From assembly GCA_020632255.1 (NCBI GenBank), contig JACKFX010000002.1, positions 82,905 through 146,904 on the forward strand: a stretch of 64,000 nucleotides of DNA, in the 5' to 3' direction. Below are positions 1 through 64,000 of this stretch, piece after piece. The notes under the pieces were generated by a model that was not told where the DNA came from, did no database searches, and saw only the letters and a program-made list of their open reading frames with translations. Position 1 is the first letter of the stretch. Every line of letters starts with the position of its first letter. Both the position numbers and the translations under genes were made by a program. This DNA is from Pseudomonadales bacterium. GTDB lineage: Bacteria; Patescibacteriota; Microgenomatia; UBA1400; PJMF01.

Positions 1-833
1 AAAAGTGGCGCTGCAAGGAAGGTAGAAGAATATGTTCCAACAACCGCACCAACTAAGAGGGCAACTGAGAACCAGCGAATGGTTTCTCCACCAAGCAAAA
101 CGAGAGCTGCTAACATTACAATGATGGTCACCGAATTATTAATCGAGCGACTAACGGTTTCGACAATGGCATCATTTACAGTGGTCTCAAATACCTGACG
201 GCGATTCTTTTGTTTCAGTTCCAAAATACGATGGAAAACCACCACGGTGTCATGAATTGAGAAGGATAACGTAGTCAGCAAGGCCGTCACAAACAAAACA
301 TCAACATAAACATCGTAATAGTGACCAAGCAAACTGAAAACACCAAGTAAAATTAATGAGTCATGTAACATTGCGGTAACAGCACAAACACCGTATTTGA
401 GCTCAGAGAACTGTCTCCATACGTAGAGAGTAATCACACCTGCAACCAAAACAATCGCAATTCCTGTCTTATACAGTAACTCACCACTAATAGTTGGTCC
501 CACAACTTCAAATCGAATCACCTCTGTCTGACCAGTCTTTTGTGCAAGGGCTGTTAAAATTGGTTCCTGTGAATCAGCAGGAATGGTTGGACCTTTTAAG
601 AGCACCTGCTTTTCACCAGAAAACTGAATGCTCGTTGGCTGGTACACATCTTGCAGAGTAGCGTAGAGATCATCTACAGGATAATCAGTATTCTCAACTG
701 AAACTTCAATGAGTGATCCACCTGTAAAATCTACTGAGGGTTTGAGACGAAAGACAGCCAAAGAGACAAGGCTGATTAAGACCAAAGCAGTAGAAAACAA
801 AAAGTAGAGTTTTCGATACTTCATAATGTTCAT
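1..833 (-). CDS. secF: Protein translocase subunit SecF; the 3' end is cut by the window edge. Its ATG at 833..831 overlaps the secD TGA stop as ATGA.
   Basis: Minus-strand translation from 833 gives MNIMKYRKLYFLFSTALVLISL... with multiple TM segments and no stop before position 1. Position immediately downstream of secD matches the usual secDF order. Not in the ORF track because it is an edge ORF. Confidence 0.75.
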   Translation of the reverse strand, partial: MNIMKYRKLYFLFSTALVLISLVSLAVFRLKPSVDFTGGSLIEVSVENTDYPVDDLYATLQDVYQPTSIQFSGEKQVLLKGPTIPADSQEPILTALAQKTGQTEVIRFEVVGPTISGELLYKTGIAIVLVAGVITLYVWRQFSELKYGVCAVTAMLHDSLILLGVFSLLGHYYDVYVDVLFVTALLTTLSFSIHDTVVVFHRILELKQKNRRQVFETTVNDAIVETVSRSINNSVTIIVMLAALVLLGGETIRWFSVALLVGAVVGTYSSTFLAAPL

Positions 834-2227
834 TTGGCACCTCCACTCTTCTTCACAGTCATTTTTTCGGTAATAAAGAGGCGCATCAAAGTACGGGTGA
901 CAATCACACCAGTGAAGAGACCTAAAAGCACACCTATAAGCAAGGTGATACCAAATCCTCTCACCAAACCACTCCTGTTAAGGAAGGCAAAATCCATTGG
1001 ATTAATCAGCACCAAAGCTGTAAAAATCGTGATGATGTTTGCATCCTTAATGCTATCCCAAGCCTTGCCAAAACCGGTTTCCATGGCTACTGTAAATGGT
1101 TTAGCTTTGCGCAGCTCTTCCTTCATACGCTCAAAAATCAAAATATTCGCATCCACCGCCATACCAATGGAAAGCAAAAGACCGGCAATACCAGGAAGTG
1201 TGAGTGTTACTCCAATAATCTTGTAGAGAGCCAGGGTCACAACTGCATAAATAGCTAGTGCCACACTGGCAACAACTCCTTGAGCACCATAGTAGAGAAT
1301 CATAAAGAGCATGACGAGACCAATACCCACTACTCCTGCCTGAATACTATTCTTAACAGACTCCTCTCCAAGTGAGGCACCTAGGGTGCGGAGTTCAAGC
1401 ACAGAGATTGGTACGGGTAGCGCTCCAGCATTTAACTGCACCGAAAGCTGTTCTGCTTCTTCTGGAGTAAAACCCCCTGTAATAGTTGCTTCGCCAGTCA
1501 AAATGGGGGTTTGAATGACTGGGGCCATGATCATACTACCGTCAATAAAAATTCCCATTGGCTCGCCAACGTGATCTGAGGTAATCTCACCAAAAAGCTT
1601 GCTCCCTTCGGCATCAAACTGCAAGGCCACCAATGGCTCGCCAGTATTTTGATCAAACTGTACACTGGATTTTTTAAGCATCTGTCCAGTCAAACCAGTT
1701 GGAACGATGGTGACTCCACCAGAAAGAGAGGCTTCTGGATTTTCCTCAAGATCAACCTGTTCAAACAAGCCAAACTCAAGTTGAGCGGTTTGGCCAACAA
1801 GAGCTAAGGCATCTGCCGAGTTGCTCAACCCGGGTAACTCAACATTTATCCGATAACTGTTGTCATTAACTGAAGTCTGAACTTGCGGTTCTGCAATACC
1901 ATAGAGATCGACACGACGGGAAATGATTTCTTTGGCAGAAGTCAGGGCGTCTGGCCGATCGAGAGCATCAATTTGAGACATATCTGCCTCAAGCACAACC
2001 TGCATACCACCCTGAATATCTAAACCTTGTTTAAACTCAAATTCTTTATAAACCGGGCGTCCAAAAAATGAAAAATTAATCACCGGTGAACCAATGGTGT
2101 AACTCACGTCATGACCAAATGCCGAAAATGAGATCGGCAGTGACTTGGGCAGGGCAATACTGGTTGCAATAACTGTGGTGAGTACAATTCCTAAAAAGAG
2201 TACCTTGGTTCGATCCACTGACTTCAT
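830..2227 (-). CDS. secD: Protein translocase subunit SecD
   Basis: 465 aa. N-terminal TM, large periplasmic domain, C-terminal 6-TM bundle. SecD-like motifs (VDLYGIAEPQVQ, GLDIQGG). Followed by secF. Confidence 0.85.
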   Translation of the reverse strand: MKSVDRTKVLFLGIVLTTVIATSIALPKSLPISFSAFGHDVSYTIGSPVINFSFFGRPVYKEFEFKQGLDIQGGMQVVLEADMSQIDALDRPDALTSAKEIISRRVDLYGIAEPQVQTSVNDNSYRINVELPGLSNSADALALVGQTAQLEFGLFEQVDLEENPEASLSGGVTIVPTGLTGQMLKKSSVQFDQNTGEPLVALQFDAEGSKLFGEITSDHVGEPMGIFIDGSMIMAPVIQTPILTGEATITGGFTPEEAEQLSVQLNAGALPVPISVLELRTLGASLGEESVKNSIQAGVVGIGLVMLFMILYYGAQGVVASVALAIYAVVTLALYKIIGVTLTLPGIAGLLLSIGMAVDANILIFERMKEELRKAKPFTVAMETGFGKAWDSIKDANIITIFTALVLINPMDFAFLNRSGLVRGFGITLLIGVLLGLFTGVIVTRTLMRLFITEKMTVKKSGGAK

Positions 2228-2249
2228 GCGTTCTTTCTAATTGGATGTA

Positions 2250-2849
2250 TTAAAGCCCAGGAATTTTTCGTTCGACAAACTCAACTTCGCTACCAATGAC
2301 CATAACGCGTGTACCATATAAGACATCCATCATGAATGGGTCGCGACGAGTTTTTCTAAACTCAAACTCTTCGTCTGAAAAGACAGCGTAGTTAATTTCT
2401 CTCTCAATTTTCTTTTCTTCTGCTTTTATAAGTTGCTCTAATTCTGGCAAAACAATATCCCCAACAACCAGGAGATCAACTTCTCCTTGACTTGGAGCAA
2501 TACCTTGGACAAACTTTCCAGAAAACATCACAAAACTTACCTGTCCAAGCTTGCGCCTAAACTTTCGAATTTTACCGCCCAACCCTGATGATTTAACTAC
2601 CATTTGCTGAAGCTCTTGGTGATACACATAACGCTTATTCAACTGATAATACAAACGGTTACCACGCTCTTCACTTCGTAACATTCCGTTACCAAGCATG
2701 CGATCTAACTCGCGGCGAACTGCATTGATTTCTTCTTTAATTTCTCGGGTAATCTCACGAACGTAATACATCTCTTCAGGATTTGAGTAAAAGAGCTGAA
2801 CCATTTTGGCTCTGACTCTCGAGATCATGAAATCTTGTAGTTTGCTCAT
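2250..2849 (-). CDS. Winged-helix DNA-binding protein, putative transcriptional regulator, with an uncharacterised C-terminal domain
   Basis: 199 aa. N-terminal wHTH-like region (MYYVREITREIKEEINAVRRELDRMLGNGML). C-terminal region contains DLLVVGD and has no family assignment. Confidence 0.4.
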   Translation of the reverse strand: MSKLQDFMISRVRAKMVQLFYSNPEEMYYVREITREIKEEINAVRRELDRMLGNGMLRSEERGNRLYYQLNKRYVYHQELQQMVVKSSGLGGKIRKFRRKLGQVSFVMFSGKFVQGIAPSQGEVDLLVVGDIVLPELEQLIKAEEKKIEREINYAVFSDEEFEFRKTRRDPFMMDVLYGTRVMVIGSEVEFVERKIPGL

Positions 2850-2874
2850 GTGTTGTGCCTATTCTGCGCTTTTC

Positions 2875-4083
2875 TTAATAGTTAACTGCTGTATTTGTGT
2901 CAAGAACTGAAATCCACGTCAATCCTCGTGCAAGTTCTAAATCATCGCCTTTGTTATCTGTAAAAGTGAGTTCGTCTTCACGGGTCTTCTTGGACCATCG
3001 AGCACTGATAGCTTCACCGTTCTTGAAGACAAGTGCTTTTCCTGTTCCAGTCGTAGTATAAAGCATATGCTTAAGTTCATCGATCGGACCTTTTTCGGTG
3101 GTGAACAAGATAATAACATTGGCTGCACTAATTTGCTTGTCAGTATTAAGATCCACATGAGGTTCTCCTGCCATAGTGCGCTTATACATATCTGTCTCTG
3201 CATCATAACTCCATGCTACACCCCAGTTAGCAAAACCATCCCAAAATTCGTAATCAATTTCAGTCACGTCTCCGTCCGTGGGATTTTCATCCTGGAAACT
3301 CCAACTTGTGTAACCATCCTTCCAATCTTCATCCTTATAAGTAATTCTACCAATTCGACGTGCTGGAGCGATATTGGTCCATTCACGCTCTTCAGCTGCA
3401 TACGTCCAAAGCTTCTCAGTAGTACTTTCCATGGTGTGCTCGGTAGCCACGTCTTTGTCTAAACGATTTGAGTTTCGATAAAAGGTTGGATACCCGATAG
3501 AGAATTGATTCATGTCGTTTTGGAGATTCCATCCATAATCACCCAGTTGACCAAGTGCATCTGCTGGTCCAGGTATATTTGCACCACCAACATGTACATA
3601 GAGTGGGAAGTTAAATCCAGATGCCCAATCAATGAAGTAGCTACGTGCTGAGCGAATAGGAGCTAAGGTGATGTCATAACGTTGAGCATCACAATAAAAA
3701 ATTCCCATAAATCGGGTCACACCCCCTTCTGCAAGAGCTTCAAACACAATGTCAGCGTGAGAGAGACCAGATTGTGGGCGTGCGTCTGGATGGTTCTCAA
3801 TCATGACGGCCAAAGGACGCTTTTGCTCCCAGGCTGCACGCTCTGTTTGAGTGAAGAATTTTCCATTTAACGGACACGCCTGATCTTTTGGTTCAGATGG
3901 ATCAATCTCAAGCAATGCACCAAGGGCTGTCTCTTCGTCTGAATCGACAATCATCTCTGTTTCTTGAACACCACCCAATAACGCAGTTGTAGTTGGACCG
4001 ACTAGGTAGGAAAATGCGGCATACGACACCAATGAAGACAAAAAGTATAAACCGACAATTATTGCTGCTGTTTTCTTATTCAT
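2875..4083 (-). CDS. DUF3048-family secreted or lipoprotein-like protein
   Basis: 402 aa. N-terminal signal/TM. The segment RPLAVMIENHPDARPQSGLSHADIVFEALAEGGVTRF matches the remembered DUF3048 N-domain signature. Confidence 0.55.
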   Translation of the reverse strand: MNKKTAAIIVGLYFLSSLVSYAAFSYLVGPTTTALLGGVQETEMIVDSDEETALGALLEIDPSEPKDQACPLNGKFFTQTERAAWEQKRPLAVMIENHPDARPQSGLSHADIVFEALAEGGVTRFMGIFYCDAQRYDITLAPIRSARSYFIDWASGFNFPLYVHVGGANIPGPADALGQLGDYGWNLQNDMNQFSIGYPTFYRNSNRLDKDVATEHTMESTTEKLWTYAAEEREWTNIAPARRIGRITYKDEDWKDGYTSWSFQDENPTDGDVTEIDYEFWDGFANWGVAWSYDAETDMYKRTMAGEPHVDLNTDKQISAANVIILFTTEKGPIDELKHMLYTTTGTGKALVFKNGEAISARWSKKTREDELTFTDNKGDDLELARGLTWISVLDTNTAVNY

Positions 4084-4092
4084 GAATATCCT

Positions 4093-4377
4093 TTATCGTA
4101 CGTACGCGTATATACCAAAAAGTATACAGAAAACCACTGCTGTAACTATACCAGTTTTGCGAAGATCTTGGTATAGAAGCTTGGTAATTTCTGAACCGAA
4201 ACTTGATTTTACTCCCTTTTGATCCATCAGTGTAGTAGCTTTTTGTTGTTTGGTGGCACTAATTGCATTTTCACCACCAGCTTCTGTTACTACCACTCCT
4301 TCGGCTGAAAAAATAAATTCTGTTGAGCGTTTTTCAGCGGCACGACGTTTTTGAGTTTTTGTTCTTTTTTTGGTCAT
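4093..4377 (-). CDS. Small basic protein with a C-terminal TM anchor; hypothetical
   Basis: 94 aa. Lys/Arg-rich N-terminus and a single C-terminal hydrophobic helix. Tightly packed between rseP and the DUF3048 gene. Confidence 0.35.
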   Translation of the reverse strand: MTKKRTKTQKRRAAEKRSTEFIFSAEGVVVTEAGGENAISATKQQKATTLMDQKGVKSSFGSEITKLLYQDLRKTGIVTAVVFCILFGIYAYVR

Positions 4378-4403
4378 ATATCCTTAGCAATATACTGCAA
4401 CCG

Positions 4404-5531
4404 TTACGTAAATAGTCTAATTACATCCCTGATAGTAATAACAATGATAAGCCCCATTAGCAAGAAATATCCACCATAATTAAGGTAGTACTCTACTTTT
4501 TCCGTTCGTTTTCTGCCCAGCACATACTCTGCCATGAGCAATATGGCTCGCCCTCCATCGAGTGGTGGAATTGGCAACACGTTCATCACTGCAAGATTGA
4601 TAGAAAGCAATGCGGCAAACGAAATGATAGAAATGAAGCCACCAGTTAAAATTCCAGTCTCTTGTGCTTGATGTACAATACCAACTGGTCCAGCAACATC
4701 ATCGGGAACTCTGCGATTGCTGGCAATGTCAGAAACCATGGCACCAAGCGCTCCAACAATTTCTCGACTTAAATCAAATGCTTGTGTAAAGCCAAACGCA
4801 ATTCCTCGAAACGGCATCTGCCATGAAGGATAAAATTGATAGACTACAGATTCAAAAGCCACACCAATTGAACCTTGGTTTTCAGGTGTTTCTTCTGCTG
4901 TCCGAGCATAGACATCAAAAGTTTGCACTCGTTCTTCGCAAGCTAGTGCTTCACAGTTTCCTGTTGTCTGGATTCTGACTGTTTCACCACGATGCTCCAA
5001 GATAGTTTCGATAACATCAGAAACTTCAGGTGTTACAACGTATTCACTCAAATCCTCTCCAACAAACATACCCATAATAGTCACATTTGTTGGAACGCCT
5101 GCTGCTTGAGACGGTGAACCCTCAGAAACTGCCCCAATACGAGCCTCTGTTAACAAATGAGGAATGCCGCTCCGTGTAAATACTGCTGCAAATACGAGAA
5201 CCCCAAAGAAAAAGTTAACTCCTGGACCAGCTAAAATAATCAACAACTTCTTCCAAGTGTCAGCGGCATAAAACTCTCCGCCCTCAGACTTCTTCTCAGA
5301 GCTACCTTCAATAACTCCTTCTTCACCTCTCATTCGCACAAATCCACCAAATGGAATCCAGTTGAGAGTAAAATCGGTGCCTCGCCAGTTGAAAAGTTTG
5401 AAGGCTTTTGGAGGGTACCCAATACCAAATTCTTCAACAACAACCCCAGAGCGAATTGCGGCAATAAAATGCCCTAGTTCATGTATGAACACCAAAAATG
5501 AGAGAACAAGGATGAAGATAACGATAGACAT
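4404..5531 (-). CDS. rseP: Site-2 protease, M50 family zinc metalloprotease (RseP-like)
   Basis: 375 aa. HELGH zinc motif inside the first TM helix, a PDZ-like middle region and a C-terminal LDGG motif. Typical frr-rseP neighbourhood. Confidence 0.85.
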   Translation of the reverse strand: MSIVIFILVLSFLVFIHELGHFIAAIRSGVVVEEFGIGYPPKAFKLFNWRGTDFTLNWIPFGGFVRMRGEEGVIEGSSEKKSEGGEFYAADTWKKLLIILAGPGVNFFFGVLVFAAVFTRSGIPHLLTEARIGAVSEGSPSQAAGVPTNVTIMGMFVGEDLSEYVVTPEVSDVIETILEHRGETVRIQTTGNCEALACEERVQTFDVYARTAEETPENQGSIGVAFESVVYQFYPSWQMPFRGIAFGFTQAFDLSREIVGALGAMVSDIASNRRVPDDVAGPVGIVHQAQETGILTGGFISIISFAALLSINLAVMNVLPIPPLDGGRAILLMAEYVLGRKRTEKVEYYLNYGGYFLLMGLIIVITIRDVIRLFT

Positions 5532-5532
5532 A

Positions 5533-6087
5533 TTAGACAGTCATTAAATCTTTTTCTTTTGAAGCGTAGATCTCGTCTAACTTTGTATTATACTCTTGGA
5601 TCATTTCCTCGAGTGACTCAACGTCACGCTTGATGTCATCTTCACTAATACCATCATTACCTTCTTGAGACTCAATATCTTTTTTTGCGTCGGTACGAAT
5701 AGTGCGAAGCATTACCCGACCTGCCTCAATCTTCTTGGCGAGCGACTTGACCATCTCTTTGCGCTTCTCTTCTGTAAGAGGAGCAATGGCAATGCGAATA
5801 ATATCTCCATTAACAACTGGATTCAAGTTAAGATCTGCGGTAGCAATTGCTCTTTCGACAGCAACTAACAGTGACTTATCCCAAGGAGACACAACTAATA
5901 ACGTGGGGTCTGGTACCTGCACTGAGGCAACTTCCACAATCTTCATTTTGGCTCCGTAGGCATCAACCATGACAGGATCAAGAATTTGGGTAGTTGCTCG
6001 CCCAGTACGCAATGTCGCAATGTCTCGGCGAACATGCTCGAGAGCCTTGTCTAGTTTTTCAGTAATTTGAGTAAAAGAGTTTGACAT
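5533..6087 (-). CDS. frr: Ribosome recycling factor
   Basis: 184 aa. Full-length similarity to Frr (TLRTGRA..., LTEERRKE-like segment). Confidence 0.9.
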   Translation of the reverse strand: MSNSFTQITEKLDKALEHVRRDIATLRTGRATTQILDPVMVDAYGAKMKIVEVASVQVPDPTLLVVSPWDKSLLVAVERAIATADLNLNPVVNGDIIRIAIAPLTEEKRKEMVKSLAKKIEAGRVMLRTIRTDAKKDIESQEGNDGISEDDIKRDVESLEEMIQEYNTKLDEIYASKEKDLMTV

Positions 6088-6123
6088 TGATACTTTCTTG
6101 CTTGGACTGTGTGTCTTAATTAG

Positions 6124-7053
6124 ATGAGCCTTATTGTATCAAACTTTGCAATGACTTCACAGACAAGATATAATCCAAGTATGAAACTTTCTCTCCTCTA
6201 TGAGATCCTCGCGCACTCGGTCACTTCAATTAAGCGATACAACCACTTGCTACTCCTTAAAAACAAAACTATTGTACTCTACTTTTTCTTTTGGATGGGG
6301 TTAATGTCTATTGCCCAAGGCATTCATGCGGGTGTTTTTTTTGTGCCAAAGTTTTTTTCAGAATTAACTGGGCAAATTGACACACTGGTTGCCAACTATC
6401 CCGATGACTTATTCTTTAAATGGGATGGCAACTCTATTATCACTTCCAGTTATGAAACGCTCGAAGTACCCTATCCAGACGGATTTGATCCGACTGAATA
6501 CTATCTCCCCGCACATTTTTTCTATTTTACTTCCTCAGAAGTTGAAAACCCTCAAGAAGAATTTGGTACCTATTTTATGGTTGCCACCCCCACACAATTC
6601 CACATGCAAGAAGAAAACACCACTTGGTCAACAACTCCGTACAGTGAAATGTTGACAGATATGCCCTCTACTACACTGACAGTTGAGGGAGTGCGGGCGC
6701 TCGGCGAGCTGTGGCATGAAACTGCGGGTTCCCTGCAAAAGTATGCTCAGGTTGCGGTGGGCATGTTAGTCAGTGCTGGCACACTTTTTAACACAATTGT
6801 TGTGCTTCTGATTAGAACCATTTTAATTTTTATGGTCGTCAAATTCCTAGTCAGAATTAAAACAACGTACAAAAAAACACTCAAACTTGCAGCTCTCTTT
6901 ACCGTGCCAGCCACAATCGTTCAAACCCTGGTTATCTACCTCTATGGTTCGGATTTCTATGGTGTCTCAGGACTAACCTTTTGGATCCTGTTTGTTCTGT
7001 ATATTTGGTTCGGAAAAGTCACAATCAAACACATCAAAACAAAAAGAAACTAG
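6124..7053 (+). CDS. Polytopic membrane protein; hypothetical. An alternative start is at 6181.
   Basis: 309 aa ORF transcribed divergently from frr, with several predicted TM helices. No family recognised. Confidence 0.45.
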   Translation: MSLIVSNFAMTSQTRYNPSMKLSLLYEILAHSVTSIKRYNHLLLLKNKTIVLYFFFWMGLMSIAQGIHAGVFFVPKFFSELTGQIDTLVANYPDDLFFKWDGNSIITSSYETLEVPYPDGFDPTEYYLPAHFFYFTSSEVENPQEEFGTYFMVATPTQFHMQEENTTWSTTPYSEMLTDMPSTTLTVEGVRALGELWHETAGSLQKYAQVAVGMLVSAGTLFNTIVVLLIRTILIFMVVKFLVRIKTTYKKTLKLAALFTVPATIVQTLVIYLYGSDFYGVSGLTFWILFVLYIWFGKVTIKHIKTKRN

Positions 7054-7062
7054 GATGGGCAT

Positions 7063-7452
7063 TTAATTCTGGATTGGATCCAGTTGGATACTCATGTTAA
7101 CTGGAGGAAACACCAGCGTCTGATTACTAGGATCTGCTTCTGTTAGTTCATCCTGCAGGTTTTCAACGCGATCCCGAAGTGGATTATCTTTGACAATAGT
7201 TGGAGATGGAGAAGGAGATGCTTCTAGAACTTGTTCTACTTGTGGCTTTCTGCCAACAATCATTAAAACTAGTATCAGCAGCAGAAAGACCCCAAAAACT
7301 GAAGCTCCAATAATAAGCACCTTCTTTTTCTTCTTAGGCTGAGCCTGTTCATTCTCAACAGGAACCTGAGGCATCTGTGGAGTGGTGACATTCTGAAAGA
7401 GGACTTCTTCTTCGGCAAATTGTGTCTGGTTGGTATCGTACTGATGTATCAT
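7063..7452 (-). CDS. Single-pass membrane protein, Pro/Gln-rich; hypothetical
   Basis: 129 aa with a K-rich stretch followed by a TM helix (VLIIGASVFGVFLLLILVLMIV). Confidence 0.35.
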   Translation of the reverse strand: MIHQYDTNQTQFAEEEVLFQNVTTPQMPQVPVENEQAQPKKKKKVLIIGASVFGVFLLLILVLMIVGRKPQVEQVLEASPSPSPTIVKDNPLRDRVENLQDELTEADPSNQTLVFPPVNMSIQLDPIQN

Positions 7453-8249
7453 AAACTAAGTAACTCCTCTAAGAAACCAATGGCCTTTTGGGCTGATACA
7501 TAGGGCTCATTTATTGATTTAGACTGTTGAGTATACTGCCCCTTAAGAAACTCCTTTTCTACTGTGTATTTTTGTGAAAGTAACTCTAAGAGCGCTGCTT
7601 CGGTGGCTTCAATATGAGTACTGGTTTCGGTATAGGCACGTTCACGCTTAGCAGTTACCAAAGAAGTGGCTTTCTCGGCTTCATGCGCCTTTTTAATATC
7701 TGCCAACAAAGTTCTGGCTTTATCATTAACAGTTTGTACCTTGCCAACTTCAATGAGCAGTCGTGAACGGTAGACTGCGTCTTCAATGAACAATTGTTTC
7801 AGCGAGAAATCAGTCACCACGGTAGCTATGGCTGCACGGTCATTTGCAATCAGCACCGCATCCTCATGTGTCTTCAGATATGCTAACTGCGTATCAAGCC
7901 GCTCGAGTGCGTCATCCTTTAATGTCAGATTAATACCATGTTGGGCGTACAACTCTGTGCGTAAAATTGTCAAGTAAGTAGTCAATACCTTAGTTCGTGC
8001 CAAGAGCGCATTACGTGTGCCAGAAACAGCTTGTTCGAGTGAAGCTAAGGTTTGCAACTTAAAGTACTGTTCTTTAGCGACTTCAAACGTTCTCTCGGAG
8101 TCACGATACGCACTAATTTGGTCTCGGTATAACTGAAGTGTATCTTCCGATACTGCCGATTGTGCAAACACTATCCTTGGCACCAGACATAACGCCAGAA
8201 TAAACGCGCCAACTGTGAGAGATAGTTTCCAAGTTGTTGATTTGTACAT
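7449..8249 (-). CDS. Secreted coiled-coil protein; hypothetical. The track ORF extends to 8354; the start was trimmed to MYKS.
   Basis: MYKSTTWKLSLTVGAFILALCLVPRIVFAQS is a canonical Sec signal peptide. The rest is heptad-rich. The track start at 8354 would overlap rmlA by about 100 nt. Confidence 0.5.
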   Translation of the reverse strand: MYKSTTWKLSLTVGAFILALCLVPRIVFAQSAVSEDTLQLYRDQISAYRDSERTFEVAKEQYFKLQTLASLEQAVSGTRNALLARTKVLTTYLTILRTELYAQHGINLTLKDDALERLDTQLAYLKTHEDAVLIANDRAAIATVVTDFSLKQLFIEDAVYRSRLLIEVGKVQTVNDKARTLLADIKKAHEAEKATSLVTAKRERAYTETSTHIEATEAALLELLSQKYTVEKEFLKGQYTQQSKSINEPYVSAQKAIGFLEELLSL

Positions 8250-8256
8250 CAGCTTA

Positions 8257-8979
8257 TTATGCCACTTTTGACCGGTCACGAGCAAACTCAATAGCTGCAT
8301 GAAGTGACTCGAAAGTACCCGTGTCAAACCACTCACCTTCAACAAAGGCAACATCCAGTGTGCCTTCCTTGAGGTACAGGTTGTTTATATCTGTGATTTC
8401 AAGCTCTCCTCGTGGAGATGGGGCCAAATTCTTGGCTTTTTCAACAACTGAGTTGTCATAGATATACAAACCTGTCACCGCATAATCTGATTTTGGCTGC
8501 TCCGGTTTCTCTTCAATTGAAAGTGCTTTTTGGTTTTCATCAAACTCAACTACACCAAATCGATTTGGGTCGCTGACTTTTTTTGCAAACACCCGACCAC
8601 CATTTTTAAATGATTGTATTTCTTCTGAAAAATCTTGTTCGTACACGTTGTCACCAAGAATAAGGGTAACTGCATCTTTACCTATAAAGTTTTCTCCTAT
8701 TAGAAATGCCTGAGCAAGTCCCTCAGGCTTGTCTTGAATTTCATAGGTAAACTTACAACCAAACTCCTTACCACTGCCTAAGAGTTTTAAAAAGTCACCA
8801 GCATGATCTGGAGCCACAATGATCAGAATATCGGTGATACCTGCTGTCAAAAGAGTTTGCAGTGGATAGTAAATCATTGGCTTATCATAGATAGGCAACA
8901 ACTGTTTACTGGTAACACGCGTAAGCGGACTAAGGCGTGTACCTGATCCACCGGCGAGAATAATACCTTTCATACCCAA
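8257..8979 (-). CDS. rmlA: Glucose-1-phosphate thymidylyltransferase, short form (sugar nucleotidyltransferase)
   Basis: 240 aa. Close match across the length to RmlA/RfbA: [65 protein letters not shown]. Confidence 0.85.
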
Positions 8980-9042
8980 CTCCTTTGTTTACTAGATTGT
9001 ATGATTTTGTAATACTTGCAAAAGTAGTGTATCACTTCGATC

Positions 9043-9300
9043 TTAAAAGGTCACCATTAAAAGCAAAAAGGTGGCTAAGGCAGCAACCCCGAGATACTCA
9101 AAAAAAACATGTGGTGAGATGTGTCGAGTTTTAACATGACTTATCACCCCCCAAGAAAAGTAAAACATACCCAAGGCAATGCTCATCATTCTCTGTTTTG
9201 TATGGTCTGGCCAAAACATAAAAAAGAGCACCAAAAACACAGCAAATCCAAAAAACAAGATTGAGTATGAAACCAGATGACGTTTGAATTCAGTAAACAT
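9043..9300 (-). CDS. Small membrane protein; hypothetical
   Basis: 85 aa with two or three hydrophobic helices. Its start overlaps the stop of the upstream CAP-domain gene by 1 nt. Confidence 0.35.
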   Translation of the reverse strand: MFTEFKRHLVSYSILFFGFAVFLVLFFMFWPDHTKQRMMSIALGMFYFSWGVISHVKTRHISPHVFFEYLGVAALATFLLLMVTF

Positions 9301-10334
9301 TAGCTAATCACTCCTCCCCTAAAGAATATGAGTACATATAAAACAATTAAAAATAGCGCTAAATGGGCTAAATTTTTACCAACAATACGAGCGATTCGTC
9401 GGTTATGAGCGATGAGCCCATCGTACGTTAAGGTGAAAAGCAAAAGAAGTGCAACAGCAATACCGAATGCTTTCCAGAGATTGTTTGGAGCAATCATAGG
9501 ACCTACAGATATCTCACCCCCTGGAACTACAATCGTTGACAGGACTTGTACTGGTCCGTCTGCTACAGATGGCTCCTCTTGAAATTCTAGTGCAACAAAA
9601 TCGTCTGCAACTGGAGCTTCTTCTGCTCTTGTTGCATCCCTAGTCTCTTCAACATTTTGTGTTCCCGCAATTTCAGCACTAGGATTCTGATTCTGAGCCA
9701 CAGCCACTGGGGACGTGGTTGGCTCTGGAACTTCTGCCGTGGCAATGACTGGGTCACCAAACATTTGCACAACGAGTGTTGTCTCGGTACCTAAGAGCGT
9801 TCCATTCACCACGGCAACTCCGATTTCTGAGTATCGCGGATTCATAATATTGGCACGATGGGTTGGTGAGTTCATCCAAGCTGCGACCATGCTTGGAGTG
9901 TCTAAAAAGTCTCTGGCCAGGTTTTCTCCTGCAACTTTATAGGTATACCTCACTTCACGCATAAAATCCCAGGGCTCTTTTCCACTGGGAGAAGTATGTG
10001 CCCAATATTGGGCAGAAAACATATCGGCAGCTTTGCGACGCGCTGCATCACTAAGAACCGGATTGTAGCTCACTTGTTGCAAACCAGATTTTGCACGTTC
10101 TTGATTGGTATACTGAATAACTTTATCGGTAGTGATGTCAGAAGCATACCCTAAAATGTGACCAAGTTCGGTATCCGAAAAAGAAATGGCATAGGTAACA
10201 ATAAAGAAGGCAATAGTTGTCCCCAACAACCCAAATAAATATTCAGGATGCAACAACTTGGAGCGATGATTGTTTGACCGTCGGGGATGAAATAAATGTT
10301 TAAATGATTTCTTGAGTGATTTCTTGACTGACAC
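9300..10334 (-). CDS. CAP/SCP/PR-1-like domain protein (YkwD-like), membrane-anchored
   Basis: 344 aa. CAP domain signatures (YTNQERAKSGL, HTSPSGKEPWDF, GENLARDF, MNSPTHRANIMNPRYSEIGVAVV). N-terminal TM and a C-terminal hydrophobic segment. Confidence 0.65.
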   Translation of the reverse strand: MSVKKSLKKSFKHLFHPRRSNNHRSKLLHPEYLFGLLGTTIAFFIVTYAISFSDTELGHILGYASDITTDKVIQYTNQERAKSGLQQVSYNPVLSDAARRKAADMFSAQYWAHTSPSGKEPWDFMREVRYTYKVAGENLARDFLDTPSMVAAWMNSPTHRANIMNPRYSEIGVAVVNGTLLGTETTLVVQMFGDPVIATAEVPEPTTSPVAVAQNQNPSAEIAGTQNVEETRDATRAEEAPVADDFVALEFQEEPSVADGPVQVLSTIVVPGGEISVGPMIAPNNLWKAFGIAVALLLLFTLTYDGLIAHNRRIARIVGKNLAHLALFLIVLYVLIFFRGGVIS

Positions 10335-10523
10335 ATGCTCATTATGCAGGTTTTTTTACTGAGTTTCAACAGAGTTGTGGCAAAGTACACTTTATTGTCA
10401 ATTTTGCATCTTTTTGTGTAATTTTGAAGACACAGATTTGCGATAGTAGCAGTAGCTACTTGAGTAAAGATGTAACACTCAAAATTGCCAAAGAGATGTG
10501 AAAGTGCAATGAATGTTAATTTG

Positions 10524-11543
10524 CTACAACTCTGATAAGACTGCTACCTGATGTCCAATTGCGTCTGTAATGAACGGCGGTCTCATGCCCGCAGTGAAGC
10601 TTTCAGGCTCTAAGTATCGAACCATTGGAAACTCTGTTGAATACGTTCCAGTGGTTGTAGTGATTATTTCGCCTGTTTGTGGGTGAACATAGAGTGGCTG
10701 CCACCAGCTGCCATTTGTTTGTATAACAAGATAGTGATAACCCCCATTACTCTCGATATATCGGGTGTAGAACAATTCCTCTGGACTAGGTAGAGGGTAA
10801 ACAGCCAAAACAAACTCGCTTACATTTCCAGCTTCATCACGCAGTACAATCGAACTTTGTTGCACTTCCCCATTTTTTTCGCCATCTGAGAGTTGAAACT
10901 GATACTTTCCACCAATCCAGGTAAACTCTCCAAGTGAGCTGCTTACAACTACCGGACTGGTATCAGAGACCGCTAACTCTAACTGAGTTTCTGCACTTAT
11001 GACGGCAACATCTTGGTGTTTGACAGTAATACTCACAGATTCTGAAAGTAAGTGTGACACAAAACTAAGTGTGTCTTGTCCAGCGGTGTTCGGCACCACA
11101 ACCACATGAGGTGAGGTATCTTGAATCTCAAGACAATCAAGCACAAGTACATCGTTGACTGCATTTTTTATAACCAAACACGGTTCTGATTGATAGCGGT
11201 TCGGAACTGCACTAAACATAATTTCCAGCACAGTGAAAGGTAGATTTGTTGAGACTTCGATTGATTTTTCTTCATTCCCAGTTAATTCCAGCTGAGTTTG
11301 CTGATCTTCACTTGAGTTTACATCAAGTGAATATTCCCGTTCACCGACAGTCAGAGTAACTACCGCAGTAGGTGCTTGAAAATCCGGTACCGTGAATTGA
11401 GCAACGTGTGCCTGAACAGTTCCAGAAAAAAATGAGTGGAGCTGTTGGGGACGAACAAGTAGCGACAAAGATAAGAATGCTAGTATCCCGGTGAATGATA
11501 CTCCCATGGTAACACTGTGACGACTACTTGTTCTTACTTTCAT
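10524..11543 (-). CDS. Secreted protein; hypothetical
   Basis: 339 aa. Signal peptide (MGVSFTGILAFLSLSLLV) followed by GTVQAHVAQFTVPDF. Lies 16 nt downstream of the TasA-like gene. Confidence 0.45.
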   Translation of the reverse strand: MKVRTSSRHSVTMGVSFTGILAFLSLSLLVRPQQLHSFFSGTVQAHVAQFTVPDFQAPTAVVTLTVGEREYSLDVNSSEDQQTQLELTGNEEKSIEVSTNLPFTVLEIMFSAVPNRYQSEPCLVIKNAVNDVLVLDCLEIQDTSPHVVVVPNTAGQDTLSFVSHLLSESVSITVKHQDVAVISAETQLELAVSDTSPVVVSSSLGEFTWIGGKYQFQLSDGEKNGEVQQSSIVLRDEAGNVSEFVLAVYPLPSPEELFYTRYIESNGGYHYLVIQTNGSWWQPLYVHPQTGEIITTTTGTYSTEFPMVRYLEPESFTAGMRPPFITDAIGHQVAVLSEL

Positions 11544-11559
11544 ACCTCACTACCCTTGC

Positions 11560-12114
11560 TTAATTGGTAGGCCAGGGAACTTGATCGCCTGTCTCTTTAA
11601 CTGCTACAACTGCCTCCACATCAAAACTTTGCATCATGTATTCAAGCCCTACTGACTCATCGAGCATCGTCTCAACTTGTACCGTCCATGATTGACCTGG
11701 AGATAGCTCCCATAATGCATCTTCCATCCCGAACTCACTGAAGAAAAACTCACCATCTAAAGCAAATGGGAAGTCATACACTGTTTGAAACCCTGAACCC
11801 GTATCAACAGCAAGCGAAACGCCACTAACTGCGTTCGGATCTAACAAGGGATCTGACCACATTGTCTCCAGCTGACTCTTCACATGTACGGGCACTGTAC
11901 CGACGTTTTCGATGGTATACAAAAACTGCTGTGTACCTCCTGGAATAATGTTCTGTCCATCAACCTCGACTGCTGAAACAATCACATCGGTTGATGCCGT
12001 CTCGAACCCACCCAACGGGGCCCGCTTTATAAAAGTAAAGTATGCCATCACTGTCCCCACAGACACGGCGAAAAGAGTGAAAACACTGGCGGCAATTAGC
12101 GTCTTTCTGCGCAT
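11560..12114 (-). CDS. TasA/camelysin (M73)-like secreted protein with a SipW-cognate-type signal region
   Basis: 184 aa. MRRKTLIAASVFTLFAVSVGTVMAYFTF resembles the GGGT(F/W)A(Y/A)F(S/N)D junction of camelysin and TasA. Beta-rich remainder. Confidence 0.45.
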   Translation of the reverse strand: MRRKTLIAASVFTLFAVSVGTVMAYFTFIKRAPLGGFETASTDVIVSAVEVDGQNIIPGGTQQFLYTIENVGTVPVHVKSQLETMWSDPLLDPNAVSGVSLAVDTGSGFQTVYDFPFALDGEFFFSEFGMEDALWELSPGQSWTVQVETMLDESVGLEYMMQSFDVEAVVAVKETGDQVPWPTN

Positions 12115-12192
12115 AAAAATCTCCTGTTAGTTAGTACTACAGGAATTCTAGGGCACGATTATGACAGGAAATGTAGCGTAGCTTGGGACGCA

Positions 12193-12219
12193 AATGGCGC
12201 CGGCAAAGCCGGCGCCATT
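12193..12219. repeat. GC-rich perfect hairpin palindrome AATGGCGCCGGC-aaa-GCCGGCGCCATT
   Basis: 12-bp arms with a 3-nt loop. Sits in the 127-bp spacer between the giant-protein stop and the TasA-like start. A CUUUUCC run follows on the + strand. Resembles the palindrome at 59595..59622. Confidence 0.6.
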
Positions 12220-12241
12220 CTTTTCCATTTACTACTCTGGA

Positions 12242-15200
12242 TTATGCTTCTTCGATAAACCCATAGGCTAGAAGTTTAGTTACCACAGCGGTCACTAGCG
12301 CAAGCCCTGGGAACCATTGGGTGATCATGGCTAACCATGAACCATCGACGTAACAGCCAGCATCTTTGAAGACGTAGAAGACTGCTACTACTCCAACGGT
12401 GATTGCTGCCACAACACCGAGCTTGAGTAAACCTGGAGTTCTGCGGAAGAACTCAAATGCAAGGATTGAGAGCAACTGCAATGCGAGCAAGATAAGTGGC
12501 AAGTAGTACTTCCAAGCTGAACAGCTGGTTGCACCGAGTACTTCACCTTCCTCAGCTGCCTCTTCTGAGCCAGATTTTTCTGAGCCTTCATCTGTAGCTT
12601 TTTCATCTTCCTGTGAAGATCCGTTGCTACGTGCGCCGAGAATTGCTCCTCGGATACTGTCGCCTTCAATGGTGTCAGTGACACCTAAGACTGTTTCAGT
12701 TCCAGTTGAAGGTTCTGGGCCAACTCGGAACGAGACCTTTGATTCTTTAAAGTTACCGGCATCATCCATAGCTTTAACTGAAAACTCCCAGACACCATCT
12801 TTAAGCTGATCAAGCTTGTGCTTGAAGGTATCGCGACCAACGGTTGCACCTCGAACAGTACCATCCTGATGCTTCCACTCGAGGACGTAACGAGTAACGT
12901 CACTGTCATCCTTTGGTCTTTCCCAAACACCATCTGCATCATCTGCAGTGATGTTTTCAACTCGAACGTTAAGTGGGTAGTCTGCAGGATCGGTGTTGTC
13001 GTAGCGAACATCTTTGACACCGAGATCAGAAACATTACCTACTGAGTCAACTGCTCGATAGTAGAGAATGTTTTGACGCTGTGATGGAGGCTTAATTGGA
13101 CCAGTGTAGGTTGTCCAGTTACCATCAGTAGTGGTATTCCATTGATACTCGATGTAATCAACATCATAGTTGTCAGATGCTGTCAGAGTAATTTCTGGTT
13201 CATAGAGTTTGTACCAACCGTTATTTCCATCTGGAGTTGCAGGATCGATTGTCAGTACGACCTCTGGAATAGTCTTGTCGTAGACAATCTTAATGGTATA
13301 GGTTGTCTCCACGTTGCCAGCGTTGTCGGTGGCGTGTGAAGTGATGTCGTAGATACCTTCTTCGACTGAAGCTTCAGGAATCTGATAGCTCCATGTGTCT
13401 GTACCGGTTGCAGGGACCTGTACTACGCCGGCCTGCCATTCCCCAGTGTCATGATTCCAGTAGACACTGTCAGTTGATCCAAATGGTGTGTACATGATCT
13501 CAAGATCGACTTTAGCTACACCTGAAGTTGCATCAGTTGCAGTTCCTTCAATCAGACCATCAAAACTGTTGGTTTCGACTTCTTCACCACTTTGAGCAGT
13601 GTTGAAGGTAGTAATCACGCTTGATGGATTGACTGTGTCATAAGTATAGGTAACAGCGTCACTCCATGCTCCAACATTACCAAGTGCATCATAGGCACGC
13701 ACTTGAATAGTGAAGTCTCCTTGTACATTTCCTGAAAGACCTTGATCACGATAGAGTCGTGATGCAGGGACCTCTCGATATGCTACCGTTGGAACACCGT
13801 TAACTAAGTACTCGTACTTAATCTCATACTTGTCCATACCGCTTGGGTCGGTCACTTCGGTCCACTCTGCACGGATGGTGTTTACGTTGAAGTACTCACC
13901 TGCAGTTGGAGCAGTGATTGTTGGGACGCCAACAGTATTATCTACCGTTACAGTAACCCAAGACCTTGAACCTGCATCTTTGTTGTCTGCAGCGTCTCGA
14001 GCCTCAAGCTTAATGGTGTAATCTCCACTTGGAAGTGATGAGGTATCCCAGCTTAGAAGTAACTTGTCTGTGAATGAAGTAGTATCATTAACAACTCCAG
14101 GACCTGCAACGGTTTGACCGATGCTGTTCTGAATCACAAACCAGTAGTGATGTGGATTATCGTCTGTGACCGTTCCACGAACATCTACCATACCATGAAC
14201 GATTCCTGCAGTTGGAGTTGTAACTTCGACATCAGGAGCCTGCCAGTCGGTAGTAATAGTACAAGTATTTGACCATCCTGAAGTGTTACCCAAAACGTCA
14301 ACAGATCGTACTTTAATATGATGTGCACCCTCATTAAGTGAACCACTGTACTGAGACTGGGTCAGGTTTGTTGACCAAACACCACGAGTGCCATTTGTCT
14401 TTGGATAGTCAATGTTGTACTCATAGTGATCAAATCCTGCTCCTGAATCTGTTGAGTCAGTCCAATCTACAGTGGTGTTATGAATGTTTGTTATTGCATT
14501 ACACTGTAAATCAGGTGAAACAAAACCTAAGACTTGTGGAGTAGTTGGAGCACTCTTATCGTAGTTAATTTCACAGAAATTACTCCACTCAGAAATTGGC
14601 TCACCTTCGTCAAACCTATTATTACTGTTAAGGTCTGAGTATGCTCTTACACGAGTTTTGTAAGTACCCTCGTTACCACCAAATGTTCCCCAACCTGCAT
14701 AAAAGTTGTCGTAATCATCAGTAAGTGTAGCTAGTACTGACATGTTGTCTGCATCAGCACTTGATGCTAAAGTTACTCTACTTGATTGACCCAGGATAAT
14801 GTCATTCAATCCACCAGGTCTCTGGTTGTGTCGAATATATTTAACATTACTTGCAGATGATGAAACATCAGTCCATGTAGCAGAGGTTTTAACACTGCCA
14901 TTAACTGAAGCTCCACAAACTAAGTCTACAGGGGTGTCAGTTAGTGAACTGCTGTTTTGGAGGTTAAATCCAAGCATTTCTGGAGTTTCTGGGTTAGCTT
15001 GAGTGTAACCTACTCCCAAATATGCTGCTGAGTTTCCATCTAGAGTAGTTTCCCAACATCTTTCAAACTCATCAGATGCAGAAGATTGATTTTCAACAAC
15101 CACTGCATCAGCATAACCTGATGGTGTTTGGTTATTAACATTGACGACATGTTGACCGAGCGCCGCAGGAGACTGGTTATAGCCAACCTTTTCGACACCA

Positions 15201-18187
15201 CATACTCTGTAAGTATTGTTTTCATTAAGAAGACCTTCAAAAGTATACTGTCCAACTTCTGCAGTCTTTGGGGTGGTTTGCTCTTCAACAAAATTCCATG
15301 AGCTGTCATATAAACGAACAGTAAATCCGTCCATTCTTCCATCTGGGTGATCTCCATCTGAAACAAGTCTTAATCCATTATTGTTCTTATCAATAAAGGT
15401 TCTTCCAATAATTTTTCCTAGACAGTCACCTGCATATGATGGATTGTTAAGATCATTAGATGTTAACCAAGGACAGTAAGAAACATTCGTTGAAACTGCA
15501 TCTCCTGTTCCAGGTCCCTCTCCGTCTGGACCACTTGCGTCTCCCCACCAGTTTTTACTTCCATCTACTGATGAAACTGACATGTTGATAAGTCCACCAT
15601 AGTAAGAACCATCAGAGCCAATATAAGTTTGTGCATTTCCTGAAATAATGTTATTTGTAACTACAACATTGGTTGGTCCAGCATTATTTTTTCCTGGCTC
15701 GCCAAGTCTAATACCTCTTTCATTATTAGTAACGGTATTGCCTGTAATGGTTACATTAGAAAGCGTAGCTGGATGTGCTCCATAGGTTGAGCCATCATCA
15801 CGGGCTTTAATCTCAAGTGCAGCACCTTCTTTAACATCATAAGCATTTCCGCTAAATGAACTACCAGTTACAGAAATATTTTGATAATTTTCTTCACCTT
15901 TTAAATTAATGTCGAAACCAGCGTTCCAATCATTATTCCAGAAAGCTGTGTTTCTTCCATTTTCAATGACACTAACATTTGAGAAGCTCGTATCTGAGAG
16001 TTTCTCAACGTAGAGCCCCTTGGCATCGTTATAACTGAAACTTGTTGATTCAACAGTAATATTTGTCGCATTACTTCCACCTGGACCCCAATTACCGTGT
16101 TTGGCAAAATACCAACCATAGGTAAGATGATCAAATGCCGAATCTACAATGTAAAAATCATCAATTGAGCCATTAGTTGAAACCTTAAATCCAGTTTCGC
16201 TTTCAGTATCATTATTCTGATTAGTACCAACAATGTGGACATTATTTAACTCAACATGGCTTACTGTTTTGTCATCTCGGACTTCTAATCCATAGACATT
16301 GACAGGTTCTATGCGCAAATCTTTAATTAACAATTTATCTGTAGAATCTGCTCCAGACGCTTCAAGATTTATAACTCTAAGATTAGATTCCTTTTGTAAA
16401 ACAGTATTTGTGTTTGAATCTGAACCAGAGCCAACTCCAATAAGATCTACATTTTTATTCACAGTGATATTTTCAGTAAACAAACCAGCAAGGATATTGA
16501 TCTGATCATTATCGGTCGAAGCATCAATTGCATCTTGAATTTTCATACCTTTAAGAACCCAATATGTGTCCTCTGCTGTGTTATAAATTAAAATGTCTGT
16601 GTAACTAAATAATCCTGAGCTCATCAAGCCCATTGCAAAGTTTTTGGCATCAGCCAAGCTTTCCTGGTAATACCATTGCATGTAGTCATCGCCTTCACGG
16701 AATGTGTAAACAACATATCCTAATGAGCTAGGTGTGGTAACAGATCCAAATGCTGGATATGTTGGAGGATCTTTTTCGAGTAAAAACTTTGCTGTTTCTG
16801 CTGCTGAAAATGAACCTGAAAATACGATGTTATCTGGACTAACACTTACTGCCTGAACAGAAACACCTCCCCATGGATTACCTGAAGTTGAAATGTTATG
16901 TACAGTTACATTTTGTGAATCCAAAAGCATTAATCCAAATCCACCAGCTGTATCATACACTTCAATATCACTTAATGATGCTGAGGTAACTGTATTTAGA
17001 TCAATTCCAGTCTTTCCTGAATCTTGAACTTTTATATTCTCTAGAGTCACATTATCAACGTGTGAAACTTTAAAACCATAATGGTTGCTACCAATAAGTG
17101 TTAAATCTCTAACTGTGGTATCGTCTCCAAAGTTGCTAATCGCATAACCAGAGAGTCCTTCTGCATCAACAATTGTCACATCCTTACCTGCACCATCAAT
17201 AGTAAGAGACTTACCTTGAAGATTAAGTGTTTCTTCAAAGTTTCCATTTTGAACATAAATAGTTGAGCCATTAGTTGCGGCATTAATTGCCTGTTGAATT
17301 GTGTTATAACAATCTGTTGCTGTAGATGCACCTGCATCAATACATGCTTGGCCAGATAAAGCTGAAGGTGTAGTGACTACAAAGATTGTGAAATGAGTGA
17401 GACCACTCACTTTTTGTTGTTTTCCAACTACTAAACTTTCTACATAGTTTGCTGATTTCAGAGATGAAAGATCTTCTGCATACTTTACATCTGTTTCATC
17501 ACTCCCCTCCGGCCGTGGCAACGTGAGTTCATACTCAAATGTGCCATCTTCCATGCTCGAAGTGATGTCGTAGGCGACAGTGCTGAGAGCGCCAAGTTCG
17601 GCGACTTGCTCGTCGGTTAGGGTGATTTCTTCGATTGAGAGTGTTCCAGGGTTTTCTGGCAACTTGGTAAAGGTGATGGTAACGTCATCATTTTGTGGAG
17701 CTACGTACTTGGTGCCAAGTTCTACTTGGGCAACGGTTGCGACTGCACCGGAGCGAAGCCAAAGTACACCATCAGTGATTTCGTATTCTGCCTTGTAGTT
17801 AGCGTTGCTTAACACAACGGTACCAGAGACAACTTCGTCAGCGACACAGTCTTCACCAGAACAGGTCCCGGCATAGATAGTCTCGCTAAAAGTACCATCG
17901 GTAACTTCAGCAGTGCCTATGACAGCTTCTTCAGGAAGTTCTGGATCAGAGCCACGGTAAGAAAGGACGTAGTCAACTGCGTCACTGGCAGCACCAGTTA
18001 AAGTAAATTCATTTGAGTCTTTATCGAAAGAGAGTGCAACTCCACTAACAGCAACTTCTTGAACCTCGGTAGCAGCGTAGGCAGGAGTTACTAAAAATGC
18101 AGCCGGAGCCACAGTTTGAAAGAGCATCAACACAATGTTGAAGAGGGCGTATACCTGTTGAATATGTTTTTTGAGCATTTTTATCAT
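12242..18187 (-). CDS. Giant cell-surface protein with parallel beta-helix repeats, Ig/FN3-like domains and a C-terminal membrane anchor. The start could be 18247, 18187 or 18178.
   Basis: Uninterrupted 2001-codon ORF. Sec signal peptide (MLKKHIQQVYALFNIVLMLFQTVAPAAFLVTPAYA). NxxG beta-helix repeats (GNTVTNNERGIRLG, NNIISGNAQ). Many T/S/D/N-rich beta domains. Two hydrophobic helices at the extreme C-terminus. An AAGGAAG SD lies upstream of the in-frame ATGs at 18187 and 18178. Confidence 0.8.
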   Translation of the reverse strand: MIKMLKKHIQQVYALFNIVLMLFQTVAPAAFLVTPAYAATEVQEVAVSGVALSFDKDSNEFTLTGAASDAVDYVLSYRGSDPELPEEAVIGTAEVTDGTFSETIYAGTCSGEDCVADEVVSGTVVLSNANYKAEYEITDGVLWLRSGAVATVAQVELGTKYVAPQNDDVTITFTKLPENPGTLSIEEITLTDEQVAELGALSTVAYDITSSMEDGTFEYELTLPRPEGSDETDVKYAEDLSSLKSANYVESLVVGKQQKVSGLTHFTIFVVTTPSALSGQACIDAGASTATDCYNTIQQAINAATNGSTIYVQNGNFEETLNLQGKSLTIDGAGKDVTIVDAEGLSGYAISNFGDDTTVRDLTLIGSNHYGFKVSHVDNVTLENIKVQDSGKTGIDLNTVTSASLSDIEVYDTAGGFGLMLLDSQNVTVHNISTSGNPWGGVSVQAVSVSPDNIVFSGSFSAAETAKFLLEKDPPTYPAFGSVTTPSSLGYVVYTFREGDDYMQWYYQESLADAKNFAMGLMSSGLFSYTDILIYNTAEDTYWVLKGMKIQDAIDASTDNDQINILAGLFTENITVNKNVDLIGVGSGSDSNTNTVLQKESNLRVINLEASGADSTDKLLIKDLRIEPVNVYGLEVRDDKTVSHVELNNVHIVGTNQNNDTESETGFKVSTNGSIDDFYIVDSAFDHLTYGWYFAKHGNWGPGGSNATNITVESTSFSYNDAKGLYVEKLSDTSFSNVSVIENGRNTAFWNNDWNAGFDINLKGEENYQNISVTGSSFSGNAYDVKEGAALEIKARDDGSTYGAHPATLSNVTITGNTVTNNERGIRLGEPGKNNAGPTNVVVTNNIISGNAQTYIGSDGSYYGGLINMSVSSVDGSKNWWGDASGPDGEGPGTGDAVSTNVSYCPWLTSNDLNNPSYAGDCLGKIIGRTFIDKNNNGLRLVSDGDHPDGRMDGFTVRLYDSSWNFVEEQTTPKTAEVGQYTFEGLLNENNTYRVCGVEKVGYNQSPAALGQHVVNVNNQTPSGYADAVVVENQSSASDEFERCWETTLDGNSAAYLGVGYTQANPETPEMLGFNLQNSSSLTDTPVDLVCGASVNGSVKTSATWTDVSSSASNVKYIRHNQRPGGLNDIILGQSSRVTLASSADADNMSVLATLTDDYDNFYAGWGTFGGNEGTYKTRVRAYSDLNSNNRFDEGEPISEWSNFCEINYDKSAPTTPQVLGFVSPDLQCNAITNIHNTTVDWTDSTDSGAGFDHYEYNIDYPKTNGTRGVWSTNLTQSQYSGSLNEGAHHIKVRSVDVLGNTSGWSNTCTITTDWQAPDVEVTTPTAGIVHGMVDVRGTVTDDNPHHYWFVIQNSIGQTVAGPGVVNDTTSFTDKLLLSWDTSSLPSGDYTIKLEARDAADNKDAGSRSWVTVTVDNTVGVPTITAPTAGEYFNVNTIRAEWTEVTDPSGMDKYEIKYEYLVNGVPTVAYREVPASRLYRDQGLSGNVQGDFTIQVRAYDALGNVGAWSDAVTYTYDTVNPSSVITTFNTAQSGEEVETNSFDGLIEGTATDATSGVAKVDLEIMYTPFGSTDSVYWNHDTGEWQAGVVQVPATGTDTWSYQIPEASVEEGIYDITSHATDNAGNVETTYTIKIVYDKTIPEVVLTIDPATPDGNNGWYKLYEPEITLTASDNYDVDYIEYQWNTTTDGNWTTYTGPIKPPSQRQNILYYRAVDSVGNVSDLGVKDVRYDNTDPADYPLNVRVENITADDADGVWERPKDDSDVTRYVLEWKHQDGTVRGATVGRDTFKHKLDQLKDGVWEFSVKAMDDAGNFKESKVSFRVGPEPSTGTETVLGVTDTIEGDSIRGAILGARSNGSSQEDEKATDEGSEKSGSEEAAEEGEVLGATSCSAWKYYLPLILLALQLLSILAFEFFRRTPGLLKLGVVAAITVGVVAVFYVFKDAGCYVDGSWLAMITQWFPGLALVTAVVTKLLAYGFIEEA

Positions 18188-18371
18188 GCTTCCTTTTCTA
18201 AGTGCACACCTGCTACGCGTGCATTTTACTGTTAGGTACAAAGACAAGACAGACGAAAAAATCGCCCTTCAAATCCAATCCTACTATATCAGAATGGAAC
18301 TTGCAAGGATGAAACTCGACGGATATATCAATAAATACACACTACTTACACATCTGGGAAAACAAATATAC

Positions 18372-19565
18372 TTAAAAGAAGCGTCGCTTCACTTTTTCGA
18401 AAATAGTTTCACCAGGTATATACTTTTGGACAATCAGGTAGGTCACAAACAGGATCAAACCAGAGGCCACATAGGGGGCATCCTTCGAAACAACCGCATA
18501 GAGTTCACCCCCCAGAACTGGACCCAAAATGCGGCCCAAACTGGCAGAAGATTGTAGGAAACCCAATGTTCCCCCATATTCTTCTTTGTCAACATTTTCG
18601 GATGCAATTGATTGAATGGTTGGATTAGCCAAACTATTTCCCATCACTAGTAACCCAGTAGAAAGCAGTAATAACCCGATATGAATCGAAAGTGGAATAC
18701 CAGCTAACCCGAGTCCAAGTAAGGGAATACTCATCTTAAAGACGGTTCGCTCACCAAAACGCTTAACCACTCGTGGCAAGACTACTAACTGCATGATTAC
18801 AGACATCACACCGATATAGGCAAATAAGTAGCCCGTTTGGGTTGGACCCCATCCAAGTGTATCTTGGCTCCAAAGTGCAAACGTACCCTGCATGGCAGAA
18901 AATGCCAAACTAATTAAAAAGAAAACCCCAATTAATATTCCCAACACCGGTGTAGCTAATGTTTCTTTCAGTTTTGAAAATGAAAAGCTTGCTTGCTTTT
19001 TTGTAACCGCAGCTTTGACATCAACTGTTTCTTCTAAGAAGAGCGCAGTAGAAATCGCCGCTATACCAGCAATACCAGCGGCAAAGAAAGCCGGTACCCA
19101 GAAACCCCACTGTGATAAGAAACCACCAAGAGCAGGCCCAAAGATGAAACCAAGTCCAAAGGCAGCCCCCAGCATTCCCATACCTTTTGCACGATCTTTT
19201 GTTGTAGTCACGTCTGCGATATAGGCTTGTGCAATTGAAATATTTCCACCAGTGATACCATCTACAATTCGAGCTAAGAACAAGAGTGGTAAGGTATGAG
19301 CAACACCTAAGAGGATGAAACCGGCCACAGTTCCCAATTGAGAAATAAATAACAACTTCTTACGTCCGTATCTATCCGAGAGTCGTCCCATGATTGGAGC
19401 TGCAATAAACTGAAAGAATGAGTATGCAGCAGCAAGAAGTCCAATTTGAAGTGGATTAGCCTGAAATTTCTCTGCAATGAAAGGCAAAAGGGGCAAGATT
19501 AGACCAAACCCCAATAAGTCGATAAATACAATTAAGAAAATAGTCAGTAAGCCTTTTTGTTTCAT
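18372..19565 (-). CDS. MFS transporter
   Basis: 397 aa, 12 TM. MFS loop motif GRLSDRYGRKK between TM2 and TM3. Confidence 0.85.
   Translation of the reverse strand: MKQKGLLTIFLIVFIDLLGFGLILPLLPFIAEKFQANPLQIGLLAAAYSFFQFIAAPIMGRLSDRYGRKKLLFISQLGTVAGFILLGVAHTLPLLFLARIVDGITGGNISIAQAYIADVTTTKDRAKGMGMLGAAFGLGFIFGPALGGFLSQWGFWVPAFFAAGIAGIAAISTALFLEETVDVKAAVTKKQASFSFSKLKETLATPVLGILIGVFFLISLAFSAMQGTFALWSQDTLGWGPTQTGYLFAYIGVMSVIMQLVVLPRVVKRFGERTVFKMSIPLLGLGLAGIPLSIHIGLLLLSTGLLVMGNSLANPTIQSIASENVDKEEYGGTLGFLQSSASLGRILGPVLGGELYAVVSKDAPYVASGLILFVTYLIVQKYIPGETIFEKVKRRFF
18375..18398 (-). terminator. Putative intrinsic terminator overlapping the MFS stop codon
   Basis: On the minus strand the sequence reads GAAGCG-a-CGCUUC followed by UUUUAA. 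The hairpin encodes the last residues KRRFF and the U-run contains the stop codon. Confidence 0.35.
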
Positions 19566-19870
19566 AAGTTTTGATTCTGTTACCTCCAGAAAAATTAGTA
19601 TACTCCCTAAATCTGCCTTTTCCTAGCGTTTAAAAGTTCTGTGCGTAGGTACCCAGAGTTGATGCACCACTACATTGAGTTGGTGCATTACTACTTGTAC
19701 ATTACACATCTTATTCATCCACACACTAGGAACAAACAGTGCAGCTTGCTTAGTTCAGAAGAAAAATACTACAACAAAATGCTAGTAACGAACGCCTGAA
19801 TTCTGTTGAGTAGTAAATTTTTGACATTAGCATCCTACACTTGCATCCATGAGTAATAAAGGTGTACACA

Positions 19871-19899
19871 TTGACATAGGTATGAGTGCATGATATACT
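19871..19899 (+). promoter_or_regulatory. Sigma70-like promoter: TTGACA, 17-nt spacer, TATACT
   Basis: -35 TTGACA at 19871..19876 and -10 TATACT at 19894..19899 with a 17-nt spacer. Oriented toward the ORF at 20036. Confidence 0.45.
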
Positions 19900-19922
19900 A
19901 GTAATTAGACAACAACGCCTTG

Positions 19923-19945
19923 ACGTATCGCGCTGCGCGATACGT
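19923..19945. promoter_or_regulatory. 23-bp perfect palindrome ACGTATCGCGC-t-GCGCGATACGT; putative operator
   Basis: 11-1-11 perfect dyad about 20 nt downstream of the predicted transcription start. GC-rich in an AT-rich spacer. Followed by a second palindrome GTCAATTGAC at 19961..19970 and a T9 run at 19976..19984. Confidence 0.45.
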
Positions 19946-20035
19946 AATTACAACCGGCCAGTCAATTGACGGTCGTTTTTTTTTGTACTAGTTGCAAAAA
20001 AAAGCCGTCCTGGCCATTTAACAAGGAGAATAACA

Positions 20036-20305
20036 ATGAAACAAAATGACATTGGAGTTGAAAAAAAACGAAAAGTCGGGTTTCTCGGTGACTCATTCGT
20101 TGTCTTAGTAAAAAACCTAAGCAAGACAGAATATGTCTGGCTTAGGCATACAAAACACTACACGGGGGGGGCTAGAGGAAACTATGGTGACAGCACCATA
20201 GATATCCACGAGCTAGCTCCGGGGGGGGAATTAACCCTGACAATAGATCAGGACGAATTCCTCCTTGCTCAGAACGAGCAAGGAGTATTATTTCAAAAAA
20301 TCTAG
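20036..20305 (+). CDS. Small hypothetical protein (89 aa) whose ORF carries two G8 homopolymer tracts
   Basis: SD AAGGAG 8 nt upstream of the ATG. G8 at 20164..20171 encodes TGGA and G8 at 20221..20228 encodes PGGE, both in frame. Between them lie the palindromes CTATGGTG-acag-CACCATAG and GAGCTAGCTC. A terminator follows. Confidence 0.5.
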   Translation: MKQNDIGVEKKRKVGFLGDSFVVLVKNLSKTEYVWLRHTKHYTGGARGNYGDSTIDIHELAPGGELTLTIDQDEFLLAQNEQGVLFQKI

Positions 20306-20345
20306 TCTCTTATTTTCCTACAATTAAAGAGCCAAGTGAAAAAAA

Positions 20346-20372
20346 GCCCCACAATATTTGTGGGGCTTTTTA
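20346..20372 (+). terminator. Rho-independent terminator
   Basis: GCCCCACA-atatt-TGTGGGGC followed by TTTT, preceded by an A-run. Confidence 0.7.
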
Positions 20373-20398
20373 CTAATTAAATCTGCTATACTCTAAGT

Positions 20399-20881
20399 GT
20401 GTCTATCTTACCAAAAAACAATTTTTTTCTACTCGTATTTTCCATTCTAATCTCTCAGTTAGCTGGAGTAATTGGTTCTTTTTTTTCTATTTCTTCTATT
20501 CCAACCTGGTACGCAACGCTCACTAAACCATTCTTCAATCCACCTAACTGGTTGTTTGGACCTGTCTGGATCACGCTCTATACGATGATGGGAATTTCGT
20601 TGTACTTAATTTGGCACACTGTCAAATCGAAAAAAAAGGATACACTGATTAAGCTCTTTCTTGGCCAGCTGGTGCTCAATGCATTGTGGTCGATTGTCTT
20701 TTTTGGAGCCAAACAACTAGGGTTAGCCATCATTGTGATTGGACTACTGTGGACGATGATTGTCTCCCTCATTAGAGGTCTCTTTCCACTCAATAGAACC
20801 GCCGCATGGCTCTTGGTCCCCTACATTGCTTGGGTGAGTTTTGCTGCCTTGCTCAATATTGCAGTCTGGTACTTAAACTAA
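20399..20881 (+). CDS. tspO: TspO/MBR family tryptophan-rich sensory protein (CrtK homologue)
   Basis: 160 aa, 5 TM. WYATLTKPFFNPPNWLFGPVWITLYTMMGISLYL matches the TspO N-terminal signature. Trp-rich. Confidence 0.8.
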   Translation: MSILPKNNFFLLVFSILISQLAGVIGSFFSISSIPTWYATLTKPFFNPPNWLFGPVWITLYTMMGISLYLIWHTVKSKKKDTLIKLFLGQLVLNALWSIVFFGAKQLGLAIIVIGLLWTMIVSLIRGLFPLNRTAAWLLVPYIAWVSFAALLNIAVWYLN

Positions 20882-20928
20882 GCATTTGCTATCAAAAAAT
20901 TCACAGATAATAACCCGCACTAGATCCT

Positions 20929-22671
20929 TTATTGTGCTGTAGCATCATCACAAAGCTTCATCACAAGAGATCGCTCTGTTTCGTCGAACTGTGTGCTGTC
21001 ATAAACTCGAAGTGCCAGCTGGTCTTGTGGCTGGTATCGGGTCAGGTGATAATATTCTTTTACTGGCTTGATGCCATTAGGAAACATTTCCCCATCAGAT
21101 GCCGCCGAAATTAGTAAGCTATTTTCTTTTTTTAACATGCAGGGAGCGACATTTGATTTGACTGTAGTAATAGTAATATTTTCAACCCTTCCTAACCCAT
21201 TTATGTTACCGTGCTCACGTGTCTCAGCTAATGACTGAATATGTACTGGATCAATTAAGTTGTACCAAGCAAAAAAGATGTAGACCTGAGTGTCTGTTTC
21301 AGACATAAACACATTGTCATAGCCATGTTGTTTTACATAAATGTCTCTGGCTGCTTCCGAATAGAATCCATGCCAATACGGCTCTGACTGCTCGGGAAAG
21401 AGCAAGTAAAAGTCACGCAGATACAGTGCGACGTTAAACACCATGCCGAAAACTATTCCCAGCCAAATTGCCCAAGAAAAAACCGGATGAAGTTTCTTAG
21501 CAATCGCCTCATACAAAAAAACGATTCCTACTACAGTAAAATAAACCAAGGCAGGAACCATAATCAGCGCACGATTTCCGTTTGGAGCTCCGTTCGTCAA
21601 GCTTGATGGAATTGGAGAAACTAATAACCATGCCAAGAAAAACCACCAGGTTGAATCTTTCTTTCCAAACATAAGTCCCAAAAATAAAAAGGGGATAAAG
21701 AAATACAACAATGAACCATGCTCATAAAATGCATAAGCCGGACTTTGATTAGAGTGTGGGAATAAAAACCCAGGACTAAAGTGGCTTAAGTATTGAGTGA
21801 AAAACAGATCAAAAATGTAAATCCCTTTATTATGAAATACTCTTATCAATGGCAACCCAGTCACCACACTTCTATAAATACCCTTCTCAACCTGAGCATG
21901 AGCAACGTCTTTATTCCAAAAAAACACTGTGCGAGCTCGATCACCAGCGGAACTCCCGAATGTTGCAACAAATATTAACAAAACTGATAATCCGCCCGCT
22001 AAAAAAACTGCAACATTTTCTTGAAAGTACCTTTTAACATTTCCTGAGTAGGTAAAAAAACACTCATGCACCACAATCAATAGTGGTACAAAAAAGCGTG
22101 AGGCATTATAGGTGTACATTGCTAACAAAAAGAAAAATATACCTATTAATCTTTTTTTATACGCATGTATTTCTTGAAAAAAAGCTAAACCAATCAACAA
22201 AAAACTCAACGAAACCATAGGGTCAAATGCGATCCGACTGTAATGCATGTGCCATGGTGTAATAGCCATTATCACCGCCGCCAAAGCACCACTAAAGCTT
22301 GTAGTGTGCTTTTTGACTATATAATAAAACGCTACAACTCCTAAAGATGCTAATAGTACTACTGGCAATCGAGCAAAAAATTCATTGACTGAGAACAGTG
22401 TAAAAAATGGAATCATTAAATAACTTAATAGAGCTGGCTTAAAATCTCCAAAGGCTTCCAAAAAAATAGGCATCGAAACCCCCCACTCATCTTTACCTGT
22501 TTTAAGAATTGAATACGCGTTGTAGGCATAAGACGCCTCATCCCACTGAAATCCCCAAGGAATATGTCCAAGCATAAAAACTCTCAAAACAAAAGCAAAC
22601 AAAAAAATCCCAGCAGGGAGGGTCAATAGATTAAACAATTTCTTAGCCATAATTCTGATAGTAACACTCAA
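20929..22671 (-). CDS. GT-C glycosyltransferase, family 39/83-like (PMT/ArnT-type). The start is probably MAKK at 22650.
   Basis: 580 aa, more than 10 TM. The N-terminal loop carries the DE motif (FQWDEASYAY) typical of PMT/ArnT GT-C enzymes. Its N-terminal 110 aa are duplicated at 28313..28792. Confidence 0.7.
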   Translation of the reverse strand: MSVTIRIMAKKLFNLLTLPAGIFLFAFVLRVFMLGHIPWGFQWDEASYAYNAYSILKTGKDEWGVSMPIFLEAFGDFKPALLSYLMIPFFTLFSVNEFFARLPVVLLASLGVVAFYYIVKKHTTSFSGALAAVIMAITPWHMHYSRIAFDPMVSLSFLLIGLAFFQEIHAYKKRLIGIFFFLLAMYTYNASRFFVPLLIVVHECFFTYSGNVKRYFQENVAVFLAGGLSVLLIFVATFGSSAGDRARTVFFWNKDVAHAQVEKGIYRSVVTGLPLIRVFHNKGIYIFDLFFTQYLSHFSPGFLFPHSNQSPAYAFYEHGSLLYFFIPFLFLGLMFGKKDSTWWFFLAWLLVSPIPSSLTNGAPNGNRALIMVPALVYFTVVGIVFLYEAIAKKLHPVFSWAIWLGIVFGMVFNVALYLRDFYLLFPEQSEPYWHGFYSEAARDIYVKQHGYDNVFMSETDTQVYIFFAWYNLIDPVHIQSLAETREHGNINGLGRVENITITTVKSNVAPCMLKKENSLLISAASDGEMFPNGIKPVKEYYHLTRYQPQDQLALRVYDSTQFDETERSLVMKLCDDATAQ

Positions 22672-22760
22672 AGCACTTTCATGTCATCAACAATACTTCA
22701 GAACGCTTGCCAAGCTGACAGAATGACTGACACTGATGTCTTTTATAGAAATGAGCTCAC

Positions 22761-24281
22761 TTAATGTGTATTCTGCTGCCACGTACCTTGTGGCGTATTG
22801 CGTCTAATTGGTGACGGATCGAGTGCCTGAAACTGAACCACATCCTCAACACTTCTGAACACCAGTGACAAAATAATATCTTCTGTCAGGTTGTGGACAT
22901 GGAAGGGAATAGTGGGAACGCCATACGGCAAGTGCCGCATGTGAGCTTTTTTAATCCCACCCTCAACAAATGATGGCATTTGGAATGGCAACATTTTGTT
23001 GTCGAGGTACTTGGTCCGAGCTGAAGCCTCTCCGCCGTATGGCTTAAAGTACTCACCGTCTTCGTCTACGTAATACAGCATACCACCAGGAGACTCAACC
23101 GTACCGCCAGCTACTGCGCGAGAGACACCAATGCCAGAAGCTCCCAAAGCAAGTGAGGTAGCAATATGATCACTCGCACCACCTTCGACAATAATCGGGA
23201 TCGAAACTTGGCCTCGTAACTCCCACAATAAAATTGGCCAGTCAATCACACTGCCACTGCGGACCCCGGTAATACAGCGACCGCCGCCGCCAATACCAAT
23301 GTAGAGGCCATCTGCACCGGCTTCCTCAATTTGTTTGGCTTGGGTGACATCGACCACTTGGCCGGCAAAGATTTCAATCTCATCGCCAAAGGCTTTGCGC
23401 AGAGCTCTGACCGTGCGCACTACTGAGAGTCCTGGCTCTGGTGAGTAGACGCGGAAGGTCCGCACACCCACTTTGTAGAGTGCCTTTCCACGTACCAAGG
23501 CTTTTTGGGGATCGGCATCGAGCACACCCATGACGTTGTGCTTCCAGTGTTCGAGTAAAAATTTCTTCTCGTAGTAGCTGCGGCCAATCAGGACTTCACT
23601 CTCCTCTAAGGCCGTAAAGACTTGTTCTGCCAAAGCAACCTGTCGGGCAATTTCATTAAACGGACCATTACGCGGCACCCCCACCAGCGAGAGACACTGC
23701 GCCATAGTAGAGATAGCATAGACACTGCCCCACGCATCTGGCATAGCCGAACCAACCAAAATTGAACGAGCATACTTACCCAACTTTACAAAGGGACCGT
23801 GATTGAACCTAAACTTACGCGAAACCCGCTCGCGCTGGGAACCAACCACGCGAATACCTAAATCTGAAATAGACAGAGCTAAATCATCGGCAATAGTTTG
23901 TTCCATAACGGCACTGGCAACTTTGCCAGGAGCCACAAACTTCTTTCGTTGAACTTTTTTGAGCGCAGCAATCCGCTCGGGATGGTTAAAGACTTCCAAA
24001 AAGTACTGACGCACCCGAAGAATGCGGATCATCTCTTTGATCGGCACCATACCGCGCTGTTTATAGTCGAGGAAATCAAACGGGGTTTTGAGCAGTCCTT
24101 GGCTGGGATACGCACTGGAGTTTTCTTGACTTTCGACGTACCAGTACTTTAAGTAGTCAGGGAGATTTTTTTCAAAAGGCGTCAACTTTTCCGTAATAAA
24201 TGCTTCCCAGAGTTCTGAGTCGCGGAATGATGAAAATGGCAGCTCTTTTATGTGCATGTATCTGTGCAAATATGGTAGCAA
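22761..24281 (-). CDS. IMPDH/GMP-reductase family TIM-barrel protein; divergent, with a non-canonical N-terminal half
   Basis: 506 aa. The C-terminal half has the IMPDH-like phosphate-binding and catalytic-loop pattern (YIGIGGGGRCITGV, IIVEGGASDHIATSLALGASGIGVS, ESPGG). The N-terminal 250 aa lack recognisable IMPDH/CBS motifs. Confidence 0.45.
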   Translation of the reverse strand: MLPYLHRYMHIKELPFSSFRDSELWEAFITEKLTPFEKNLPDYLKYWYVESQENSSAYPSQGLLKTPFDFLDYKQRGMVPIKEMIRILRVRQYFLEVFNHPERIAALKKVQRKKFVAPGKVASAVMEQTIADDLALSISDLGIRVVGSQRERVSRKFRFNHGPFVKLGKYARSILVGSAMPDAWGSVYAISTMAQCLSLVGVPRNGPFNEIARQVALAEQVFTALEESEVLIGRSYYEKKFLLEHWKHNVMGVLDADPQKALVRGKALYKVGVRTFRVYSPEPGLSVVRTVRALRKAFGDEIEIFAGQVVDVTQAKQIEEAGADGLYIGIGGGGRCITGVRSGSVIDWPILLWELRGQVSIPIIVEGGASDHIATSLALGASGIGVSRAVAGGTVESPGGMLYYVDEDGEYFKPYGGEASARTKYLDNKMLPFQMPSFVEGGIKKAHMRHLPYGVPTIPFHVHNLTEDIILSLVFRSVEDVVQFQALDPSPIRRNTPQGTWQQNTH

Positions 24282-24335
24282 ACATCTTGTGCAAAGAGCA
24301 ATGTGTAACCCTTACTGACATCTGGCAAGATCGAA

Positions 24336-24364
24336 TTCACAACCTTTGGCCCCCATGGTATAAT
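24336..24364 (+). promoter_or_regulatory. Promoter for tRNA-Glu: TTCACA, 17-nt spacer, TGgTATAAT (extended -10)
   Basis: -35 TTCACA at 24336..24341. TG at 24356..24357. -10 TATAAT at 24359..24364. The tRNA begins 22 nt downstream. Confidence 0.55.
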
Positions 24365-24385
24365 CCTCTCGTTACAGCAGCAGAC

Positions 24386-24457
24386 GGCCCCATCGTCTAT
24401 CGGCTAGGACGGCAGGTTCTCATCCTGCAAAGCGCGGTTCGATTCCGCGTGGGGTCA
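24386..24457 (+). tRNA. tRNA-Glu (anticodon CUC)
   Basis: Hand-folded cloverleaf. Acceptor GGCCCCA/TGGGGTC (one G-U pair). D-stem GTCT/GGAC with the GG in the D-loop. Anticodon stem GCAGG/CCTGC. Loop TTCTCAT with U33 and A37. 4-nt variable loop. T-stem CGCGG/CCGCG. T-loop TTCGATT. Discriminator A. CCA is not encoded. Confidence 0.8.
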
Positions 24458-24494
24458 CATACACGCATATGCACGAACATACATTGATATTCGT

Positions 24495-25565
24495 TTACAT
24501 AGCTTCCTTCATAATTTCCTCAATTTTTTGAATGAATTTTTGATTCGTTACTTCGTCTCTAATACTCACCCTAAAAAATGAGTCATCAAATCCATCAAAG
24601 TTTGAACCTATCACAACTGAGATACCTTTTTCAGATAATTTTTTTACAAACTGCTTTTCTGACAAGCTATTGGGTATTTTCGCAAATAAATTATTTGCTT
24701 CACTCGGGAAAATGGTAAATCCTATCTCTGTCAATTTATTTTGTAAAAATAATCTTTGTTTTGCAGTAACTTCCCTAGTTCTTTGGATAAATTCATCATC
24801 ATCTAATGCAACACAAGCTAACTGCTCACTAATACCACTAATCTGAAAAATAGGAGTTTCTTCTTCCAGTTTCTGAATAATGTTTTGATTTGCCACCATA
24901 AAACCAATCCTGAGTGTTGCCAAGCCAAATCCTTTTGATAAGGTTCGAAGCACAATTAGATTTTTTTGATTTCCAATCTCACCAATAACAGATTTGCCTC
25001 CGAATTCGATATTAGCCTCATCTACAACCACTAGCACATTTTTAGGTACTTGATTGATAAATTGCATAATTTTGTTTTTAGGTAAAACTGATCCAGTAGG
25101 ATTATTTGGATTACATAAAAAGATCATTTTTGTGTTGTCAGAGATGACATTTATTATTCCTTCTAAATCAACTCCCAAGTCATCTGTCATTTCTACAGAT
25201 AAAACATTCAACCCTGCTAATTCAGAACAAACTGCAAACATTGGAAATGTTAGCTTTGGAATAATAACCTCATCACCAACTGTGCAAAAAACTTTTGGCA
25301 AATCATTGATGATCGATTCAGATCCATTTGCAACAAAAAAATTATCTATGTTTAGCAAAAACTTTTCTGAAAGTTTTTTTCGCAGTTTTTTACCATTTGG
25401 TGATGGGTAATCATTGAAATCCACCCGCATCTGTTTTAGAGCACTAGAAACCATAGGAGAACATCCTAATGGATTCTCGCTCAAAGACACATCTATTGGT
25501 CTTTTTTCAGTTAGAGCATAAAGTTTTTTCATCGCTCTTGGCAGATTTAGTATATTTTTTTTCAT
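24495..25565 (-). CDS. PLP-dependent aminotransferase class I/II, histidinol-phosphate aminotransferase-like
   Basis: HisC-like motifs NPNNPTG, VVVDEAN and LRTLSKGFGLATLRIG. The track start is a GTG at 25583. The ATG at 25565 has an AAGGA SD. Confidence 0.7.
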   Translation of the reverse strand: MKKNILNLPRAMKKLYALTEKRPIDVSLSENPLGCSPMVSSALKQMRVDFNDYPSPNGKKLRKKLSEKFLLNIDNFFVANGSESIINDLPKVFCTVGDEVIIPKLTFPMFAVCSELAGLNVLSVEMTDDLGVDLEGIINVISDNTKMIFLCNPNNPTGSVLPKNKIMQFINQVPKNVLVVVDEANIEFGGKSVIGEIGNQKNLIVLRTLSKGFGLATLRIGFMVANQNIIQKLEEETPIFQISGISEQLACVALDDDEFIQRTREVTAKQRLFLQNKLTEIGFTIFPSEANNLFAKIPNSLSEKQFVKKLSEKGISVVIGSNFDGFDDSFFRVSIRDEVTNQKFIQKIEEIMKEAM

Positions 25566-25591
25566 TTTTTCCTTTCCACGCACAAAAAAAC

Positions 25592-25618
25592 CTCCATTTA
25601 GGAGGTTTGTGACATTGT
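25592..25618 (-). terminator. Hairpin plus U7 (CCUCC-uaaau-GGAGG UUUUUUU on the minus strand) just upstream of the aminotransferase start
   Basis: Perfect 5-bp GC stem followed by a T7 run on the minus strand. It insulates the aminotransferase gene from the ORF-free region to its right. Confidence 0.45.
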
Positions 25619-26031
25619 GTTAAATTATTATGAAATTATTGCATCAGAAACACACACCTCCCAATTGGGGCGTAATACCAAGCGTTATGGTGTGCATTAT
25701 TTGATAACAACATTGGTGGTATTATATCTCAAGTAGGTTTATTTGTCTGTATTGAGTTCAATACCCTATGGAGATGTAATAAAACCGAGAGCTTTTACAT
25801 CTGCATAAAAAATGAGATGTTTTTGAGTGGCTGTTGTCGAATCTCATCTTTGTAGGAACCGATTATGAAATTTCCATCTACCAAGCAAAAAACGGCACCG
25901 TTTTTCTTTTTGACGATGAGTTTAATCTCCTAAAGATTCACAGAGACTATGTGCCATCAGAACTTGAAGACTCAATTCAGTAGTCATCTGTTCTTGCCCA
26001 ACCAGTTTGAATCTTAGTGTACAATGCCCTC

Positions 26032-26807
26032 ATGCACACTTCTCCATTCCTCACCACCGGCCTCAAAGCCGTCCATGCCGCTGAGACTATCACATCGTCG
26101 AGTATTTTCAAAATCCCAACCTGACTACTACTCAAAAAGATGATGGCTCTCCCGTAACAGTAGCCGACAAAAATGCAGAGGAAATAATTCGTGACATTAT
26201 TTCAAAAGCATATCCGGAGCATGGATTCGTGGGTGAAGAATATGGCAGTGATAGCAACCGCAAAGAATATACCTGGGTCATCGACCCCATTGACGGTACC
26301 AAAAACTACTCGCGCGGCATTCCACACTTTGCCACCGAATTGGCGTTATTCGAGGGTGACGAGCTGATCTTAGGAATTTCAAACGCACCACTGCTCAAAA
26401 AGCGAGTTACTGCAGAAAAAAACAAGGGAGCATTTTTGAACGAAACCACACAAATACATGTCAGCACAATTTCAAATTTGGCTAACGCGTACATCAGCGT
26501 GGGCAGCATCAGATACTTCGATTCTCGGGGCAAGTTAGAAACACTTTCACAGCTGAACAAAGACATTGCTGGCCTCAAAGGTTTTGGCGACACCTGGAGC
26601 TATCACTTCCTGGCAGAAGGCAAACTTGATGCTATCATCGAAGCCAAAACAAACCTCTGGGACTTTGCTGCCACAGCAGCCATAGTTACGGAAGCTGGTG
26701 GAAACGTGACTGACTTTAATGGTGAACCAATTTCGTTTTCTACCGAAACATTGATTGCATCAAATGGACTGCTCCATGATTCCTTAGTACAGCGATTTCA
26801 TAAATAA
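26032..26807 (+). pseudogene. Inositol monophosphatase family (SuhB/HisN-like) gene interrupted by a frameshift near 26105..26124
   Basis: Frame A from ATG 26032 gives MHTSPFLTTGLKAVHAAETITSSSIFKIPT* (IMPase N-terminus). The frame at -1 relative to it, open from 26085, gives NLTTTQKDDGSPVTVADKNAEEIIRDIISKAYPEHGFVGEEYG...WVIDPIDGTKNY... and runs to 26807 (track ORF 26229..26807). The two halves align to contiguous parts of SuhB. Confidence 0.6.
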
Positions 26808-27040
26808 AATCACATTAAAAAAGTAGAACTATTCATCACCATCCTCTAGACATAACTCGGAAAGTTCCAGCCACTCTGCTGCACTCAACTAATTTTTCTT
26901 GCAAAAAATCAAACAAGGACTATAATCTGCTCCAATTTACAAAAAAATATGTAGCCTCTGTAAGATGCACATCTTACCACCAATAATGTATTATACTGTG
27001 CATACATAGCAACTACATACCAAGAAAGTGGATTACTACT

Positions 27041-27571
27041 ATGTATAACGATATTAAACCGTTAATCAGACACATAGAAGACTTTCCCAAAAAAGGGGTT
27101 ACTTTTAGAGATTTAGCCCCAGTCTACGCAAATAAAGAATCTCTGAAAAATACTGTTAATGCACTAGCTCAAGAATTCTTAAAGTGGAATACACCAATTG
27201 ACTACGTCGCCTCACTCGAATCTCAAGGCTTTGTCGTTGGTGGAGCATTAGCACACACTCTTGGTGCAGGGTTCATCCAAATAAGAAAAAAAGATGAGCT
27301 TCCTGGGAATGTAGAGCAAGTTAGTTTTGAAATGCAGTATGCAACATCTACACTTGAAATTCAAACAGGTATCTTCCCAGAAGGGAAAAATGTCCTTCTC
27401 TATGATGATACGCTTGTGACTGGAAACACAGCAACTCATGCTGCGTATCTCATAGAAAAAATTGGTCTGCACGTTATTGGTTTTTCGTTTATTATGCATC
27501 TGACAGGGATGTGTAATCCAGAAAAAATGCTTAAAAAACCATGTACAATTTTATATGCAGAACCTGTATAA
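27041..27571 (+). CDS. apt: Adenine phosphoribosyltransferase
   Basis: 176 aa. DFPKKGVTFRDL, VGGALAHTLGAGFIQIRKK, and the PRPP-binding loop LLYDDTLVTGNTA. Confidence 0.8.
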   Translation: MYNDIKPLIRHIEDFPKKGVTFRDLAPVYANKESLKNTVNALAQEFLKWNTPIDYVASLESQGFVVGGALAHTLGAGFIQIRKKDELPGNVEQVSFEMQYATSTLEIQTGIFPEGKNVLLYDDTLVTGNTATHAAYLIEKIGLHVIGFSFIMHLTGMCNPEKMLKKPCTILYAEPV

Positions 27572-27573
27572 AA

Positions 27574-28230
27574 ATGAAAAATCACGAACTCGAACCCCAA
27601 CCTACCAAAGAAGTCCCTAAAAAAATACGAGACAGAATGTGGCTGACCAAAAATGGTTTATCACTCCCAACTGTTGTCGTAGAACCTCAAGGATTACTGT
27701 ATACCGATTTAGCCGAAGCGTATCGTTGCATGAATGAGGAAATCACAACCTATGATTTACCACAGCATGATGGGCTTGTTGTACGTAGTGTTGTCCCATT
27801 TTCTCTAAAATGGGCGACTAAAATGACCTGCCTTCAATGGAAGACACAAGAAACTTGGCCATCACGTACGCGTGAGTACATAACGACAACTGATCCTACT
27901 TCTTGGTATATGATTCATCTTGACGATGCTTCTCTCCAACAGAGGTGCCTTCATGCCAGAATCGGAATGGATACAAAAAATGGTCATTATTTCGTCACTT
28001 GTGATCGGGGATCAGATCATGCCAGAATCTTAGACAATAAGCAACAAGATTCATATCTGGATTTCTCACTGTACAAAATTGCCTATTTTTTAAAAAGCAG
28101 ATATCCTATCCTTCAAACAGAGAAGGTTATTGAGCTTACCGATTTTTTGGCAATTCAGTTTCCCCAATCAAATCAGTATGAACTACGAATCTATCCCAAC
28201 GGAAAAATATTTGTGTTAGGAGTTGATTAA
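27574..28230 (+). CDS. Hypothetical protein
   Basis: 218 aa from MKNHELEP, starting 2 nt after the apt stop. Cys/Trp-containing globular protein. No family recognised. Confidence 0.4.
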   Translation: MKNHELEPQPTKEVPKKIRDRMWLTKNGLSLPTVVVEPQGLLYTDLAEAYRCMNEEITTYDLPQHDGLVVRSVVPFSLKWATKMTCLQWKTQETWPSRTREYITTTDPTSWYMIHLDDASLQQRCLHARIGMDTKNGHYFVTCDRGSDHARILDNKQQDSYLDFSLYKIAYFLKSRYPILQTEKVIELTDFLAIQFPQSNQYELRIYPNGKIFVLGVD

Positions 28231-28312
28231 GACACAGGGCAAGAAAAACTTTTGCTGTTGTCGCTTGAAAACTCAGAAGAGTGATTGAGCGCCCCTTCTT
28301 CCTCTCGATCCT

Positions 28313-28792
28313 CTACAAACTTACCTCGTACCTATTTCTCCAAGTAATTGAATTGACCTGAAGTCTGGATCTTCCAAAGCAAGCACTGTGTGAAGCAGTG
28401 TTGACTTTCCCAAACCCCAAGGGTCCAAAAAAAGAAGTATGTTTTTTTACGATGTAGTAAAAAGCTATTATTCCAGCACTGGCTAACAGTGCAACCGGAA
28501 GACGAGCATAGAACTCATTAACTGTAAAAAAGCTAAAAAATGGAATCATCAAATAGCTCAGCAGTGCTGGCTTAAAGTCCCCAAATGCTTCAAGGAATAC
28601 TGGGAACGATACACCCCATTCATCTTTACCTGTCTTAAGAATTGAGTATACATTGTATGCATACGATGCCTCATCCCACTGAAATCCCCAAGGTATTCTA
28701 TCAAGAAAAAAAATACGTAGGGCAAGAGCGAACAAAAATAGTACCACGGGAATACTAGTAATAAGGAGCTCATTCTTTTTCATATAGCCCAT
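28313..28792 (-). pseudogene. Truncated paralogue (N-terminal about 110 aa) of the GT39-like glycosyltransferase at 20929..22671
   Basis: The protein segment FLDRIPWGFQWDEASYAYNVYSILKTGKDEWGVSFPVFLEAFGDFKPALLSYLMIPFF matches 22671-gene residues FMLGHIPWGFQWDEASYAYNAYSILKTGKDEWGVSMPIFLEAFGDFKPALLSYLMIPFF. Nucleotide identity is about 80% over roughly 250 bp. Similarity ends after KKHT and the ORF finishes in unrelated sequence. Confidence 0.65.
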
Positions 28793-28831
28793 AGCACCAC
28801 TTGAGGTATCTCACTGTTAGTCCCAGTGAGA

Positions 28832-29902
28832 TTATTTCTCTCTCTCTGCAACAAAACGAGTCATCACCATCAGCTGCTTTTTAAACTCTTTCGAAACGGG
28901 TAGTTTGTTTGTTTTTGTAGCAATGCTATGTATGTAGGTATCGATCTTCTTCTGCATTATTTCTGTCACACCAAACTCATCATGTAACTGCTGAATACTA
29001 TGAATTTCTTGTTGAGTTAAAGCTTGTTTTCCATACAAAGCGCTCACTTCTGTTCGTTGTTTTTTAGGAAGTTTAGAAAGCGCTTTAAAAAAGTAGTATC
29101 GGTGCATGGTTTTTTTATTTTCTATCACATCCCCGCCGACTGGTTTCCCGGTAACCATCTCATCTCCAAACAAACTTAAGTGGTCATCTCTAATTTGAAA
29201 AATCATCCCGATAGACTCCAAAATGGCTTCAAGATCTTTGAGCGCATTTTCAGAAACTCCACACAGTAATCCTGCGGCAAGAACCGGCATCACAAACGTG
29301 TAGCGAGCGGTTTTATATTTGTAGACATTCTCAATTTCTTTCAGTTTATTACTCTGACTCATTTCATGAGCAAACACCACATCTTGCCATTGAGCAAAAC
29401 CAACGTGAGCATATTCTTGAGCCATGAAATACCAAACTTTTTGAGCATCATGTACTACCGAACCAATTTGTTCAAAGGCCAAGAAAAAAACAATATCTGT
29501 GGCACACATAACTGCACTCGGAGCATATACACCTGGTCGTCTAAACAACTGTTGTTGCGCATGTTTATATTCTTTTGAATGTAGTGCCACCATACCTCTA
29601 CGGGAATCGTCTTGATCCATAAAATCATCTTGAATAAGCAAAGAACTGTGAATCAGCTCGATACCAGCTGCAACTGGGAGATATTTTTCTAAAGAAGCGT
29701 CTGGATCAAACTCAAAAACTGCTTCGAGAAATAGGGACCCACGAACCGTCTTTCCTGATTGTACAAATAATTCCAAATATTCAAATAACGAAGAAGTAAA
29801 TTGATGAGCCACAAACGCTTTTCGCTTGCTTTGTAAAAGAGAAAGCAGGTATGTATCAATATCGTGTTTATGTCTCAAAAAAGTCAGAACATTTTCTGGC
29901 AT
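28832..29902 (-). CDS. crtE: Polyprenyl diphosphate synthase (probable GGPP synthase, CrtE-like)
   Basis: 356 aa. First Asp-rich motif LIQDDFMDQDDSRRG, second Asp-rich motif FQIRDDHLSLFGD, a KT residue pair, and GK..G.D. Lies in an operon with the carotenoid genes. Confidence 0.7.
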   Translation of the reverse strand: MPENVLTFLRHKHDIDTYLLSLLQSKRKAFVAHQFTSSLFEYLELFVQSGKTVRGSLFLEAVFEFDPDASLEKYLPVAAGIELIHSSLLIQDDFMDQDDSRRGMVALHSKEYKHAQQQLFRRPGVYAPSAVMCATDIVFFLAFEQIGSVVHDAQKVWYFMAQEYAHVGFAQWQDVVFAHEMSQSNKLKEIENVYKYKTARYTFVMPVLAAGLLCGVSENALKDLEAILESIGMIFQIRDDHLSLFGDEMVTGKPVGGDVIENKKTMHRYYFFKALSKLPKKQRTEVSALYGKQALTQQEIHSIQQLHDEFGVTEIMQKKIDTYIHSIATKTNKLPVSKEFKKQLMVMTRFVAEREK

Positions 29903-30560
29903 AGAGAGCCTTTACTATCCAGAGATACAAAAGTGCGGCATACCCAAAATCCTCAATTGGAATAGTGCCCACCAGTGCCCCGGTTTTATATATATCAGTA
30001 TAGAGAACGATTGGTAAAGATGTCAGGTAGTAATTAAAAAGTAATGTTGTAAAAAGTGTAAAAAGTAAACCAATAGTAACTGCTGTTTGATTCAATAACC
30101 GTGTACCAGTAAGTGCAAGTCCTAATACTACGATAACCGTGTACCATTTTTCCTGAACAAAAGAAAAGTACAGCCCCACTACAAGAGAAGTTCGATATAA
30201 AAGACTCAGTGCCACTGACACCTTTCTTGGGATTACAATCTGTTTATCTGGGATATGATCATGCAAATTCTTTAAAAAAGTGACTAATGCATAGGGTACC
30301 GTCACAAAAAAAAGGAGCTCTTCAATGGGAAGCCTCAAGAATGGTACATGAGTAAACCCGAGCACAAAGGTGGGGTTAAAACTCCACCACACATCGGTAA
30401 CCAAATAATCCCACACAATAAAAACCAATGAAATCGGAAGAAAGCTGAAAACTTCAGTTTTTGTTGGCACCTTCATTTTTGGGTAGAGCATCTTTCCTAG
30501 TATCAAAGAAGTCAGAACCACAAGATGAAAAAAGAAATAAGCAAAATGTGAGATCTGCAT
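29868..30560 (-). CDS. Lycopene cyclase domain protein, fused CrtYc/CrtYd type
   Basis: 230 aa, about 6-7 TM. Two internal repeats each carry a PxEE/PxED motif (LPIEELLFF and IPIEDFGY), characteristic of heterodimeric-type lycopene cyclases. Confidence 0.6.
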   Translation of the reverse strand: MQISHFAYFFFHLVVLTSLILGKMLYPKMKVPTKTEVFSFLPISLVFIVWDYLVTDVWWSFNPTFVLGFTHVPFLRLPIEELLFFVTVPYALVTFLKNLHDHIPDKQIVIPRKVSVALSLLYRTSLVVGLYFSFVQEKWYTVIVVLGLALTGTRLLNQTAVTIGLLFTLFTTLLFNYYLTSLPIVLYTDIYKTGALVGTIPIEDFGYAALLYLWIVKALYARKCSDFFET

Positions 30561-30562
30561 GA

Positions 30563-31474
30563 TTACCTGAAAGCCTCTCGTAACGCGACTACCAATAACG
30601 TACCAAACACGCGATACTTACTTGGTTTGACTTTTTTTCTGAATACAATGTGGGGGTCAGCCTCGATTTGATCTGCCGTCCATGCATAGAGCCGTGCCGC
30701 TGTCGCAATAGGAATGCGGTATCTGTATGGAATATACCCATATCCTTTTTCTGCCTCGGTCTGAGTAATTCTATAGAGAGAAATTTCATCCCGAATGAAT
30801 GCTGCAAATTGGTGATGTCGGTTTGAAGTTTCAGGAATATCACACAACTTACTCAACCCATACTTCTCGAGCACCTCACTAGCCATGTAGGTGCGATGTA
30901 ACTCACAGTCTTCGTGAATGTCTCTAATAAAATTTATTTGCTGCATCGCAGCCCCTTGCTTACGAGCTGCTATTTGTGCCTGCTTTGGTAATCCTAAAAT
31001 TTGACTCATCATCAATCCAATCACTTCGGCACTACCATAAATATACTGATTCACTTCTTTGCGGGTTGTATATCTAATCCAGTCCCCATCTGCTGATAGA
31101 TCACTCATCATCGAATATAAAAAGGCATGTACCCATAAAAATGAAATATGATATGCAAACATTAGTTCTACAAACGGTTGAATAATATCAGTGTATTCAG
31201 TTCTCTGGTGATACTCGGCAACTAGATGCCGTCCAGCCTTCCAAGAACTAGAAACTTTTTTAGCAAGCGCGTAGTACTCACAAATCCTTTGGGTTTCTTG
31301 AACAAACGCAGCAAATGTTTCAGGCTGCTGGGGCACTTCATCAACAAAGTCGTCAGCTGTTCGAACATACGCATAGAGTGTCGCCACCTTTTCCCAGGTG
31401 TCTTTAGGGAAAAACAAACTACTATAAAAATAGGTAGTACTAGCATTCTTAAAAATGAGTTTTTTTCTTGACAT
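30563..31474 (-). CDS. crtB: Phytoene synthase (squalene/phytoene synthase family)
   Basis: 303 aa. YAYVRTADDFVDE (first Asp-rich motif), GSAEVIGLMM, and QGAAMQQINFIRDIHED (second motif). Confidence 0.8.
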   Translation of the reverse strand: MSRKKLIFKNASTTYFYSSLFFPKDTWEKVATLYAYVRTADDFVDEVPQQPETFAAFVQETQRICEYYALAKKVSSSWKAGRHLVAEYHQRTEYTDIIQPFVELMFAYHISFLWVHAFLYSMMSDLSADGDWIRYTTRKEVNQYIYGSAEVIGLMMSQILGLPKQAQIAARKQGAAMQQINFIRDIHEDCELHRTYMASEVLEKYGLSKLCDIPETSNRHHQFAAFIRDEISLYRITQTEAEKGYGYIPYRYRIPIATAARLYAWTADQIEADPHIVFRKKVKPSKYRVFGTLLVVALREAFR

Positions 31475-32976
31475 TACGCACTATCTTTTTGAATTTCATC
31501 AATAACATACTGTGCAGAAAGCAGCACCATCGGCACCCCGATTCCTGGTTGAGTAAACTGTCCAGCAAAATAGAGATTCGATAACTGCTTCGCTTTCATT
31601 CGAGGTCGCATAAACACGGACTGCAGCAACGAATGCGATAGTCCCAGAGCATTGCCTTTGTAAGCGTTGAACTCATGAGCAAAATCTTTTTGAGCAAAGA
31701 TTTTTTTATACACAATATGCTTTTGAATTTCAGCTCCTGTTGTCGCCTCAACGTGATCAAGTACGTGCTCCACGTACTCATCAACTCCGTGCTGCTTTGT
31801 TTGGACACTCACAGGAACCAGTATAAACAGGTTTTCTGCATTCTTAGGTGCCACTGTATGGTCTGTAACTGATGGAGCACAAACGTAATAACAGGGTTTT
31901 TTTGGAAACTCAGTAGAATTTTGAATCGTACTAAAATGATCATTCCAATCATCCTGGAAATAAAAGTTGTGATGCTGCAACTCAGGAATTTTCTTGGAAA
32001 GACCAAGATATACTAACACACTCGAAATTGCATATTCTCTGTTTTCCCAGTAGTCTTTAGAGTACTCTTTGTACTCATTTGGAAGCAGATGTATATCGAA
32101 GTAGGCATAATCGGCAGTAGTTACAAAGATGTCAGCATCATATGTTCCCTGTGTCGTATCCACGGAAGTAACTCGCTTTGTTTCATCGTCAATGTGTACG
32201 CTCGTAACAGCTTCTTCCGTCTTGATAGTGACTCCAAATTCTTTGCATAGTGCTTCCAAAGCCTTGGGTAACTGACCAATGCCTCCCTCTGGATACCAAA
32301 TTTTTCCTTTAAAATCTGAGGCAATTAAAATGCTATAGAGAGCTGGTGTTCTCTTTGGAGATCCACCTAGAAACACGGTATGAAACTGAAGAATTTTTTG
32401 TATCAACGGGTGTGATAGTTGTGTCGTGATAAATCGCTCATAACTTTGAAACGGATTAAACTGGCTGAGAAGCCGTAATCCGGCTAACATTGTTTTTGGA
32501 GTAAGCAATGAAAGAAACGAGTCATACTTTCGTGCCAGTAACTCTATAGAAAGTGTATAAGCGACGTTCGTTTTGGTAATCAAAGAAACAAGCTTTGCTC
32601 TGCTTCCTGGCTCAAGAGTCTCAAAAAGTCTTAAGTTTTTTTGTATATTTGAAACAATATCAATTGGTTTGTGGGAATCAGAAAAGACTCGATACTTTGT
32701 CGATAGCTCACGTAAACTGTAGTAGTCACTACTTTTTTTCCCAACAGAAGCAAAAAATGACTCGATCACTTCTGGCATCATGTACCATGACGGACCCATG
32801 TCGAAAGTGAACCCTTTCTGCTTAAAAACTCGAGCGCGGCCACCAAGGTCTTTGTTTTTCTCAATCAGAATGACTGAATACCCACGGTACGCTAAGCCTG
32901 CCGCAGTGGCTAGGCCAGCTAAACCACCTCCTATCACAACGCATTTTTTTTGCTCTGAATCAGGTATACTTTTCAT
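31474..32976 (-). CDS. crtI: Phytoene desaturase (FAD-dependent, CrtI family)
   Basis: 500 aa. N-terminal Rossmann VVIGGGLAGLATAAGLAYRGYSVILIEKNKDLGGRA, then FDMGPSWYMMPE. The C-terminal end has a CrtI-like pattern. Its TAA stop overlaps the crtB ATG as TAATG. Confidence 0.85.
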   Translation of the reverse strand: MKSIPDSEQKKCVVIGGGLAGLATAAGLAYRGYSVILIEKNKDLGGRARVFKQKGFTFDMGPSWYMMPEVIESFFASVGKKSSDYYSLRELSTKYRVFSDSHKPIDIVSNIQKNLRLFETLEPGSRAKLVSLITKTNVAYTLSIELLARKYDSFLSLLTPKTMLAGLRLLSQFNPFQSYERFITTQLSHPLIQKILQFHTVFLGGSPKRTPALYSILIASDFKGKIWYPEGGIGQLPKALEALCKEFGVTIKTEEAVTSVHIDDETKRVTSVDTTQGTYDADIFVTTADYAYFDIHLLPNEYKEYSKDYWENREYAISSVLVYLGLSKKIPELQHHNFYFQDDWNDHFSTIQNSTEFPKKPCYYVCAPSVTDHTVAPKNAENLFILVPVSVQTKQHGVDEYVEHVLDHVEATTGAEIQKHIVYKKIFAQKDFAHEFNAYKGNALGLSHSLLQSVFMRPRMKAKQLSNLYFAGQFTQPGIGVPMVLLSAQYVIDEIQKDSA

Positions 32977-33031
32977 TGCGCTTTATAATACCATGCATTT
33001 GCTTATGTGATAATGTATAGTAAAGCTAGCA

Positions 33032-34069
33032 ATGCAACTTTCACTCTCCGCTTCTATGTCTAATGATGAGATCGCAGAAGTCTTTTCGTTCATCTCTCAA
33101 ATACTAGGTACCGATCCACGAAATCGCTACCGAGCCAGCGCCTACGAAGAAGCCGGAATAGTCATTCAGCACCAAAATGAACAGCTGCTGGATGTCTTCA
33201 AAAAACATACTGCTAACCCCGCAGCATTTACTGAGTATCTTGACTCACTTCCCGGAATCGGAGAGTCTATCAGCAAAAAACTTACCGAACTTTTCACCAC
33301 TGGAAACATCGCATCATTTCAAAAATATGTCGCTAAACTCCCTGGAGGCATGTATCCACTCATGAAGATACATGGCATCGGAGCCAAAAAGGCTCAAAAA
33401 TTAGCCGAAAATTTTGATCTTGATGACCCACAAACAGCTGTCTCAAAATTACTCACTAAAGCCAAACATGGCCAGGTTCAAGGACTGACTGGCTTTGGAG
33501 AAAAAAGTGAACAAGCGCTTATCGAAGCCCTGGAATTACAGCATGGGAAAGCACGTATTCCCTACAACGATGCTTTTTCTGTAGCTAAGAAATTTAAAAC
33601 TTCACTAGAAGACTCAGGATTAACTTCGCGAATTGTGTTTTTAGGAAGCCTGCGTCGCGAAGCCCCTACCGTTGGAGATATCGACGTGGGTGTTGCCACT
33701 CACTCACCCAAAAAAGTTGCCGACTTAATCACTTCACTGCCCTTCGTTAAAAAAACCTTAGTTGCCGGAGATAACTTAGTCAGCGTCATTACTGATGAAG
33801 GTTGGCAGGTTGATACCAAATTTGCACCACTTGCAGAGTGGGGAAGCTTTATTCAACATTTCACTGGTGATAAACAACACAACATAGTGCTGCGCCAAAT
33901 TGCTCTCAAGCAAGGTTTCTCTCTGTCAGAGCATGGTATAAAAATCAAAGTTACCGGTGAAGTTAAGACCTTTGAATCGGAAGATGACTTCTATGCCTTC
34001 CTCGGCTTTGCTCCAATTCCGCCAAGTGAGCGTGTGGGGCGTGATGAGTTTGAAAAGTATAAAAAATAA
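33032..34069 (+). CDS. DNA polymerase X family (Pol beta-like, no PHP domain)
   Basis: 345 aa. HhH motifs LPGIGESISKKL and IHGIGAKKAQKL. Nucleotidyltransferase motif GSLRREAPTVGDIDVGV. Thumb region ending FLGFAPIPPSER. Confidence 0.75.
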   Translation: MQLSLSASMSNDEIAEVFSFISQILGTDPRNRYRASAYEEAGIVIQHQNEQLLDVFKKHTANPAAFTEYLDSLPGIGESISKKLTELFTTGNIASFQKYVAKLPGGMYPLMKIHGIGAKKAQKLAENFDLDDPQTAVSKLLTKAKHGQVQGLTGFGEKSEQALIEALELQHGKARIPYNDAFSVAKKFKTSLEDSGLTSRIVFLGSLRREAPTVGDIDVGVATHSPKKVADLITSLPFVKKTLVAGDNLVSVITDEGWQVDTKFAPLAEWGSFIQHFTGDKQHNIVLRQIALKQGFSLSEHGIKIKVTGEVKTFESEDDFYAFLGFAPIPPSERVGRDEFEKYKK

Positions 34070-34070
34070 A

Positions 34071-34595
34071 CTAAAGTTCGCAATTCAACCAAAAGCCCTT
34101 ATGATTTTCTCGTGCACTCCGCTCTGATTCCCTAAAAACATCTTGAAACTTCACATCTGGCGGATAACTCGTCGCCTGCGCAAAGCCTTCGGCAACCATC
34201 ACTTCATTTACAAACACATCACCAACATAGACATACCCTAACAGCCGACCATATCGATCGGTTTCTGAAACATCTTTCTCAAGTCGTACTTTGTTATCTA
34301 ACACTAATTCCGAAAGCTTGTTGCTTGCCGCATCAAAATAGCACTCTCCTTTTTCGGGGGTATTTATCCCAATCAACCGCACCTTCTGACCACTTTCAAT
34401 TTCGAAGGTATCCCCATCAACGATGCGGGTAACCAAGTAAGTGTCGGACATACTTTCTTCAGGTTGCTGAGTTTCAGCGACAACATCTACCACTTCTTCA
34501 ATTGCTTTCTCTGATCGAGAATTCACAGACACACCCAATCCAGTCAAGAGCACAATTATGAGAGAAACAACCAGCTGCCTTTGTTTTTTAGTCAT
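34071..34595 (-). CDS. Thermonuclease (staphylococcal nuclease, SNase-like), secreted or membrane-anchored
   Basis: 174 aa. N-terminal TM/signal. VDGDTF, VRLIGINTPE, DRYGRLLGYVY and a G.A motif characteristic of the SNase fold. Confidence 0.8.
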   Translation of the reverse strand: MTKKQRQLVVSLIIVLLTGLGVSVNSRSEKAIEEVVDVVAETQQPEESMSDTYLVTRIVDGDTFEIESGQKVRLIGINTPEKGECYFDAASNKLSELVLDNKVRLEKDVSETDRYGRLLGYVYVGDVFVNEVMVAEGFAQATSYPPDVKFQDVFRESERSARENHKGFWLNCEL

Positions 34596-34660
34596 AGCTT
34601 CATTCTATATGAACCACCATTCTTGAAAACCCGCACAACAAGGTATATGCTGAAGATATT

Positions 34661-35044
34661 ATGACAGGATACATCGATAACATCGAACAACTCACCCAAA
34701 GTAACAGCAATTTTCGCCACGTGCTCTTCACTGCCCAACACTTGCAATTAGTGCTCATGAGCTTGAAGCCAAAAGAAGATATTGGTATGGAAGTACACGC
34801 CACGACCGATCAATTTTTTCGCGTTGAAGCTGGGACAGGCAAAGTCATCATGAATGGTGAAGAAAGAGAAGTTGGTGATGGAGATGTTGTTATCGTCCCG
34901 GCTGGAACCAAACACAACATCATCAATAGCTCTTCAGAAAATGAACTTAAACTCTATACTATCTACGCTCCACCTCACCATGTTGATGGCGTGATTCACG
35001 TCACCAAAGCTGAAGCTGAGGCAGATACTACCGATCATCTCTAA
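34661..35044 (+). CDS. Cupin domain protein
   Basis: 127 aa. Cupin two-motif pattern (G.EVHAT...E, then VVIVPAGTKHNIIN). Confidence 0.55.
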   Translation: MTGYIDNIEQLTQSNSNFRHVLFTAQHLQLVLMSLKPKEDIGMEVHATTDQFFRVEAGTGKVIMNGEEREVGDGDVVIVPAGTKHNIINSSSENELKLYTIYAPPHHVDGVIHVTKAEAEADTTDHL

Positions 35045-35234
35045 ACTAAGTACTGAAAACTCTTTCGACCCCATGTGGTGTCATACCTGAGTACCCCTTC
35101 TTGTGAGCAAGCAATTCCTCTTGAGTAATCCATTTGATAGCAATGATTTCTGCACTACTCGGTCGGAGTGTGTCTCCATTCCACTCCACTTGCACTTTAC
35201 CAATAGCAAGACTCAGTTGTTGCGTATGAAACTA

Positions 35235-35651
35235 TCATGTGCCATCACTCTCAGTATTTTTGCGTTTGCCTTTGCGATGACGTTTTCTTCTCTTTCTCTT
35301 TTTCTTTTTCTGGCCATCTAAAGTTATTTGTAAATCGATGTTAAACAGAGCCCACGCGATCTGTGCTAGCTGGATATCCGACCAGGTCCACTGATCTGCA
35401 TCTGCCTTGTCATGACACTTTTCACACACAATCTGTAAGTTCTCCATCCTAGTAAGTAAATGCGGTGCCAAAATTGGATTTTTTCGAGCCAAAAAATACG
35501 GCACTAAATGGTGGCCAAATAAGCGATCACTGCTTCCACACACTTCACAAACATTTCCAACTTTTTCCTTCCGAAGATCAATCAACTCTCGCGAAAAGTT
35601 GTAGGGTTCTCTGTTTCGAGGCTTTTTCATCACTACGCATTGTACCAGCAT
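35235..35651 (-). CDS. HNH endonuclease with a poly-basic C-terminal tail. Probable start MKKPRN at 35630. Terminated by a TGA TAG double stop.
   Basis: HNH core VCEVCGSSDRLFGHHLVPYF...NLQIVCEKCHDKAD. The C-terminus GQKKKKRKRRKRHRKGKRKNTESDGT is encoded by an A-rich run. Confidence 0.65.
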   Translation of the reverse strand: MLVQCVVMKKPRNREPYNFSRELIDLRKEKVGNVCEVCGSSDRLFGHHLVPYFLARKNPILAPHLLTRMENLQIVCEKCHDKADADQWTWSDIQLAQIAWALFNIDLQITLDGQKKKKRKRRKRHRKGKRKNTESDGT

Positions 35652-35688
35652 CTAAGTTTTTCTCAGAGCAGAATGCTATACTCAAACT

Positions 35689-36198
35689 ATGTATGGAAAA
35701 ATCGTCACTGTATCTGACAAAATGCAAAAACAGTACCACTATGTTCTTTCAGAACCTACGGGACAGAACTTTCACCCTGAATTTCAACCTGACCTTACTC
35801 CCAAAGAAATGCTTGAACTAGGCGTCTTTGGAGGCAAATACATGACTGACTGTTCAGATGAGTTCCCAAAAGATTGGTTCAAAAATGCAAAACTAAGTCC
35901 GAAAAAAAAGGATCCCTCACTCAACTTTTTTGGGATTGATGCCAGCCAGCCTTTATCTGTGTGGCAAAAAAAGGGTTGGATTTATGAAGAAGATCCACGT
36001 GGATGGTTCCAGTGGTACTGTCGGTACTATATGGGTAGACGCATCCCCGATGAGGATGAGCGTCAGATCAGGCGTTGGAAAGCGTTTAGAAGACACATCG
36101 GTCAAATAATCGCCAACTGTCAAAAAGGCGACCTGAGTTGCCGTCCTCGTCAACGCCAAGCACTACTTCATTGGGCATATGACAGCAGAAGACTATAA
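35689..36198 (+). CDS. Conserved hypothetical protein (Trp/Arg/Tyr-rich motif GWFQWYCRYYMGRR)
   Basis: 169 aa, soluble. I recognise the motif-rich region as conserved but cannot assign a family from memory. Confidence 0.45.
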   Translation: MYGKIVTVSDKMQKQYHYVLSEPTGQNFHPEFQPDLTPKEMLELGVFGGKYMTDCSDEFPKDWFKNAKLSPKKKDPSLNFFGIDASQPLSVWQKKGWIYEEDPRGWFQWYCRYYMGRRIPDEDERQIRRWKAFRRHIGQIIANCQKGDLSCRPRQRQALLHWAYDSRRL

Positions 36199-36282
36199 AT
36201 CCACTTTATTAGTGATTACTGAACATTTTTTTATTGTATACTTACATACATCGTACTATCTGAAATAGATTTATTTACAATC

Positions 36283-38526
36283 ATGTTTCGTAAACTTCTC
36301 ATCCCGTTTGTTATCATTGCTTCTATCTTTGTTAGCTATGTCTCATTATTTCATAACGACTCCGTTGAAAACGTTGCTCTCATTTCACAACTCTTTGGCA
36401 CACATGGCATCTGGATCTTAAACCTGCTGTTAGTAGTGATGGTTATCCCTATTTCACTTTCACTTATGGAAATCATTACCGGTGAGTTTGGCCTAGAACG
36501 CTTCAAACGAATTGCTGCTATCAGTATTGGTATGACTACGCTTAGTTTTGCTGCTTTGCAATTTATCGGAGCAATTGCAACGTCTTCTGCAGAAGGTGCC
36601 ACTGTCGTAGTAGAAGTCTTTCAACAAATTGCCCACTTTGCCACTCATGGTGAACTAGAACAATACGGCCTGGTGGGAATGCTCACGTCAGATGCTTCCG
36701 GTCCTTGGAACTCCAGCATCTTCCCACTGCTCATTATGATTATATGGTTAATCCGTCGAAAAACAGTTGGCATCGAAACAAAGCAACTTCATGTTCCGAT
36801 GATTTTTCAGTGGATTTTGTACGCTCAACAATTTTTCTTCGGTCTTGATTTACAGTACACGCTACTGGAAATTATCTTGATGGGTATTACTGGATCACTG
36901 TTTGTCTGGGGAATGATCAACTTCCTCGTTTCTATGTTTAGAGAAGCAGAGCAAGCAGAAGCCAAAGCAGCAGCAGAAATACCTGAAAAAGAAGAAGCCA
37001 CTAAGAAACAAAACTTCTATAGCCGTATGATTCATGGTATTTCCCACCTAACTTTTGAAGTCCTAACTTTCAATCCCTTTAACAAAAAAGTAGATACTGC
37101 AGATGAAAAAATTCAAAAAAAACGTGGTGGCTACGGAAACATCGGTCGCGGTTACGTTACCTTGAACGGGCTACAATTAACGCTAGCCATGACCGTTGCC
37201 ATGTTTGCCCTTGTCAGTGCAACTCAATTTCTTGCAGTCCAACTACGCATGAGTGATGCCGAAGCTGCGCTCTTTGGTACGGCTGGTCTTACGAGCGCTC
37301 CAGAAGCATTTGTTGCTCTTGCTGTCGGTCCCTATATTAACGCACTCCTCCTCGTAGGGAGCAACATCATTGATGGTTGGATGTCTGCTCTAGGACAAAC
37401 TGTCCTCTTAGGATATGCCGAAATCGCGAGTGGTGGTCATATTACCGCAATACCCTTGCATCCAGCTATTCGCTATCTCACTTTTCTCTCATGGACACAG
37501 GGCATGCTCGTTTGGGCTGCATTAACACTCTATGCTCACACCATTCACACTACTTTAAATAAAAAAATCATTTCCATTACCTCAATAGTTTTGCTGTCAG
37601 TTGCCATCTTGTACTACTTTGGTGGGGCATGGTTTAGTGCTCAAGCCTTGGGATATGGCGCTGAGTATGCTCAAGAGAGCTTTATCGTCAAATCGATTGG
37701 TAGCATTATTAACCTATTAACAATGATAAAAGCACAACAAATCGTATTGGTACTCAACATTATTGGCCTGGGAGCATTGGCTTTCTGGTGGAGTGGAATT
37801 CTGGAAAAACTCTCCTCACTTCTTCAAACAGAAGAGGACCAACGCATCTCTGGAGCAATCACTGAATTACATGGAAAGATTTCAAAGCATTTAGCACGAG
37901 AAAATCAACAAGTTATCATCGTTCTTGATACGAGTTCTGACATGAACGAGAAAACATTTTTTTTCAAAAACAAATGGATAGATCTTGTCTTCCGTCAAGC
38001 TGCTGCCTTTGGCCTAATTCTTGATGATGATGGCCATATTCCGGTCTATACGACCAGTGATGGTGCAGTTAAAAAGATCAAACACTTGCTCACCCAAAAA
38101 AATGCGGATACCTTTATTGAAAAATTCGTTGGCAGAAACACCGCAGGAAAAGTGAGCTACACTCCTGTCATTTCTGAAATATTTGCCGAATACAAAGATA
38201 CCCTCACAACTGAGCATGACCCAGTGCTCGTACTCTTTATCACTGCTGGAGGTGGCACCGATGCTGCAGAAGCAAACAAGCTTTTCACAAAAATGGAGTC
38301 CTATCCCATTTTTGTGCAGTTTATTGAAATTCACGGTGACAAACCACATAAAAATGCTCAAGTAGTCACCGGAATTGCGAATAAACCTGGAAAAATCATC
38401 GATAACTCTGGTATTTCTTCACTACCATTGTTTAGGTTAACCGACGCAAGTCAAATTGTCGAAGAAGTCCTCAACGAATACCCAGGCTACCTTGAAAAGG
38501 CTCAAAAAGCAGGAATTCTCGACTAA
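36283..38526 (+). CDS. Polytopic membrane protein with a C-terminal von Willebrand factor A-like domain
   Basis: 747 aa. About 12 hydrophobic helices in the first 480 aa. C-terminal IIVLDTSSDM (MIDAS-like), VLFITAGGGTD and IFVQFIEIHGD follow the vWA beta-strand pattern. Confidence 0.55.
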   Translation: MFRKLLIPFVIIASIFVSYVSLFHNDSVENVALISQLFGTHGIWILNLLLVVMVIPISLSLMEIITGEFGLERFKRIAAISIGMTTLSFAALQFIGAIATSSAEGATVVVEVFQQIAHFATHGELEQYGLVGMLTSDASGPWNSSIFPLLIMIIWLIRRKTVGIETKQLHVPMIFQWILYAQQFFFGLDLQYTLLEIILMGITGSLFVWGMINFLVSMFREAEQAEAKAAAEIPEKEEATKKQNFYSRMIHGISHLTFEVLTFNPFNKKVDTADEKIQKKRGGYGNIGRGYVTLNGLQLTLAMTVAMFALVSATQFLAVQLRMSDAEAALFGTAGLTSAPEAFVALAVGPYINALLLVGSNIIDGWMSALGQTVLLGYAEIASGGHITAIPLHPAIRYLTFLSWTQGMLVWAALTLYAHTIHTTLNKKIISITSIVLLSVAILYYFGGAWFSAQALGYGAEYAQESFIVKSIGSIINLLTMIKAQQIVLVLNIIGLGALAFWWSGILEKLSSLLQTEEDQRISGAITELHGKISKHLARENQQVIIVLDTSSDMNEKTFFFKNKWIDLVFRQAAAFGLILDDDGHIPVYTTSDGAVKKIKHLLTQKNADTFIEKFVGRNTAGKVSYTPVISEIFAEYKDTLTTEHDPVLVLFITAGGGTDAAEANKLFTKMESYPIFVQFIEIHGDKPHKNAQVVTGIANKPGKIIDNSGISSLPLFRLTDASQIVEEVLNEYPGYLEKAQKAGILD

Positions 38527-38852
38527 CCTTTCATTGCTTGTAGTCAAAAGTGAACTGCGCTGCTCTTTCTTGCAATCGCACTACACAATATCCCAAAGGC
38601 TTAGCCATTAGGAGTTGCCTTTGGTGCAGTTGCTCATGGAATTAATGGCGCTTCTTTACTCACCGCTCACTAAAAAGACCGTAGTCTCCATCGGTGAACC
38701 TAAGCTTATCCCGGAAATACTTGATTTAAACGAGTTACCAGACAAAGAAACGCTCGAAAAAAGTAAAGAAGGTGCAAAAATCATCACAGCTGCACACATG
38801 TATCGTTTGGCCGCACTTTTGCCACCAGAAAATCAAGGCTACTACTCGCTTG

Positions 38853-39527
38853 CTACAAAACCTTCGTAACCGCACTCAAAATTGTTTTCCGATCCACGAT
38901 ATGCATTCCAGTTTTTTGTGCAGTACGAATGACATCTTTTTCTGATGGTTCAAAAACAAATGCTTCGTCAGCTTCTTTCAGCATGGCTATATCACCAGAA
39001 CTATCACCAAAAACCAGCAGCTTACTGTCATTTGATTTGAACTTCTCAACCTCGGTGACTTTATCTGCTTGGTTTACTAAACGATCTATTGTGCCAGTAT
39101 ACACACCGCCATCGACTTCCAGAGTTGATCCTACTGCAGTCACACCCAAGACCTGTGCACATGCCTGGACTATTGGATCTAAAGACGCAGAAACAACTAC
39201 AATAGTGTAGTTGTGTTTTTTGAGCAACGATATAAGTTGCGGTACATACTCAAAAAAGTGTTGTTTTGAAAAAAAGTTATTCTGCCATTGCTCAACTTCA
39301 CTCACTCGTTTGCCTTTCAATACTTCTGCAGATAGTTTCATGGTCATCTCAGATGCTCTATTGTGAGGAATTACCTTACTGCTATATCCAAGAACTAAAA
39401 GAATTGCCTTCACCAGTAGGATTCCAGATATTTTTCGATTTGGTATTAAGTAACCAAACAAAAAGGTAGACATCGATACCCCGTCAAAAAGTGTTTTGTC
39501 TAGATCAAATACGGCAACTTTTTTCAT
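38853..39527 (-). CDS. HAD-superfamily hydrolase (subfamily IB, phosphoserine phosphatase-like)
   Basis: 224 aa. Motif I FDLDKTL, a Ser/Thr motif, a conserved Lys, and motif IV FGDSSGDIAML. Confidence 0.7.
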   Translation of the reverse strand: MKKVAVFDLDKTLFDGVSMSTFLFGYLIPNRKISGILLVKAILLVLGYSSKVIPHNRASEMTMKLSAEVLKGKRVSEVEQWQNNFFSKQHFFEYVPQLISLLKKHNYTIVVVSASLDPIVQACAQVLGVTAVGSTLEVDGGVYTGTIDRLVNQADKVTEVEKFKSNDSKLLVFGDSSGDIAMLKEADEAFVFEPSEKDVIRTAQKTGMHIVDRKTILSAVTKVL

Positions 39528-39537
39528 ACAATTCTAT

Positions 39538-41253
39538 CTAAGACTGCAAATCCCACAATTTTTTATACCTACCTTTTTTTTGTAGCAGTCGTGTATGAGG
39601 ACCTTGTTCAACAATTTTTCCATCATCAATCACGACTATTCTATCAGCCTTTTTTACGGTCGAAAGCCGATGTGCAATGATCAATGTCGTGATATTTTTT
39701 GAGACCTTCCAAAATGCTTTCTGGATTAGTTTTTCTGATTCTGAATCTAACTGACTGGTTGCCTCATCAAAAATAATTATTTCTGGTTTCGATAAAATCA
39801 TTCGAGCAATTGCCAAACGCTGCTTCTGACCACCAGAAAGTTTCACACCTCGTTCTCCAACTTGAGTTTCATATCCATCAGGTAGCGTCAAAATAAAGTC
39901 ATGTAATTGAGCCAATGTTGCTGCCTCTTCAATTTGTGCTTGAGAAACTTGGTCCAGACCATACCCAATATTAAAACCAATGCTTGCATTAAACAGAATA
40001 GGTTCTTGTGGAACTACTCCAATGTGTGAGCGTAAGTGCGTTTTTTCCATGTCTTTTATATCCACACCATCTATCGAAATAGTACCCGAGTCTGGATCGA
40101 ATAAACGCAACAACAACTTTGTGAGTGTCGTTTTACCAGCTCCAGATGGACCCACAAATGCAATTGACTCACCAGCAGAAATATTCAAACTCATATCGTG
40201 AACAGCATGTTCCTTACCATCTGGATACGAAAAATGCACTGAATCAAATGAAATATCTCCCGATACTTTCTCCATGGTGATGGGGTGTTTTGGGTCAAGA
40301 ACAGTCTCACTTTCATCTAGCACTGAAAAGAATTTTTCTAGGTCGGTACTCTGCTTGAAAACATCTCGAAATTGATATAATAATCGAAAAAGCTTGTCAT
40401 AAAATGCCGTCACAAAGCCCAATATCATCACCAATTCACCCGTTGAGATGGCAGAAGTCATAAAGAGTTGAATCGAGTATAACAGTACAGACACTAAGCC
40501 AATTGTGCCAATGATGCCAGCAAAAAAATTAAGGTAGTAAAACGAATAGGCATATCCCCAAATTTTTTCGGTCCAAGGTACAAATTCTTTTTTTAGACGC
40601 AAAAACTCACGAGCTTCTTTAGCAAAATACTTCACTGTTTCATAATTAAGAAAGTTGTCGACCACTATTCCAGAAACTGCATCTTCTACTTTATTAAAAG
40701 CCCGACGAGTTTGAATGTTAAACCTAATCAAGTAATAGCCCAGCGCGACTTCTACCATAAGAGTCAGTGCTAAAATACCCACCAGCGTCATGTCAACAAA
40801 TGAAAACGAGATAAAGAGCACGGCAAAACTAATAACTGCCAGTGGAATTTCATAGTTCAACGCAAAAAAGAATCCAAAGAAAGCACCCTCTCCTCGTTTC
40901 ATTGCACTAATCAAGGACCCAGTGGTCTTATTTATCTGATAGGAAAAATCGAGTGTTTGGATTTTTCTAAAAACCGCCAGATATGCTGAGCGGTTAGCTG
41001 CAATCAGCACAACGTCATGAACATAGTGCCTCACAAGACCTGCAAGTAAAATAAAGAAACGGAGTGCTATATACCAGCTAAGTACCGTAAAAATATTAGC
41101 TTTTGAACCACTCATGATAGCATCAACAAAAGCTTTGTAAAAAAGCGGCAATATACTCTCAGCTACTCCTGTAACCAATAATATGACTACCATCGCAGCA
41201 AAATATCCTGGAGTTTCCAAACAAAATTGATAAAAGCGTTTAAATGATTTCAT
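39538..41253 (-). CDS. ABC exporter, fused permease/ATPase (MsbA-like)
   Basis: 571 aa. 6-TM N-domain. Walker A GPSGAGKTT. ABC signature LSGGQKQRLAIARM. Walker B IIIFDEATS. Confidence 0.85.
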   Translation of the reverse strand: MKSFKRFYQFCLETPGYFAAMVVILLVTGVAESILPLFYKAFVDAIMSGSKANIFTVLSWYIALRFFILLAGLVRHYVHDVVLIAANRSAYLAVFRKIQTLDFSYQINKTTGSLISAMKRGEGAFFGFFFALNYEIPLAVISFAVLFISFSFVDMTLVGILALTLMVEVALGYYLIRFNIQTRRAFNKVEDAVSGIVVDNFLNYETVKYFAKEAREFLRLKKEFVPWTEKIWGYAYSFYYLNFFAGIIGTIGLVSVLLYSIQLFMTSAISTGELVMILGFVTAFYDKLFRLLYQFRDVFKQSTDLEKFFSVLDESETVLDPKHPITMEKVSGDISFDSVHFSYPDGKEHAVHDMSLNISAGESIAFVGPSGAGKTTLTKLLLRLFDPDSGTISIDGVDIKDMEKTHLRSHIGVVPQEPILFNASIGFNIGYGLDQVSQAQIEEAATLAQLHDFILTLPDGYETQVGERGVKLSGGQKQRLAIARMILSKPEIIIFDEATSQLDSESEKLIQKAFWKVSKNITTLIIAHRLSTVKKADRIVVIDDGKIVEQGPHTRLLQKKGRYKKLWDLQS

Positions 41254-41720
41254 CGTGAGACTTGAAGTGACGAAGTTTCGGCACCACAGGCAGTAATGGT
41301 TACTACACCGTGCTCTGTAACTGCAATACTATATCCTGATTTACCCGGATCGTTTTTGAGTAACGGATCAGTTGGAACTAGATCAAGATAGGGGGCAATT
41401 GAATCAGAAATATCTACACATACCTCAGATGCACCTTCGCAAAAGGTCGACCCATTTGATGTACAGGTTCCAATTTGCTGAACAGTACCAACGACAACAC
41501 CTTTAGGAAGTTCACCATCAGTATCTACAACATAGGAATGTACAGCTGTTAAAAGTGCATTCATATCAACAATTCTTTGGGCATCGCGAGCATCTGCCTG
41601 GCGGTCTTTCGGATTAAGTGCGGTGAGCACTATCATTGCCACAACGGCAATGATAAAAAAAACAACCAACAGCTCAACTGTTGATAGCTCAGTGTGTTCG
41701 TGAGTTACAATACGGGCCAT
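41250..41720 (-). CDS. Type IV pilin-like protein (prepilin-type N-terminal helix); its stop overlaps the ABC-exporter start as ATGA
   Basis: 156 aa. HTELSTVELLVVFFIIAVVAMIVL resembles the pilin N-terminal helix, with Glu at the expected position. Two Cys pairs lie in the C-terminal half. There is no canonical G/F cleavage site. Confidence 0.45.
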   Translation of the reverse strand: MARIVTHEHTELSTVELLVVFFIIAVVAMIVLTALNPKDRQADARDAQRIVDMNALLTAVHSYVVDTDGELPKGVVVGTVQQIGTCTSNGSTFCEGASEVCVDISDSIAPYLDLVPTDPLLKNDPGKSGYSIAVTEHGVVTITACGAETSSLQVSR

Positions 41721-41766
41721 GAAAACTGTCTCTTTTCAGTACTTTTAGTTAACCATATTTACTAGC

Positions 41767-42363
41767 GTGGGTAAAGGATCAGAACAACTCAATTACAGAG
41801 GAAATACTCACCAAATACACCTACGCTGTGGTATGATTCAAACTGTCATGAAGCTAGATTCTTATCACCCTACCGTAGCCACTATTCTGTCTCTCATCTC
41901 CCAACACACCATGTGGCACGAAATATTTGAACATAAACCTGTACGCACCAGTGAAGAAGCTGCTGCAGTTCGAACAGGATACTCGTTGGAGCAAGGGGCC
42001 AAAGCCCTCATCATTAGAGTCAAAAAAAATGCGACTCAAAAATTCTTTGTGATGGTAGTACTAGCTGGTGATAAAAAATTTGATTCAAAAAAAGTCACCA
42101 AACTCCTGAATGCAAAAAGCATTCGCTTTGCGACAGTCGATGAAGTTACCCAAATTACCAACGGTGTTCAAGTTGGTGGAGTTCCACCTTTTGGAAAGTT
42201 GTTCTCCATCCCAACGTACCTCGACGTATCCATTTCTGCGCAAGACAAAATAATTTTCAACGCCGGAGATCGATCTTTATCGGTTGCTCTTTCCACAAAA
42301 GATTACTTGCAACTTAATCCTCCTGAGAAAATTATTGACGTTACTGACGATACGACAAAGTAA
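41767..42363 (+). CDS. YbaK/ProX-type aminoacyl-tRNA deacylase domain protein. The start may be 41833 or 41848.
   Basis: GVQVGGVPPFG and adjacent conserved residues typical of YbaK-like editing domains. The 198-aa track ORF probably over-extends the N-terminus. Confidence 0.55.
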   Translation: MGKGSEQLNYRGNTHQIHLRCGMIQTVMKLDSYHPTVATILSLISQHTMWHEIFEHKPVRTSEEAAAVRTGYSLEQGAKALIIRVKKNATQKFFVMVVLAGDKKFDSKKVTKLLNAKSIRFATVDEVTQITNGVQVGGVPPFGKLFSIPTYLDVSISAQDKIIFNAGDRSLSVALSTKDYLQLNPPEKIIDVTDDTTK

Positions 42364-42820
42364 CCACGAGCTCGGTCGTGCTCCAAGGAAACTGGTGAGC
42401 ATTCAACACTACTTGAGCTTGTTGATCAGATCCGAGTTGCTCACTTCTCCCTCTTTCAACCTCATTCACCTGAGTTACTGTATATCTGTAGATACCATTA
42501 TTAGTGCCGTAAAGAACTACTTCATCCCCGAGATATAGCTCATTCAATACTCCAAAAAGGTGGCTTGATGCAACCAGACGGACAGTATTTTCATCACCAA
42601 GCCCTACCTCATTTGTTTGTGTAATAGCTTCGTCCGCACCAATTGCCTGAGTTATTTCAAGTCGTTCAAAAATTATCTGCTCTGGCTTAACGGCGTAACG
42701 AGCACTCCTTTCGGGAGATGCCTGAACCACAGTTTGAGATGGTACTATGGAAAGCACTAAACCTATGCCAAGTCCCAATCCCATGCTCGCGCTGACCATT
42801 ACTCTTTTAAGTGTATTCAT
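42341..42820 (-). CDS. Secreted protein; hypothetical
   Basis: 159 aa. Signal peptide MNTLKRVMVSASMGLGLGIGLVLSIV. Confidence 0.4.
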   Translation of the reverse strand: MNTLKRVMVSASMGLGLGIGLVLSIVPSQTVVQASPERSARYAVKPEQIIFERLEITQAIGADEAITQTNEVGLGDENTVRLVASSHLFGVLNELYLGDEVVLYGTNNGIYRYTVTQVNEVERGRSEQLGSDQQAQVVLNAHQFPWSTTELVVTLSYRQ

Positions 42821-42900
42821 TGTGTATATAGTATATCAAAGTGGTTCATTTTTATCCAATTAACCCTACTCTGATGCTGTTATTAGCGTATACTGAACCC

Positions 42901-43971
42901 ATGATTCGCACTGTAGTTGTGGCACTACTAATGTTTGGCGTCGGGCTCGGCATCGGGCTTGGAACCGATGATATACTTGATCGCCTTGGTAACGAAGAAT
43001 CTGACTTACTTATTCCTGCAATTATTGCTCCCTTTCAAAAAGAACAAGAACCGCCGCTCATGGTGTATACCATACCTCGTCTTTCTCTTTTTCCACGCGC
43101 TAGCGAAAAAATCATCATCACTGAAGAACTAGAAAGCACTGCCAACTCAATAAGCTACGCCTTTGTGTGGCAAACACTGGGCAAAAAAATGACAGGTAAC
43201 ATTATTTTGCCACGTCCTTTTGATGCAACCTCACCAAAAGCCATCATACTGCTACGTGGCTATGTTCCAGAAGAACAGTATGAAACCGGTACTGGTACCA
43301 AAAATGCAGCTACTCAGTTTGCTGAAGCAGGGTATGTGACTATTGCTCCCGACTTCTTTGGATATGGTGACAGTGATCCCGAGCCCACTGACACTTGGCA
43401 AGCTCGCTTTGAAAAACCTCTCATAGTCATGGAACTCATTGACTCACTCAAAACACAGGGCATAGTTGCAGAAGGTGAAGATCCAATCAAAATTTCAACG
43501 GTAGGTATGTGGGCTCATAGTAATGGTGGGCAAATTGCCCTCACCACACTTGAAGCATTTCAACTAGATATCCCAACAACACTCTGGGCTCCAGTTTCTG
43601 CCCCTTTCCCCTACTCAATTCAGTTTTTCTCAGATGAACTTGATGACGAAGGAAAAGCACAAAGAAAATGGATTTCTCTCTTCGAAGAAGAGTATGATGT
43701 CTTTGATTTTTCTGTCACCAAACACCTGGATTTGCTTAACGCACCATTACAACTACACCACGGAGAAATTGATGATGCCGCTCCAATTGCTTGGAGTGAT
43801 GAGTTTGTAGAAAAGCTCGAAGCTGCTCACGCTGCCACCGATGAGGCTGAAATCGTTGAAGATTATCCAATTACCTACTATCGCTACCCAAACACCGATC
43901 ACAACATGCAACCATCCTGGAATACTGCGATCACTCGCGACATTCAATTCTTTTCTGAATACTTACAATAA
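42901..43971 (+). CDS. Alpha/beta hydrolase (S9/dienelactone-hydrolase-like), membrane-anchored. The track start is 42841.
   Basis: N-terminal TM MIRTVVVALLMFGVGLGIGLG. Nucleophile elbow GMWAHSNGG. A later Asp/His region (DD...H) is consistent with a catalytic triad. Confidence 0.6.
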   Translation: MIRTVVVALLMFGVGLGIGLGTDDILDRLGNEESDLLIPAIIAPFQKEQEPPLMVYTIPRLSLFPRASEKIIITEELESTANSISYAFVWQTLGKKMTGNIILPRPFDATSPKAIILLRGYVPEEQYETGTGTKNAATQFAEAGYVTIAPDFFGYGDSDPEPTDTWQARFEKPLIVMELIDSLKTQGIVAEGEDPIKISTVGMWAHSNGGQIALTTLEAFQLDIPTTLWAPVSAPFPYSIQFFSDELDDEGKAQRKWISLFEEEYDVFDFSVTKHLDLLNAPLQLHHGEIDDAAPIAWSDEFVEKLEAAHAATDEAEIVEDYPITYYRYPNTDHNMQPSWNTAITRDIQFFSEYLQ

Positions 43972-43972
43972 G

Positions 43973-45073
43973 TTATTCAGTCTCACTTTCAAGTAAACTT
44001 CCTGAGGAATACGACCGAACGGAATCCATCCGCTTTTGCATTTGTCGAACACGTGTGCCACTCAACTCGTCATAACTAGTCTGCAACGTTTTTATTGCCC
44101 GGCCATACTTATCAAGTGCGCCCATAAACTTATCCCACTCCATACTAAACTGATCAACATGTTGAATAACTTCTTTAAGCCGATCGCCAATCATGAAATT
44201 TCGATAACTTTCCATCACCGTTCGAGCCACAATCAAAAAAGTAAAAGGAGAAACTAACAAAACGCGCTTTTGCAGTGCGTAATCTACTAAATGAGAAACC
44301 TTCTGGTTAATAAAGGAAAAAATCATTTCATTGGGCACAAACATAATCGCGTAATCCAAGGTGTTAAACTCAGGATGAATGTATTCTGCAACCTTATCAA
44401 TTTTCTTTTTGAGATCCTGTTCAAACTGTTTTAGGTGAGAGTCCTGGGCAACCTTTGATTGTGCGTCAGCCATCTTCTGCATTTCACTGTACGGAAATTT
44501 AACATCTACCGCCACCACCCGCTTATTAGGAAGCAACAAGGTAATATCAGGCTTCAGGGTTGATTCACCAAGTACTTTTTGACGTTCGTAATGGATGCCT
44601 TCCTGGAGTCCATGTGATGTTAGCAAATCTTCAATAATGCGCTCTCCCCAAGCACCCCGAGCCTGGTTGTTTGAAAGAACTTTTGAGAGCTGTTCGGTCG
44701 AAACTTTCAGATCATTTGTCACCTCACGCTGAGTTTCGAGTTGCTTTTTAATTTCCGAAAACTTCTCAACTCGATCTTGTTCAATTTTACGAATTTCTTC
44801 TTGACGAGTAACTATGTCACGCTGTAGATCTTTAACCAGTTTTTCGATCATTTGGTGCTTATTAGCTAAATCAGTTTTGATGGCCTCTTTCTCGCCTTCT
44901 AAAATATGCTTACTTTGCTCGGCAACTTTCTGGGCAGACATACCAAAAACACGATCGACCACATCTTCAATATCCGACTGTTTGCGTGCCTCATACAGGC
45001 GTTTTTGCATTACAATGAGAACAGTAAACCCTGCAATAATAAGAAGTGCGATCAAGATAAATTCAAATGTCAT
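43973..45073 (-). CDS. rmuC: DNA recombination protein RmuC. The start was trimmed to MTFEF; the track ORF extends to 45355.
   Basis: N-terminal TM, long coiled coil, C-terminal PD-(D/E)xK-like region (KPDITLLLPNKRVVAVDVKFPYSEM). Architecture typical of RmuC. Confidence 0.7.
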   Translation of the reverse strand: MTFEFILIALLIIAGFTVLIVMQKRLYEARKQSDIEDVVDRVFGMSAQKVAEQSKHILEGEKEAIKTDLANKHQMIEKLVKDLQRDIVTRQEEIRKIEQDRVEKFSEIKKQLETQREVTNDLKVSTEQLSKVLSNNQARGAWGERIIEDLLTSHGLQEGIHYERQKVLGESTLKPDITLLLPNKRVVAVDVKFPYSEMQKMADAQSKVAQDSHLKQFEQDLKKKIDKVAEYIHPEFNTLDYAIMFVPNEMIFSFINQKVSHLVDYALQKRVLLVSPFTFLIVARTVMESYRNFMIGDRLKEVIQHVDQFSMEWDKFMGALDKYGRAIKTLQTSYDELSGTRVRQMQKRMDSVRSYSSGSLLESETE

Positions 45074-45113
45074 AGTGGGTACAGTATACTCAGTCAGAGA
45101 AAAGAATAAAAGA

Positions 45114-45599
45114 ATGGATACCGAACAAAGCACGTCACCACAAAAAGCTCGGTCACGACTGAAGAACAACCGAGACAACATGCCTGTTGTCCACTCTCTC
45201 CATAAGCGAACAAAGAATGCAGTCACTGTAGAGCACCCACTTCTCAAGAAATATCTAAAGTTTTCTCCCCTGCTAATTGTAGCAATTCTACATCTTGGGC
45301 TTCTTTCATATGTTGTTAGAACTGTTGCACCTGAGACATGGCAACACTTTCTCATTCCAAATTCCTACCTGCCAATGCTCCTACTGCTGATAGCAACTGT
45401 TTTTTGGTTTTCTAGCTATCTTTTTCTAAACACTGCCCGTGGCATACGTTTCTCACTTTTTGCTGGCATATTTTTTTTCCTCAAAGTACAGAGTGTCATT
45501 CTTAGCAGCAGCTTTGTAGTAGTAGTGATAGGTTTATTTGTTTTGAGCGAAATATGCATTTATTTTTTAACTATGATTGGGCACTCGAAAAAACAGTAA
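45114..45599 (+). CDS. Small polytopic membrane protein; hypothetical
   Basis: 161 aa from MDTEQSTS with about 4 hydrophobic helices. Fills the gap between rmuC and metG. The upstream 300 nt of the track ORF is antisense to rmuC and was discarded. Confidence 0.35.
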   Translation: MDTEQSTSPQKARSRLKNNRDNMPVVHSLHKRTKNAVTVEHPLLKKYLKFSPLLIVAILHLGLLSYVVRTVAPETWQHFLIPNSYLPMLLLLIATVFWFSSYLFLNTARGIRFSLFAGIFFFLKVQSVILSSSFVVVVIGLFVLSEICIYFLTMIGHSKKQ

Positions 45600-45625
45600 T
45601 CTTGCAGTATAATACCAGGCGTACT

Positions 45626-47050
45626 ATGAAAGAAAAATACTACATCACCACCACCCTTCCCTATGTTAACGCAGAACCACATATTGGTTTTGCTCTCGAG
45701 ATTGTGGCTGCAGATATGATGGCTCGCTTTCATAGAGACATCCTCAACGAGGAAGTTATCTTTAATACTGGAACTGACGAACACGGACAAAAAATTCACC
45801 AAAAAGCTGAGGAGGCTGGTGCCGATACACAGGTCTATGTCGACGAGTATGCAGAAAAATTTTCTGGACTTCGTGATTTATTGCGTATCGACTACACTCA
45901 TTTTATTAGAACAACAAATCCTGAGCACAAAAAAGCTGCACAAGAATTTTGGAAGCGTTGTGAAGCTAAAGGCGACATCTATAAAAAAATGTACAAGCTC
46001 TCGTACTGTATTGGCTGTGAGCTTGAAAAACAGAGTTCAGATCTTGATGAAAATGGACGCTGCCCACTTCACCCAAACAAAGATCTGGAAATCCGTGAAG
46101 AAGAAAACTACTTCTTCGCGTTCTCAAAGTACCAAGATGCACTCTTAGCACACTATGCTACGCATCCTGATTTCGTAGAACCAGAAAGTAAAATGAAAGA
46201 AATCACCGCATTCGTAGCTAGAGGTCTCAAAGACTTTAGTATCTCTCGCCTCAGCAGCAAAATGCCATGGGGGATACCTGTTCCGGGTGACGAAGAGCAT
46301 GTTATGTATGTTTGGTTTGATGCACTGGTTAACTACATCTCAACCCTAGGCTGGCCAAACGACACCCAACATTTTGAAGCATATTGGCCAGGAGTTCAAC
46401 TTGCTGGAAAAGATAACCTACGTCAACAAGCAGCCATGTGGCAGGCAATGCTTGCCTCAGCTGAACTCCCATTTAGCAAAAAAATTCTCATAAATGGATT
46501 TATTAGTGTAGATGGGCAAAAAATGAGCAAATCACTAGGAAATGTGATCTCTCCATCAGAGATGGTGAACCGCTATGGTAGCGAAGCCACTCGTTTCTTA
46601 CTCATGGAACTCGGCCCATTTGGCACAGATATGGATGTAACCTGGGAAAAACTTGACACTACGTACACAGCCCTTCTCTCGAATGGTATCGGAAACGTCT
46701 GTTCACGAGTAGCTAAGATGTGCGAGAAGAATGGTTCAGAGTTTATTGTCAATGAAATCGAAGTTCCCCAAGAGTATTCCACTGCCCTCTCCAAGTACGA
46801 CATCTCTAGAGCTATCAGAATCATTACAGAGTATGTCAGTGATATTGATCTCTATCTGAGTGAAAACCAACCATGGACCAAAACAGGTGATGACCAAACA
46901 GCACTCCTCCAAACGTCGGTCGAGAGAATTCGCACGTTAGCCGCCATGCTCGTTCCAGTCATGCCAGGAACCGCACAGAGTATTAGTGATCTATATACAC
47001 AAACTCACATCGTTGCTTTAGATCCACTTTTCCCTCGCCTACCAAAATAG
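45626..47050 (+). CDS. metG: Methionyl-tRNA synthetase, short form
   Basis: Class I aaRS HIGH-type motif (PYVNAEPHIGFALE) and KMSKS. CxxC knuckle CIGCELEK. Start MKEKYY. Confidence 0.9.
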   Translation: MKEKYYITTTLPYVNAEPHIGFALEIVAADMMARFHRDILNEEVIFNTGTDEHGQKIHQKAEEAGADTQVYVDEYAEKFSGLRDLLRIDYTHFIRTTNPEHKKAAQEFWKRCEAKGDIYKKMYKLSYCIGCELEKQSSDLDENGRCPLHPNKDLEIREEENYFFAFSKYQDALLAHYATHPDFVEPESKMKEITAFVARGLKDFSISRLSSKMPWGIPVPGDEEHVMYVWFDALVNYISTLGWPNDTQHFEAYWPGVQLAGKDNLRQQAAMWQAMLASAELPFSKKILINGFISVDGQKMSKSLGNVISPSEMVNRYGSEATRFLLMELGPFGTDMDVTWEKLDTTYTALLSNGIGNVCSRVAKMCEKNGSEFIVNEIEVPQEYSTALSKYDISRAIRIITEYVSDIDLYLSENQPWTKTGDDQTALLQTSVERIRTLAAMLVPVMPGTAQSISDLYTQTHIVALDPLFPRLPK

Positions 47051-47053
47051 ATC

Positions 47054-47932
47054 ATGCCCATTTTTGACACACACTGCCACTATAACCTTGACCCAATCCT
47101 TGGTGAATGGCAAACACAGTGGCACCTCGCACAAAAAAATGACATAACTCACACCACTATAGTTGGCACTGACATCCAAACAAGTAAACAAGCACTTTCT
47201 ATCGCAAAAAACTCCAAAAACCTGTTTGCAAGTATTGGATACCATCCAGGAACATTTGAAGAACACGCACCAGACTTTGTTGAAGGTCAAACTGTCTATT
47301 CAGAGCGAATTAATACTGAACTGAAGCTTATCAAAAATGAATTGCTAGAAATGGTTTCTACAGGTCAACCAATCGCGATTGGTGAAATTGGTCTCGATTA
47401 CTACCGACTACGTTCAAAAGGACTCAAACGAGAAGTCCTGAGTGATTTGCAAAAAAAAGCTTTCAAGCTACAACTTGAAATCGCGGCTGCTCACAACCTT
47501 CCAGTCATTTTGCATGTTCGCGACCAAGCAGAACGAACACATTCTAATGCCTACCTGGAAGTACTCGAGATCATCAAACAAACCACTCCTAAAAAGTTTG
47601 TGCTCCACTGCGTTTCTGGACCGCTTTCATACATTACAGCAGCTCTTGAGCTTGGTGCGTATATTGGATTTGACGGCAACATTACGTATCCTCAGGCAAA
47701 ACACATCCGTGAAATCTTTTCAATCACTCCAACAGATAAAATTCTCCTCGAAACTGACGCTCCGTATCTTGCCCCAGAACTCCATCGTGGTAAAATTTGT
47801 GAACCTTGGATGATTACGGAAACAGCCAAGTACCTCGAAGGAGAACTCAAAACTGATCTTGCTCAGATATACCATAACAGCTTTTCTTTTTTCGATATCA
47901 ATAATAATGCTAGAATAAAACAGTATGGGTAA
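47054..47932 (+). CDS. tatD: TatD-family metal-dependent hydrolase/DNase
   Basis: 292 aa. N-terminal FDTHCH, GEIGLDY, HVRD and FDG, the TatD signature set. Confidence 0.85.
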   Translation: MPIFDTHCHYNLDPILGEWQTQWHLAQKNDITHTTIVGTDIQTSKQALSIAKNSKNLFASIGYHPGTFEEHAPDFVEGQTVYSERINTELKLIKNELLEMVSTGQPIAIGEIGLDYYRLRSKGLKREVLSDLQKKAFKLQLEIAAAHNLPVILHVRDQAERTHSNAYLEVLEIIKQTTPKKFVLHCVSGPLSYITAALELGAYIGFDGNITYPQAKHIREIFSITPTDKILLETDAPYLAPELHRGKICEPWMITETAKYLEGELKTDLAQIYHNSFSFFDINNNARIKQYG

Positions 47933-49430
47933 CTTTTTACGTAGATATATCACCAGACATCCCGTTCGCTCCCAACGTTTTTTAGAAATTCTTCCAGGAG
48001 TTGTTTCTTGGTCTTTAATTCTTTTTCCGTTCTGGGGTTCTTTAATTATCCCAGAATTCGTTGCCTACTTTGTAATCACCTTTGCCGTCTACTGGCTCTA
48101 CCGCTCGCTGAGCATGTCGGTACTTGCGGTGCTCGGACACTTCAGAATCAAAGCCGCAACCAACTTTGACTGGATTGCTGATCTTAAAAAAAACTTCCCC
48201 AAAAACTGGAATAGTATTCACCATATTATTGTGATCCCCACCTACAAAGAGCCTCTGGATACCCTTGAACGCACTCTTGATGGTCTCTCCGGACAATCAT
48301 ACCCCCTCAAAAATCTTCACATTATGCTTTCTTTTGAAGAACGCGAAGGCAAAGAGGCGGATGAAAAAGCTACCTATCTTGTGAAAAAGTATGGCAAGGT
48401 CTTTGGAAATCTCTGGACAACCAAACATCCTGACATTGAAGGTGAAGTAAAAGGCAAATCTTCAAATACTGCTTGGGGCGCTCGAATCGCAAAAAAAGAG
48501 CTTATCGACAAACAGGGTCTCGACCTTAAGAAAGTCACCATCAGCAGCGAAGATGCTGATGCACTCTTCCACAAAGACTACTTTGCCAATGTTGCCTTTG
48601 AGTTCTTAACAACCGACGATCCGTTTAATAAAATTTGGCAGGGCGCTGTTGTGTTCTACAACAATATTTGGAAAGTACCTCCTCCAATTCGTGTCTTAGC
48701 ATCAATGTTCTCAGTGATTCAAATTCACATCTTGATGCGTAGCGATCGCCTCATTAACTTCTCAACCTACACAACTTCACTCAAACATGTTGTTGATATT
48801 GATTTTTGGGATACAAACGTCATCCCCGAAGACTATCGGCTCTTCTTCAAGTCATATTTTACCAAAAAAGGAGATTTTGAAGTGAAACCGATTTTCTTAC
48901 CAATTTTTTCTGACGCAGCAGAATCAAACACTTGGTGGGAAACCTTTGTTAATCAGTATGAACAACTCAAGCGCTGGGCATGGGGCGTAAGCGATGATGC
49001 GTATATTATTAAACAATACATCATGGCTACCGAAATTCCCTTCTGGGAAAAAACTGTCCGTGTCTCCAAAACCATCGAAGATCACTTCTTGTGGCCAGTT
49101 AACTGGTTTATTGTCACCATAGCTGCTTTTCTTCCACCACTATTGAACCCAGCATTTAACCGCACTACTATAGGAAAAACACTTCCTCAAGTGACTTCAT
49201 CACTATTAACACTCTCTCTCATCTCCATGGTGATTATCTTTATTATTGATGCTGTTAATAGACCACCACGGCCAAACCGCCGAAATGCATTCTCTTACAT
49301 CATGCAACCACTCGAATTCTTCTTACTTCCAATTATCGGCTTCTTCTTCTCTGCATTGCCTGGAATCGACGCGCACACCCGCCTGATGCTGGGAAAATAC
49401 ATTGAGTATCGTGTAACAGAAAAAGTCTAA
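47925..49430 (+). CDS. Processive family-2 glycosyltransferase (cellulose/chitin/hyaluronan synthase-like), membrane-integrated
   Basis: 501 aa. GT-A motifs IVIPTYKEP, EDAD and the QxxRW motif QLKRWAWG. TM helices at both ends. Confidence 0.65.
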   Translation: MGNFLRRYITRHPVRSQRFLEILPGVVSWSLILFPFWGSLIIPEFVAYFVITFAVYWLYRSLSMSVLAVLGHFRIKAATNFDWIADLKKNFPKNWNSIHHIIVIPTYKEPLDTLERTLDGLSGQSYPLKNLHIMLSFEEREGKEADEKATYLVKKYGKVFGNLWTTKHPDIEGEVKGKSSNTAWGARIAKKELIDKQGLDLKKVTISSEDADALFHKDYFANVAFEFLTTDDPFNKIWQGAVVFYNNIWKVPPPIRVLASMFSVIQIHILMRSDRLINFSTYTTSLKHVVDIDFWDTNVIPEDYRLFFKSYFTKKGDFEVKPIFLPIFSDAAESNTWWETFVNQYEQLKRWAWGVSDDAYIIKQYIMATEIPFWEKTVRVSKTIEDHFLWPVNWFIVTIAAFLPPLLNPAFNRTTIGKTLPQVTSSLLTLSLISMVIIFIIDAVNRPPRPNRRNAFSYIMQPLEFFLLPIIGFFFSALPGIDAHTRLMLGKYIEYRVTEKV

Positions 49431-49511
49431 ACTCTCAATGCTCTCTCTCCTCTAGATATCCGCCCTCAAAATAAGGTATAGTGTTCCTAGTAACATCTAC
49501 ATGGTAAAACT

Positions 49512-51128
49512 GTGAAACAATTTCTCAAACACATCATTAAAATCGATAGACTACTTGATCAACAATGGCCATTATTTGTAGCCCTTGTCTTACTTTTTGT
49601 GCTCAGAGTTCCAAACCTAGTCGAACCCTATTGGTATGGTGACGAAGGCATTTACCTAACAATTGGACAGTCAATGAACAAAGGTGTGCTTCTGTACCAA
49701 GAAATTATTGACCACAAAACTCCTATTATTTACTTCTTAGCTCAGACTCATACCCAACTTAATTTTCGATTACTATTAATTGGCTGGATGTTGGTAACAA
49801 CCGCGGCATTCTATTACTTCGCTCAAAAACTTTTTGCAGGTAAGCGACTACCAGCATTCTTAGCAACTCTAGTCTTTGTAGTAGCAACGACACTTCCTTC
49901 CTTTGAAGGGAATATTCCAAATGGAGAGCTTTTTGTCATGGGCTTTGTACTTATGGGCTTGCTCATTTTAAGTAGAACAGAGTATGTTGCACAATTGCTT
50001 GAATCAAAGAAAGTGCTTACAACTCATTCATGGTTTGCTTATTTGACTTCTGGAGTGTTTCTTTCACTCGGAGTACTAACTAAAGTACCTGCCATTTTTG
50101 ACATTGCTGCAGCACTTGGATTTGGCTACTTTGCCACCACCAATGCCTGTTTAGCAACAAAAAAGAAAAGGGCTGGAGAACTCATTAAAAGAGTTAGCGC
50201 CAACCTTCCAGTATGGATTGTCATGGGAGTAGGTATTTTGATTCCTATTGTAATTTCTATTGTTTACTTCGTTTCAAAAGGAGCTGGCCAAGCATATCTT
50301 GATTTTGGCTTACTCTATAATTTTAGATATGCCGGTAGCTGGCAACTTCCATTTACCAACCCACTCTTACTCTTTTTCTTTACACTCCAAGGAAAAGTTG
50401 TGGCCATGGGACTACTCACTCTGGTGCTTACACTCTTGAGGAAATATGTCACCCCTGCCTATCAGTTCATACTCTTTTGGTTTGGTCTGTCATTATTTGC
50501 CAGTCTGCTCTCAAACAGACCTTACCCACACTATTACCTCCAAATAGTACCTGCATTTTCATTAGTAGTGGCCGGCACTCTCTCCGAAGGCTATAGCATT
50601 CTCACTTCTCTAAAGAAAAGGGCTACCAATGTTCTCGGCCCCCTGCTCGGACTGGGTCTGTTAGGAATATTTTTTGCCATTCTCGTACTTTTAGATGTAC
50701 GCCCCTATCCGAGTTTGGGCTACTACACGTCATTCATGCAACTAGCTCAAGGAAAAATAAGTGTAGAAGAGTACAACCAGCGTTTTGATGTGCACATGCG
50801 CGACAACTACAAGGCAGTCGATGTAATGAAAGTATGTCCCGACGATCATCTCTTTATTTGGGGAACAAACCCTATGCTGTATGCACTTTCAGATAGAATT
50901 CCAACTGGCAGATTCACGGTTTCATTCCACATTAAAGACTTTGACGCATACGACGAAACCTACAATGATCTTGTCGAAGATGCTCCAAGCTTTATAGTTG
51001 TAATGAACAGTGAAACCAGTGACTTCCCAGAATTCTATGAATATCTCAGTGAAAACTATCGGCAAACCCCAGTTGAGTTTGACAATTTTACTCTGTGGAA
51101 TAGAATGGACTGCAAGGTTACGGAGTAA
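49512..51128 (+). CDS. GT-C fold glycosyltransferase (ArnT/PMT-like); GTG start
   Basis: 538 aa, more than 10 TM. First periplasmic loop carries WYGDEGIY (DE motif). Confidence 0.55.
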   Translation: MKQFLKHIIKIDRLLDQQWPLFVALVLLFVLRVPNLVEPYWYGDEGIYLTIGQSMNKGVLLYQEIIDHKTPIIYFLAQTHTQLNFRLLLIGWMLVTTAAFYYFAQKLFAGKRLPAFLATLVFVVATTLPSFEGNIPNGELFVMGFVLMGLLILSRTEYVAQLLESKKVLTTHSWFAYLTSGVFLSLGVLTKVPAIFDIAAALGFGYFATTNACLATKKKRAGELIKRVSANLPVWIVMGVGILIPIVISIVYFVSKGAGQAYLDFGLLYNFRYAGSWQLPFTNPLLLFFFTLQGKVVAMGLLTLVLTLLRKYVTPAYQFILFWFGLSLFASLLSNRPYPHYYLQIVPAFSLVVAGTLSEGYSILTSLKKRATNVLGPLLGLGLLGIFFAILVLLDVRPYPSLGYYTSFMQLAQGKISVEEYNQRFDVHMRDNYKAVDVMKVCPDDHLFIWGTNPMLYALSDRIPTGRFTVSFHIKDFDAYDETYNDLVEDAPSFIVVMNSETSDFPEFYEYLSENYRQTPVEFDNFTLWNRMDCKVTE

Positions 51129-51135
51129 GAATACT

Positions 51136-51498
51136 ATGCCAATTTCTAAGACATCGCGATTTCAACAGTTGGTCGCATCAGAAATTCGCTTTCCGCTTGC
51201 TACTATTCAAGTAATTAGTGTGCTCTCGATCATTATAGCCACACTTGGATACTTCATACTTCCACCACAAATTCCGCTTTTCTACTCACTCGCACAACCA
51301 ACGCAACAACTTGTCCCAAAGCCCTTTATCGGTATCCTTCCGGGGATTGCGGTGCTATTTGGCACCCTCAATAGCATCCTTTGTATAGAAATGAGAAGGT
51401 ATGATCAGCTCCTGCTCAAACTCTTTGCTTGGTTTGCAGTTGTTATTTCTTTGGTGGTACTTTTTTCTTTACTAAGAATTATCTATATCTTACTGTAA
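51136..51498 (+). CDS. Small membrane protein; hypothetical
   Basis: 120 aa from MPISKTSRF. GGAG 10 nt upstream. 3 TM. Confidence 0.4.
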   Translation: MPISKTSRFQQLVASEIRFPLATIQVISVLSIIIATLGYFILPPQIPLFYSLAQPTQQLVPKPFIGILPGIAVLFGTLNSILCIEMRRYDQLLLKLFAWFAVVISLVVLFSLLRIIYILL

Positions 51499-51499
51499 C

Positions 51500-52555
51500 A
51501 TGTGGGCACTTTTCTTTTCATTTACAATCGCTCTCCTTATTGCTCCCTTATTAATTGCACTGTACACCAACTATGGCTGGGTAGATGATCCTGCAACTGA
51601 CACACATGTAAAAAAGACTCACTCAAAACCAGTTCCGAGAGGTGGAGGACTCGTCATCTTTGGATCTTTCTTGGTCTCAGCAATGTTCCTCTTAGAAATA
51701 GACAAGTATTTAATTGCAATTTGCGTTGCAGCCCTACTCTTAACTATTGTTGGGGTCCTGGACGATATTTTCGATATCGATCCAAAAATTCGGCTCATCA
51801 CTGGCTTGACAGCTGCTGGAATCGTTGTGGCGGCTGGTATTGGCATTGCCTATGTAAGTAATCCGTTTGGTGATGGCGTCTTCCACCTTAACCAACCTCA
51901 AATTGCCTTTCACCTTTTTGGAGAACTCCATACTATTTGGGTACTTGCAGACATATTTGCACTCATTTTTATACTCTGGAACATGAATAGTGTTAACTGG
52001 TCAAAAGGGGTTGATGGCCAACTACCAAGCTTTGTTTCGGTGGCGATGATTGTGATTGCCTTACTTTCAGGGCGGTATGCTGCAGATCCAACACTTTTTG
52101 ACACAACAACTTTTTCGTATATTATTGCTGGTTCATTTTTAGGACTGCTAGTCTGGAACTGGTACCCGCAAAGAATGATGCCTGGTTATGGTGCAGGCTC
52201 GCTGGCAGGCTTTTTCTTAGGGGTCGCAGCTATAATAAGTGGTGCCAAAGTTGCCACAGTAGTAATTGTACTTGGTGTTCCCACAGCAGATGCACTCTTT
52301 ACCATCGCCCGCAGACTAGCACGGGGAAAATCTCCACTTTGGGGTGACAGAGGACATCTGCATCATATATTACTTGACTACTATCATCTAAGCCGAAAGC
52401 ACATTTCACTTATCTATGTTGGAACAACACTAGGTTTAGGACTTGCCGCCCTCTATTTGAATACTGTCGGAAAAATGATTACAATGGCAGTAGTTTGTAC
52501 AGTGGTCTTTTTTGTGCACATTCATGCACGAAAAATTCAGAAAGCAAAACGGTAA
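51500..52555 (+). CDS. Polyprenyl-phosphate N-acetylhexosamine-1-phosphate transferase (GT4, WecA/MraY family)
   Basis: 351 aa, about 10 TM. Cytoplasmic loop motifs PVPRGGG, GVLDDIFDI and a later His-rich region typical of the MraY/WecA superfamily. Confidence 0.7.
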   Translation: MWALFFSFTIALLIAPLLIALYTNYGWVDDPATDTHVKKTHSKPVPRGGGLVIFGSFLVSAMFLLEIDKYLIAICVAALLLTIVGVLDDIFDIDPKIRLITGLTAAGIVVAAGIGIAYVSNPFGDGVFHLNQPQIAFHLFGELHTIWVLADIFALIFILWNMNSVNWSKGVDGQLPSFVSVAMIVIALLSGRYAADPTLFDTTTFSYIIAGSFLGLLVWNWYPQRMMPGYGAGSLAGFFLGVAAIISGAKVATVVIVLGVPTADALFTIARRLARGKSPLWGDRGHLHHILLDYYHLSRKHISLIYVGTTLGLGLAALYLNTVGKMITMAVVCTVVFFVHIHARKIQKAKR

Positions 52556-52559
52556 CTCT

Positions 52560-53513
52560 ATGAACCTTTTCGTCGGTATTATCAAGACTGCACGCCCACA
52601 ACAATGGCTCAAGAATGTAGCACTCTATGCAGCTTTAGTTTTTTCTGGATTTTTCTTTTATGATCCAGTTGATGCCCCACCCTATTTTGTAACGGTCACC
52701 TATGCCTTTGTGGTATTTTGTGTGCTCACTTCAAGCATCTACTTTATTAATGACATTTTTGACTACGAAGCAGATAAAAAGCATCCTTTCAAAAGTAAGC
52801 GTCCAATTCCGAGTGGTGTTTTATCACGCAAACTTGCAATGGTACTAGCAGCTATTGGATTACTAACAACACTCATTCTATCCTTTCAGTTCTCCGCATT
52901 TTTCCAACTCTTAATTTTGGGATACGCTCTTTTACAAATTTGGTATTCTAAACAACTTAAGCATATTCCGATCCTTGATATTAGCACTATCGCTACTGGT
53001 TTCTTGATTAGAATTTATGCTGGTGCAGTGGTGGTCAACTTACATATGAGCGTTTGGTTTTTACTCACCGTTATCTCTGCATCACTCTTCCTGGCAGTTG
53101 GAAAACGTCAGAGTGAACGTACTCTTTTGCAAGGAAATGAAGATATTTCTGTCGGCGAAACTAGAAAAATTCTTACCCGCTACACAGAACGTTTACTGGA
53201 CCAGTACACCAGTATGTTTGGTATGGCTACATGGCTTACCTATGCACTGTTCGCCTTTCAAAATGAAATAAGTCCACCTGAACGAGTGTCAGCTGATATC
53301 TATACCTACCTTCCAAAAGCCTTACACAGTCAAAAATTATTAATGTTGACTGTGCCGTTAGTAATCTTCGGAGTCATGCGTTACTTACAACTCATTTATG
53401 AAAGTAATAAAGGTGAATCTCCAGAAAAAGTTCTCCTTCAAGATAAACCGCTCAAATATACCGTTGGCCTTTTTGGTGCACTAGTCATGATCATTATCTA
53501 CGTACTGACTTAG
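52560..53513 (+). CDS. UbiA-family prenyl-phosphate pentosyltransferase, decaprenyl-phosphate phosphoribosyltransferase-like
   Basis: N-terminal ARPQQWLKN. Asp-rich motif NDIFDYEADKKHPFKSKRPIPSG. Nine TM. The pattern matches the DPPR-synthase branch of UbiA as I recall it. Confidence 0.6.
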   Translation: MNLFVGIIKTARPQQWLKNVALYAALVFSGFFFYDPVDAPPYFVTVTYAFVVFCVLTSSIYFINDIFDYEADKKHPFKSKRPIPSGVLSRKLAMVLAAIGLLTTLILSFQFSAFFQLLILGYALLQIWYSKQLKHIPILDISTIATGFLIRIYAGAVVVNLHMSVWFLLTVISASLFLAVGKRQSERTLLQGNEDISVGETRKILTRYTERLLDQYTSMFGMATWLTYALFAFQNEISPPERVSADIYTYLPKALHSQKLLMLTVPLVIFGVMRYLQLIYESNKGESPEKVLLQDKPLKYTVGLFGALVMIIIYVLT

Positions 53514-53525
53514 AATTGAGATGTG

Positions 53526-54926
53526 ATGGATACTCAGGTTTTTAAAAAACAGTACAAAACTCTTTTGCTAGTCATACTTTTTTTTGCGTTCTTCACTCGT
53601 GTGTATCGCCTTCACGTACCCGAGCGCTACATTTTTGATGAGGTGTACCACTCTGTAACTGCAAAACTCATTGCCCACAATGATCCACGTGCTTTTGAGT
53701 GGTGGAACCCAGCACCTGAACCTGATACAGCTGTCGATTGGTTACATCCTCCACTAGCAAAGTATACACAGGCAGCAAGTATGCTGATATTTGGAGAGAA
53801 CTCATTTGGTTGGAGAATTAGTTCTGCTCTCTTTGGTGTAGGAGTACTGTATCTTATTTCATTATTATCTTTACAACTTACAAAAAACCATGCTATTTCA
53901 CTCTTGGCAACCCTACTTGCTAGCCTTGATGGTTTGTTGTTAGTCATGTCTAGAATTGCTATGAATGATATTCACGTTACGTTTGCGATTTTGTTAACAG
54001 TAATTCTCTATCTCAAAACTAAGCCATTTGAAGAAAAGCGAAAACCTCTTGAATCACTAAAATGGTACCTGTTCACCGGCATCAGCGCTGGTCTTGCTAT
54101 GGGAACTAAATGGTCCGGTGTTTTTGTACTGGGAATACTGTATGTCTACGAGCTGCTCTCAATGCTTGAAGTTGTTGGAAACATATTACATGCCAAGAAC
54201 AAAAAAACAATACAGACTCACCTCAAACAGCTGATCCAACATGGAGCTATTGTTTTGTGCTGTTTTGTAATTCTCCCATTAACTGTCTACCTTTTGAGTT
54301 ATGCACAAATGTTTTTGCAAGGCAAAGACTTAAATCATCTCAGAGAACTTCATAAACAAATCTGGTGGTACCAAAGCAACTTAACTGCGACACACACCTA
54401 TCAATCTACTCCACTCGAATGGATTATTAACAAGAGACCAGTTTGGTTCCATGTGTCATATGGTTCAGGAAAGCGAGCAGACATCTATGCACATGGCAAC
54501 TCAATCCTTTTGTGGTCTGGGTTAGTCACAGTTGTTTTGACTTCTCTAAGCATCCTCAAAAGACTACTAAATAGCACAGATGCAAAAAAGCCACTTGAAA
54601 CAATTACACGGATAATACGAACACCACTCACCTACCTATTGATGGGATACTTTGCCACCTGGATCGTGTGGATTCGATCGCCTCGCATCATGTTCTTTTA
54701 TCACTACACTCCTGCAATTCCATTTTTAGTGATACTACTAGCCTACGGCTTATACAAACTCACCATGCTGCCGGAAAAATATCAACCACTGGCTCAAGCC
54801 ACTGCCCTTACCACAGTTAGTCTAGCAGCGCTCTATTTTATAGTTTTTTTTCCACACTGGACCGCACTCCCAATGCCAGCTCACTTCGTCAACTCAGTTT
54901 ACTTTATGTTTGAATCTTGGAAATAA
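53526..54926 (+). CDS. Dolichyl-phosphate-mannose protein mannosyltransferase-like GT-C (GT39/PMT family)
   Basis: DE motif YIFDEVYH in loop 1. More than 10 TM. PMT-like C-terminal region. Confidence 0.7.
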   Translation: MDTQVFKKQYKTLLLVILFFAFFTRVYRLHVPERYIFDEVYHSVTAKLIAHNDPRAFEWWNPAPEPDTAVDWLHPPLAKYTQAASMLIFGENSFGWRISSALFGVGVLYLISLLSLQLTKNHAISLLATLLASLDGLLLVMSRIAMNDIHVTFAILLTVILYLKTKPFEEKRKPLESLKWYLFTGISAGLAMGTKWSGVFVLGILYVYELLSMLEVVGNILHAKNKKTIQTHLKQLIQHGAIVLCCFVILPLTVYLLSYAQMFLQGKDLNHLRELHKQIWWYQSNLTATHTYQSTPLEWIINKRPVWFHVSYGSGKRADIYAHGNSILLWSGLVTVVLTSLSILKRLLNSTDAKKPLETITRIIRTPLTYLLMGYFATWIVWIRSPRIMFFYHYTPAIPFLVILLAYGLYKLTMLPEKYQPLAQATALTTVSLAALYFIVFFPHWTALPMPAHFVNSVYFMFESWK

Positions 54927-54929
54927 AAA

Positions 54930-57900
54930 CTACTCTTCATGGAGTACTGATAGAAACTCTAAATTCCTAATCTCGCCCATAACGTCTTTTATCAAAGTAA
55001 CCAAAAGTTCTACTTCATGCTGAGAAATGCTGAAAGATCGCGTGACAATTTTTCCTGATGTGTTTGGCTCTACAAACTCAAAAACTGTATCTGCCACTGT
55101 ATATGAAAAACTTTCATCAAGCTGTGCAAGCAGCACATAAAAAATGAGCTGACGTTTATACGCGCCTCGAATTTCTTCGGGTAAGTTTTGCTCACGAGCA
55201 GAAAGATGGGTAAGTGTCGTCTTTGTTTTTGCTTCAATATCATTTTCTGTTTTGGCCTTACCTGTCTTGTAATCTACCAGACGAACTGTGTGGAGCTGTG
55301 CATCTAGCAGATCAATTCTATCAATACGGCCAGTGAGTCGAATATGTGCATCCCCATCTTGAAGCGTAGTAGCTCCAAAAATGCCTCCAAAAAAACGCTC
55401 TGTGAAAAGTGGCTTAATAATGCGTCCTGACGAATACTCAAAATATGCTGACAATGCATCTCGACCTCTTTTCTGCCACTTAGAAAAATCTTTGTCGAGT
55501 AATGATTCACGTTTCAATGCGGAAGAAAAATACGCTTGAACACTTTCTAAATCAGCCGACTTCTGACTCTGAGGATCTGAATTTTTATACAAATACTCTA
55601 GTGCGGCATGCATTGCCGTACCAAAACTCATGTGAGGTTCTTTAGCACGCGGTACCCTCAACAAAAAATTGTACACAAACTCTTTGGGATCGTGTAAGTA
55701 TGCATTCAAAGCAGTCACTGAAAGTGAGAACTCATCGACCAGTGAAGAAAAGAAATCACGTTCGTCCTGAGAAATGGTAATCGCTTTCTCTGTCCCAAGT
55801 GTCAGATCGTTTTCAGCAGTTTTAATAAGCACTTGCAGATCACTCTCTGGAATGAGAGTAGTTTCTGCAGCGACTTCTGCCAAAAATAAACTCTGATTAA
55901 ATGATCGCACTGCTTTGCCTTCTACTTGGCTCTGTGAGTATGACAAAAATGTTTGTTTTTTCGCACGAGTAATTGCCACATAAAACAATCGTCTATCTTC
56001 CTGATTTTGTTCTTGTTTCGAAACATCAGTATGCTTCAATATCCCAGAGGGAAGTGGTAATGGATTTCGCTGACGTGCATTTCCCCATTTTTTGTCTCTG
56101 AGGGCCATCATAAAAACATACTCCCACTCTTGTCCCTTTGCTTTATGAATACTGCAAAGTGTGACTGCTTCTGTTTGAAGATGTAACATCTGAGTACGAA
56201 TGACAATGGCATGTGCCCGCAATGTTTTCACTGCTGTCAGAAAATCATCTATCGAGAAGTTACGATCGATCAGTACCCACTTTTTGATTTCCTCGAAGAG
56301 AGTACGGACAGCAAGAATATGGGACTTATTTGATTCATTTTTGACGAGCCAAGACGATAATCCTAAACCTTCGTCAGACACTAACAACTCAAACCAGGCA
56401 TGAAATTGTCTACTACTTGCTTGGGCTCGAAGAAACTCCAACTTTTCTCTAAATCTTTGTAAAGTCACGAAGCCATCTCTATCAAAGTTCTTTTGATCTG
56501 AAAATGTATCAACTTCTCTTGAGAGTACATCTATAAACGTGGTTTTTTCTTTGCTAGCAATGCGTGCAACATTGAGCACTGAAAGATACGGAAGCTGTAT
56601 CCAGTCATAGAGTAATACATCAAACAGCAAACGACTATCTTCTTCAGAGGACGTCTGAGCAATACATGAGATCACGTCAATAAGTTGGGTAACATACCGA
56701 TTATCAAAGACATTGCTTGAGTTATCTGTCTCAAATGGAATTCCCTTAGACGCAAGCAACTCTTGCAGCTCAGCAGCATCTGCATGATTTTTGTAGAGCA
56801 CAGCAATCTCACTAGCAGGCGTACCATTTTGGAGTAGTTTCCCAATTCTATCAGCGATAAAATAGTTCTCAATTACCGTGGTTGGAGCCTCACACAATTG
56901 CAGTGCATTCGACTCATGTTTCTGTGCGGCAGTAAGTTTTTTGGAGAGTGCGGCATGTAAAATTTCATCTTGTTGCGGAGCAACGCTTAGATTATCTGGT
57001 TGCACAACTGTGTTTTGTGAAATTGAGAGATGCGCCGCATCATAGAGTTGTTGAGGACACCGATAGCCTGTATCTAAGGTTATTACCTGTGCAAGAAGAT
57101 AGCGCTCCATAAAACCCAACATGTTTTCTACCGAAGCTCCTTGAAACCGAAAGATAGACTGATGAGGATCTCCCACAACAAAAAGATTTGCATGTTCTCC
57201 CCAAAATGATGCTAACAAGTCAACAACAGCATTTTGAGAAGCATTAGTATCTTGGTATTCATCAACCAAAATATACTGTAATAGTTCTTGGTACTCACCA
57301 AGCAGGTCATCATGCTGTGAAAAAGCCTCGGCAACCATAGTCACCATATCATCAAAATCAAACCGGTTCCGTTGACGTAGCTCGGCTTGATATTTTGTAT
57401 AAATTACGAGTAGTTCTTCTTGTTTAGCAAGATTTTTCTCTCTTTTTGCCCGTTCTGACTTCTTGAGTTCATCAGACTCTTGCTCTAAGAGTGATTTTTC
57501 GGCAACTAAAATACTTTCAAATTTTTCTGGAGTAATACCTTCACGTTTTAAGTCAGAGATGGCTCCAATTACATCTTTCAAATAATAGAGCACACGACCC
57601 ATTGGTCTGAGAAGCTCTAAATTAGAACTATCCAAAATTTCTTCAAATAAAGCATAGCGCTCAAGCTCGGTTAACGGTTGACTCTCTCGAGCCAAGTCAA
57701 AAAATTCAGGATGCTCACTAATGACCTCACCACAAAAGGCATGAAATGTCGAAATAGCAACTTGATACCCAGCTGGACCAATCATCGAGACGATACGATC
57801 TCGCATATTTTTTGCAGCCGCATCGGTAAAAGTAAGCGCCAGTATATTGTGTGGATCAACTTCTTGAGTAGCCAGAATGTTCGCAATTCGACAAGCCAGC

Positions 57901-58046
57901 ACGTGCGTCTTTCCTGTACCTGGGCCCGCAATAACCATGACTGGACCCTCTATGGCATCAACAGCTTTTCGTTGTGCTGGATTCAAAACTTTGAGAGCAG
58001 TAGTAAAGTTCTCTCTAAAAGAGTGTTTGGTTTCCATCGCTGTCAT
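54930..58046 (-). CDS. UvrD/PcrA-like superfamily-1 helicase fused to a C-terminal PD-(D/E)xK (RecB-type) nuclease
   Basis: 1038 aa. Walker A AGPGTGKTH. Further SF1 helicase motifs (DEYQDT, VGDPHQSIF). C-terminal RLVDYKTGK nuclease motif. Confidence 0.8.
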   Translation of the reverse strand: MTAMETKHSFRENFTTALKVLNPAQRKAVDAIEGPVMVIAGPGTGKTHVLACRIANILATQEVDPHNILALTFTDAAAKNMRDRIVSMIGPAGYQVAISTFHAFCGEVISEHPEFFDLARESQPLTELERYALFEEILDSSNLELLRPMGRVLYYLKDVIGAISDLKREGITPEKFESILVAEKSLLEQESDELKKSERAKREKNLAKQEELLVIYTKYQAELRQRNRFDFDDMVTMVAEAFSQHDDLLGEYQELLQYILVDEYQDTNASQNAVVDLLASFWGEHANLFVVGDPHQSIFRFQGASVENMLGFMERYLLAQVITLDTGYRCPQQLYDAAHLSISQNTVVQPDNLSVAPQQDEILHAALSKKLTAAQKHESNALQLCEAPTTVIENYFIADRIGKLLQNGTPASEIAVLYKNHADAAELQELLASKGIPFETDNSSNVFDNRYVTQLIDVISCIAQTSSEEDSRLLFDVLLYDWIQLPYLSVLNVARIASKEKTTFIDVLSREVDTFSDQKNFDRDGFVTLQRFREKLEFLRAQASSRQFHAWFELLVSDEGLGLSSWLVKNESNKSHILAVRTLFEEIKKWVLIDRNFSIDDFLTAVKTLRAHAIVIRTQMLHLQTEAVTLCSIHKAKGQEWEYVFMMALRDKKWGNARQRNPLPLPSGILKHTDVSKQEQNQEDRRLFYVAITRAKKQTFLSYSQSQVEGKAVRSFNQSLFLAEVAAETTLIPESDLQVLIKTAENDLTLGTEKAITISQDERDFFSSLVDEFSLSVTALNAYLHDPKEFVYNFLLRVPRAKEPHMSFGTAMHAALEYLYKNSDPQSQKSADLESVQAYFSSALKRESLLDKDFSKWQKRGRDALSAYFEYSSGRIIKPLFTERFFGGIFGATTLQDGDAHIRLTGRIDRIDLLDAQLHTVRLVDYKTGKAKTENDIEAKTKTTLTHLSAREQNLPEEIRGAYKRQLIFYVLLAQLDESFSYTVADTVFEFVEPNTSGKIVTRSFSISQHEVELLVTLIKDVMGEIRNLEFLSVLHEE

Positions 58047-59244
58047 CTTCTATGGCTTCTTCTAGTGCTTCAGAGCCACTTCCTAGAAATTCGAGGTGTT
58101 GAATAGTGGGAAGTGACCCACCAATTATTCCTTGTAAATCACCATACAGTGATGAGGTACTCATGACGACTTTTTCGAGCTCTTTTTCTCGTTTCGTCCA
58201 GAGTCGTTGGAATGAACGTTTCTCTGTTTCTAAGTCTTGCTTCATGGACATAAAAGCCATGACAATATTTTCAATTCTATTTTTGAATTGCGCCCCACTT
58301 AGGTACTGATAGAGGAGATCCATTTTCTCGTCTCTGCCAACCAGCGAGAGTTTAACTTTTGCGACTTCACTAATATGCAAACGAAGTGCAGATGCTAACG
58401 GAATAATGTGTGTATACCCAACAACCCAAACGCCATTCACCAATCCAAACCCTTCAACCCCTTCAGGCAGGACTCGTGTAACCAGTATGGCAGCTTCTGC
58501 CTGCACAATACCCTGGTCTTGTTTAAGCTTAGAAATCCATTTTTCACTAAAGGCTTTGGTGTTTTTTGACTCCCAAATAATCGTTCCATGGGCCGCACCA
58601 AACCTGGCATTCACTTTTTGAATCAGGTCTGCTCCCTTTATGCCCTGAGGAACATCACTCACTTCATCTTTTACGAACGTAGTTGAAAGCAACTCTTTAA
58701 GATCATCTTCTTGCACCTCCCCTTGGATCTGCATAGAGCCTTGTTCGGCTTTGCGCTTGAGATCATCTATCTGTTTGCGCATGATCTCCAACTGCTTATC
58801 TTTCTCTTGCAGTTTGAGACGTTGTTGCTCGGCTTCTTCTTTTTTGGTACTTTCAACAATCTTTTTACGCTCTTCATCAAGCTTGCGAGCCATCTCAAGC
58901 TCAATTTTCTTTTCTCGCTCTTCTAGCTCTCTGGACTTTTTGCGTAACTCCAACTCATTCTTTTCTGATTCCTCAAGTTTTTTGGAGTTCTCTTTAAGTT
59001 GTTCCTGCAGGTCTTTAAGTTCTTTGTCTTGTTTCTCAGCGGCCTTCTCTTGAGCTACTTGCCACAAGCGCTTCTTTTCTTTTGAAAGCTGATCATCAAG
59101 TTGCTTTTTGAGTGATGCTTCAAATTCCTGTTTTTGTTTCTCGAGCTGATGCTTGAGTTTGTGTTCAACCTGTTCAGAAAGAGCCTTAGAAAATGGAATC
59201 TGTGCTCCACAATCTGGACAAGTAATTGTCTGATCTGCTGCCAT
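58015..59244 (-). CDS. DUF2130-like protein: N-terminal zinc ribbon, long Lys/Glu coiled coil, C-terminal PD-(D/E)xK-like domain
   Basis: CPDCGAQIPF zinc-ribbon start. About 150 aa of EK-rich heptads. C-terminal D...GADLIQ...IIWESKNTK fits a D-(E)xK nuclease core. The 3' end overlaps the helicase gene by 32 nt. Confidence 0.55.
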   Translation of the reverse strand: MAADQTITCPDCGAQIPFSKALSEQVEHKLKHQLEKQKQEFEASLKKQLDDQLSKEKKRLWQVAQEKAAEKQDKELKDLQEQLKENSKKLEESEKNELELRKKSRELEEREKKIELEMARKLDEERKKIVESTKKEEAEQQRLKLQEKDKQLEIMRKQIDDLKRKAEQGSMQIQGEVQEDDLKELLSTTFVKDEVSDVPQGIKGADLIQKVNARFGAAHGTIIWESKNTKAFSEKWISKLKQDQGIVQAEAAILVTRVLPEGVEGFGLVNGVWVVGYTHIIPLASALRLHISEVAKVKLSLVGRDEKMDLLYQYLSGAQFKNRIENIVMAFMSMKQDLETEKRSFQRLWTKREKELEKVVMSTSSLYGDLQGIIGGSLPTIQHLEFLGSGSEALEEAIEDDSDGNQTLF

Positions 59245-59253
59245 AAGAATATT

Positions 59254-59541
59254 CTAATCGTTACTTTGTTGTTCGGATTGTAATCGAGAAATTTTTCTGT
59301 CTGTTTGTTGACGTCTCACCGAAATTGCATCATAGGATGAGGTTCCTTCTGAAGCATACTCTGCTCGAATCAGTTTCTGACGCTCAGTTCGAGCTTTCTC
59401 CATCCGTTGATTCATTTCCTGAGCACGTCTCTCACCAAAAGAGGTCGGGGCAGTTTGTTGTGGAGTTGAGCGCGAAGACCGATCGAAGAGACTTCGACCA
59501 GTGTCTTTGGCTTTTTGTACCATTGGACGTAAAAATTTCAT
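59254..59541 (-). CDS. Small highly charged protein; hypothetical (start MKFLRP)
   Basis: 95 aa, Arg/Gln/Ser-rich, predicted disordered. Lies 10 nt upstream of the DUF2130 gene. Confidence 0.35.
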   Translation of the reverse strand: MKFLRPMVQKAKDTGRSLFDRSSRSTPQQTAPTSFGERRAQEMNQRMEKARTERQKLIRAEYASEGTSSYDAISVRRQQTDRKISRLQSEQQSND

Positions 59542-59594
59542 TGCTTGCTTAGTATAGCAAAGAAGTTGGCAGAATCTAAGGAAAAATGAATATA

Positions 59595-59622
59595 TATGGC
59601 GGCGCGCATGCGCGCCGCCATA
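59595..59622. repeat. 28-bp perfect GC-rich palindrome TATGGCGGCGCGCA|TGCGCGCCGCCATA
   Basis: Perfect dyad. On the minus strand it is followed by AUAUAUUCAUUUUU, so it may act as a terminator or attenuator between the 71-aa ORF and the downstream genes. Shares ATGGCG...CGCCAT ends with the palindrome at 12193..12219. Confidence 0.6.
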
Positions 59623-59645
59623 CAACAAACTCAAATTAAGATTAT

Positions 59646-59861
59646 CTATCCTCCCCGCATAGATCGCACTCGATCATTTGGGTCGGCAGGATCACCTTCT
59701 GGTATTGATGGCATACCACCTTCCACCCAGCCAAACGAGCGAAGGATAGCAAAAAAAGGAATGGAGACGACACGAAGAATGCGTCGCCACTCCCATACCC
59801 CAGTACGAACTTCGCGAGCCTCGTACCGAGAAATTACAATCGTTCTACGAAGTCTAATCAT
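59646..59861 (-). CDS. Small membrane protein (71 aa); hypothetical
   Basis: AGGAGG lies 8 nt upstream of the ATG. One hydrophobic helix (VVSIPFFAILRSFGWV). Local GC is higher than the surrounding sequence. Confidence 0.45.
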   Translation of the reverse strand: MIRLRRTIVISRYEAREVRTGVWEWRRILRVVSIPFFAILRSFGWVEGGMPSIPEGDPADPNDRVRSMRGG

Positions 59862-59962
59862 TACGGTTTCCTCCTACAATTGTGCATATGAGTTGTTGTT
59901 AAAGAGACCCATATTTTACTACAAAATGTTGCATTTTAATACTATTATGATATAATTAGACC

Positions 59963-60379
59963 ATGTCAACACAAACTCAAAATCCAGAGCAGCTAAGAAT
60001 TTTACTTGCAGAAGATAATCCAGATTGGGTTGACACTATTACAGCCTATGCTAAAGAATCTGGGGCAGTTGTAGTTGCTATTGCAACCACATTTTCTGAG
60101 GCGTTAGAAGAAATTAAACACGTTAAAGATAAACATATCGATCTAGTTATCCTCGGGGGCAGTCTGGATAAGCAGTTAAAACATACTAATTCAGATCTTC
60201 TACTCTTAATCCTTGCGCTCAATGAAGTTGATGCAACAATTCCTACCATTGCACTATCTGGAAATGATCGTGGTACAGAGCGCGCTACGATAAATGTTGG
60301 AAAAACTCTCACATTTGCTCAAGACTTCACATCAGCACTCAATCAAATAATGCTGGGAACTTCTACTACAGAGAACTAA
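59963..60379 (+). CDS. Receiver-like (CheY fold) single-domain protein lacking the phospho-acceptor Asp
   Basis: 138 aa. Beta1 ILLAEDN acidic pair is present. The expected DLVILD position reads DLVILGG, so the D57 equivalent is Gly. Ser and Lys are conserved further on. Confidence 0.45.
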   Translation: MSTQTQNPEQLRILLAEDNPDWVDTITAYAKESGAVVVAIATTFSEALEEIKHVKDKHIDLVILGGSLDKQLKHTNSDLLLLILALNEVDATIPTIALSGNDRGTERATINVGKTLTFAQDFTSALNQIMLGTSTTEN

Positions 60380-61739
60380 CCATCGTACTCACCAAAAAGT
60401 ACGCAAAGAAAGCAAATGCGAGCGCCATCATGGCAACGCGTAATATGCCTGCATGTAGTCGTTTTCGTAATGCTCCCTTATTGAGAAAATAGATAAACAC
60501 AAACGACATCATCATAGCCGCGGCATTGAGGACTGCGGAAAGTGTCAGTAATACTCGTGGTTCTTGAATACCAAAGAGATAAATCACTACACCTAATCCA
60601 ATCTGTGCCCACAAAGCCACATAAAAGCCAAGGGACATATTTACTTTCTTACCCTTCTTATAACCAAGCAACAACACATTTTCTGAAATAATGCGCGCTG
60701 AAGACTCTAGTACACCTAACTGGGTTGAAAACAACATCAATGCGGCAATCAACAAGAAAAACATTGAGACAGTGCTTCCCATTACCCGGCTAATAACATC
60801 AGCTTCCCCATACAAAAAGCTCAAACCCGAAGACACCTCCGAGCCATACACGGTGGCTCGGGCCAAAACTGACATCACCACAATGGTTATCAGTCCCAAA
60901 GACCAAAACACAATTGCATGCTCCATGCATACGAGCCGCCACCACTGCTGCCAACGGTTCCAATTTTTTGTAGTGTCTGCAAAATCAAAACCATCAATAC
61001 TTGCTGGTTTACTTTCTTTCGAAAACAAGGCTCCAACTTTGGCAGCAGACTTACCCATACCAAAGCCTTTCTCTTTTATGTAGTACGATTGAGCCAAATT
61101 TAGATTTCCCCCCGCACCGGCATACGCAAATGCACCTAAGAAACTGGCAATTGAGACACCGCTTGGGAATAACCACCACCCATCACCGTGACCAGCAAGT
61201 CCCCAGATCATCTCTTGCCAATGCTCTGCACGAGCTAACCAAAGTGCTATACCAAACAGCAGGGGTAATCCAATCAGAATAACCCCCTTCTGAAAACGTT
61301 CCATCGTGGTGTACAACGATGAGCCAACAGACAAAATCACACCAGTGAAAACAAGTAAAAATATTGCAACCATTTTTTCTGGTAAGAACGGAAATAAATG
61401 GGTTAATAACTCCGATGCAGCTGACGAAAATCCAGGTATAGACCATGGAATAAAAGTCGAAATGATGTACCAAAGAGTAATGAGTACACTCATTCGGCGA
61501 AAGCCAAGAAACACACTTTCTCCTTTAGCCAATGTGTAACGCATCACCTCAGTATTTAAGACATACTGCAAAGAAACACCTAGCAATGCCCCCCAGAGTA
61601 ACCCCAATCCATAGTTTGCAGCCAAATATGGCCAAAGAATTAATTCTCCACTTCCAAGAGCTAAACCTAGCAAAATAAAAGAAGGGCCAATTGTTTTGGC
61701 AAGTGACGGAGGTTTAGAGAGTGATTTTCCTTGCTTCAT
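60366..61739 (-). CDS. NRAMP-related membrane transporter lacking the canonical DPGN motif
   Basis: 457 aa, 11-12 TM. N-terminal GPSFILLGLALGSGELILWPYLAANYGLGLLW aligns to the Nramp GP.F...DPGN...G..LLW segment, but LGSGE stands where DPGN is expected. Confidence 0.45.
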   Translation of the reverse strand: MKQGKSLSKPPSLAKTIGPSFILLGLALGSGELILWPYLAANYGLGLLWGALLGVSLQYVLNTEVMRYTLAKGESVFLGFRRMSVLITLWYIISTFIPWSIPGFSSAASELLTHLFPFLPEKMVAIFLLVFTGVILSVGSSLYTTMERFQKGVILIGLPLLFGIALWLARAEHWQEMIWGLAGHGDGWWLFPSGVSIASFLGAFAYAGAGGNLNLAQSYYIKEKGFGMGKSAAKVGALFSKESKPASIDGFDFADTTKNWNRWQQWWRLVCMEHAIVFWSLGLITIVVMSVLARATVYGSEVSSGLSFLYGEADVISRVMGSTVSMFFLLIAALMLFSTQLGVLESSARIISENVLLLGYKKGKKVNMSLGFYVALWAQIGLGVVIYLFGIQEPRVLLTLSAVLNAAAMMMSFVFIYFLNKGALRKRLHAGILRVAMMALAFAFFAYFLVSTMVSSL

Positions 61740-61745
61740 CGATTG

Positions 61746-62606
61746 TTATTCTGTACAGGTAACACCCTCGGCACAATAGATATTCCCGGTTTCTATCGCC
61801 CGACCATTTACTAAGGTTGTACACATTTTGGCATCATTAAAAGTTGTCGCCCAGAGACTATTTGTTTCAACTTCTGCTCCTTCTGTTCCTGGAAGATCAC
61901 TCATAGAGAAAATCGAGCTGCCATTTTCTGTAGAAGTTATTTCATCAACGAGTGGTTGCAACTTATTCTTTGGTAGGTAACACTCTGTTGCATAGCCATT
62001 CGGCATTTCCTCAATATAGTGACATGTCTCATCAATCCACCCCAGTATCTTCTTGGCGTAATCGAAATTACTCGGATCTTGTCCGTACGAAATTGTGACT
62101 GGTTTACAACCTGGTAAATTTTCTACTAAATAGGGGGTCACTTTTGCTAAATCTGAAAGTTCGTTGATAACGACACTCACTTGATATTGAGCAGAACTTG
62201 TAGATTGAGTAACAGCAAAAGCATCCATCTCGCCATCATCGACCTCCATCGAGTCAGCTGACTTTCTTGCCTTTAGTGCTTCTTCTCCTATTCCTTGCAT
62301 CTGAAAATCGGGAGGATTTTCTGCTTCTTGCAGTGAAACTGAAACTGTTCCACGACTAGGATTTGAAAAATACCAAACTGCTACTGCAGATGTGGCAAAA
62401 ACCAACAAACCCACCACCACACTTCCCACATACGTTGGTACATTTGGTTTTCCAGGTGGATCTTCTGGTGGACCCTGCAAGTCTTTAAGGGCAGATAAAA
62501 TATCAATCTCACTCCAACCACTTTTCTTGAGCGCTGCTTCAATTTGATCGTTAGTGTAACCTGCCTCAATCTGTGTGGCAATATAGTCAGAAATTTCGTT
62601 GGGCAT
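61746..62606 (-). CDS. Membrane-anchored extracytoplasmic protein; hypothetical
   Basis: 286 aa. Short cytoplasmic N-terminus, one TM (VVVGLLVFATSAVAVWYF), Cys-containing C-terminal domain. Confidence 0.4.
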   Translation of the reverse strand: MPNEISDYIATQIEAGYTNDQIEAALKKSGWSEIDILSALKDLQGPPEDPPGKPNVPTYVGSVVVGLLVFATSAVAVWYFSNPSRGTVSVSLQEAENPPDFQMQGIGEEALKARKSADSMEVDDGEMDAFAVTQSTSSAQYQVSVVINELSDLAKVTPYLVENLPGCKPVTISYGQDPSNFDYAKKILGWIDETCHYIEEMPNGYATECYLPKNKLQPLVDEITSTENGSSIFSMSDLPGTEGAEVETNSLWATTFNDAKMCTTLVNGRAIETGNIYCAEGVTCTE

Positions 62607-62718
62607 GCTTCGAGTATGACATATTTAGGTTTGAGAAAAAATATGGAATACTCATAATCAAGTTACCCTAAAAAAATTTTGATTGAAATATTGATAACTA
62701 TCTGTATAATATAGGTTT

Positions 62719-64000
62719 ATGAAAGCCGAACAGATTAAAGTCCATGAAGAAACTGAACTTCAGAGGAAAGCGGAGAGAAACTATTTCACTCGGCTCGAAT
62801 CCTCCATATTATTACAGGATATTTTGTTACACACACAAAAACTTGTTTATAATGAAGAAGATCGGAGGCAAAGGGCTCAAGTCGATTATCAGCGTGCAAC
62901 AGCTATTTCAGTGCTTGCACAAAACGGATCGTATACCGAAGCCGTGCAATTACTTGACCAAATAGTATTTCCTTCTGCCAAAGCCAAAGCTCTTAGAAGC
63001 TTTTTGAAACATCTTTCCCATCGCTGTAGTGGCAAACAACTTACTAGTGAGATCACACTCTACGAGCATCTTCTCGAAACATATCTCACTATATTTTGGT
63101 ATGGATTTGATCATAGCAAAGAAGAAGCCTCCGTTCTCTTCGAACTCGTAGAACAAGTCAAATCTCTTGGGATCACTTCAGAAAAGTTACTCAAAGAAAT
63201 TAACAATTTCTACAAACACTTTTCGCAAAGTTTTGGAAATATGTTCAACTTTGATCGAGTTGATGGCTACGATGCTTTCAGTCAACTGTTGGCGGCAGTA
63301 CCTCCTCAGGATGAGATTTTTCTTACTGCAGACATTCTTAGAGAATGGAAAAAAGAGGAGCATCTCATCGTTACAGATGGCCATGACGCTGGAGTATTCA
63401 AAAAAACCTATGATCATATCTGTTCACTGGCCAACTTTGAATCAATCGATGAACTCTACACTGAGACACACAAATCTTCAACGTACCTTATCAAACGCCT
63501 CTCGCTCCTAGCACTGCTTACACAAGCAGCAACACTTAAACACCCTCTATTTGAACAAATTAAGGAAGAAGTGCTCAGCTTTTTACAAAAGCCAGCAATC
63601 TGGACAAATTATGAAGAACACGAAAAAAACGCACTTATTCGTACAGTATCAGCATTGCTGAACACAACTGTACACCCAGATCTTGTAGAAGATATCATCA
63701 ACACCGTACTCAAAGCAGAAGAAGAATTTGGAGATCACTACAGGATTTACACGTACGTCTATTTTGCTCAAACACTTAATTACCACGACCATACCAAAGC
63801 TCATACAGCGTTGCTGAAACGGCTGACCGAACAAGTAGCAGCATTCTATCCATCGGTTAGAATGCAACTTCTTGACTCAGAATTCGGCTTAGATAGCGCT
63901 AGCTACCTTGCCGCCTCAATCGAACAACTTACTGGTGTTTCGTCAGTGAATGATTTTCATGAAATTATTTCATCCATAACTCATATAGCTACTCAAAAAA
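62719..64000 (+). CDS. Hypothetical protein, at least 427 aa; the 3' end is cut by the window edge
   Basis: ATG at 62719 (MKAEQIKVHEETELQRKAERNYF...) is followed by a stop-free frame to position 64000. A TTGAAA, 16-nt spacer, TATAAT promoter-like sequence lies upstream. Absent from the ORF track because it is open at the edge. Track ORFs 62744..62965 and 63167..63511 are in other frames. Confidence 0.5.
   Translation, partial: MKAEQIKVHEETELQRKAERNYFTRLESSILLQDILLHTQKLVYNEEDRRQRAQVDYQRATAISVLAQNGSYTEAVQLLDQIVFPSAKAKALRSFLKHLSHRCSGKQLTSEITLYEHLLETYLTIFWYGFDHSKEEASVLFELVEQVKSLGITSEKLLKEINNFYKHFSQSFGNMFNFDRVDGYDAFSQLLAAVPPQDEIFLTADILREWKKEEHLIVTDGHDAGVFKKTYDHICSLANFESIDELYTETHKSSTYLIKRLSLLALLTQAATLKHPLFEQIKEEVLSFLQKPAIWTNYEEHEKNALIRTVSALLNTTVHPDLVEDIINTVLKAEEEFGDHYRIYTYVYFAQTLNYHDHTKAHTALLKRLTEQVAAFYPSVRMQLLDSEFGLDSASYLAASIEQLTGVSSVNDFHEIISSITHIATQK

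Follow-up and report, generated by a model that had tools for sequence, protein, structure and literature searches.

A putative envelope-glycan operon, conserved in one branch of the Patescibacteria, with a predicted lipid-linked ribose donor enzyme

What might six closely packed genes for membrane proteins be building at the surface of an ultrasmall bacterium? The window analysed here (the whole 64-kb stretch of DNA) carries six co-directional ORFs on the + strand, with intergenic gaps from g1 to g6 of 81, 7, 1, 4 and 12 nt; the start of g1 is overlapped by 8 nt by an upstream TatD gene. All six products are membrane proteins and five of the six are recognisable glycan-assembly enzymes. The same six genes were called independently on four public Logan contigs. 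An initial annotation of this DNA had described a tightly spaced, co-directional set of six in a CPR-like cell; spacing and orientation are as it described and the CPR origin was confirmed. All six of its family-level assignments hold, and every motif that it quoted was located (QLKRW in g1, WYGDEGIY in g2, ARPQQW...NDIFDYEAD in g5 and YIFDEVYH in g6). The operon and one candidate gene outside it are as follows:

g1: 47925..49430, + strand, 501 aa; predicted GT2 synthase, membrane-integrated and of cellulose/hyaluronan-synthase type
g2: 49512..51128, + strand, 538 aa; predicted glycosyltransferase with a GT-C fold, its family undescribed
g3: 51136..51498, + strand, 120 aa; small, poorly conserved 3-TM protein, putative accessory module of the PNPT g4
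g4: 51500..52555, + strand, 351 aa; non-canonical polyprenyl-phosphate phospho-sugar transferase (PNPT, PF00953)
g5: 52560..53513, + strand, 317 aa; predicted polyprenyl-phosphate 5-phosphoribosyltransferase (PPPRS / DPPR-synthase family, UbiA fold)
g6: 53526..54926, + strand, 466 aa; PMT-family GT-C glycosyltransferase with no MIR domain, accessory
Candidate HAD-IB phosphatase: 38853..39527, - strand, outside the operon; TIGR01490

The ORF of g3 opens at 51010 and gene callers place its start at 51136; that of g5 opens at 52512, with the called start at 52560, and the start of g6 is given as 53523 or 53526.

Judging from its homology to characterised phosphoribosyltransferases, g5 is almost certainly the source of a lipid-linked ribose donor. 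On the NCBIfam DPPR-synthase equivalog model NF008978 it scores 218.7 bits, above the cutoff of 207, and on PF01040 71 bits; it lies below the cutoffs of two sister models (NF008977, 204 vs 234; NF008976, 171 vs 474) and of the generic UbiA model NF006088 (134 bits, cutoff 351). A quinone-, heme-, chlorophyll- or GGGP-type prenyltransferase was rejected, the GGGP/prenyl-, heme-O-, ubiquinone- and chlorophyll-type models giving no more than 61 bits; the comparison of DPPR-synthase with quinone and heme clades that the initial annotation had proposed thus comes out on the DPPR-synthase side. In the match to the Rv3806c structure (PDB 8j8j, E 1e-36), R22, K28, Y70, N73, D77, K87, R90, Q135, Y138 and K143 (Rv3806c numbering) are invariant in 20 CPR homologs, residues whose roles as Mg and PRPP ligands come from work on Rv3806c (PMC10994848). 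At Y157 of Rv3806c g5 carries F, and K208 is retained in g5; neither position is invariant in the 20 CPR homologs. Among the genes called in the window, g5 is the sole polyprenyl-monophosphate sugar donor enzyme, and three are of GT-C type.

Systems of PPPRS and GT-C in which ribofuranose is added outside the cytoplasm have experimental precedent (PMC11127046); the prototype of this three-component arrangement of PPPRS, flippase and GT-C is that of Citrobacter youngae O1/O2 (Kelly et al. PNAS 2024, PMC11127046). This pentofuranose pathway, and not arabinogalactan synthesis proper, is the nearest known system. Both have a UbiA-fold phosphoribosyltransferase with NDxxDxxxD and R..E motifs beside GT-Cs, and PRPP as the point of pentose entry. 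The host here is a CPR bacterium, a group absent from PMC11127046, and the CPR locus lacks the fused or adjacent HAD or PAP2 phosphatase, the MATE, GtrA or SMR/EamA flippase and the epimerase, features by which it also differs from the loci of Lactococcus, Marivivens and Rhodococcus. Its GT-Cs lie outside the conserved core and have no sequence relation to those accompanying PPPRS in other taxa, whereas its constant partners are a synthase-type GT2 and a non-canonical PNPT. Within the operon no phosphatase was found, nor one fused to g5, and no epimerase or known flippase (GtrA, EamA, MATE) was called. About 8.4 kb upstream of the operon, the HAD-IB gene (TIGR01490, 99 bits, cutoff 98.3) could encode the enzyme that strips the 5-phosphate off the g5 product. 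A HAD-IB gene with the same best subfamily (79.4 bits, under the cutoff) stands directly 3' of the PPPRS gene on a Lactococcus plasmid, and the two HAD-IB proteins align in pairwise BLASTP at E 3e-7 and 22% identity.

Chance falls far short of explaining the six-gene arrangement. In a set of 80 species-representative genomes retrieved via g5, and counting only loci with enough flank, g4 adjoins g5 in 77 of 77; g2 and g1 lie near g5 in 65 of 69 and 55 of 60 respectively, g3 was found in 58 of 75, and g6 follows g5 in 42 of 69 (about 60%). The order g1-g2-g3-g4-g5 is seen again in dozens of Patescibacteria species genomes, and the operon is widely conserved within one branch of these ultrasmall bacteria (CPR). 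In relatives at only 35-52% identity the GT2-(small)-PNPT-UbiA genes still stand together, the PNPT and UbiA genes overlap in distant relatives, and flanking genes vary across lineages around an intact core. Since deeper lineages retain only g1-g3-g4-g5, with no GT-C adjoining, we take these four genes as the conserved core and the GT-C genes as accessory; the latter are lineage-specific additions. Gene order alone is weak evidence, because the genes for MetRS and TatD, surely functionally unrelated, share this synteny.

The best-conserved gene of the cluster is g1, with a median identity of 72%, compared with 59% for MetRS. No Pfam or NCBIfam model matches the window protein (the Pfam GT2 models fail to do so even at E 10), nor does any solved structure at the sequence level; one ortholog, P0140, has a borderline hit to PF13632 (27.7 bits, cutoff 27). 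The AF2 model (pLDDT 81, pTM 0.81) has a GT-A domain between two N-terminal helices and a bundle of helices at the C-terminus. Hyaluronan synthases from Chlorella virus and Xenopus are among its best Foldseek PDB matches, together with PcManGT and BcsA (E 3e-10 to 1e-7, probability 1.0). Invariant in 30 orthologs are E209-D210-A-D212, P301-E-D-Y-R305 and Q347-L-x-R350-W351-A-W-G. As modelled, g1 is a membrane GT2 that is hyaluronan/cellulose-synthase-like and carries the complete D, DxD, ED, QxxRWAxG signature; it resembles class I hyaluronan synthase, BcsA and chitin-synthase-type GT2s in architecture, fold (Foldseek E 3e-10) and motifs. It differs from them in its fixed genomic linkage with a PNPT and a PPPRS, and in a Pfam signal that is only borderline and confined to orthologs.

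On balance we lean towards reading the locus as a conserved envelope-glycan operon of a Microgenomates/Pacebacteria-type Patescibacterium, in which a ribose lipid made by g5 would feed the GT-Cs. By its homology down to active-site residues, g5 would move 5-phosphoribose from PRPP onto polyprenyl phosphate at the cytoplasmic face, and an enzyme encoded outside the operon, with the HAD-IB protein as a candidate, would then take off the 5-phosphate. Because no epimerase is in sight, the lipid would stay polyprenyl-P-ribofuranose. Once it is flipped, g2 and g6 would add pentofuranose outside the membrane to a glycan or to surface proteins. Most likely g1 uses a nucleotide sugar to polymerise a beta-linked backbone, which it also exports, its processivity and product being guesses, and g3 and g4 would form a two-part PNPT that most likely loads a phospho-sugar on polyprenyl phosphate as a primer or anchor. 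Wzy_C family proteins act on polyprenyl-PP-linked glycans. In two distant lineages one is encoded close 3' of the UbiA gene, directly beside it in L093 and at a distance of two genes in L097, as would suit a priming PNPT.

In this model the pentose would be transferred by the two GT-C enzymes. The sequence of g2 has no match in Pfam, NCBIfam or the PDB. Its AF2 model (pLDDT 91.5) finds ArnT (5f15, 5ezm), AglB, yeast STT3, AftA and ALG12 as best Foldseek matches, with EmbB also among the fold matches, and as modelled it is an ArnT-like GT-C, nearer ArnT than the Aft or Emb enzymes. A C-terminal extracytoplasmic alpha/beta domain spans about residues 400-538, and P39-Y-W-Y-G-D44-E45, past TM1, is invariant in 37 homologs. 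A weak profile-profile link connects g2 to g6 (hhalign probability 84%, E 8e-6). The latter belongs to the PMT family (PF02366, 94.4 bits; PF16192, 80.6 bits; yeast Pmt1 as PDB match, E 1e-12), and its loop-1 motif F-D-E-V-Y-H is conserved in 50 orthologs; an actinobacterial Pmt ortholog was rejected (NF058602, 87.9 vs 800). The claim of two GT-C transferases therefore stands for the fold of g2 and the family of g6, and has to be loosened in that both lie outside the conserved core.

These enzymes might serve protein glycosylation, g6 (and g2) using a polyprenyl-P-pentofuranose from g5 to O-glycosylate pilins, S-layer or other surface proteins. The GT-C TfpW, which puts arabinofuranose on Pseudomonas aeruginosa pilin (cited in PMC11127046), offers a precedent, g6 is a true PMT-family member with its DE motif, and PEGA/SH3 surface-type proteins are encoded beside the core in distant lineages. 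However, the deeper lineages and about 40% of loci have no g6, the best-conserved member is the polymerase-like g1, and the operon encodes no acceptor protein. We consider this reading unlikely, and it is compatible with the envelope-glycan model rather than exclusive of it.

The envelope-glycan model also requires a view of g4, which the initial annotation had called a WecA-type initiator. The protein is a PNPT (PF00953, 66.4 bits, cutoff 27). Both an orthologous WecA (TIGR02380, 60.7 vs 326; D156 and D217 replaced) and MraY (TIGR00445, 48.2 vs 192; the motif is the WecA-like GDRGHLHH, not the MraY-type HHH) were rejected. Like WecA, TagO and MraY, g4 has the PF00953 fold family, the DD motif, the second Asp of N..N..DG.DG and the WecA-type H-[IL]-H-H; aligned with E. 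coli WecA and MraY, it retains D90/D91, D159 and H-L-H-H. It differs in that WecA D156 is replaced by K169, and D217, in the MGD motif that WecA and MraY both conserve, by Y230, both replacements being conserved in orthologs. The Coxiella WecA homolog CBU0533 does not function without its D156 equivalent (PMC5843353), and the standard UDP-HexNAc reaction is doubtful for a g4 without D156 and the MGD aspartate. PNPT variants adjoining UbiA carry K/Y, S/Y or N/F at these positions; in the single D/T form examined, UbiA is not adjacent.

A further difference from the WecA, TagO and MraY enzymes is the extra 3-TM module g3, needed here or fused elsewhere. It has no family match and no similarity to the GtrA, EamA or PAP2 proteins that neighbour PPPRS in other taxa. 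In PNPT relatives of 470-520 aa, the N-terminal ~120 residues align with the g3 family (hhalign probability 99.35%, E 6e-21, 99 columns), so g3 and the PNPT are fused in other lineages; on this alignment, g3 behaves as a PNPT module. Of the WecA-type initiator, then, the PNPT family, the HLHH motif and the distinction from MraY survive, and the missing aspartates and the g3 partner mark the enzyme as non-canonical.

Could the altered site reflect a new core chemistry? In such a scheme, g3 and g4 would use the g5 product (polyprenyl-P-ribose-5-P) or another non-nucleotide substrate, not UDP-HexNAc, and the resulting ribose-phosphate lipid would be elongated by g1. The strict adjacency of g4 and g5, their overlap in distant lineages and the conserved Lys/Ser/Asn and Tyr/Phe in place of the two Asp in UbiA-adjacent relatives all agree with this, as does an operon without a phosphatase, because of which the 5-phosphate may be kept. 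Yet the DD motif, D159 and HLHH that g4 retains are typical of PNPTs that use nucleotide sugars, some transitional forms still carry the MGD aspartate, and eukaryotic GPT likewise lacks the first DGxDG aspartate. To our knowledge, there is also no precedent for a PNPT reaction on a phosphoribosyl lipid, which counts against the scheme, and we hold it to be improbable. We give equally little weight to the wider proposal of GT2-(g3)PNPT-PPPRS as an ancient module, shared by this Patescibacteria branch with its deeper relatives and making an undescribed ribofuranose or ribose-phosphate envelope polymer with an Asp-deficient PNPT whose reaction would be new to the family, for instance on the phosphoribosyl lipid of g5.

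The analogy with arabinogalactan synthesis, on which the initial annotation had relied, holds in part. The mycobacterial glf-glfT2-Rv3807c-Rv3806c-aftB locus (as in Rhodococcus and Tsukamurella records) resembles the CPR operon in its Rv3806c homolog g5, with the PRPP/Mg ligands, and in the neighbouring GT2 and GT-C. The likeness is loose: g1 is membrane-embedded and hyaluronan/cellulose-synthase-like, with no similarity to GlfT2, the window lacks glf, a PAP2 phosphatase and DprE1/E2, and the CPR PNPT sits in the operon and is non-canonical. An arabinan pathway as in Mycobacteriales, with DprE1/DprE2-type epimerases encoded elsewhere supplying polyprenyl-P-arabinofuranose from which the GT-Cs build arabinan, would draw on the homology of g5 to Rv3806c and on AftA and EmbB among the fold matches of g2. 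The annotation had already noted the absence of DprE1/E2, and indeed the gene calls across the 64-kb window include none; FAD_binding_4/ALO and SDR genes are likewise missing from these calls, and from the ORFs sampled 3' of g5 in related loci. With g1 unrelated to GlfT2 and g2 folding nearer ArnT, an arabinan is a quite improbable product.

Very improbable, finally, is a coincidental neighbourhood of six genes from separate pathways, held together only because gene order is frozen in reduced CPR genomes: MetRS and TatD are indeed as syntenic as the six genes, and promoter and terminator scans were uninformative, but the make-up of the set (six of six membrane proteins, five of them recognisable glycan-assembly enzymes), the g3-g4 fusion elsewhere, the tight or overlapping spacing and a core that stays intact while its flanks vary all argue against it. 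As the probable envelope-glycan operon that we favour, the locus is a concrete handle on the surface make-up of uncultured CPR cells.

Six co-directional genes on the + strand occupy 47925-54926 in the ORF listing of the window, and every motif string that the initial annotation had quoted was found in their products. The genes, with g3 sized according to calls on public contigs, are:

g1: 47925-49430, + strand, GT2, 501 aa
g2: 49512-51128, + strand, GT-C, 538 aa
g3: 51136-51498, + strand, small three-TM protein, 120 aa
g4: 51500-52555, + strand, PF00953 polyprenyl-phosphate phospho-sugar transferase (PNPT), 351 aa
g5: 52560-53513, + strand, UbiA-fold protein, 317 aa
g6: 53526-54926, + strand, PMT-family GT-C, 466 aa

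The gaps from g1 to g6 are 81, 7, 1, 4 and 12 nt. A MetRS-TatD pair (45554-47932) lies directly 5' of g1, and g1 starts inside the end of TatD by 8 nt, an overlap that may put the glycan genes on one transcript with these housekeeping genes. Scans for promoters and terminators gave signal no better than shuffled sequence. A UvrD/PDDEXK helicase gene converges on the 3' end of the operon, GC content is uniform at ~0.41, and several of the sequencing runs assembled in Logan contain an identical contig.

Judged by its sequence, g5 is a polyprenyl-phosphate 5-phosphoribosyltransferase (PPPRS, the DPPR synthase or Rv3806c family). It scored 218.7 against the DPPR-synthase equivalog NF008978, passing the curated cutoff of 207, and at most 61 bits against the named GGGP/prenyl-, heme-O-, ubiquinone- and chlorophyll-type prenyltransferase models; these scores uphold the DPPR-synthase-like call of the initial annotation and rule out a quinone, heme or ether-lipid prenyltransferase. 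The generic UbiA model NF006088 gave 134 bits, far under its cutoff of 351. Mycobacterium tuberculosis Rv3806c (PDB 8j8j), matched at E 1e-36, binds Mg2+, ribose, the 5-phosphate and pyrophosphate through R22, K28, Y70, N73, D77, K87, R90, Q135, Y138, K143, Y157 and K208 (PMC10994848). All of these residues have counterparts in g5 in the 8j8j alignment, with Y157 replaced by F, as also in some mycobacteria, and they are invariant in 20 CPR homologs except for K208 and the F at Y157. The NCBI pipeline already names g5 homologs 'decaprenyl-phosphate phosphoribosyltransferase'.

The adjacent gene g4 had been described as a WecA-type initiator, a reading that its PNPT family and motifs support only in part. 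Aligned with the E. coli WecA and MraY sequences from MG1655, g4 retains the DD motif, D159 and the WecA-type H-L-H-H. However, it scores far under both the WecA and the MraY equivalog cutoffs, and WecA D156 is replaced by K169 and D217 of the conserved MGD motif by Y230, both changes being conserved in orthologs. MraY itself is excluded by its equivalog score together with the H-L-H-H motif. D156 and D159 are described as WecA active-site residues, and the Coxiella burnetii WecA homolog CBU0533 no longer complemented once it carried a D156C substitution (PMC5843353). When representatives at 50% identity were searched exhaustively with g4, 177 clusters at that level matched at E <= 1e-30. The relatives nearer to g4 carry WS[KSN]G.DGQ and [PYW]G[YF]G as variant motifs; canonical D/D or D/E forms were confined to more distant matches, mostly at <=37% identity, and the D/T-variant relative P0408 does not have a UbiA gene as its neighbour. 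In the clade comprising homologs P0371-P0457, the window sequence at 51136-52555 and the related loci L093, L097 and L098, D156 and D217 have become K/S/N and Y/F, and this clade is apparently a sizeable undescribed PNPT subfamily. The small protein g3 has no Pfam match at E up to 10, and hhalign was negative against each of GtrA, EamA and PAP2. Its family is homologous to the N-terminal extension of PNPT relatives of 470-520 aa (hhalign probability 99.35%, E 6e-21), in which the two parts are fused; g3 and g4 thus form a single two-part unit.

Scanning GTDB with g5 patterns, one genome for each species, gave 190 relatives. The 80 loci fetched with 10-kb flanks were all Patescibacteria-type records (Pacebacteria, Woesebacteria, Microgenomates), and membership was counted in loci with sufficient flank.

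Occurrence of operon and upstream genes, with median identity to the window protein
g1: 55/60 loci, 72%
g5: query, all 80, 64%
MetRS: 50/55 loci, 59%
g4: 77/77 loci, adjacent, 58%
g6: 42/69 loci, 47%
g2: 65/69 loci, 45%
TatD: 52/58 loci, 43%
g3: 58/75 loci, 34%

The GT2 g1 is thus better conserved than methionyl-tRNA synthetase, and the PPPRS has the PNPT, not a GT-C, as its constant partner. The upstream position of MetRS-TatD is kept even where cluster proteins are only 35-50% identical (loci L005-L097). The loci of P0366 (44% identity) and P0385 (36%) both read MetRS-TatD-GT2-small-PNPT-UbiA without an adjacent GT-C, whereas the initial annotation had included both GT-Cs in its combination. 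The conserved module is g1-g3-g4-g5, and g2 and g6 are accessories of the window's lineage. Around P0371 and P0386 (483-518 aa) the order is GT2-PNPT-UbiA, followed at short distance by a gene for a Wzy_C family protein, and in L093-L095 the GT2 is homologous to g1 (41-52%) and the UbiA protein, with its PPPRS motifs kept, to g5 (42-47%). In distant loci UbiA is adjoined or closely followed either by a TPR-repeat Wzy_C protein or by a surface-type PEGA/SH3 protein (L093 4584-6392; L097 11962-13847; L094 10642-11529; L095 9958-10851); these are possible glycan transferases or acceptors.

In loci without g6, what comes after g5 is another GT-C-like membrane protein (PF10131, DUF2298 or GT87-like), a GalU-type nucleotidyltransferase, or an opposite-strand GtrB-type GT2 with PMT_2. 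DprE1/DprE2-sized ORFs after g5 in such loci proved to be GT2, GtrA-fused GT2 or GT-C-like. Some lineages lack both g1 and g6 (L054, L076, L081, L084). In L054 a Pfam scan placed a GtrB-type GT2, a GT2-GtrA fusion and a PMT_2 GT-C on the - strand beside g5, sequence inspection alone added a protein resembling GDP-mannose 4,6-dehydratase, and the ORF sizes in the other three match this flank, a putative second, hexose-type lipid-donor system beside the PPPRS. Many MAG records with the CPR-specific synteny (L006-L084) go under the name 'Pseudomonadales bacterium', 'Vitreimonas sp.' or 'Limisphaerales bacterium'. An NCBI protein from a MAG labelled 'Pseudomonadales bacterium' matches g2 at 100% identity, and other records so labelled, which bear HK-STAS-PATE isolate names, were taken as mislabelled Patescibacteria. 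Such labels look wrong for evidently Patescibacteria contigs.

g1 matched nothing in Pfam (E up to 10), NCBIfam or all PDB chains, whether searched as a single sequence or as a family profile. Its AlphaFold model (pLDDT 81) matched Chlorella virus and Xenopus hyaluronan synthases, PcManGT and BcsA in Foldseek at E 3e-10 to 1e-7, and E-D-A-D, P-E-D-Y-R and Q-L-x-R-W-A-W-G are invariant in thirty orthologs, motifs that correspond to the D, DxD, ED, QxxRW signature of synthase-type GT2 enzymes. Similarly, g2 had no family match in Pfam (E up to 10) or NCBIfam and none among all PDB chains (sequence and family profile); the best Foldseek matches of its model (pLDDT 91.5) were ArnT, AglB/STT3, AftA and ALG12, and D44-E45, after the first TM helix, is invariant. 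g6, whose start codon is GTG, is a PMT-family GT-C (PF02366 and PF16192) that matches yeast Pmt1. Far from the operon, a third GT-C-like membrane protein (20929-22671, - strand, 580 aa; PMT_2 25.9 bits, just below the cutoff of 26.1) could likewise draw on a polyprenyl-P-sugar donor.

In the experiments of Kelly et al., glycans received ribofuranose outside the cytoplasm through the joint action of a PPPRS, a flippase and a GT-C, or an epimer of ribofuranose where an epimerase was present; they term the arrangement widespread and do not mention CPR (PMC11127046). We compared PPPRS loci of other taxa through annotated plasmid records, and there a phosphatase adjoins the PPPRS, sometimes with a small transporter. 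The Lactococcus locus carries HAD-IB and GtrA and the Marivivens locus EamA and PAP2, whereas the CPR operon has none of these; the Rhodococcus locus reads glf-glfT2-PAP2-PPPRS-aftB, whereas the CPR operon lacks a phosphatase and its g1 is unrelated to GlfT2 (hhalign negative). Nor are g2 and g6 related in sequence to the GT-Cs of these three loci (hhalign negative). A Tsukamurella 'FAD-binding oxidoreductase' beside aftB, considered as a DprE1 seed, was rejected as D-2-hydroxyglutarate-dehydrogenase-like. Genes called across the window included no DprE1-type (FAD_binding_4/ALO), SDR or GtrB-type GT2 domains, in agreement with the earlier remark that DprE1/E2 is absent there, so g5 is the only visible polyprenyl-monophosphate sugar source in the window for its three GT-C-type genes (g2, g6 and 20929-22671). 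The proposed analogy to arabinogalactan synthesis holds for the homology of the PPPRS to Rv3806c but not for the GT2 or, within the window, for an epimerase. Overall, the initial annotation was largely right on gene families and general purpose; the 'WecA' nature of g4, the membership of the core and the arabinogalactan analogy need correction. Nothing in the literature searched (CPR envelope glycans, DPPR synthase/UbiA, arabinofuranose, DprE1) describes a GT2-PNPT-PPPRS cluster.

In the pathway we propose, g5 would convert PRPP to polyprenyl-P-ribose-5-P, and the 5-phosphate would be removed by a phosphatase encoded apart from the operon. A possible candidate is the HAD-IB hydrolase at 38853-39527 (- strand; TIGR01490, 99 bits), 8.4 kb away on the opposite strand, whose best NCBIfam subfamily is that of the phosphatase encoded immediately behind the PPPRS on plasmid NZ_PP589792.1 of Lactococcus. 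The lipid would then be flipped by another protein, and g2 and g6 would transfer ribofuranose onto a glycan or proteins. g1 may polymerise and export a backbone, with g3 and g4 presumably priming polyprenyl phosphate. O-antigen ligases and polymerases of the Wzy_C family act on polyprenyl-PP-linked intermediates, and such an intermediate fits the Wzy_C genes in two distant lineages. Less probably, the PNPT reaction involves the phosphoribosyl lipid itself.

Several other genes in the window were assigned in passing:

8257-8979, - strand: RmlA-type glucose-1-phosphate thymidylyltransferase
12242-18247, - strand: 2001-aa ORF (called 1978 aa) with a Beta_helix match and weak or faint fn3 and Big-type domains, probably a giant surface or adhesin protein
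20399-20881, + strand: TspO family protein
28832-32976, - strand: apparent carotenoid operon
36283-38526, + strand: vWA-TerF-like protein
60366-61739, - strand: Nramp metal transporter

The carotenoid operon, on a Patescibacteria contig, encodes a polyprenyl diphosphate synthase, a protein with a lycopene-cyclase domain (TIGR03462), a member of the phytoene/squalene-synthase family and a desaturase of the CrtI family, which scores 422 bits on TIGR02734 (cutoff 238). To find pigment synthesis in genomes this reduced seems unexpected.

To our knowledge, hardly anything has been established about envelope chemistry in CPR/Patescibacteria, and it is the CPR surface that mediates attachment to host cells. 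Because a high-confidence phosphoribosyl-lipid synthase belongs to a tightly conserved four-gene core, the locus predicts that the envelope in this branch constitutively contains a pentofuranose, in the simplest case ribofuranose. With its other set of partners, it would carry the PPPRS/GT-C pentofuranose pathway, defined only recently, into a deep lineage of bacteria. It also exposes a sizeable PNPT subfamily in which two conserved aspartates are missing; since the PNPTs MraY and WecA are antibiotic targets, this subfamily is of interest.

What the first reader, a model, noticed from the sequence alone, without database searches (positions are those of the whole stretch)
54930..59861. Operon coupling a DUF2130-type Zn-ribbon/coiled-coil/PD-(D/E)xK protein with a UvrD-like helicase-nuclease and two small proteins
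On the minus strand the order is: a 71-aa TM protein with a perfect AGGAGG RBS, the 28-bp GC palindrome, a 95-aa highly charged protein, the 409-aa DUF2130-like protein (10-nt gap), and the 1038-aa SF1 helicase with C-terminal RecB-type nuclease (32-nt overlap). The region is transcribed divergently from a receiver-like gene lacking its phospho-acceptor. The helicase-nuclease alone would pass as an AddA/PcrA-type repair enzyme. Its translational coupling to a second nuclease-fold protein that has a zinc ribbon and a 150-aa coiled coil (an RmuC-like architecture) is not a standard repair operon. It could be an uncharacterised recombination or anti-phage module.
Basis: inference. Interest (0 to 1): 0.55.

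Follow-up and report, generated by a model that had tools for sequence, protein, structure and literature searches.

The report
Coiled-coil nuclease plus helicase-nuclease operon
A tiny-genome (Patescibacteria/CPR) bacterium carries a conserved three-gene operon joining an uncharacterised coiled-coil DNA-cutting enzyme (DUF2130) to a helicase-nuclease; it probably processes broken or foreign DNA, and relatives of the DUF2130 enzyme elsewhere sit in anti-phage gene clusters.

Summary
The genes are real and the domain calls hold: a 1038-aa UvrD/PcrA-type helicase with a C-terminal RecB-type nuclease, a 409-aa DUF2130 protein and a 95-aa basic protein. All lie on the minus strand and are tightly packed.

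- The operon has three genes. A conserved GC hairpin and promoter separate the 71-aa ORF from it.
- The "Zn ribbon" is a single CxxC knuckle, more like a Rad50 hook.
- DUF2130 shows no similarity to RmuC.

DUF2130 followed by the helicase is conserved, but only in one CPR sub-lineage: 18 of 80 species loci, where the whole block including unrelated glycosyltransferase genes is syntenic. Helicase orthologues elsewhere keep the downstream block but have RecA or UDG upstream instead of DUF2130. The helicase therefore looks like a stable core gene.

Across the wider DUF2130 family the usual neighbours are OLD/GajA-type and AAA_13 ABC ATPases, DNA methyltransferases and type I R-M genes. One plasmid carries DUF2130-GajA-GajB. 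No library or paper searched here lists DUF2130 as a defence gene.

Best reading (0.45): a DNA-break processing module used for genome maintenance in this lineage. A dedicated anti-phage role is a serious rival (0.3). This is a new variant of a known kind, of moderate interest.

The parts
54930..58046 (-). SF1A UvrD/PcrA-type helicase fused to a C-terminal RecB-family PD-(D/E)xK nuclease. It is 1038 aa, or 1035 aa from the alternative ATG at 58037.
   Evidence: Pfam gives UvrD-helicase, UvrD_C and PDDEXK_1. The best solved relatives are PcrA (1e-56), UvrD, Rep, then AdnB, AddA and RecB. These motifs are invariant in 20 orthologues: Walker A GPGTGKT 41-47, DExQD 262-266, TR 693-694, and nuclease motifs GRxDR 906-910, YKTG 926-929 (D925 in at least 90% of the 20) and QLxFY 966-970. 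Motif positions were read from the sequence. I saw no Cys cluster suggesting an Fe-S centre.
58015..59244 (-). DUF2130 protein (409 aa). It has an N-terminal CPxCG knuckle (C9, C12), a ~150-aa helix (18-169), a PD-(D/E)xK nuclease domain (about 170-300), a C-terminal helical bundle, and an acidic tail ending in TLF.
   Evidence: PF09903 matches at 1.6e-60. AlphaFold models are; the C-terminal domain has pLDDT 84.7 and an alpha-beta-beta-beta-alpha-beta core. E179, D206, E225 and K227 are invariant. Foldseek finds only weak hits, but they are to PD-(D/E)xK nuclease domains.
59254..59541 (-). First gene of the operon: a 95-aa basic, helical small protein ('p95'; MKFLRP...TSFGEKRAQEMN...ERQKL.RAEYAS).
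   Evidence: An HMM built from homologues finds it directly upstream of DUF2130 in most of 23 other loci (3-4 genes away in three). A marginal match (7e-5) falls on a 53-aa ORF abutting the helicase start in a lineage without DUF2130. No Pfam, NCBIfam, PADLOC or PHROG hit.
59551..59579 (-). Promoter-like element: TTAGAT, 17 nt, then an extended -10 TGcTATACT. The p95 ATG lies 9 nt after the -10, so the transcript would be nearly leaderless.
   Evidence: Read from the sequence. The -10 region CAACTTCTTTGCTATACT is nearly identical in window, L001 and L002 (one mismatch in L001). The simple consensus scan did not call it, so this is an inference.
59595..59622 (-). A 28-bp perfect GC-rich palindrome (stem GGCGGCGCG) followed by a T-rich run. 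It is a terminator-like insulator between the 71-aa ORF and the operon.
   Evidence: The stem sequence is conserved with a variable loop in L001 and L002. In L002 it is present although no p71 homologue was found there. No Rfam match.
59646..59861 (-). A 71-aa ORF with an AGGAGG RBS. It is a separate upstream unit of doubtful significance and not part of the operon.
   Evidence: It is conserved only in L001 (50% identity). No family hit.
59963..60379 (+). Divergent receiver-like gene (138 aa) with Gly at the phospho-acceptor position (DLVILG).
   Evidence: Response_reg scores 22.6 bits, below the 30.2 cut-off. It is conserved in L001 and L002 at 34-37% identity. Context only.

Best explanation
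The locus is a vertically inherited, chromosomal three-gene operon (p95, DUF2130, helicase-nuclease) of a Microgenomates-type Patescibacteria lineage. I read it as a DNA-break processing module used mainly for genome maintenance.

Shown:
- Both large proteins carry intact catalytic motifs.
- The genes overlap or abut.
- The arrangement has persisted across a deep clade.

Inferred mechanism:
1. DUF2130 forms a parallel coiled-coil dimer.
2. The two N-terminal CPxCG knuckles of the dimer jointly hold one zinc ion, as in a Rad50 hook.
3. The two PD-(D/E)xK heads cut or open DNA at breaks, hairpins or stalled forks.
4. The SF1A helicase-nuclease then loads on the end, unwinds 3'->5' and resects, as AddA, AdnB and RecB do, producing substrate for RecA.
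5. The small basic p95 is probably an adaptor or regulator.

The same chemistry would also degrade foreign DNA, so a secondary protective role is not excluded.
For: Organism and context:
- The window lies in a housekeeping CPR chromosome region containing MetRS, SecD and envelope glycosyltransferases.
- The window proteins are identical to proteins from public uncultured-bacterium assemblies, and their closest named relatives are Pace-/Woesebacteria.

Conservation of the arrangement:
- The helicase lies downstream on the same strand, within 3 genes, in 18 of 80 species loci. It is immediately downstream in 14.
- The DUF2130 stop and helicase start overlap, or are at most 9 nt apart, in 10 of 13 called pairs.
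- Identities of DUF2130, helicase and PMT to the window co-vary across 13 loci (Spearman 0.63-0.74). This fits co-inheritance.
- At least 23 DUF2130/helicase hit pairs share a contig length, including contigs of 5.8-27 kb.

Helicase as a core gene:
- Helicase orthologues (>7700 homologues, ~1010-1060 aa, same architecture) sit beside RecA, RNase Y and UDG where DUF2130 is absent, and keep PMT-UbiA-GT4 downstream.

Other CPR lineages:
- DUF2130 neighbours there include LigA, topoisomerase, RecJ-like DHH, DnaG and RecQ.

Catalytic residues and fold:
- Catalytic residues are invariant and the nuclease fold is modelled at high confidence.
- A single conserved CxxC precedes the long helix. A weak Rad50 profile match starts at residue 8, next to the CxxC.
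Against: - No experiment exists for any DUF2130 protein. Four papers mention the family and none gives a function.
- The adjacency is lineage-restricted and the whole block, including unrelated genes, is syntenic. Linkage may therefore reflect low rearrangement rather than function.
- Family-wide, DUF2130's commonest neighbours are defence-type ABC ATPases, methyltransferases and R-M genes. It also occurs on plasmids and viral contigs. This fits an accessory or defence gene better than a repair gene.
- Only 444 of 185,579 GTDB species matched the CPR-type motifs, which suggests a patchy distribution.
- Dimerisation, zinc binding and any DUF2130-helicase contact are untested inferences.
Confidence: 0.45

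Rival explanations
1. The operon is a dedicated anti-phage or anti-plasmid module. DUF2130 is the nuclease effector and the UvrD-like helicase-nuclease plays the partner role that GajB plays for GajA, or that ABC ATPases play in other DUF2130 loci. Foreign DNA is cut and then processively degraded.
For: Defence-gene neighbours of DUF2130:
- L071: HsdR-HsdM-HsdS-Old-DUF2130.
- L069: HsdS-Old-DUF2130-PDC-S13.
- L064: DUF2130-GajA (1.5e-135).
- L020: MTase-PDC-S06-DUF2130.
- Aliarcobacter plasmid: DUF2130-GajA-GajB-MTase-RhuM.
- Chryseobacterium plasmid: WYL-DUF2130-type I R-M.

Metagenome survey of 90 immediate neighbours: AAA_15 in 9, AAA_21 in 9, AAA_13 in 6, OLD-like TOPRIM in 4, SIR2_2 in 2. 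Methyltransferases lie at +2/+3 in 6 loci, and SNF2 or SF1-REase helicases occur nearby.

Architectural analogue: Shield ShdA, a coiled-coil plus PD-(D/E)xK nuclease that confers phage defence and is often inserted in type I R-M loci (PMC10270631, PMC11090510).
Against: - The window has no methyltransferase, ABC ATPase or other defence gene nearby.
- The block is stably inherited over a deep clade together with envelope genes. This is unlike typical defence-gene turnover.
- The helicase is an orthologue of a CPR-wide gene linked to RecA and UDG.
- PADLOC has no model matching DUF2130, and the helicase's GajB hits (250 bits) are weaker than its PcrA hit (310 bits).
- None of the 80 diverse metagenome loci pairs DUF2130 with this helicase type.
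Confidence: 0.3
2. There is no functional coupling. The adjacency is inherited gene order in compact genomes. The helicase-nuclease is a stand-alone AddA/AdnB-like repair enzyme, and DUF2130 (with p95) does something unrelated.
For: - Sixty of 80 species loci lack the helicase near DUF2130.
- Orthologous helicases function without an upstream DUF2130.
- p95-DUF2130 persists without the helicase in L009-L011.
- Unrelated PMT, UbiA and GT4 genes are just as syntenic.
- Very short intergenic spacers are general here. For example, the PMT gene and the helicase gene end 3 nt apart.
Against: - Same-strand overlap, with one conserved promoter and no internal terminator called between the three genes.
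- DUF2130 recurrently sits beside some DNA NTPase in independent lineages: UvrD-type, RecQ, GajA/GajB, SNF2, ABC ATPases.
Confidence: 0.2
3. The DUF2130 gene is a remnant of a plasmid or phage maintenance or anti-restriction cassette that became fixed next to the helicase.
For: - DUF2130 lies next to ParA, a relaxase and an ArdC-like gene on rhizobial conjugative plasmids, and next to ParA in Helicobacter prophages.
- It is found on 44 plasmids, 7 phage records and 31 IMG/VR contigs.
Against: - No mobile-element genes were seen in or near the locus.
- Composition is even, with GC 0.40-0.42 across the region.
- CPR copies are 46-79% identical and inherited with their flanks.
Confidence: 0.05

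Closest known systems
Shield ShdA (Pseudomonas anti-phage system; RmuC-domain nuclease)
   Same: A long coiled coil is followed by a PD-(D/E)xK nuclease head. ShdA is a single-gene effector, often inserted in type I R-M loci and sometimes with accessory partners (PMC10270631, PMC11090510). DUF2130 is found in type I R-M loci in L069, L071 and a Chryseobacterium plasmid.
   Different: ShdA has an N-terminal TM helix and an RmuC domain. DUF2130 has a CPxCG knuckle instead of a TM segment, no PF02646 hit, and no detectable similarity to E. coli RmuC by hhalign.
Gabija (GajA OLD-family ATPase-nuclease + GajB UvrD-like helicase)
   Same: It pairs a nuclease with a UvrD-family helicase. One plasmid encodes DUF2130-GajA-GajB in a single same-strand, tightly spaced cluster. 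The window helicase matches GajB models across their length.
   Different: The window has no GajA, ABC ATPase or TOPRIM gene. The helicase's best GajB-model score (250 bits, PDLC00114) is below its PcrA-model score and far below the 897 bits a true GajB reaches on its own model. The helicase also carries a RecB nuclease domain; GajB is not known to have one (my knowledge).
AddA / AdnB / RecB helicase-nucleases (DSB resection)
   Same: An SF1A UvrD-like motor is fused to a C-terminal RecB-family nuclease with GRxDR, DYKTG and QxxxY motifs. Orthologues lie beside recA.
   Different: NCBIfam scores are far below every equivalog cut-off (AddA 130 vs 708; RecB 124 vs 696). The motor is closest to PcrA/UvrD. 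No AddB, AdnA or RecC-like partner is present in the window.
Rad50/SbcC zinc hook with Mre11/SbcD nuclease
   Same: A CPxCG motif adjoins a very long coiled coil, with one CxxC per chain implying intermolecular zinc binding. A weak Rad50 profile match starts at the motif. Several DUF2130 neighbours elsewhere are SMC_N/Rad50-like ABC ATPases.
   Different: DUF2130 has no ABC ATPase head. The CxxC is at the N-terminus of a single helix, not at the apex of an antiparallel arm. The nuclease is PD-(D/E)xK, not a calcineurin-like phosphoesterase.
RmuC (E. coli recombination-limiting protein)
   Same: The general layout matches: an N-terminal segment, a coiled coil, then a PD-(D/E)xK domain. Both are listed as PD-(D/E)XK superfamily families, DUF2130 with function unknown and RmuC with molecular function unknown but implicated in recombination (PMC3424549).
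   Different: No sequence or profile similarity was found. They are separate Pfam families.

Membership tests
DUF2130 (PF09903 / COG4487) | Match to the Pfam model above its gathering score | tested here: met
   205 bits against a cut-off of 26.7, E 1.6e-60, model positions 2-241 of 255.
PD-(D/E)xK nuclease superfamily | An alpha-beta-beta-beta-alpha-beta core with D at beta2 and (D/E)xK in beta3 | tested here: met
   The AlphaFold C-terminal domain model has pLDDT 84.7. Helix 2-25, strands 30-33, 43-47 and 56-63, helix 71-83 and strand 87-92 place E179, D206 and E225-x-K227 canonically. These residues are invariant. Foldseek's best hits include PD-(D/E)xK domains (DdmD, SPARDA, McrC, Bax1, PaqCI), but only at E >= 0.014. 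The fold is predicted, not solved.
Zinc ribbon | Two CxxC (or CxxH) knuckles in one chain giving four ligands | tested here: not met
   Only C9 and C12 are conserved. Two CxxC motifs occur in 0 of 120 and 2 of 150 homologues.
RmuC (PF02646) | Sequence or profile similarity to the RmuC domain | tested here: not met
   No Pfam RmuC hit at E <= 0.01. hhalign of A1 against E. coli RmuC gives probability 0.1%. The template was a single sequence, so sensitivity was limited.
Shield (ShdA) | An N-terminal transmembrane helix plus an RmuC domain | tested here: not met
   The N-terminus is a CPxCG hairpin followed by a charged helix. There is no RmuC similarity. PADLOC returned no Shield hit, but I did not confirm that this PADLOC version holds a ShdA model.
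Gabija | A GajA (ABC ATPase + TOPRIM) gene adjacent to the GajB helicase | tested here: not met
   No such ORF lies between 52000 and 64000. The helicase gives only generic GajB-model hits.
PcrA / UvrD / Rep | NCBIfam equivalog score above cut-off; a ~650-750 aa protein without a nuclease domain | tested here: not met
   PcrA 310 vs 911, Rep 258 vs 951, UvrD 230 vs 1144. An extra PDDEXK_1 domain occupies residues 774-1030.
AddAB / RecBCD / AdnAB | Helicase-nuclease subunit scoring above the equivalog cut-off | tested here: not met
   AddA 130 vs 708; RecB 124 vs 696.
AddAB / RecBCD / AdnAB | A second subunit (AddB, RecC/RecD or AdnA) encoded in the genome | not testable with these tools
   None is in the 64-kb window. 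The rest of the genome is not available.
SF1A helicase (active) | Walker A, DExx, and motifs III-VI conserved | tested here: met
   GPGTGKT, DExQD and TR in motif VI are invariant in 20 orthologues.
Rad50/SbcC | An ABC ATPase head split by an antiparallel coiled coil with an apical CxxC hook | tested here: not met
   No ATPase domain is present. The CxxC is N-terminal to a single helix. Only the hook-like motif is shared.

The most novel reading that the evidence does not exclude
DUF2130 is the nuclease arm of a previously unrecognised, widespread family of two-part DNA-targeting systems. A zinc-clasped coiled-coil PD-(D/E)xK dimer works with an interchangeable NTPase partner: an OLD/GajA-type or AAA_13/SMC-like ABC ATPase, an SNF2 helicase, or, in this CPR lineage, the cell's own UvrD/RecB-type helicase-nuclease. 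The CPR operon would then be a defence effector domesticated onto a core repair enzyme, blurring repair and immunity in minimal genomes.
Probability: 0.25. Interest if true: 0.7.

Novelty: new variant of a known kind. Interest (0 to 1): 0.5.

Why it matters
DUF2130 is a large family. About 4,100 clusters at 50% identity matched the nuclease domain. The family has intact nuclease catalytic residues, and the four papers found that mention it assign it no function.

This work gives three testable leads.
1. A stable operon with a helicase-nuclease exists in CPR bacteria. Their DNA repair and phage defence cannot easily be studied by culture, so a working handle would be useful.
2. Across bacteria, plasmids and metagenomes, DUF2130 associates strongly with OLD/GajA and AAA_13 ABC ATPases and with R-M genes. 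The defence library used here does not hold DUF2130. This may flag a new defence component.
3. The single CxxC plus long coiled coil suggests a Rad50-hook-like zinc clasp attached to a restriction-type nuclease.

If the coupling is real, it shows how minimal genomes combine a core resection enzyme with an accessory endonuclease.

Tried and rejected
- **RmuC homology:** no Pfam hit and a negative hhalign result. I dropped the 'RmuC-like' label except as a loose analogy.
- **Gabija membership:** no GajA in the window.
- **Apparent Rosetta-stone fusion:** L005 seemed to encode DUF2130 fused to the helicase as a 1189-aa ORF. It is an artefact of a 100-N gap.
- **RecQ as a recurrent neighbour:** the many ~600-aa neighbours turned out to be unrelated (DbpA-type helicase, GlmS, BipA, an ABC transporter, DnaG, DHH). 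Only Peregrinibacteria and L124 have RecQ nearby.
- **PDB sequence search with the DUF2130 profile:** only coiled-coil noise.
- **First full-length AlphaFold model:** the nuclease N-terminal part was poor (pLDDT 38-50 over residues 170-220). I replaced it with a domain model from a deeper alignment.
- **Negative searches:** Rfam on 54500-60500 found nothing. PHROGs found nothing for DUF2130, p95 or p71.
- **Second PcrA in the window:** the 747-aa ORF at 36283-38526 is a vWA/TerF-like protein, not a helicase.
- **CPR recombination literature:** the search returned nothing specific.
- **C-terminal tail as a clamp-binding (QxSLF) or SSB-tip (D[IL]PF) mimic:** it is present in only part of the family (50/120 close and 9/150 distant homologues for an xL[F/L/W]-type motif within 3 residues of the C-terminus). 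I kept it as a side note only.

Full report
**1. What is in the sequence**

On the minus strand, the ORF listing finds four ORFs:
- 54930-58046, 1038 aa.
- 58015-59244, 409 aa.
- 59254-59634. The conserved start is the ATG at 59541, which gives 95 aa.
- 59646-59861, 71 aa.

The 409-aa and 1038-aa genes overlap by 32 nt. The overlap is 23 nt if the second ATG at 58037 is used, as in the public annotation P0271. The 95-aa gene ends 9 nt before the 409-aa gene.

Domain calls:
- Pfam calls UvrD-helicase, UvrD_C and PDDEXK_1 in the large protein and DUF2130 (E 1.6e-60) in the 409-aa protein.
- The two small proteins match nothing in Pfam, NCBIfam, PADLOC or PHROGs.

The window is an ordinary chromosomal stretch of a Patescibacteria (CPR) genome:
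- It has even GC near 0.41.
- It encodes MetRS, SecD, an ABC exporter, and MraY-like, UbiA-like and PMT-like envelope genes.
- The proteins are 100% identical to proteins from public uncultured-bacterium assemblies. One of these is named Woesebacteria, and the next-closest named relatives are Pace-/Woesebacteria. Some are mislabelled 'Pseudomonadales'.

**2. Transcription unit**

The 28-bp perfect palindrome lies at 59595-59622. It is unique in the window and none is expected by chance. On the minus strand a T-rich run follows it, so it scores as a terminator.

Downstream of the palindrome lie TTAGAT, a 17-nt spacer, and an extended -10 (TGcTATACT). The ATG of the 95-aa gene is 9 nt after the -10.

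Three elements are conserved in the two closest relatives, L001 and L002:
- the stem sequence GGCGGCGCG/CGCGCCGCC, with a variable loop;
- the T-run (in L002; most of it is deleted in L001);
- the -10 block.

These relatives are 79% identical in DUF2130. In L002 the hairpin is present although no homologue of the 71-aa ORF was found there.

I therefore read the operon as three genes: p95, DUF2130 and the helicase-nuclease. It would be expressed from a near-leaderless transcript. The 71-aa ORF is a separate unit of doubtful significance. It is conserved only in L001 at 50% identity, and its hydrophobic stretch contains Arg residues. Rfam finds nothing in the region.

**3. The DUF2130 protein**

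Twenty-five CPR homologues were aligned. Invariant features include C9-P10-x-C12, E179, D206, the block W224-E-S-K-N-T229, and many C-terminal positions.

With plasmid-borne and distant members at 28-43% identity, E179, D193, D206, E225 and K227 remain invariant. C9 and C12 stay at 90% or more.

AlphaFold results:
- The full-length model shows a short N-terminal hairpin and then one helix from residue 18 to 169.
- A domain model from an 80-sequence alignment reaches pLDDT 84.7, and above 90 through the core.
- That model has the alpha-beta-beta-beta-alpha-beta topology of restriction-type nucleases. D206 lies at the start of strand 2, E225-x-K227 lies in strand 3, and E179 lies in the first helix.

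Foldseek against the PDB gives no strong hit (best E 0.014). Many of the top matches are PD-(D/E)xK nuclease domains: DdmD, the SPARDA nuclease domain, McrC, Bax1, PaqCI, MspJI and FAN1. Steczkiewicz et al. 2012 already list DUF2130/COG4487 as a PD-(D/E)XK family of unknown function (PMC3424549).

- *Zinc ribbon.* There is one CxxC, not two. This holds in 118/120 and 136/150 homologues, and a second CxxC is almost never present. A single chain therefore cannot form a four-Cys ribbon. The CPxCG motif followed by a very long helix resembles the Rad50 hook, where two chains share one zinc (hook motif from my knowledge). A weak Rad50 profile match begins at residue 8. This resemblance is an inference, not a demonstrated property.
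- *RmuC-like.* There is no RmuC Pfam hit, and an hhalign comparison with E. coli RmuC is negative.

**4. The helicase-nuclease**

- In 20 orthologues, Walker A (GPGTGKT 41-47), DExQD (262-266) and TR of motif VI (693-694) are invariant.
- So are the nuclease motifs GRxDR (906-910), YKTG (926-929; D925 in at least 90%) and QLxFY (966-970).
- The motor is closest to PcrA, UvrD and Rep. AdnB, AddA and RecB follow.
- It scores far below every NCBIfam equivalog cut-off.
- It belongs to a very large CPR family of ~1010-1060-aa proteins with the same architecture, at a 43-47% identity plateau.

**5. Is the adjacency conserved?**

A scan of one genome per GTDB species found 444 species encoding a CPR-type DUF2130, and 80 loci were examined.

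- The window-type helicase lies downstream on the same strand, within three genes, in 18 loci. It is immediately downstream in 14, counting L005, whose apparent fusion is a 100-N gap.
- In 10 of 13 called pairs the genes overlap or are at most 9 nt apart.
- The p95 family is found upstream of DUF2130 in 23 loci, directly upstream in most. These include L009-L011, where the helicase is not adjacent.
- At least 23 DUF2130 and helicase hits from metagenomes share the same longest-contig length, including contigs of 5.8-27 kb. The pair is therefore probably common in this clade.

There are two important limits.

- The same loci also conserve the convergent PMT, UbiA-like and GT4 genes (13 loci). 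Identities of DUF2130, helicase and PMT co-vary (Spearman 0.63-0.74). The whole block is inherited together.
- Helicase orthologues from other CPR lineages keep PMT-UbiA-GT4 downstream. Upstream they have RecA and RNase Y (divergent), UDG, or small ORFs; a third lineage keeps neither block.

The helicase thus behaves as a stable core gene with a repair-flavoured neighbourhood. The p95-DUF2130 pair is present or absent in front of it.

The other 60 loci come from Peregrini-, Gracili-, Parcu-, Magasanik-, Uhr-, Morani- and Nealsonbacteria, among others. They show unrelated neighbours, some from DNA metabolism: LigA, topoisomerase, RecJ-like DHH, DnaG, and RecQ plus Fic.

**6. The wider family points towards defence**

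Several CPR loci place DUF2130 inside clear defence clusters:
- L071: HsdR-HsdM-HsdS-Old-DUF2130.
- L069: HsdS-Old-DUF2130-PDC-S13.
- L064: DUF2130-GajA.
- L020: MTase-PDC-S06(AAA_13)-DUF2130.

On plasmids (44 records):
- An Aliarcobacter plasmid encodes DUF2130-GajA-GajB-MTase-RhuM in one tightly spaced same-strand cluster.
- A Chryseobacterium plasmid has WYL-DUF2130-type I R-M.
- Rhizobial conjugative plasmids place DUF2130 near ParA, a relaxase and an ArdC-like gene, or near an AAA ATPase, PIN and SIR2.

A metagenome scan with a diverse alignment gave 80 further loci at 36-69% identity. Among 90 immediate neighbours, the commonest Pfam families are:

| Family | Neighbours |
|---|---|
| AAA_15 | 9 |
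| AAA_21 | 9 |
| AAA_13 | 6 |
| SMC_N | 6 |
| AAA_23 | 5 |
| OLD-like_TOPRIM | 4 |
| PDDEXK_1 | 3 |
| DUF2813 | 3 |
| SIR2_2 | 2 |

Other features of that set:
- Methyltransferases lie at +2 or +3 in six loci.
- SNF2 helicases, an SF1 helicase-REase fusion and an AddB-like 1165-aa protein also occur.
- None of these loci holds a homologue of the window helicase.

DUF2130 is also found on 31 IMG/VR contigs and 7 Helicobacter prophage records.

PADLOC-DB v2 has no model that recognises DUF2130. The four papers that mention the family do not discuss defence. The nearest characterised analogue in architecture is Shield ShdA, which has a TM helix, a coiled coil and an RmuC nuclease. It confers phage defence and is often embedded in type I R-M loci (PMC10270631; PMC11090510). 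DUF2130 fails ShdA's defining features.

**7. Interpretation**

The mechanism I consider most likely is shared by the repair and defence readings:
1. A dimeric, possibly zinc-clasped, coiled-coil endonuclease cuts or opens DNA.
2. The SF1A helicase-nuclease unwinds and resects from the resulting end.

For this particular locus the context favours genome maintenance (confidence 0.45):
- a housekeeping neighbourhood;
- deep vertical co-inheritance;
- helicase orthologues beside RecA and UDG;
- no methyltransferase or ATPase sensor nearby.

The family-level evidence keeps a dedicated defence role as a strong rival (0.3). Simple inherited synteny without functional coupling cannot be excluded (0.2).

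Two points could not be tested here: whether the helicase is the genome's only SF1A helicase, and whether DUF2130 contacts it.

**8. Novelty**

The parts are known kinds: a Pfam DUF already assigned to the PD-(D/E)xK clan, and a UvrD/RecB-type helicase-nuclease. What appears not to have been described, in the libraries and papers searched, is:
- the conserved p95-DUF2130-helicase operon in CPR;
- the hook-like single CxxC;
- the family-wide link to OLD/GajA and AAA_13 ATPases.

I rate it a new variant of a known kind, of moderate interest (0.5).

Noticed in passing
window 58018-58060 (C-terminal tail of DUF2130); homologues P0001-P0270: The protein ends in an acidic stretch plus TLF. Among close homologues, 50/120 have an xL[F/L/W]-type motif at or within 3 residues of the C-terminus, often preceded by Q or P. 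Several distant homologues end in D[IL]PF, like the SSB C-terminal tip. It could be a docking tail for a clamp- or SSB-binding partner.
   Followed up: partly
window 59551-59622; L001 7671-7695; L002 7615-7645: A GC hairpin (stem GGCGGCGCG), a T-run (retained in L002, largely deleted in L001) and an extended -10 TGCTATACT are conserved upstream of the small p95 gene. The ATG lies 9 nt after the -10, which implies a nearly leaderless mRNA.
   Followed up: partly
window 59963-60379 (+): A receiver-like 138-aa protein has 'DLVILG' in place of the phospho-acceptor Asp. Its Response_reg hit is below Pfam's cut-off. It is conserved divergently in L001 and L002.
   Followed up: partly
L101-L180 (metagenome loci), L064, L069, L071, L020, L088: DUF2130 genes are very often directly next to OLD/GajA-type or AAA_13/SMC-like ABC ATPases, frequently followed by a DNA methyltransferase. 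This may be an unlisted two-gene defence arrangement. PADLOC has no DUF2130 model.
   Followed up: partly
L081-L084 (Peregrinibacteria), 3250-7188: RecQ, Fic and DUF2130 lie on one strand. The Fic and DUF2130 genes overlap by 28 nt.
   Followed up: no
L005 9100-9300: An apparent 1189-aa DUF2130-helicase fusion ORF is an artefact of a 100-N masked or scaffold gap.
   Followed up: yes
L089, L090, L093; L181-L211: DUF2130 is carried on rhizobial conjugative plasmids next to ParA, a relaxase and an ArdC-like gene. It is also on Helicobacter prophages next to ParA and on 31 IMG/VR viral contigs.
   Followed up: partly
L098/L099 4840-5001: A 53-aa charged ORF ends at the first base of the helicase start codon in a lineage without DUF2130. 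It is a marginal match (E 7e-5) to the p95 family profile. p95 may belong with the helicase rather than with DUF2130.
   Followed up: partly
window 12242-18247 (-): A 2001-aa ORF carries beta-helix, Big_13/Big_3_3 and fn3 domains. It is probably a giant surface protein.
   Followed up: no
window 36283-38526 (+): A 747-aa protein has a C-terminal vWA-TerF-like domain and an unassigned N-terminal 540 aa.
   Followed up: no
record titles of L003-L008, L014, L045, L061 etc.: Many loci whose DUF2130 and flanking genes match those of named Patescibacteria loci come from public MAGs titled 'Pseudomonadales', 'Gammaproteobacteria' or 'Bdellovibrionales'. These look like naming errors in the source records.
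   Followed up: no
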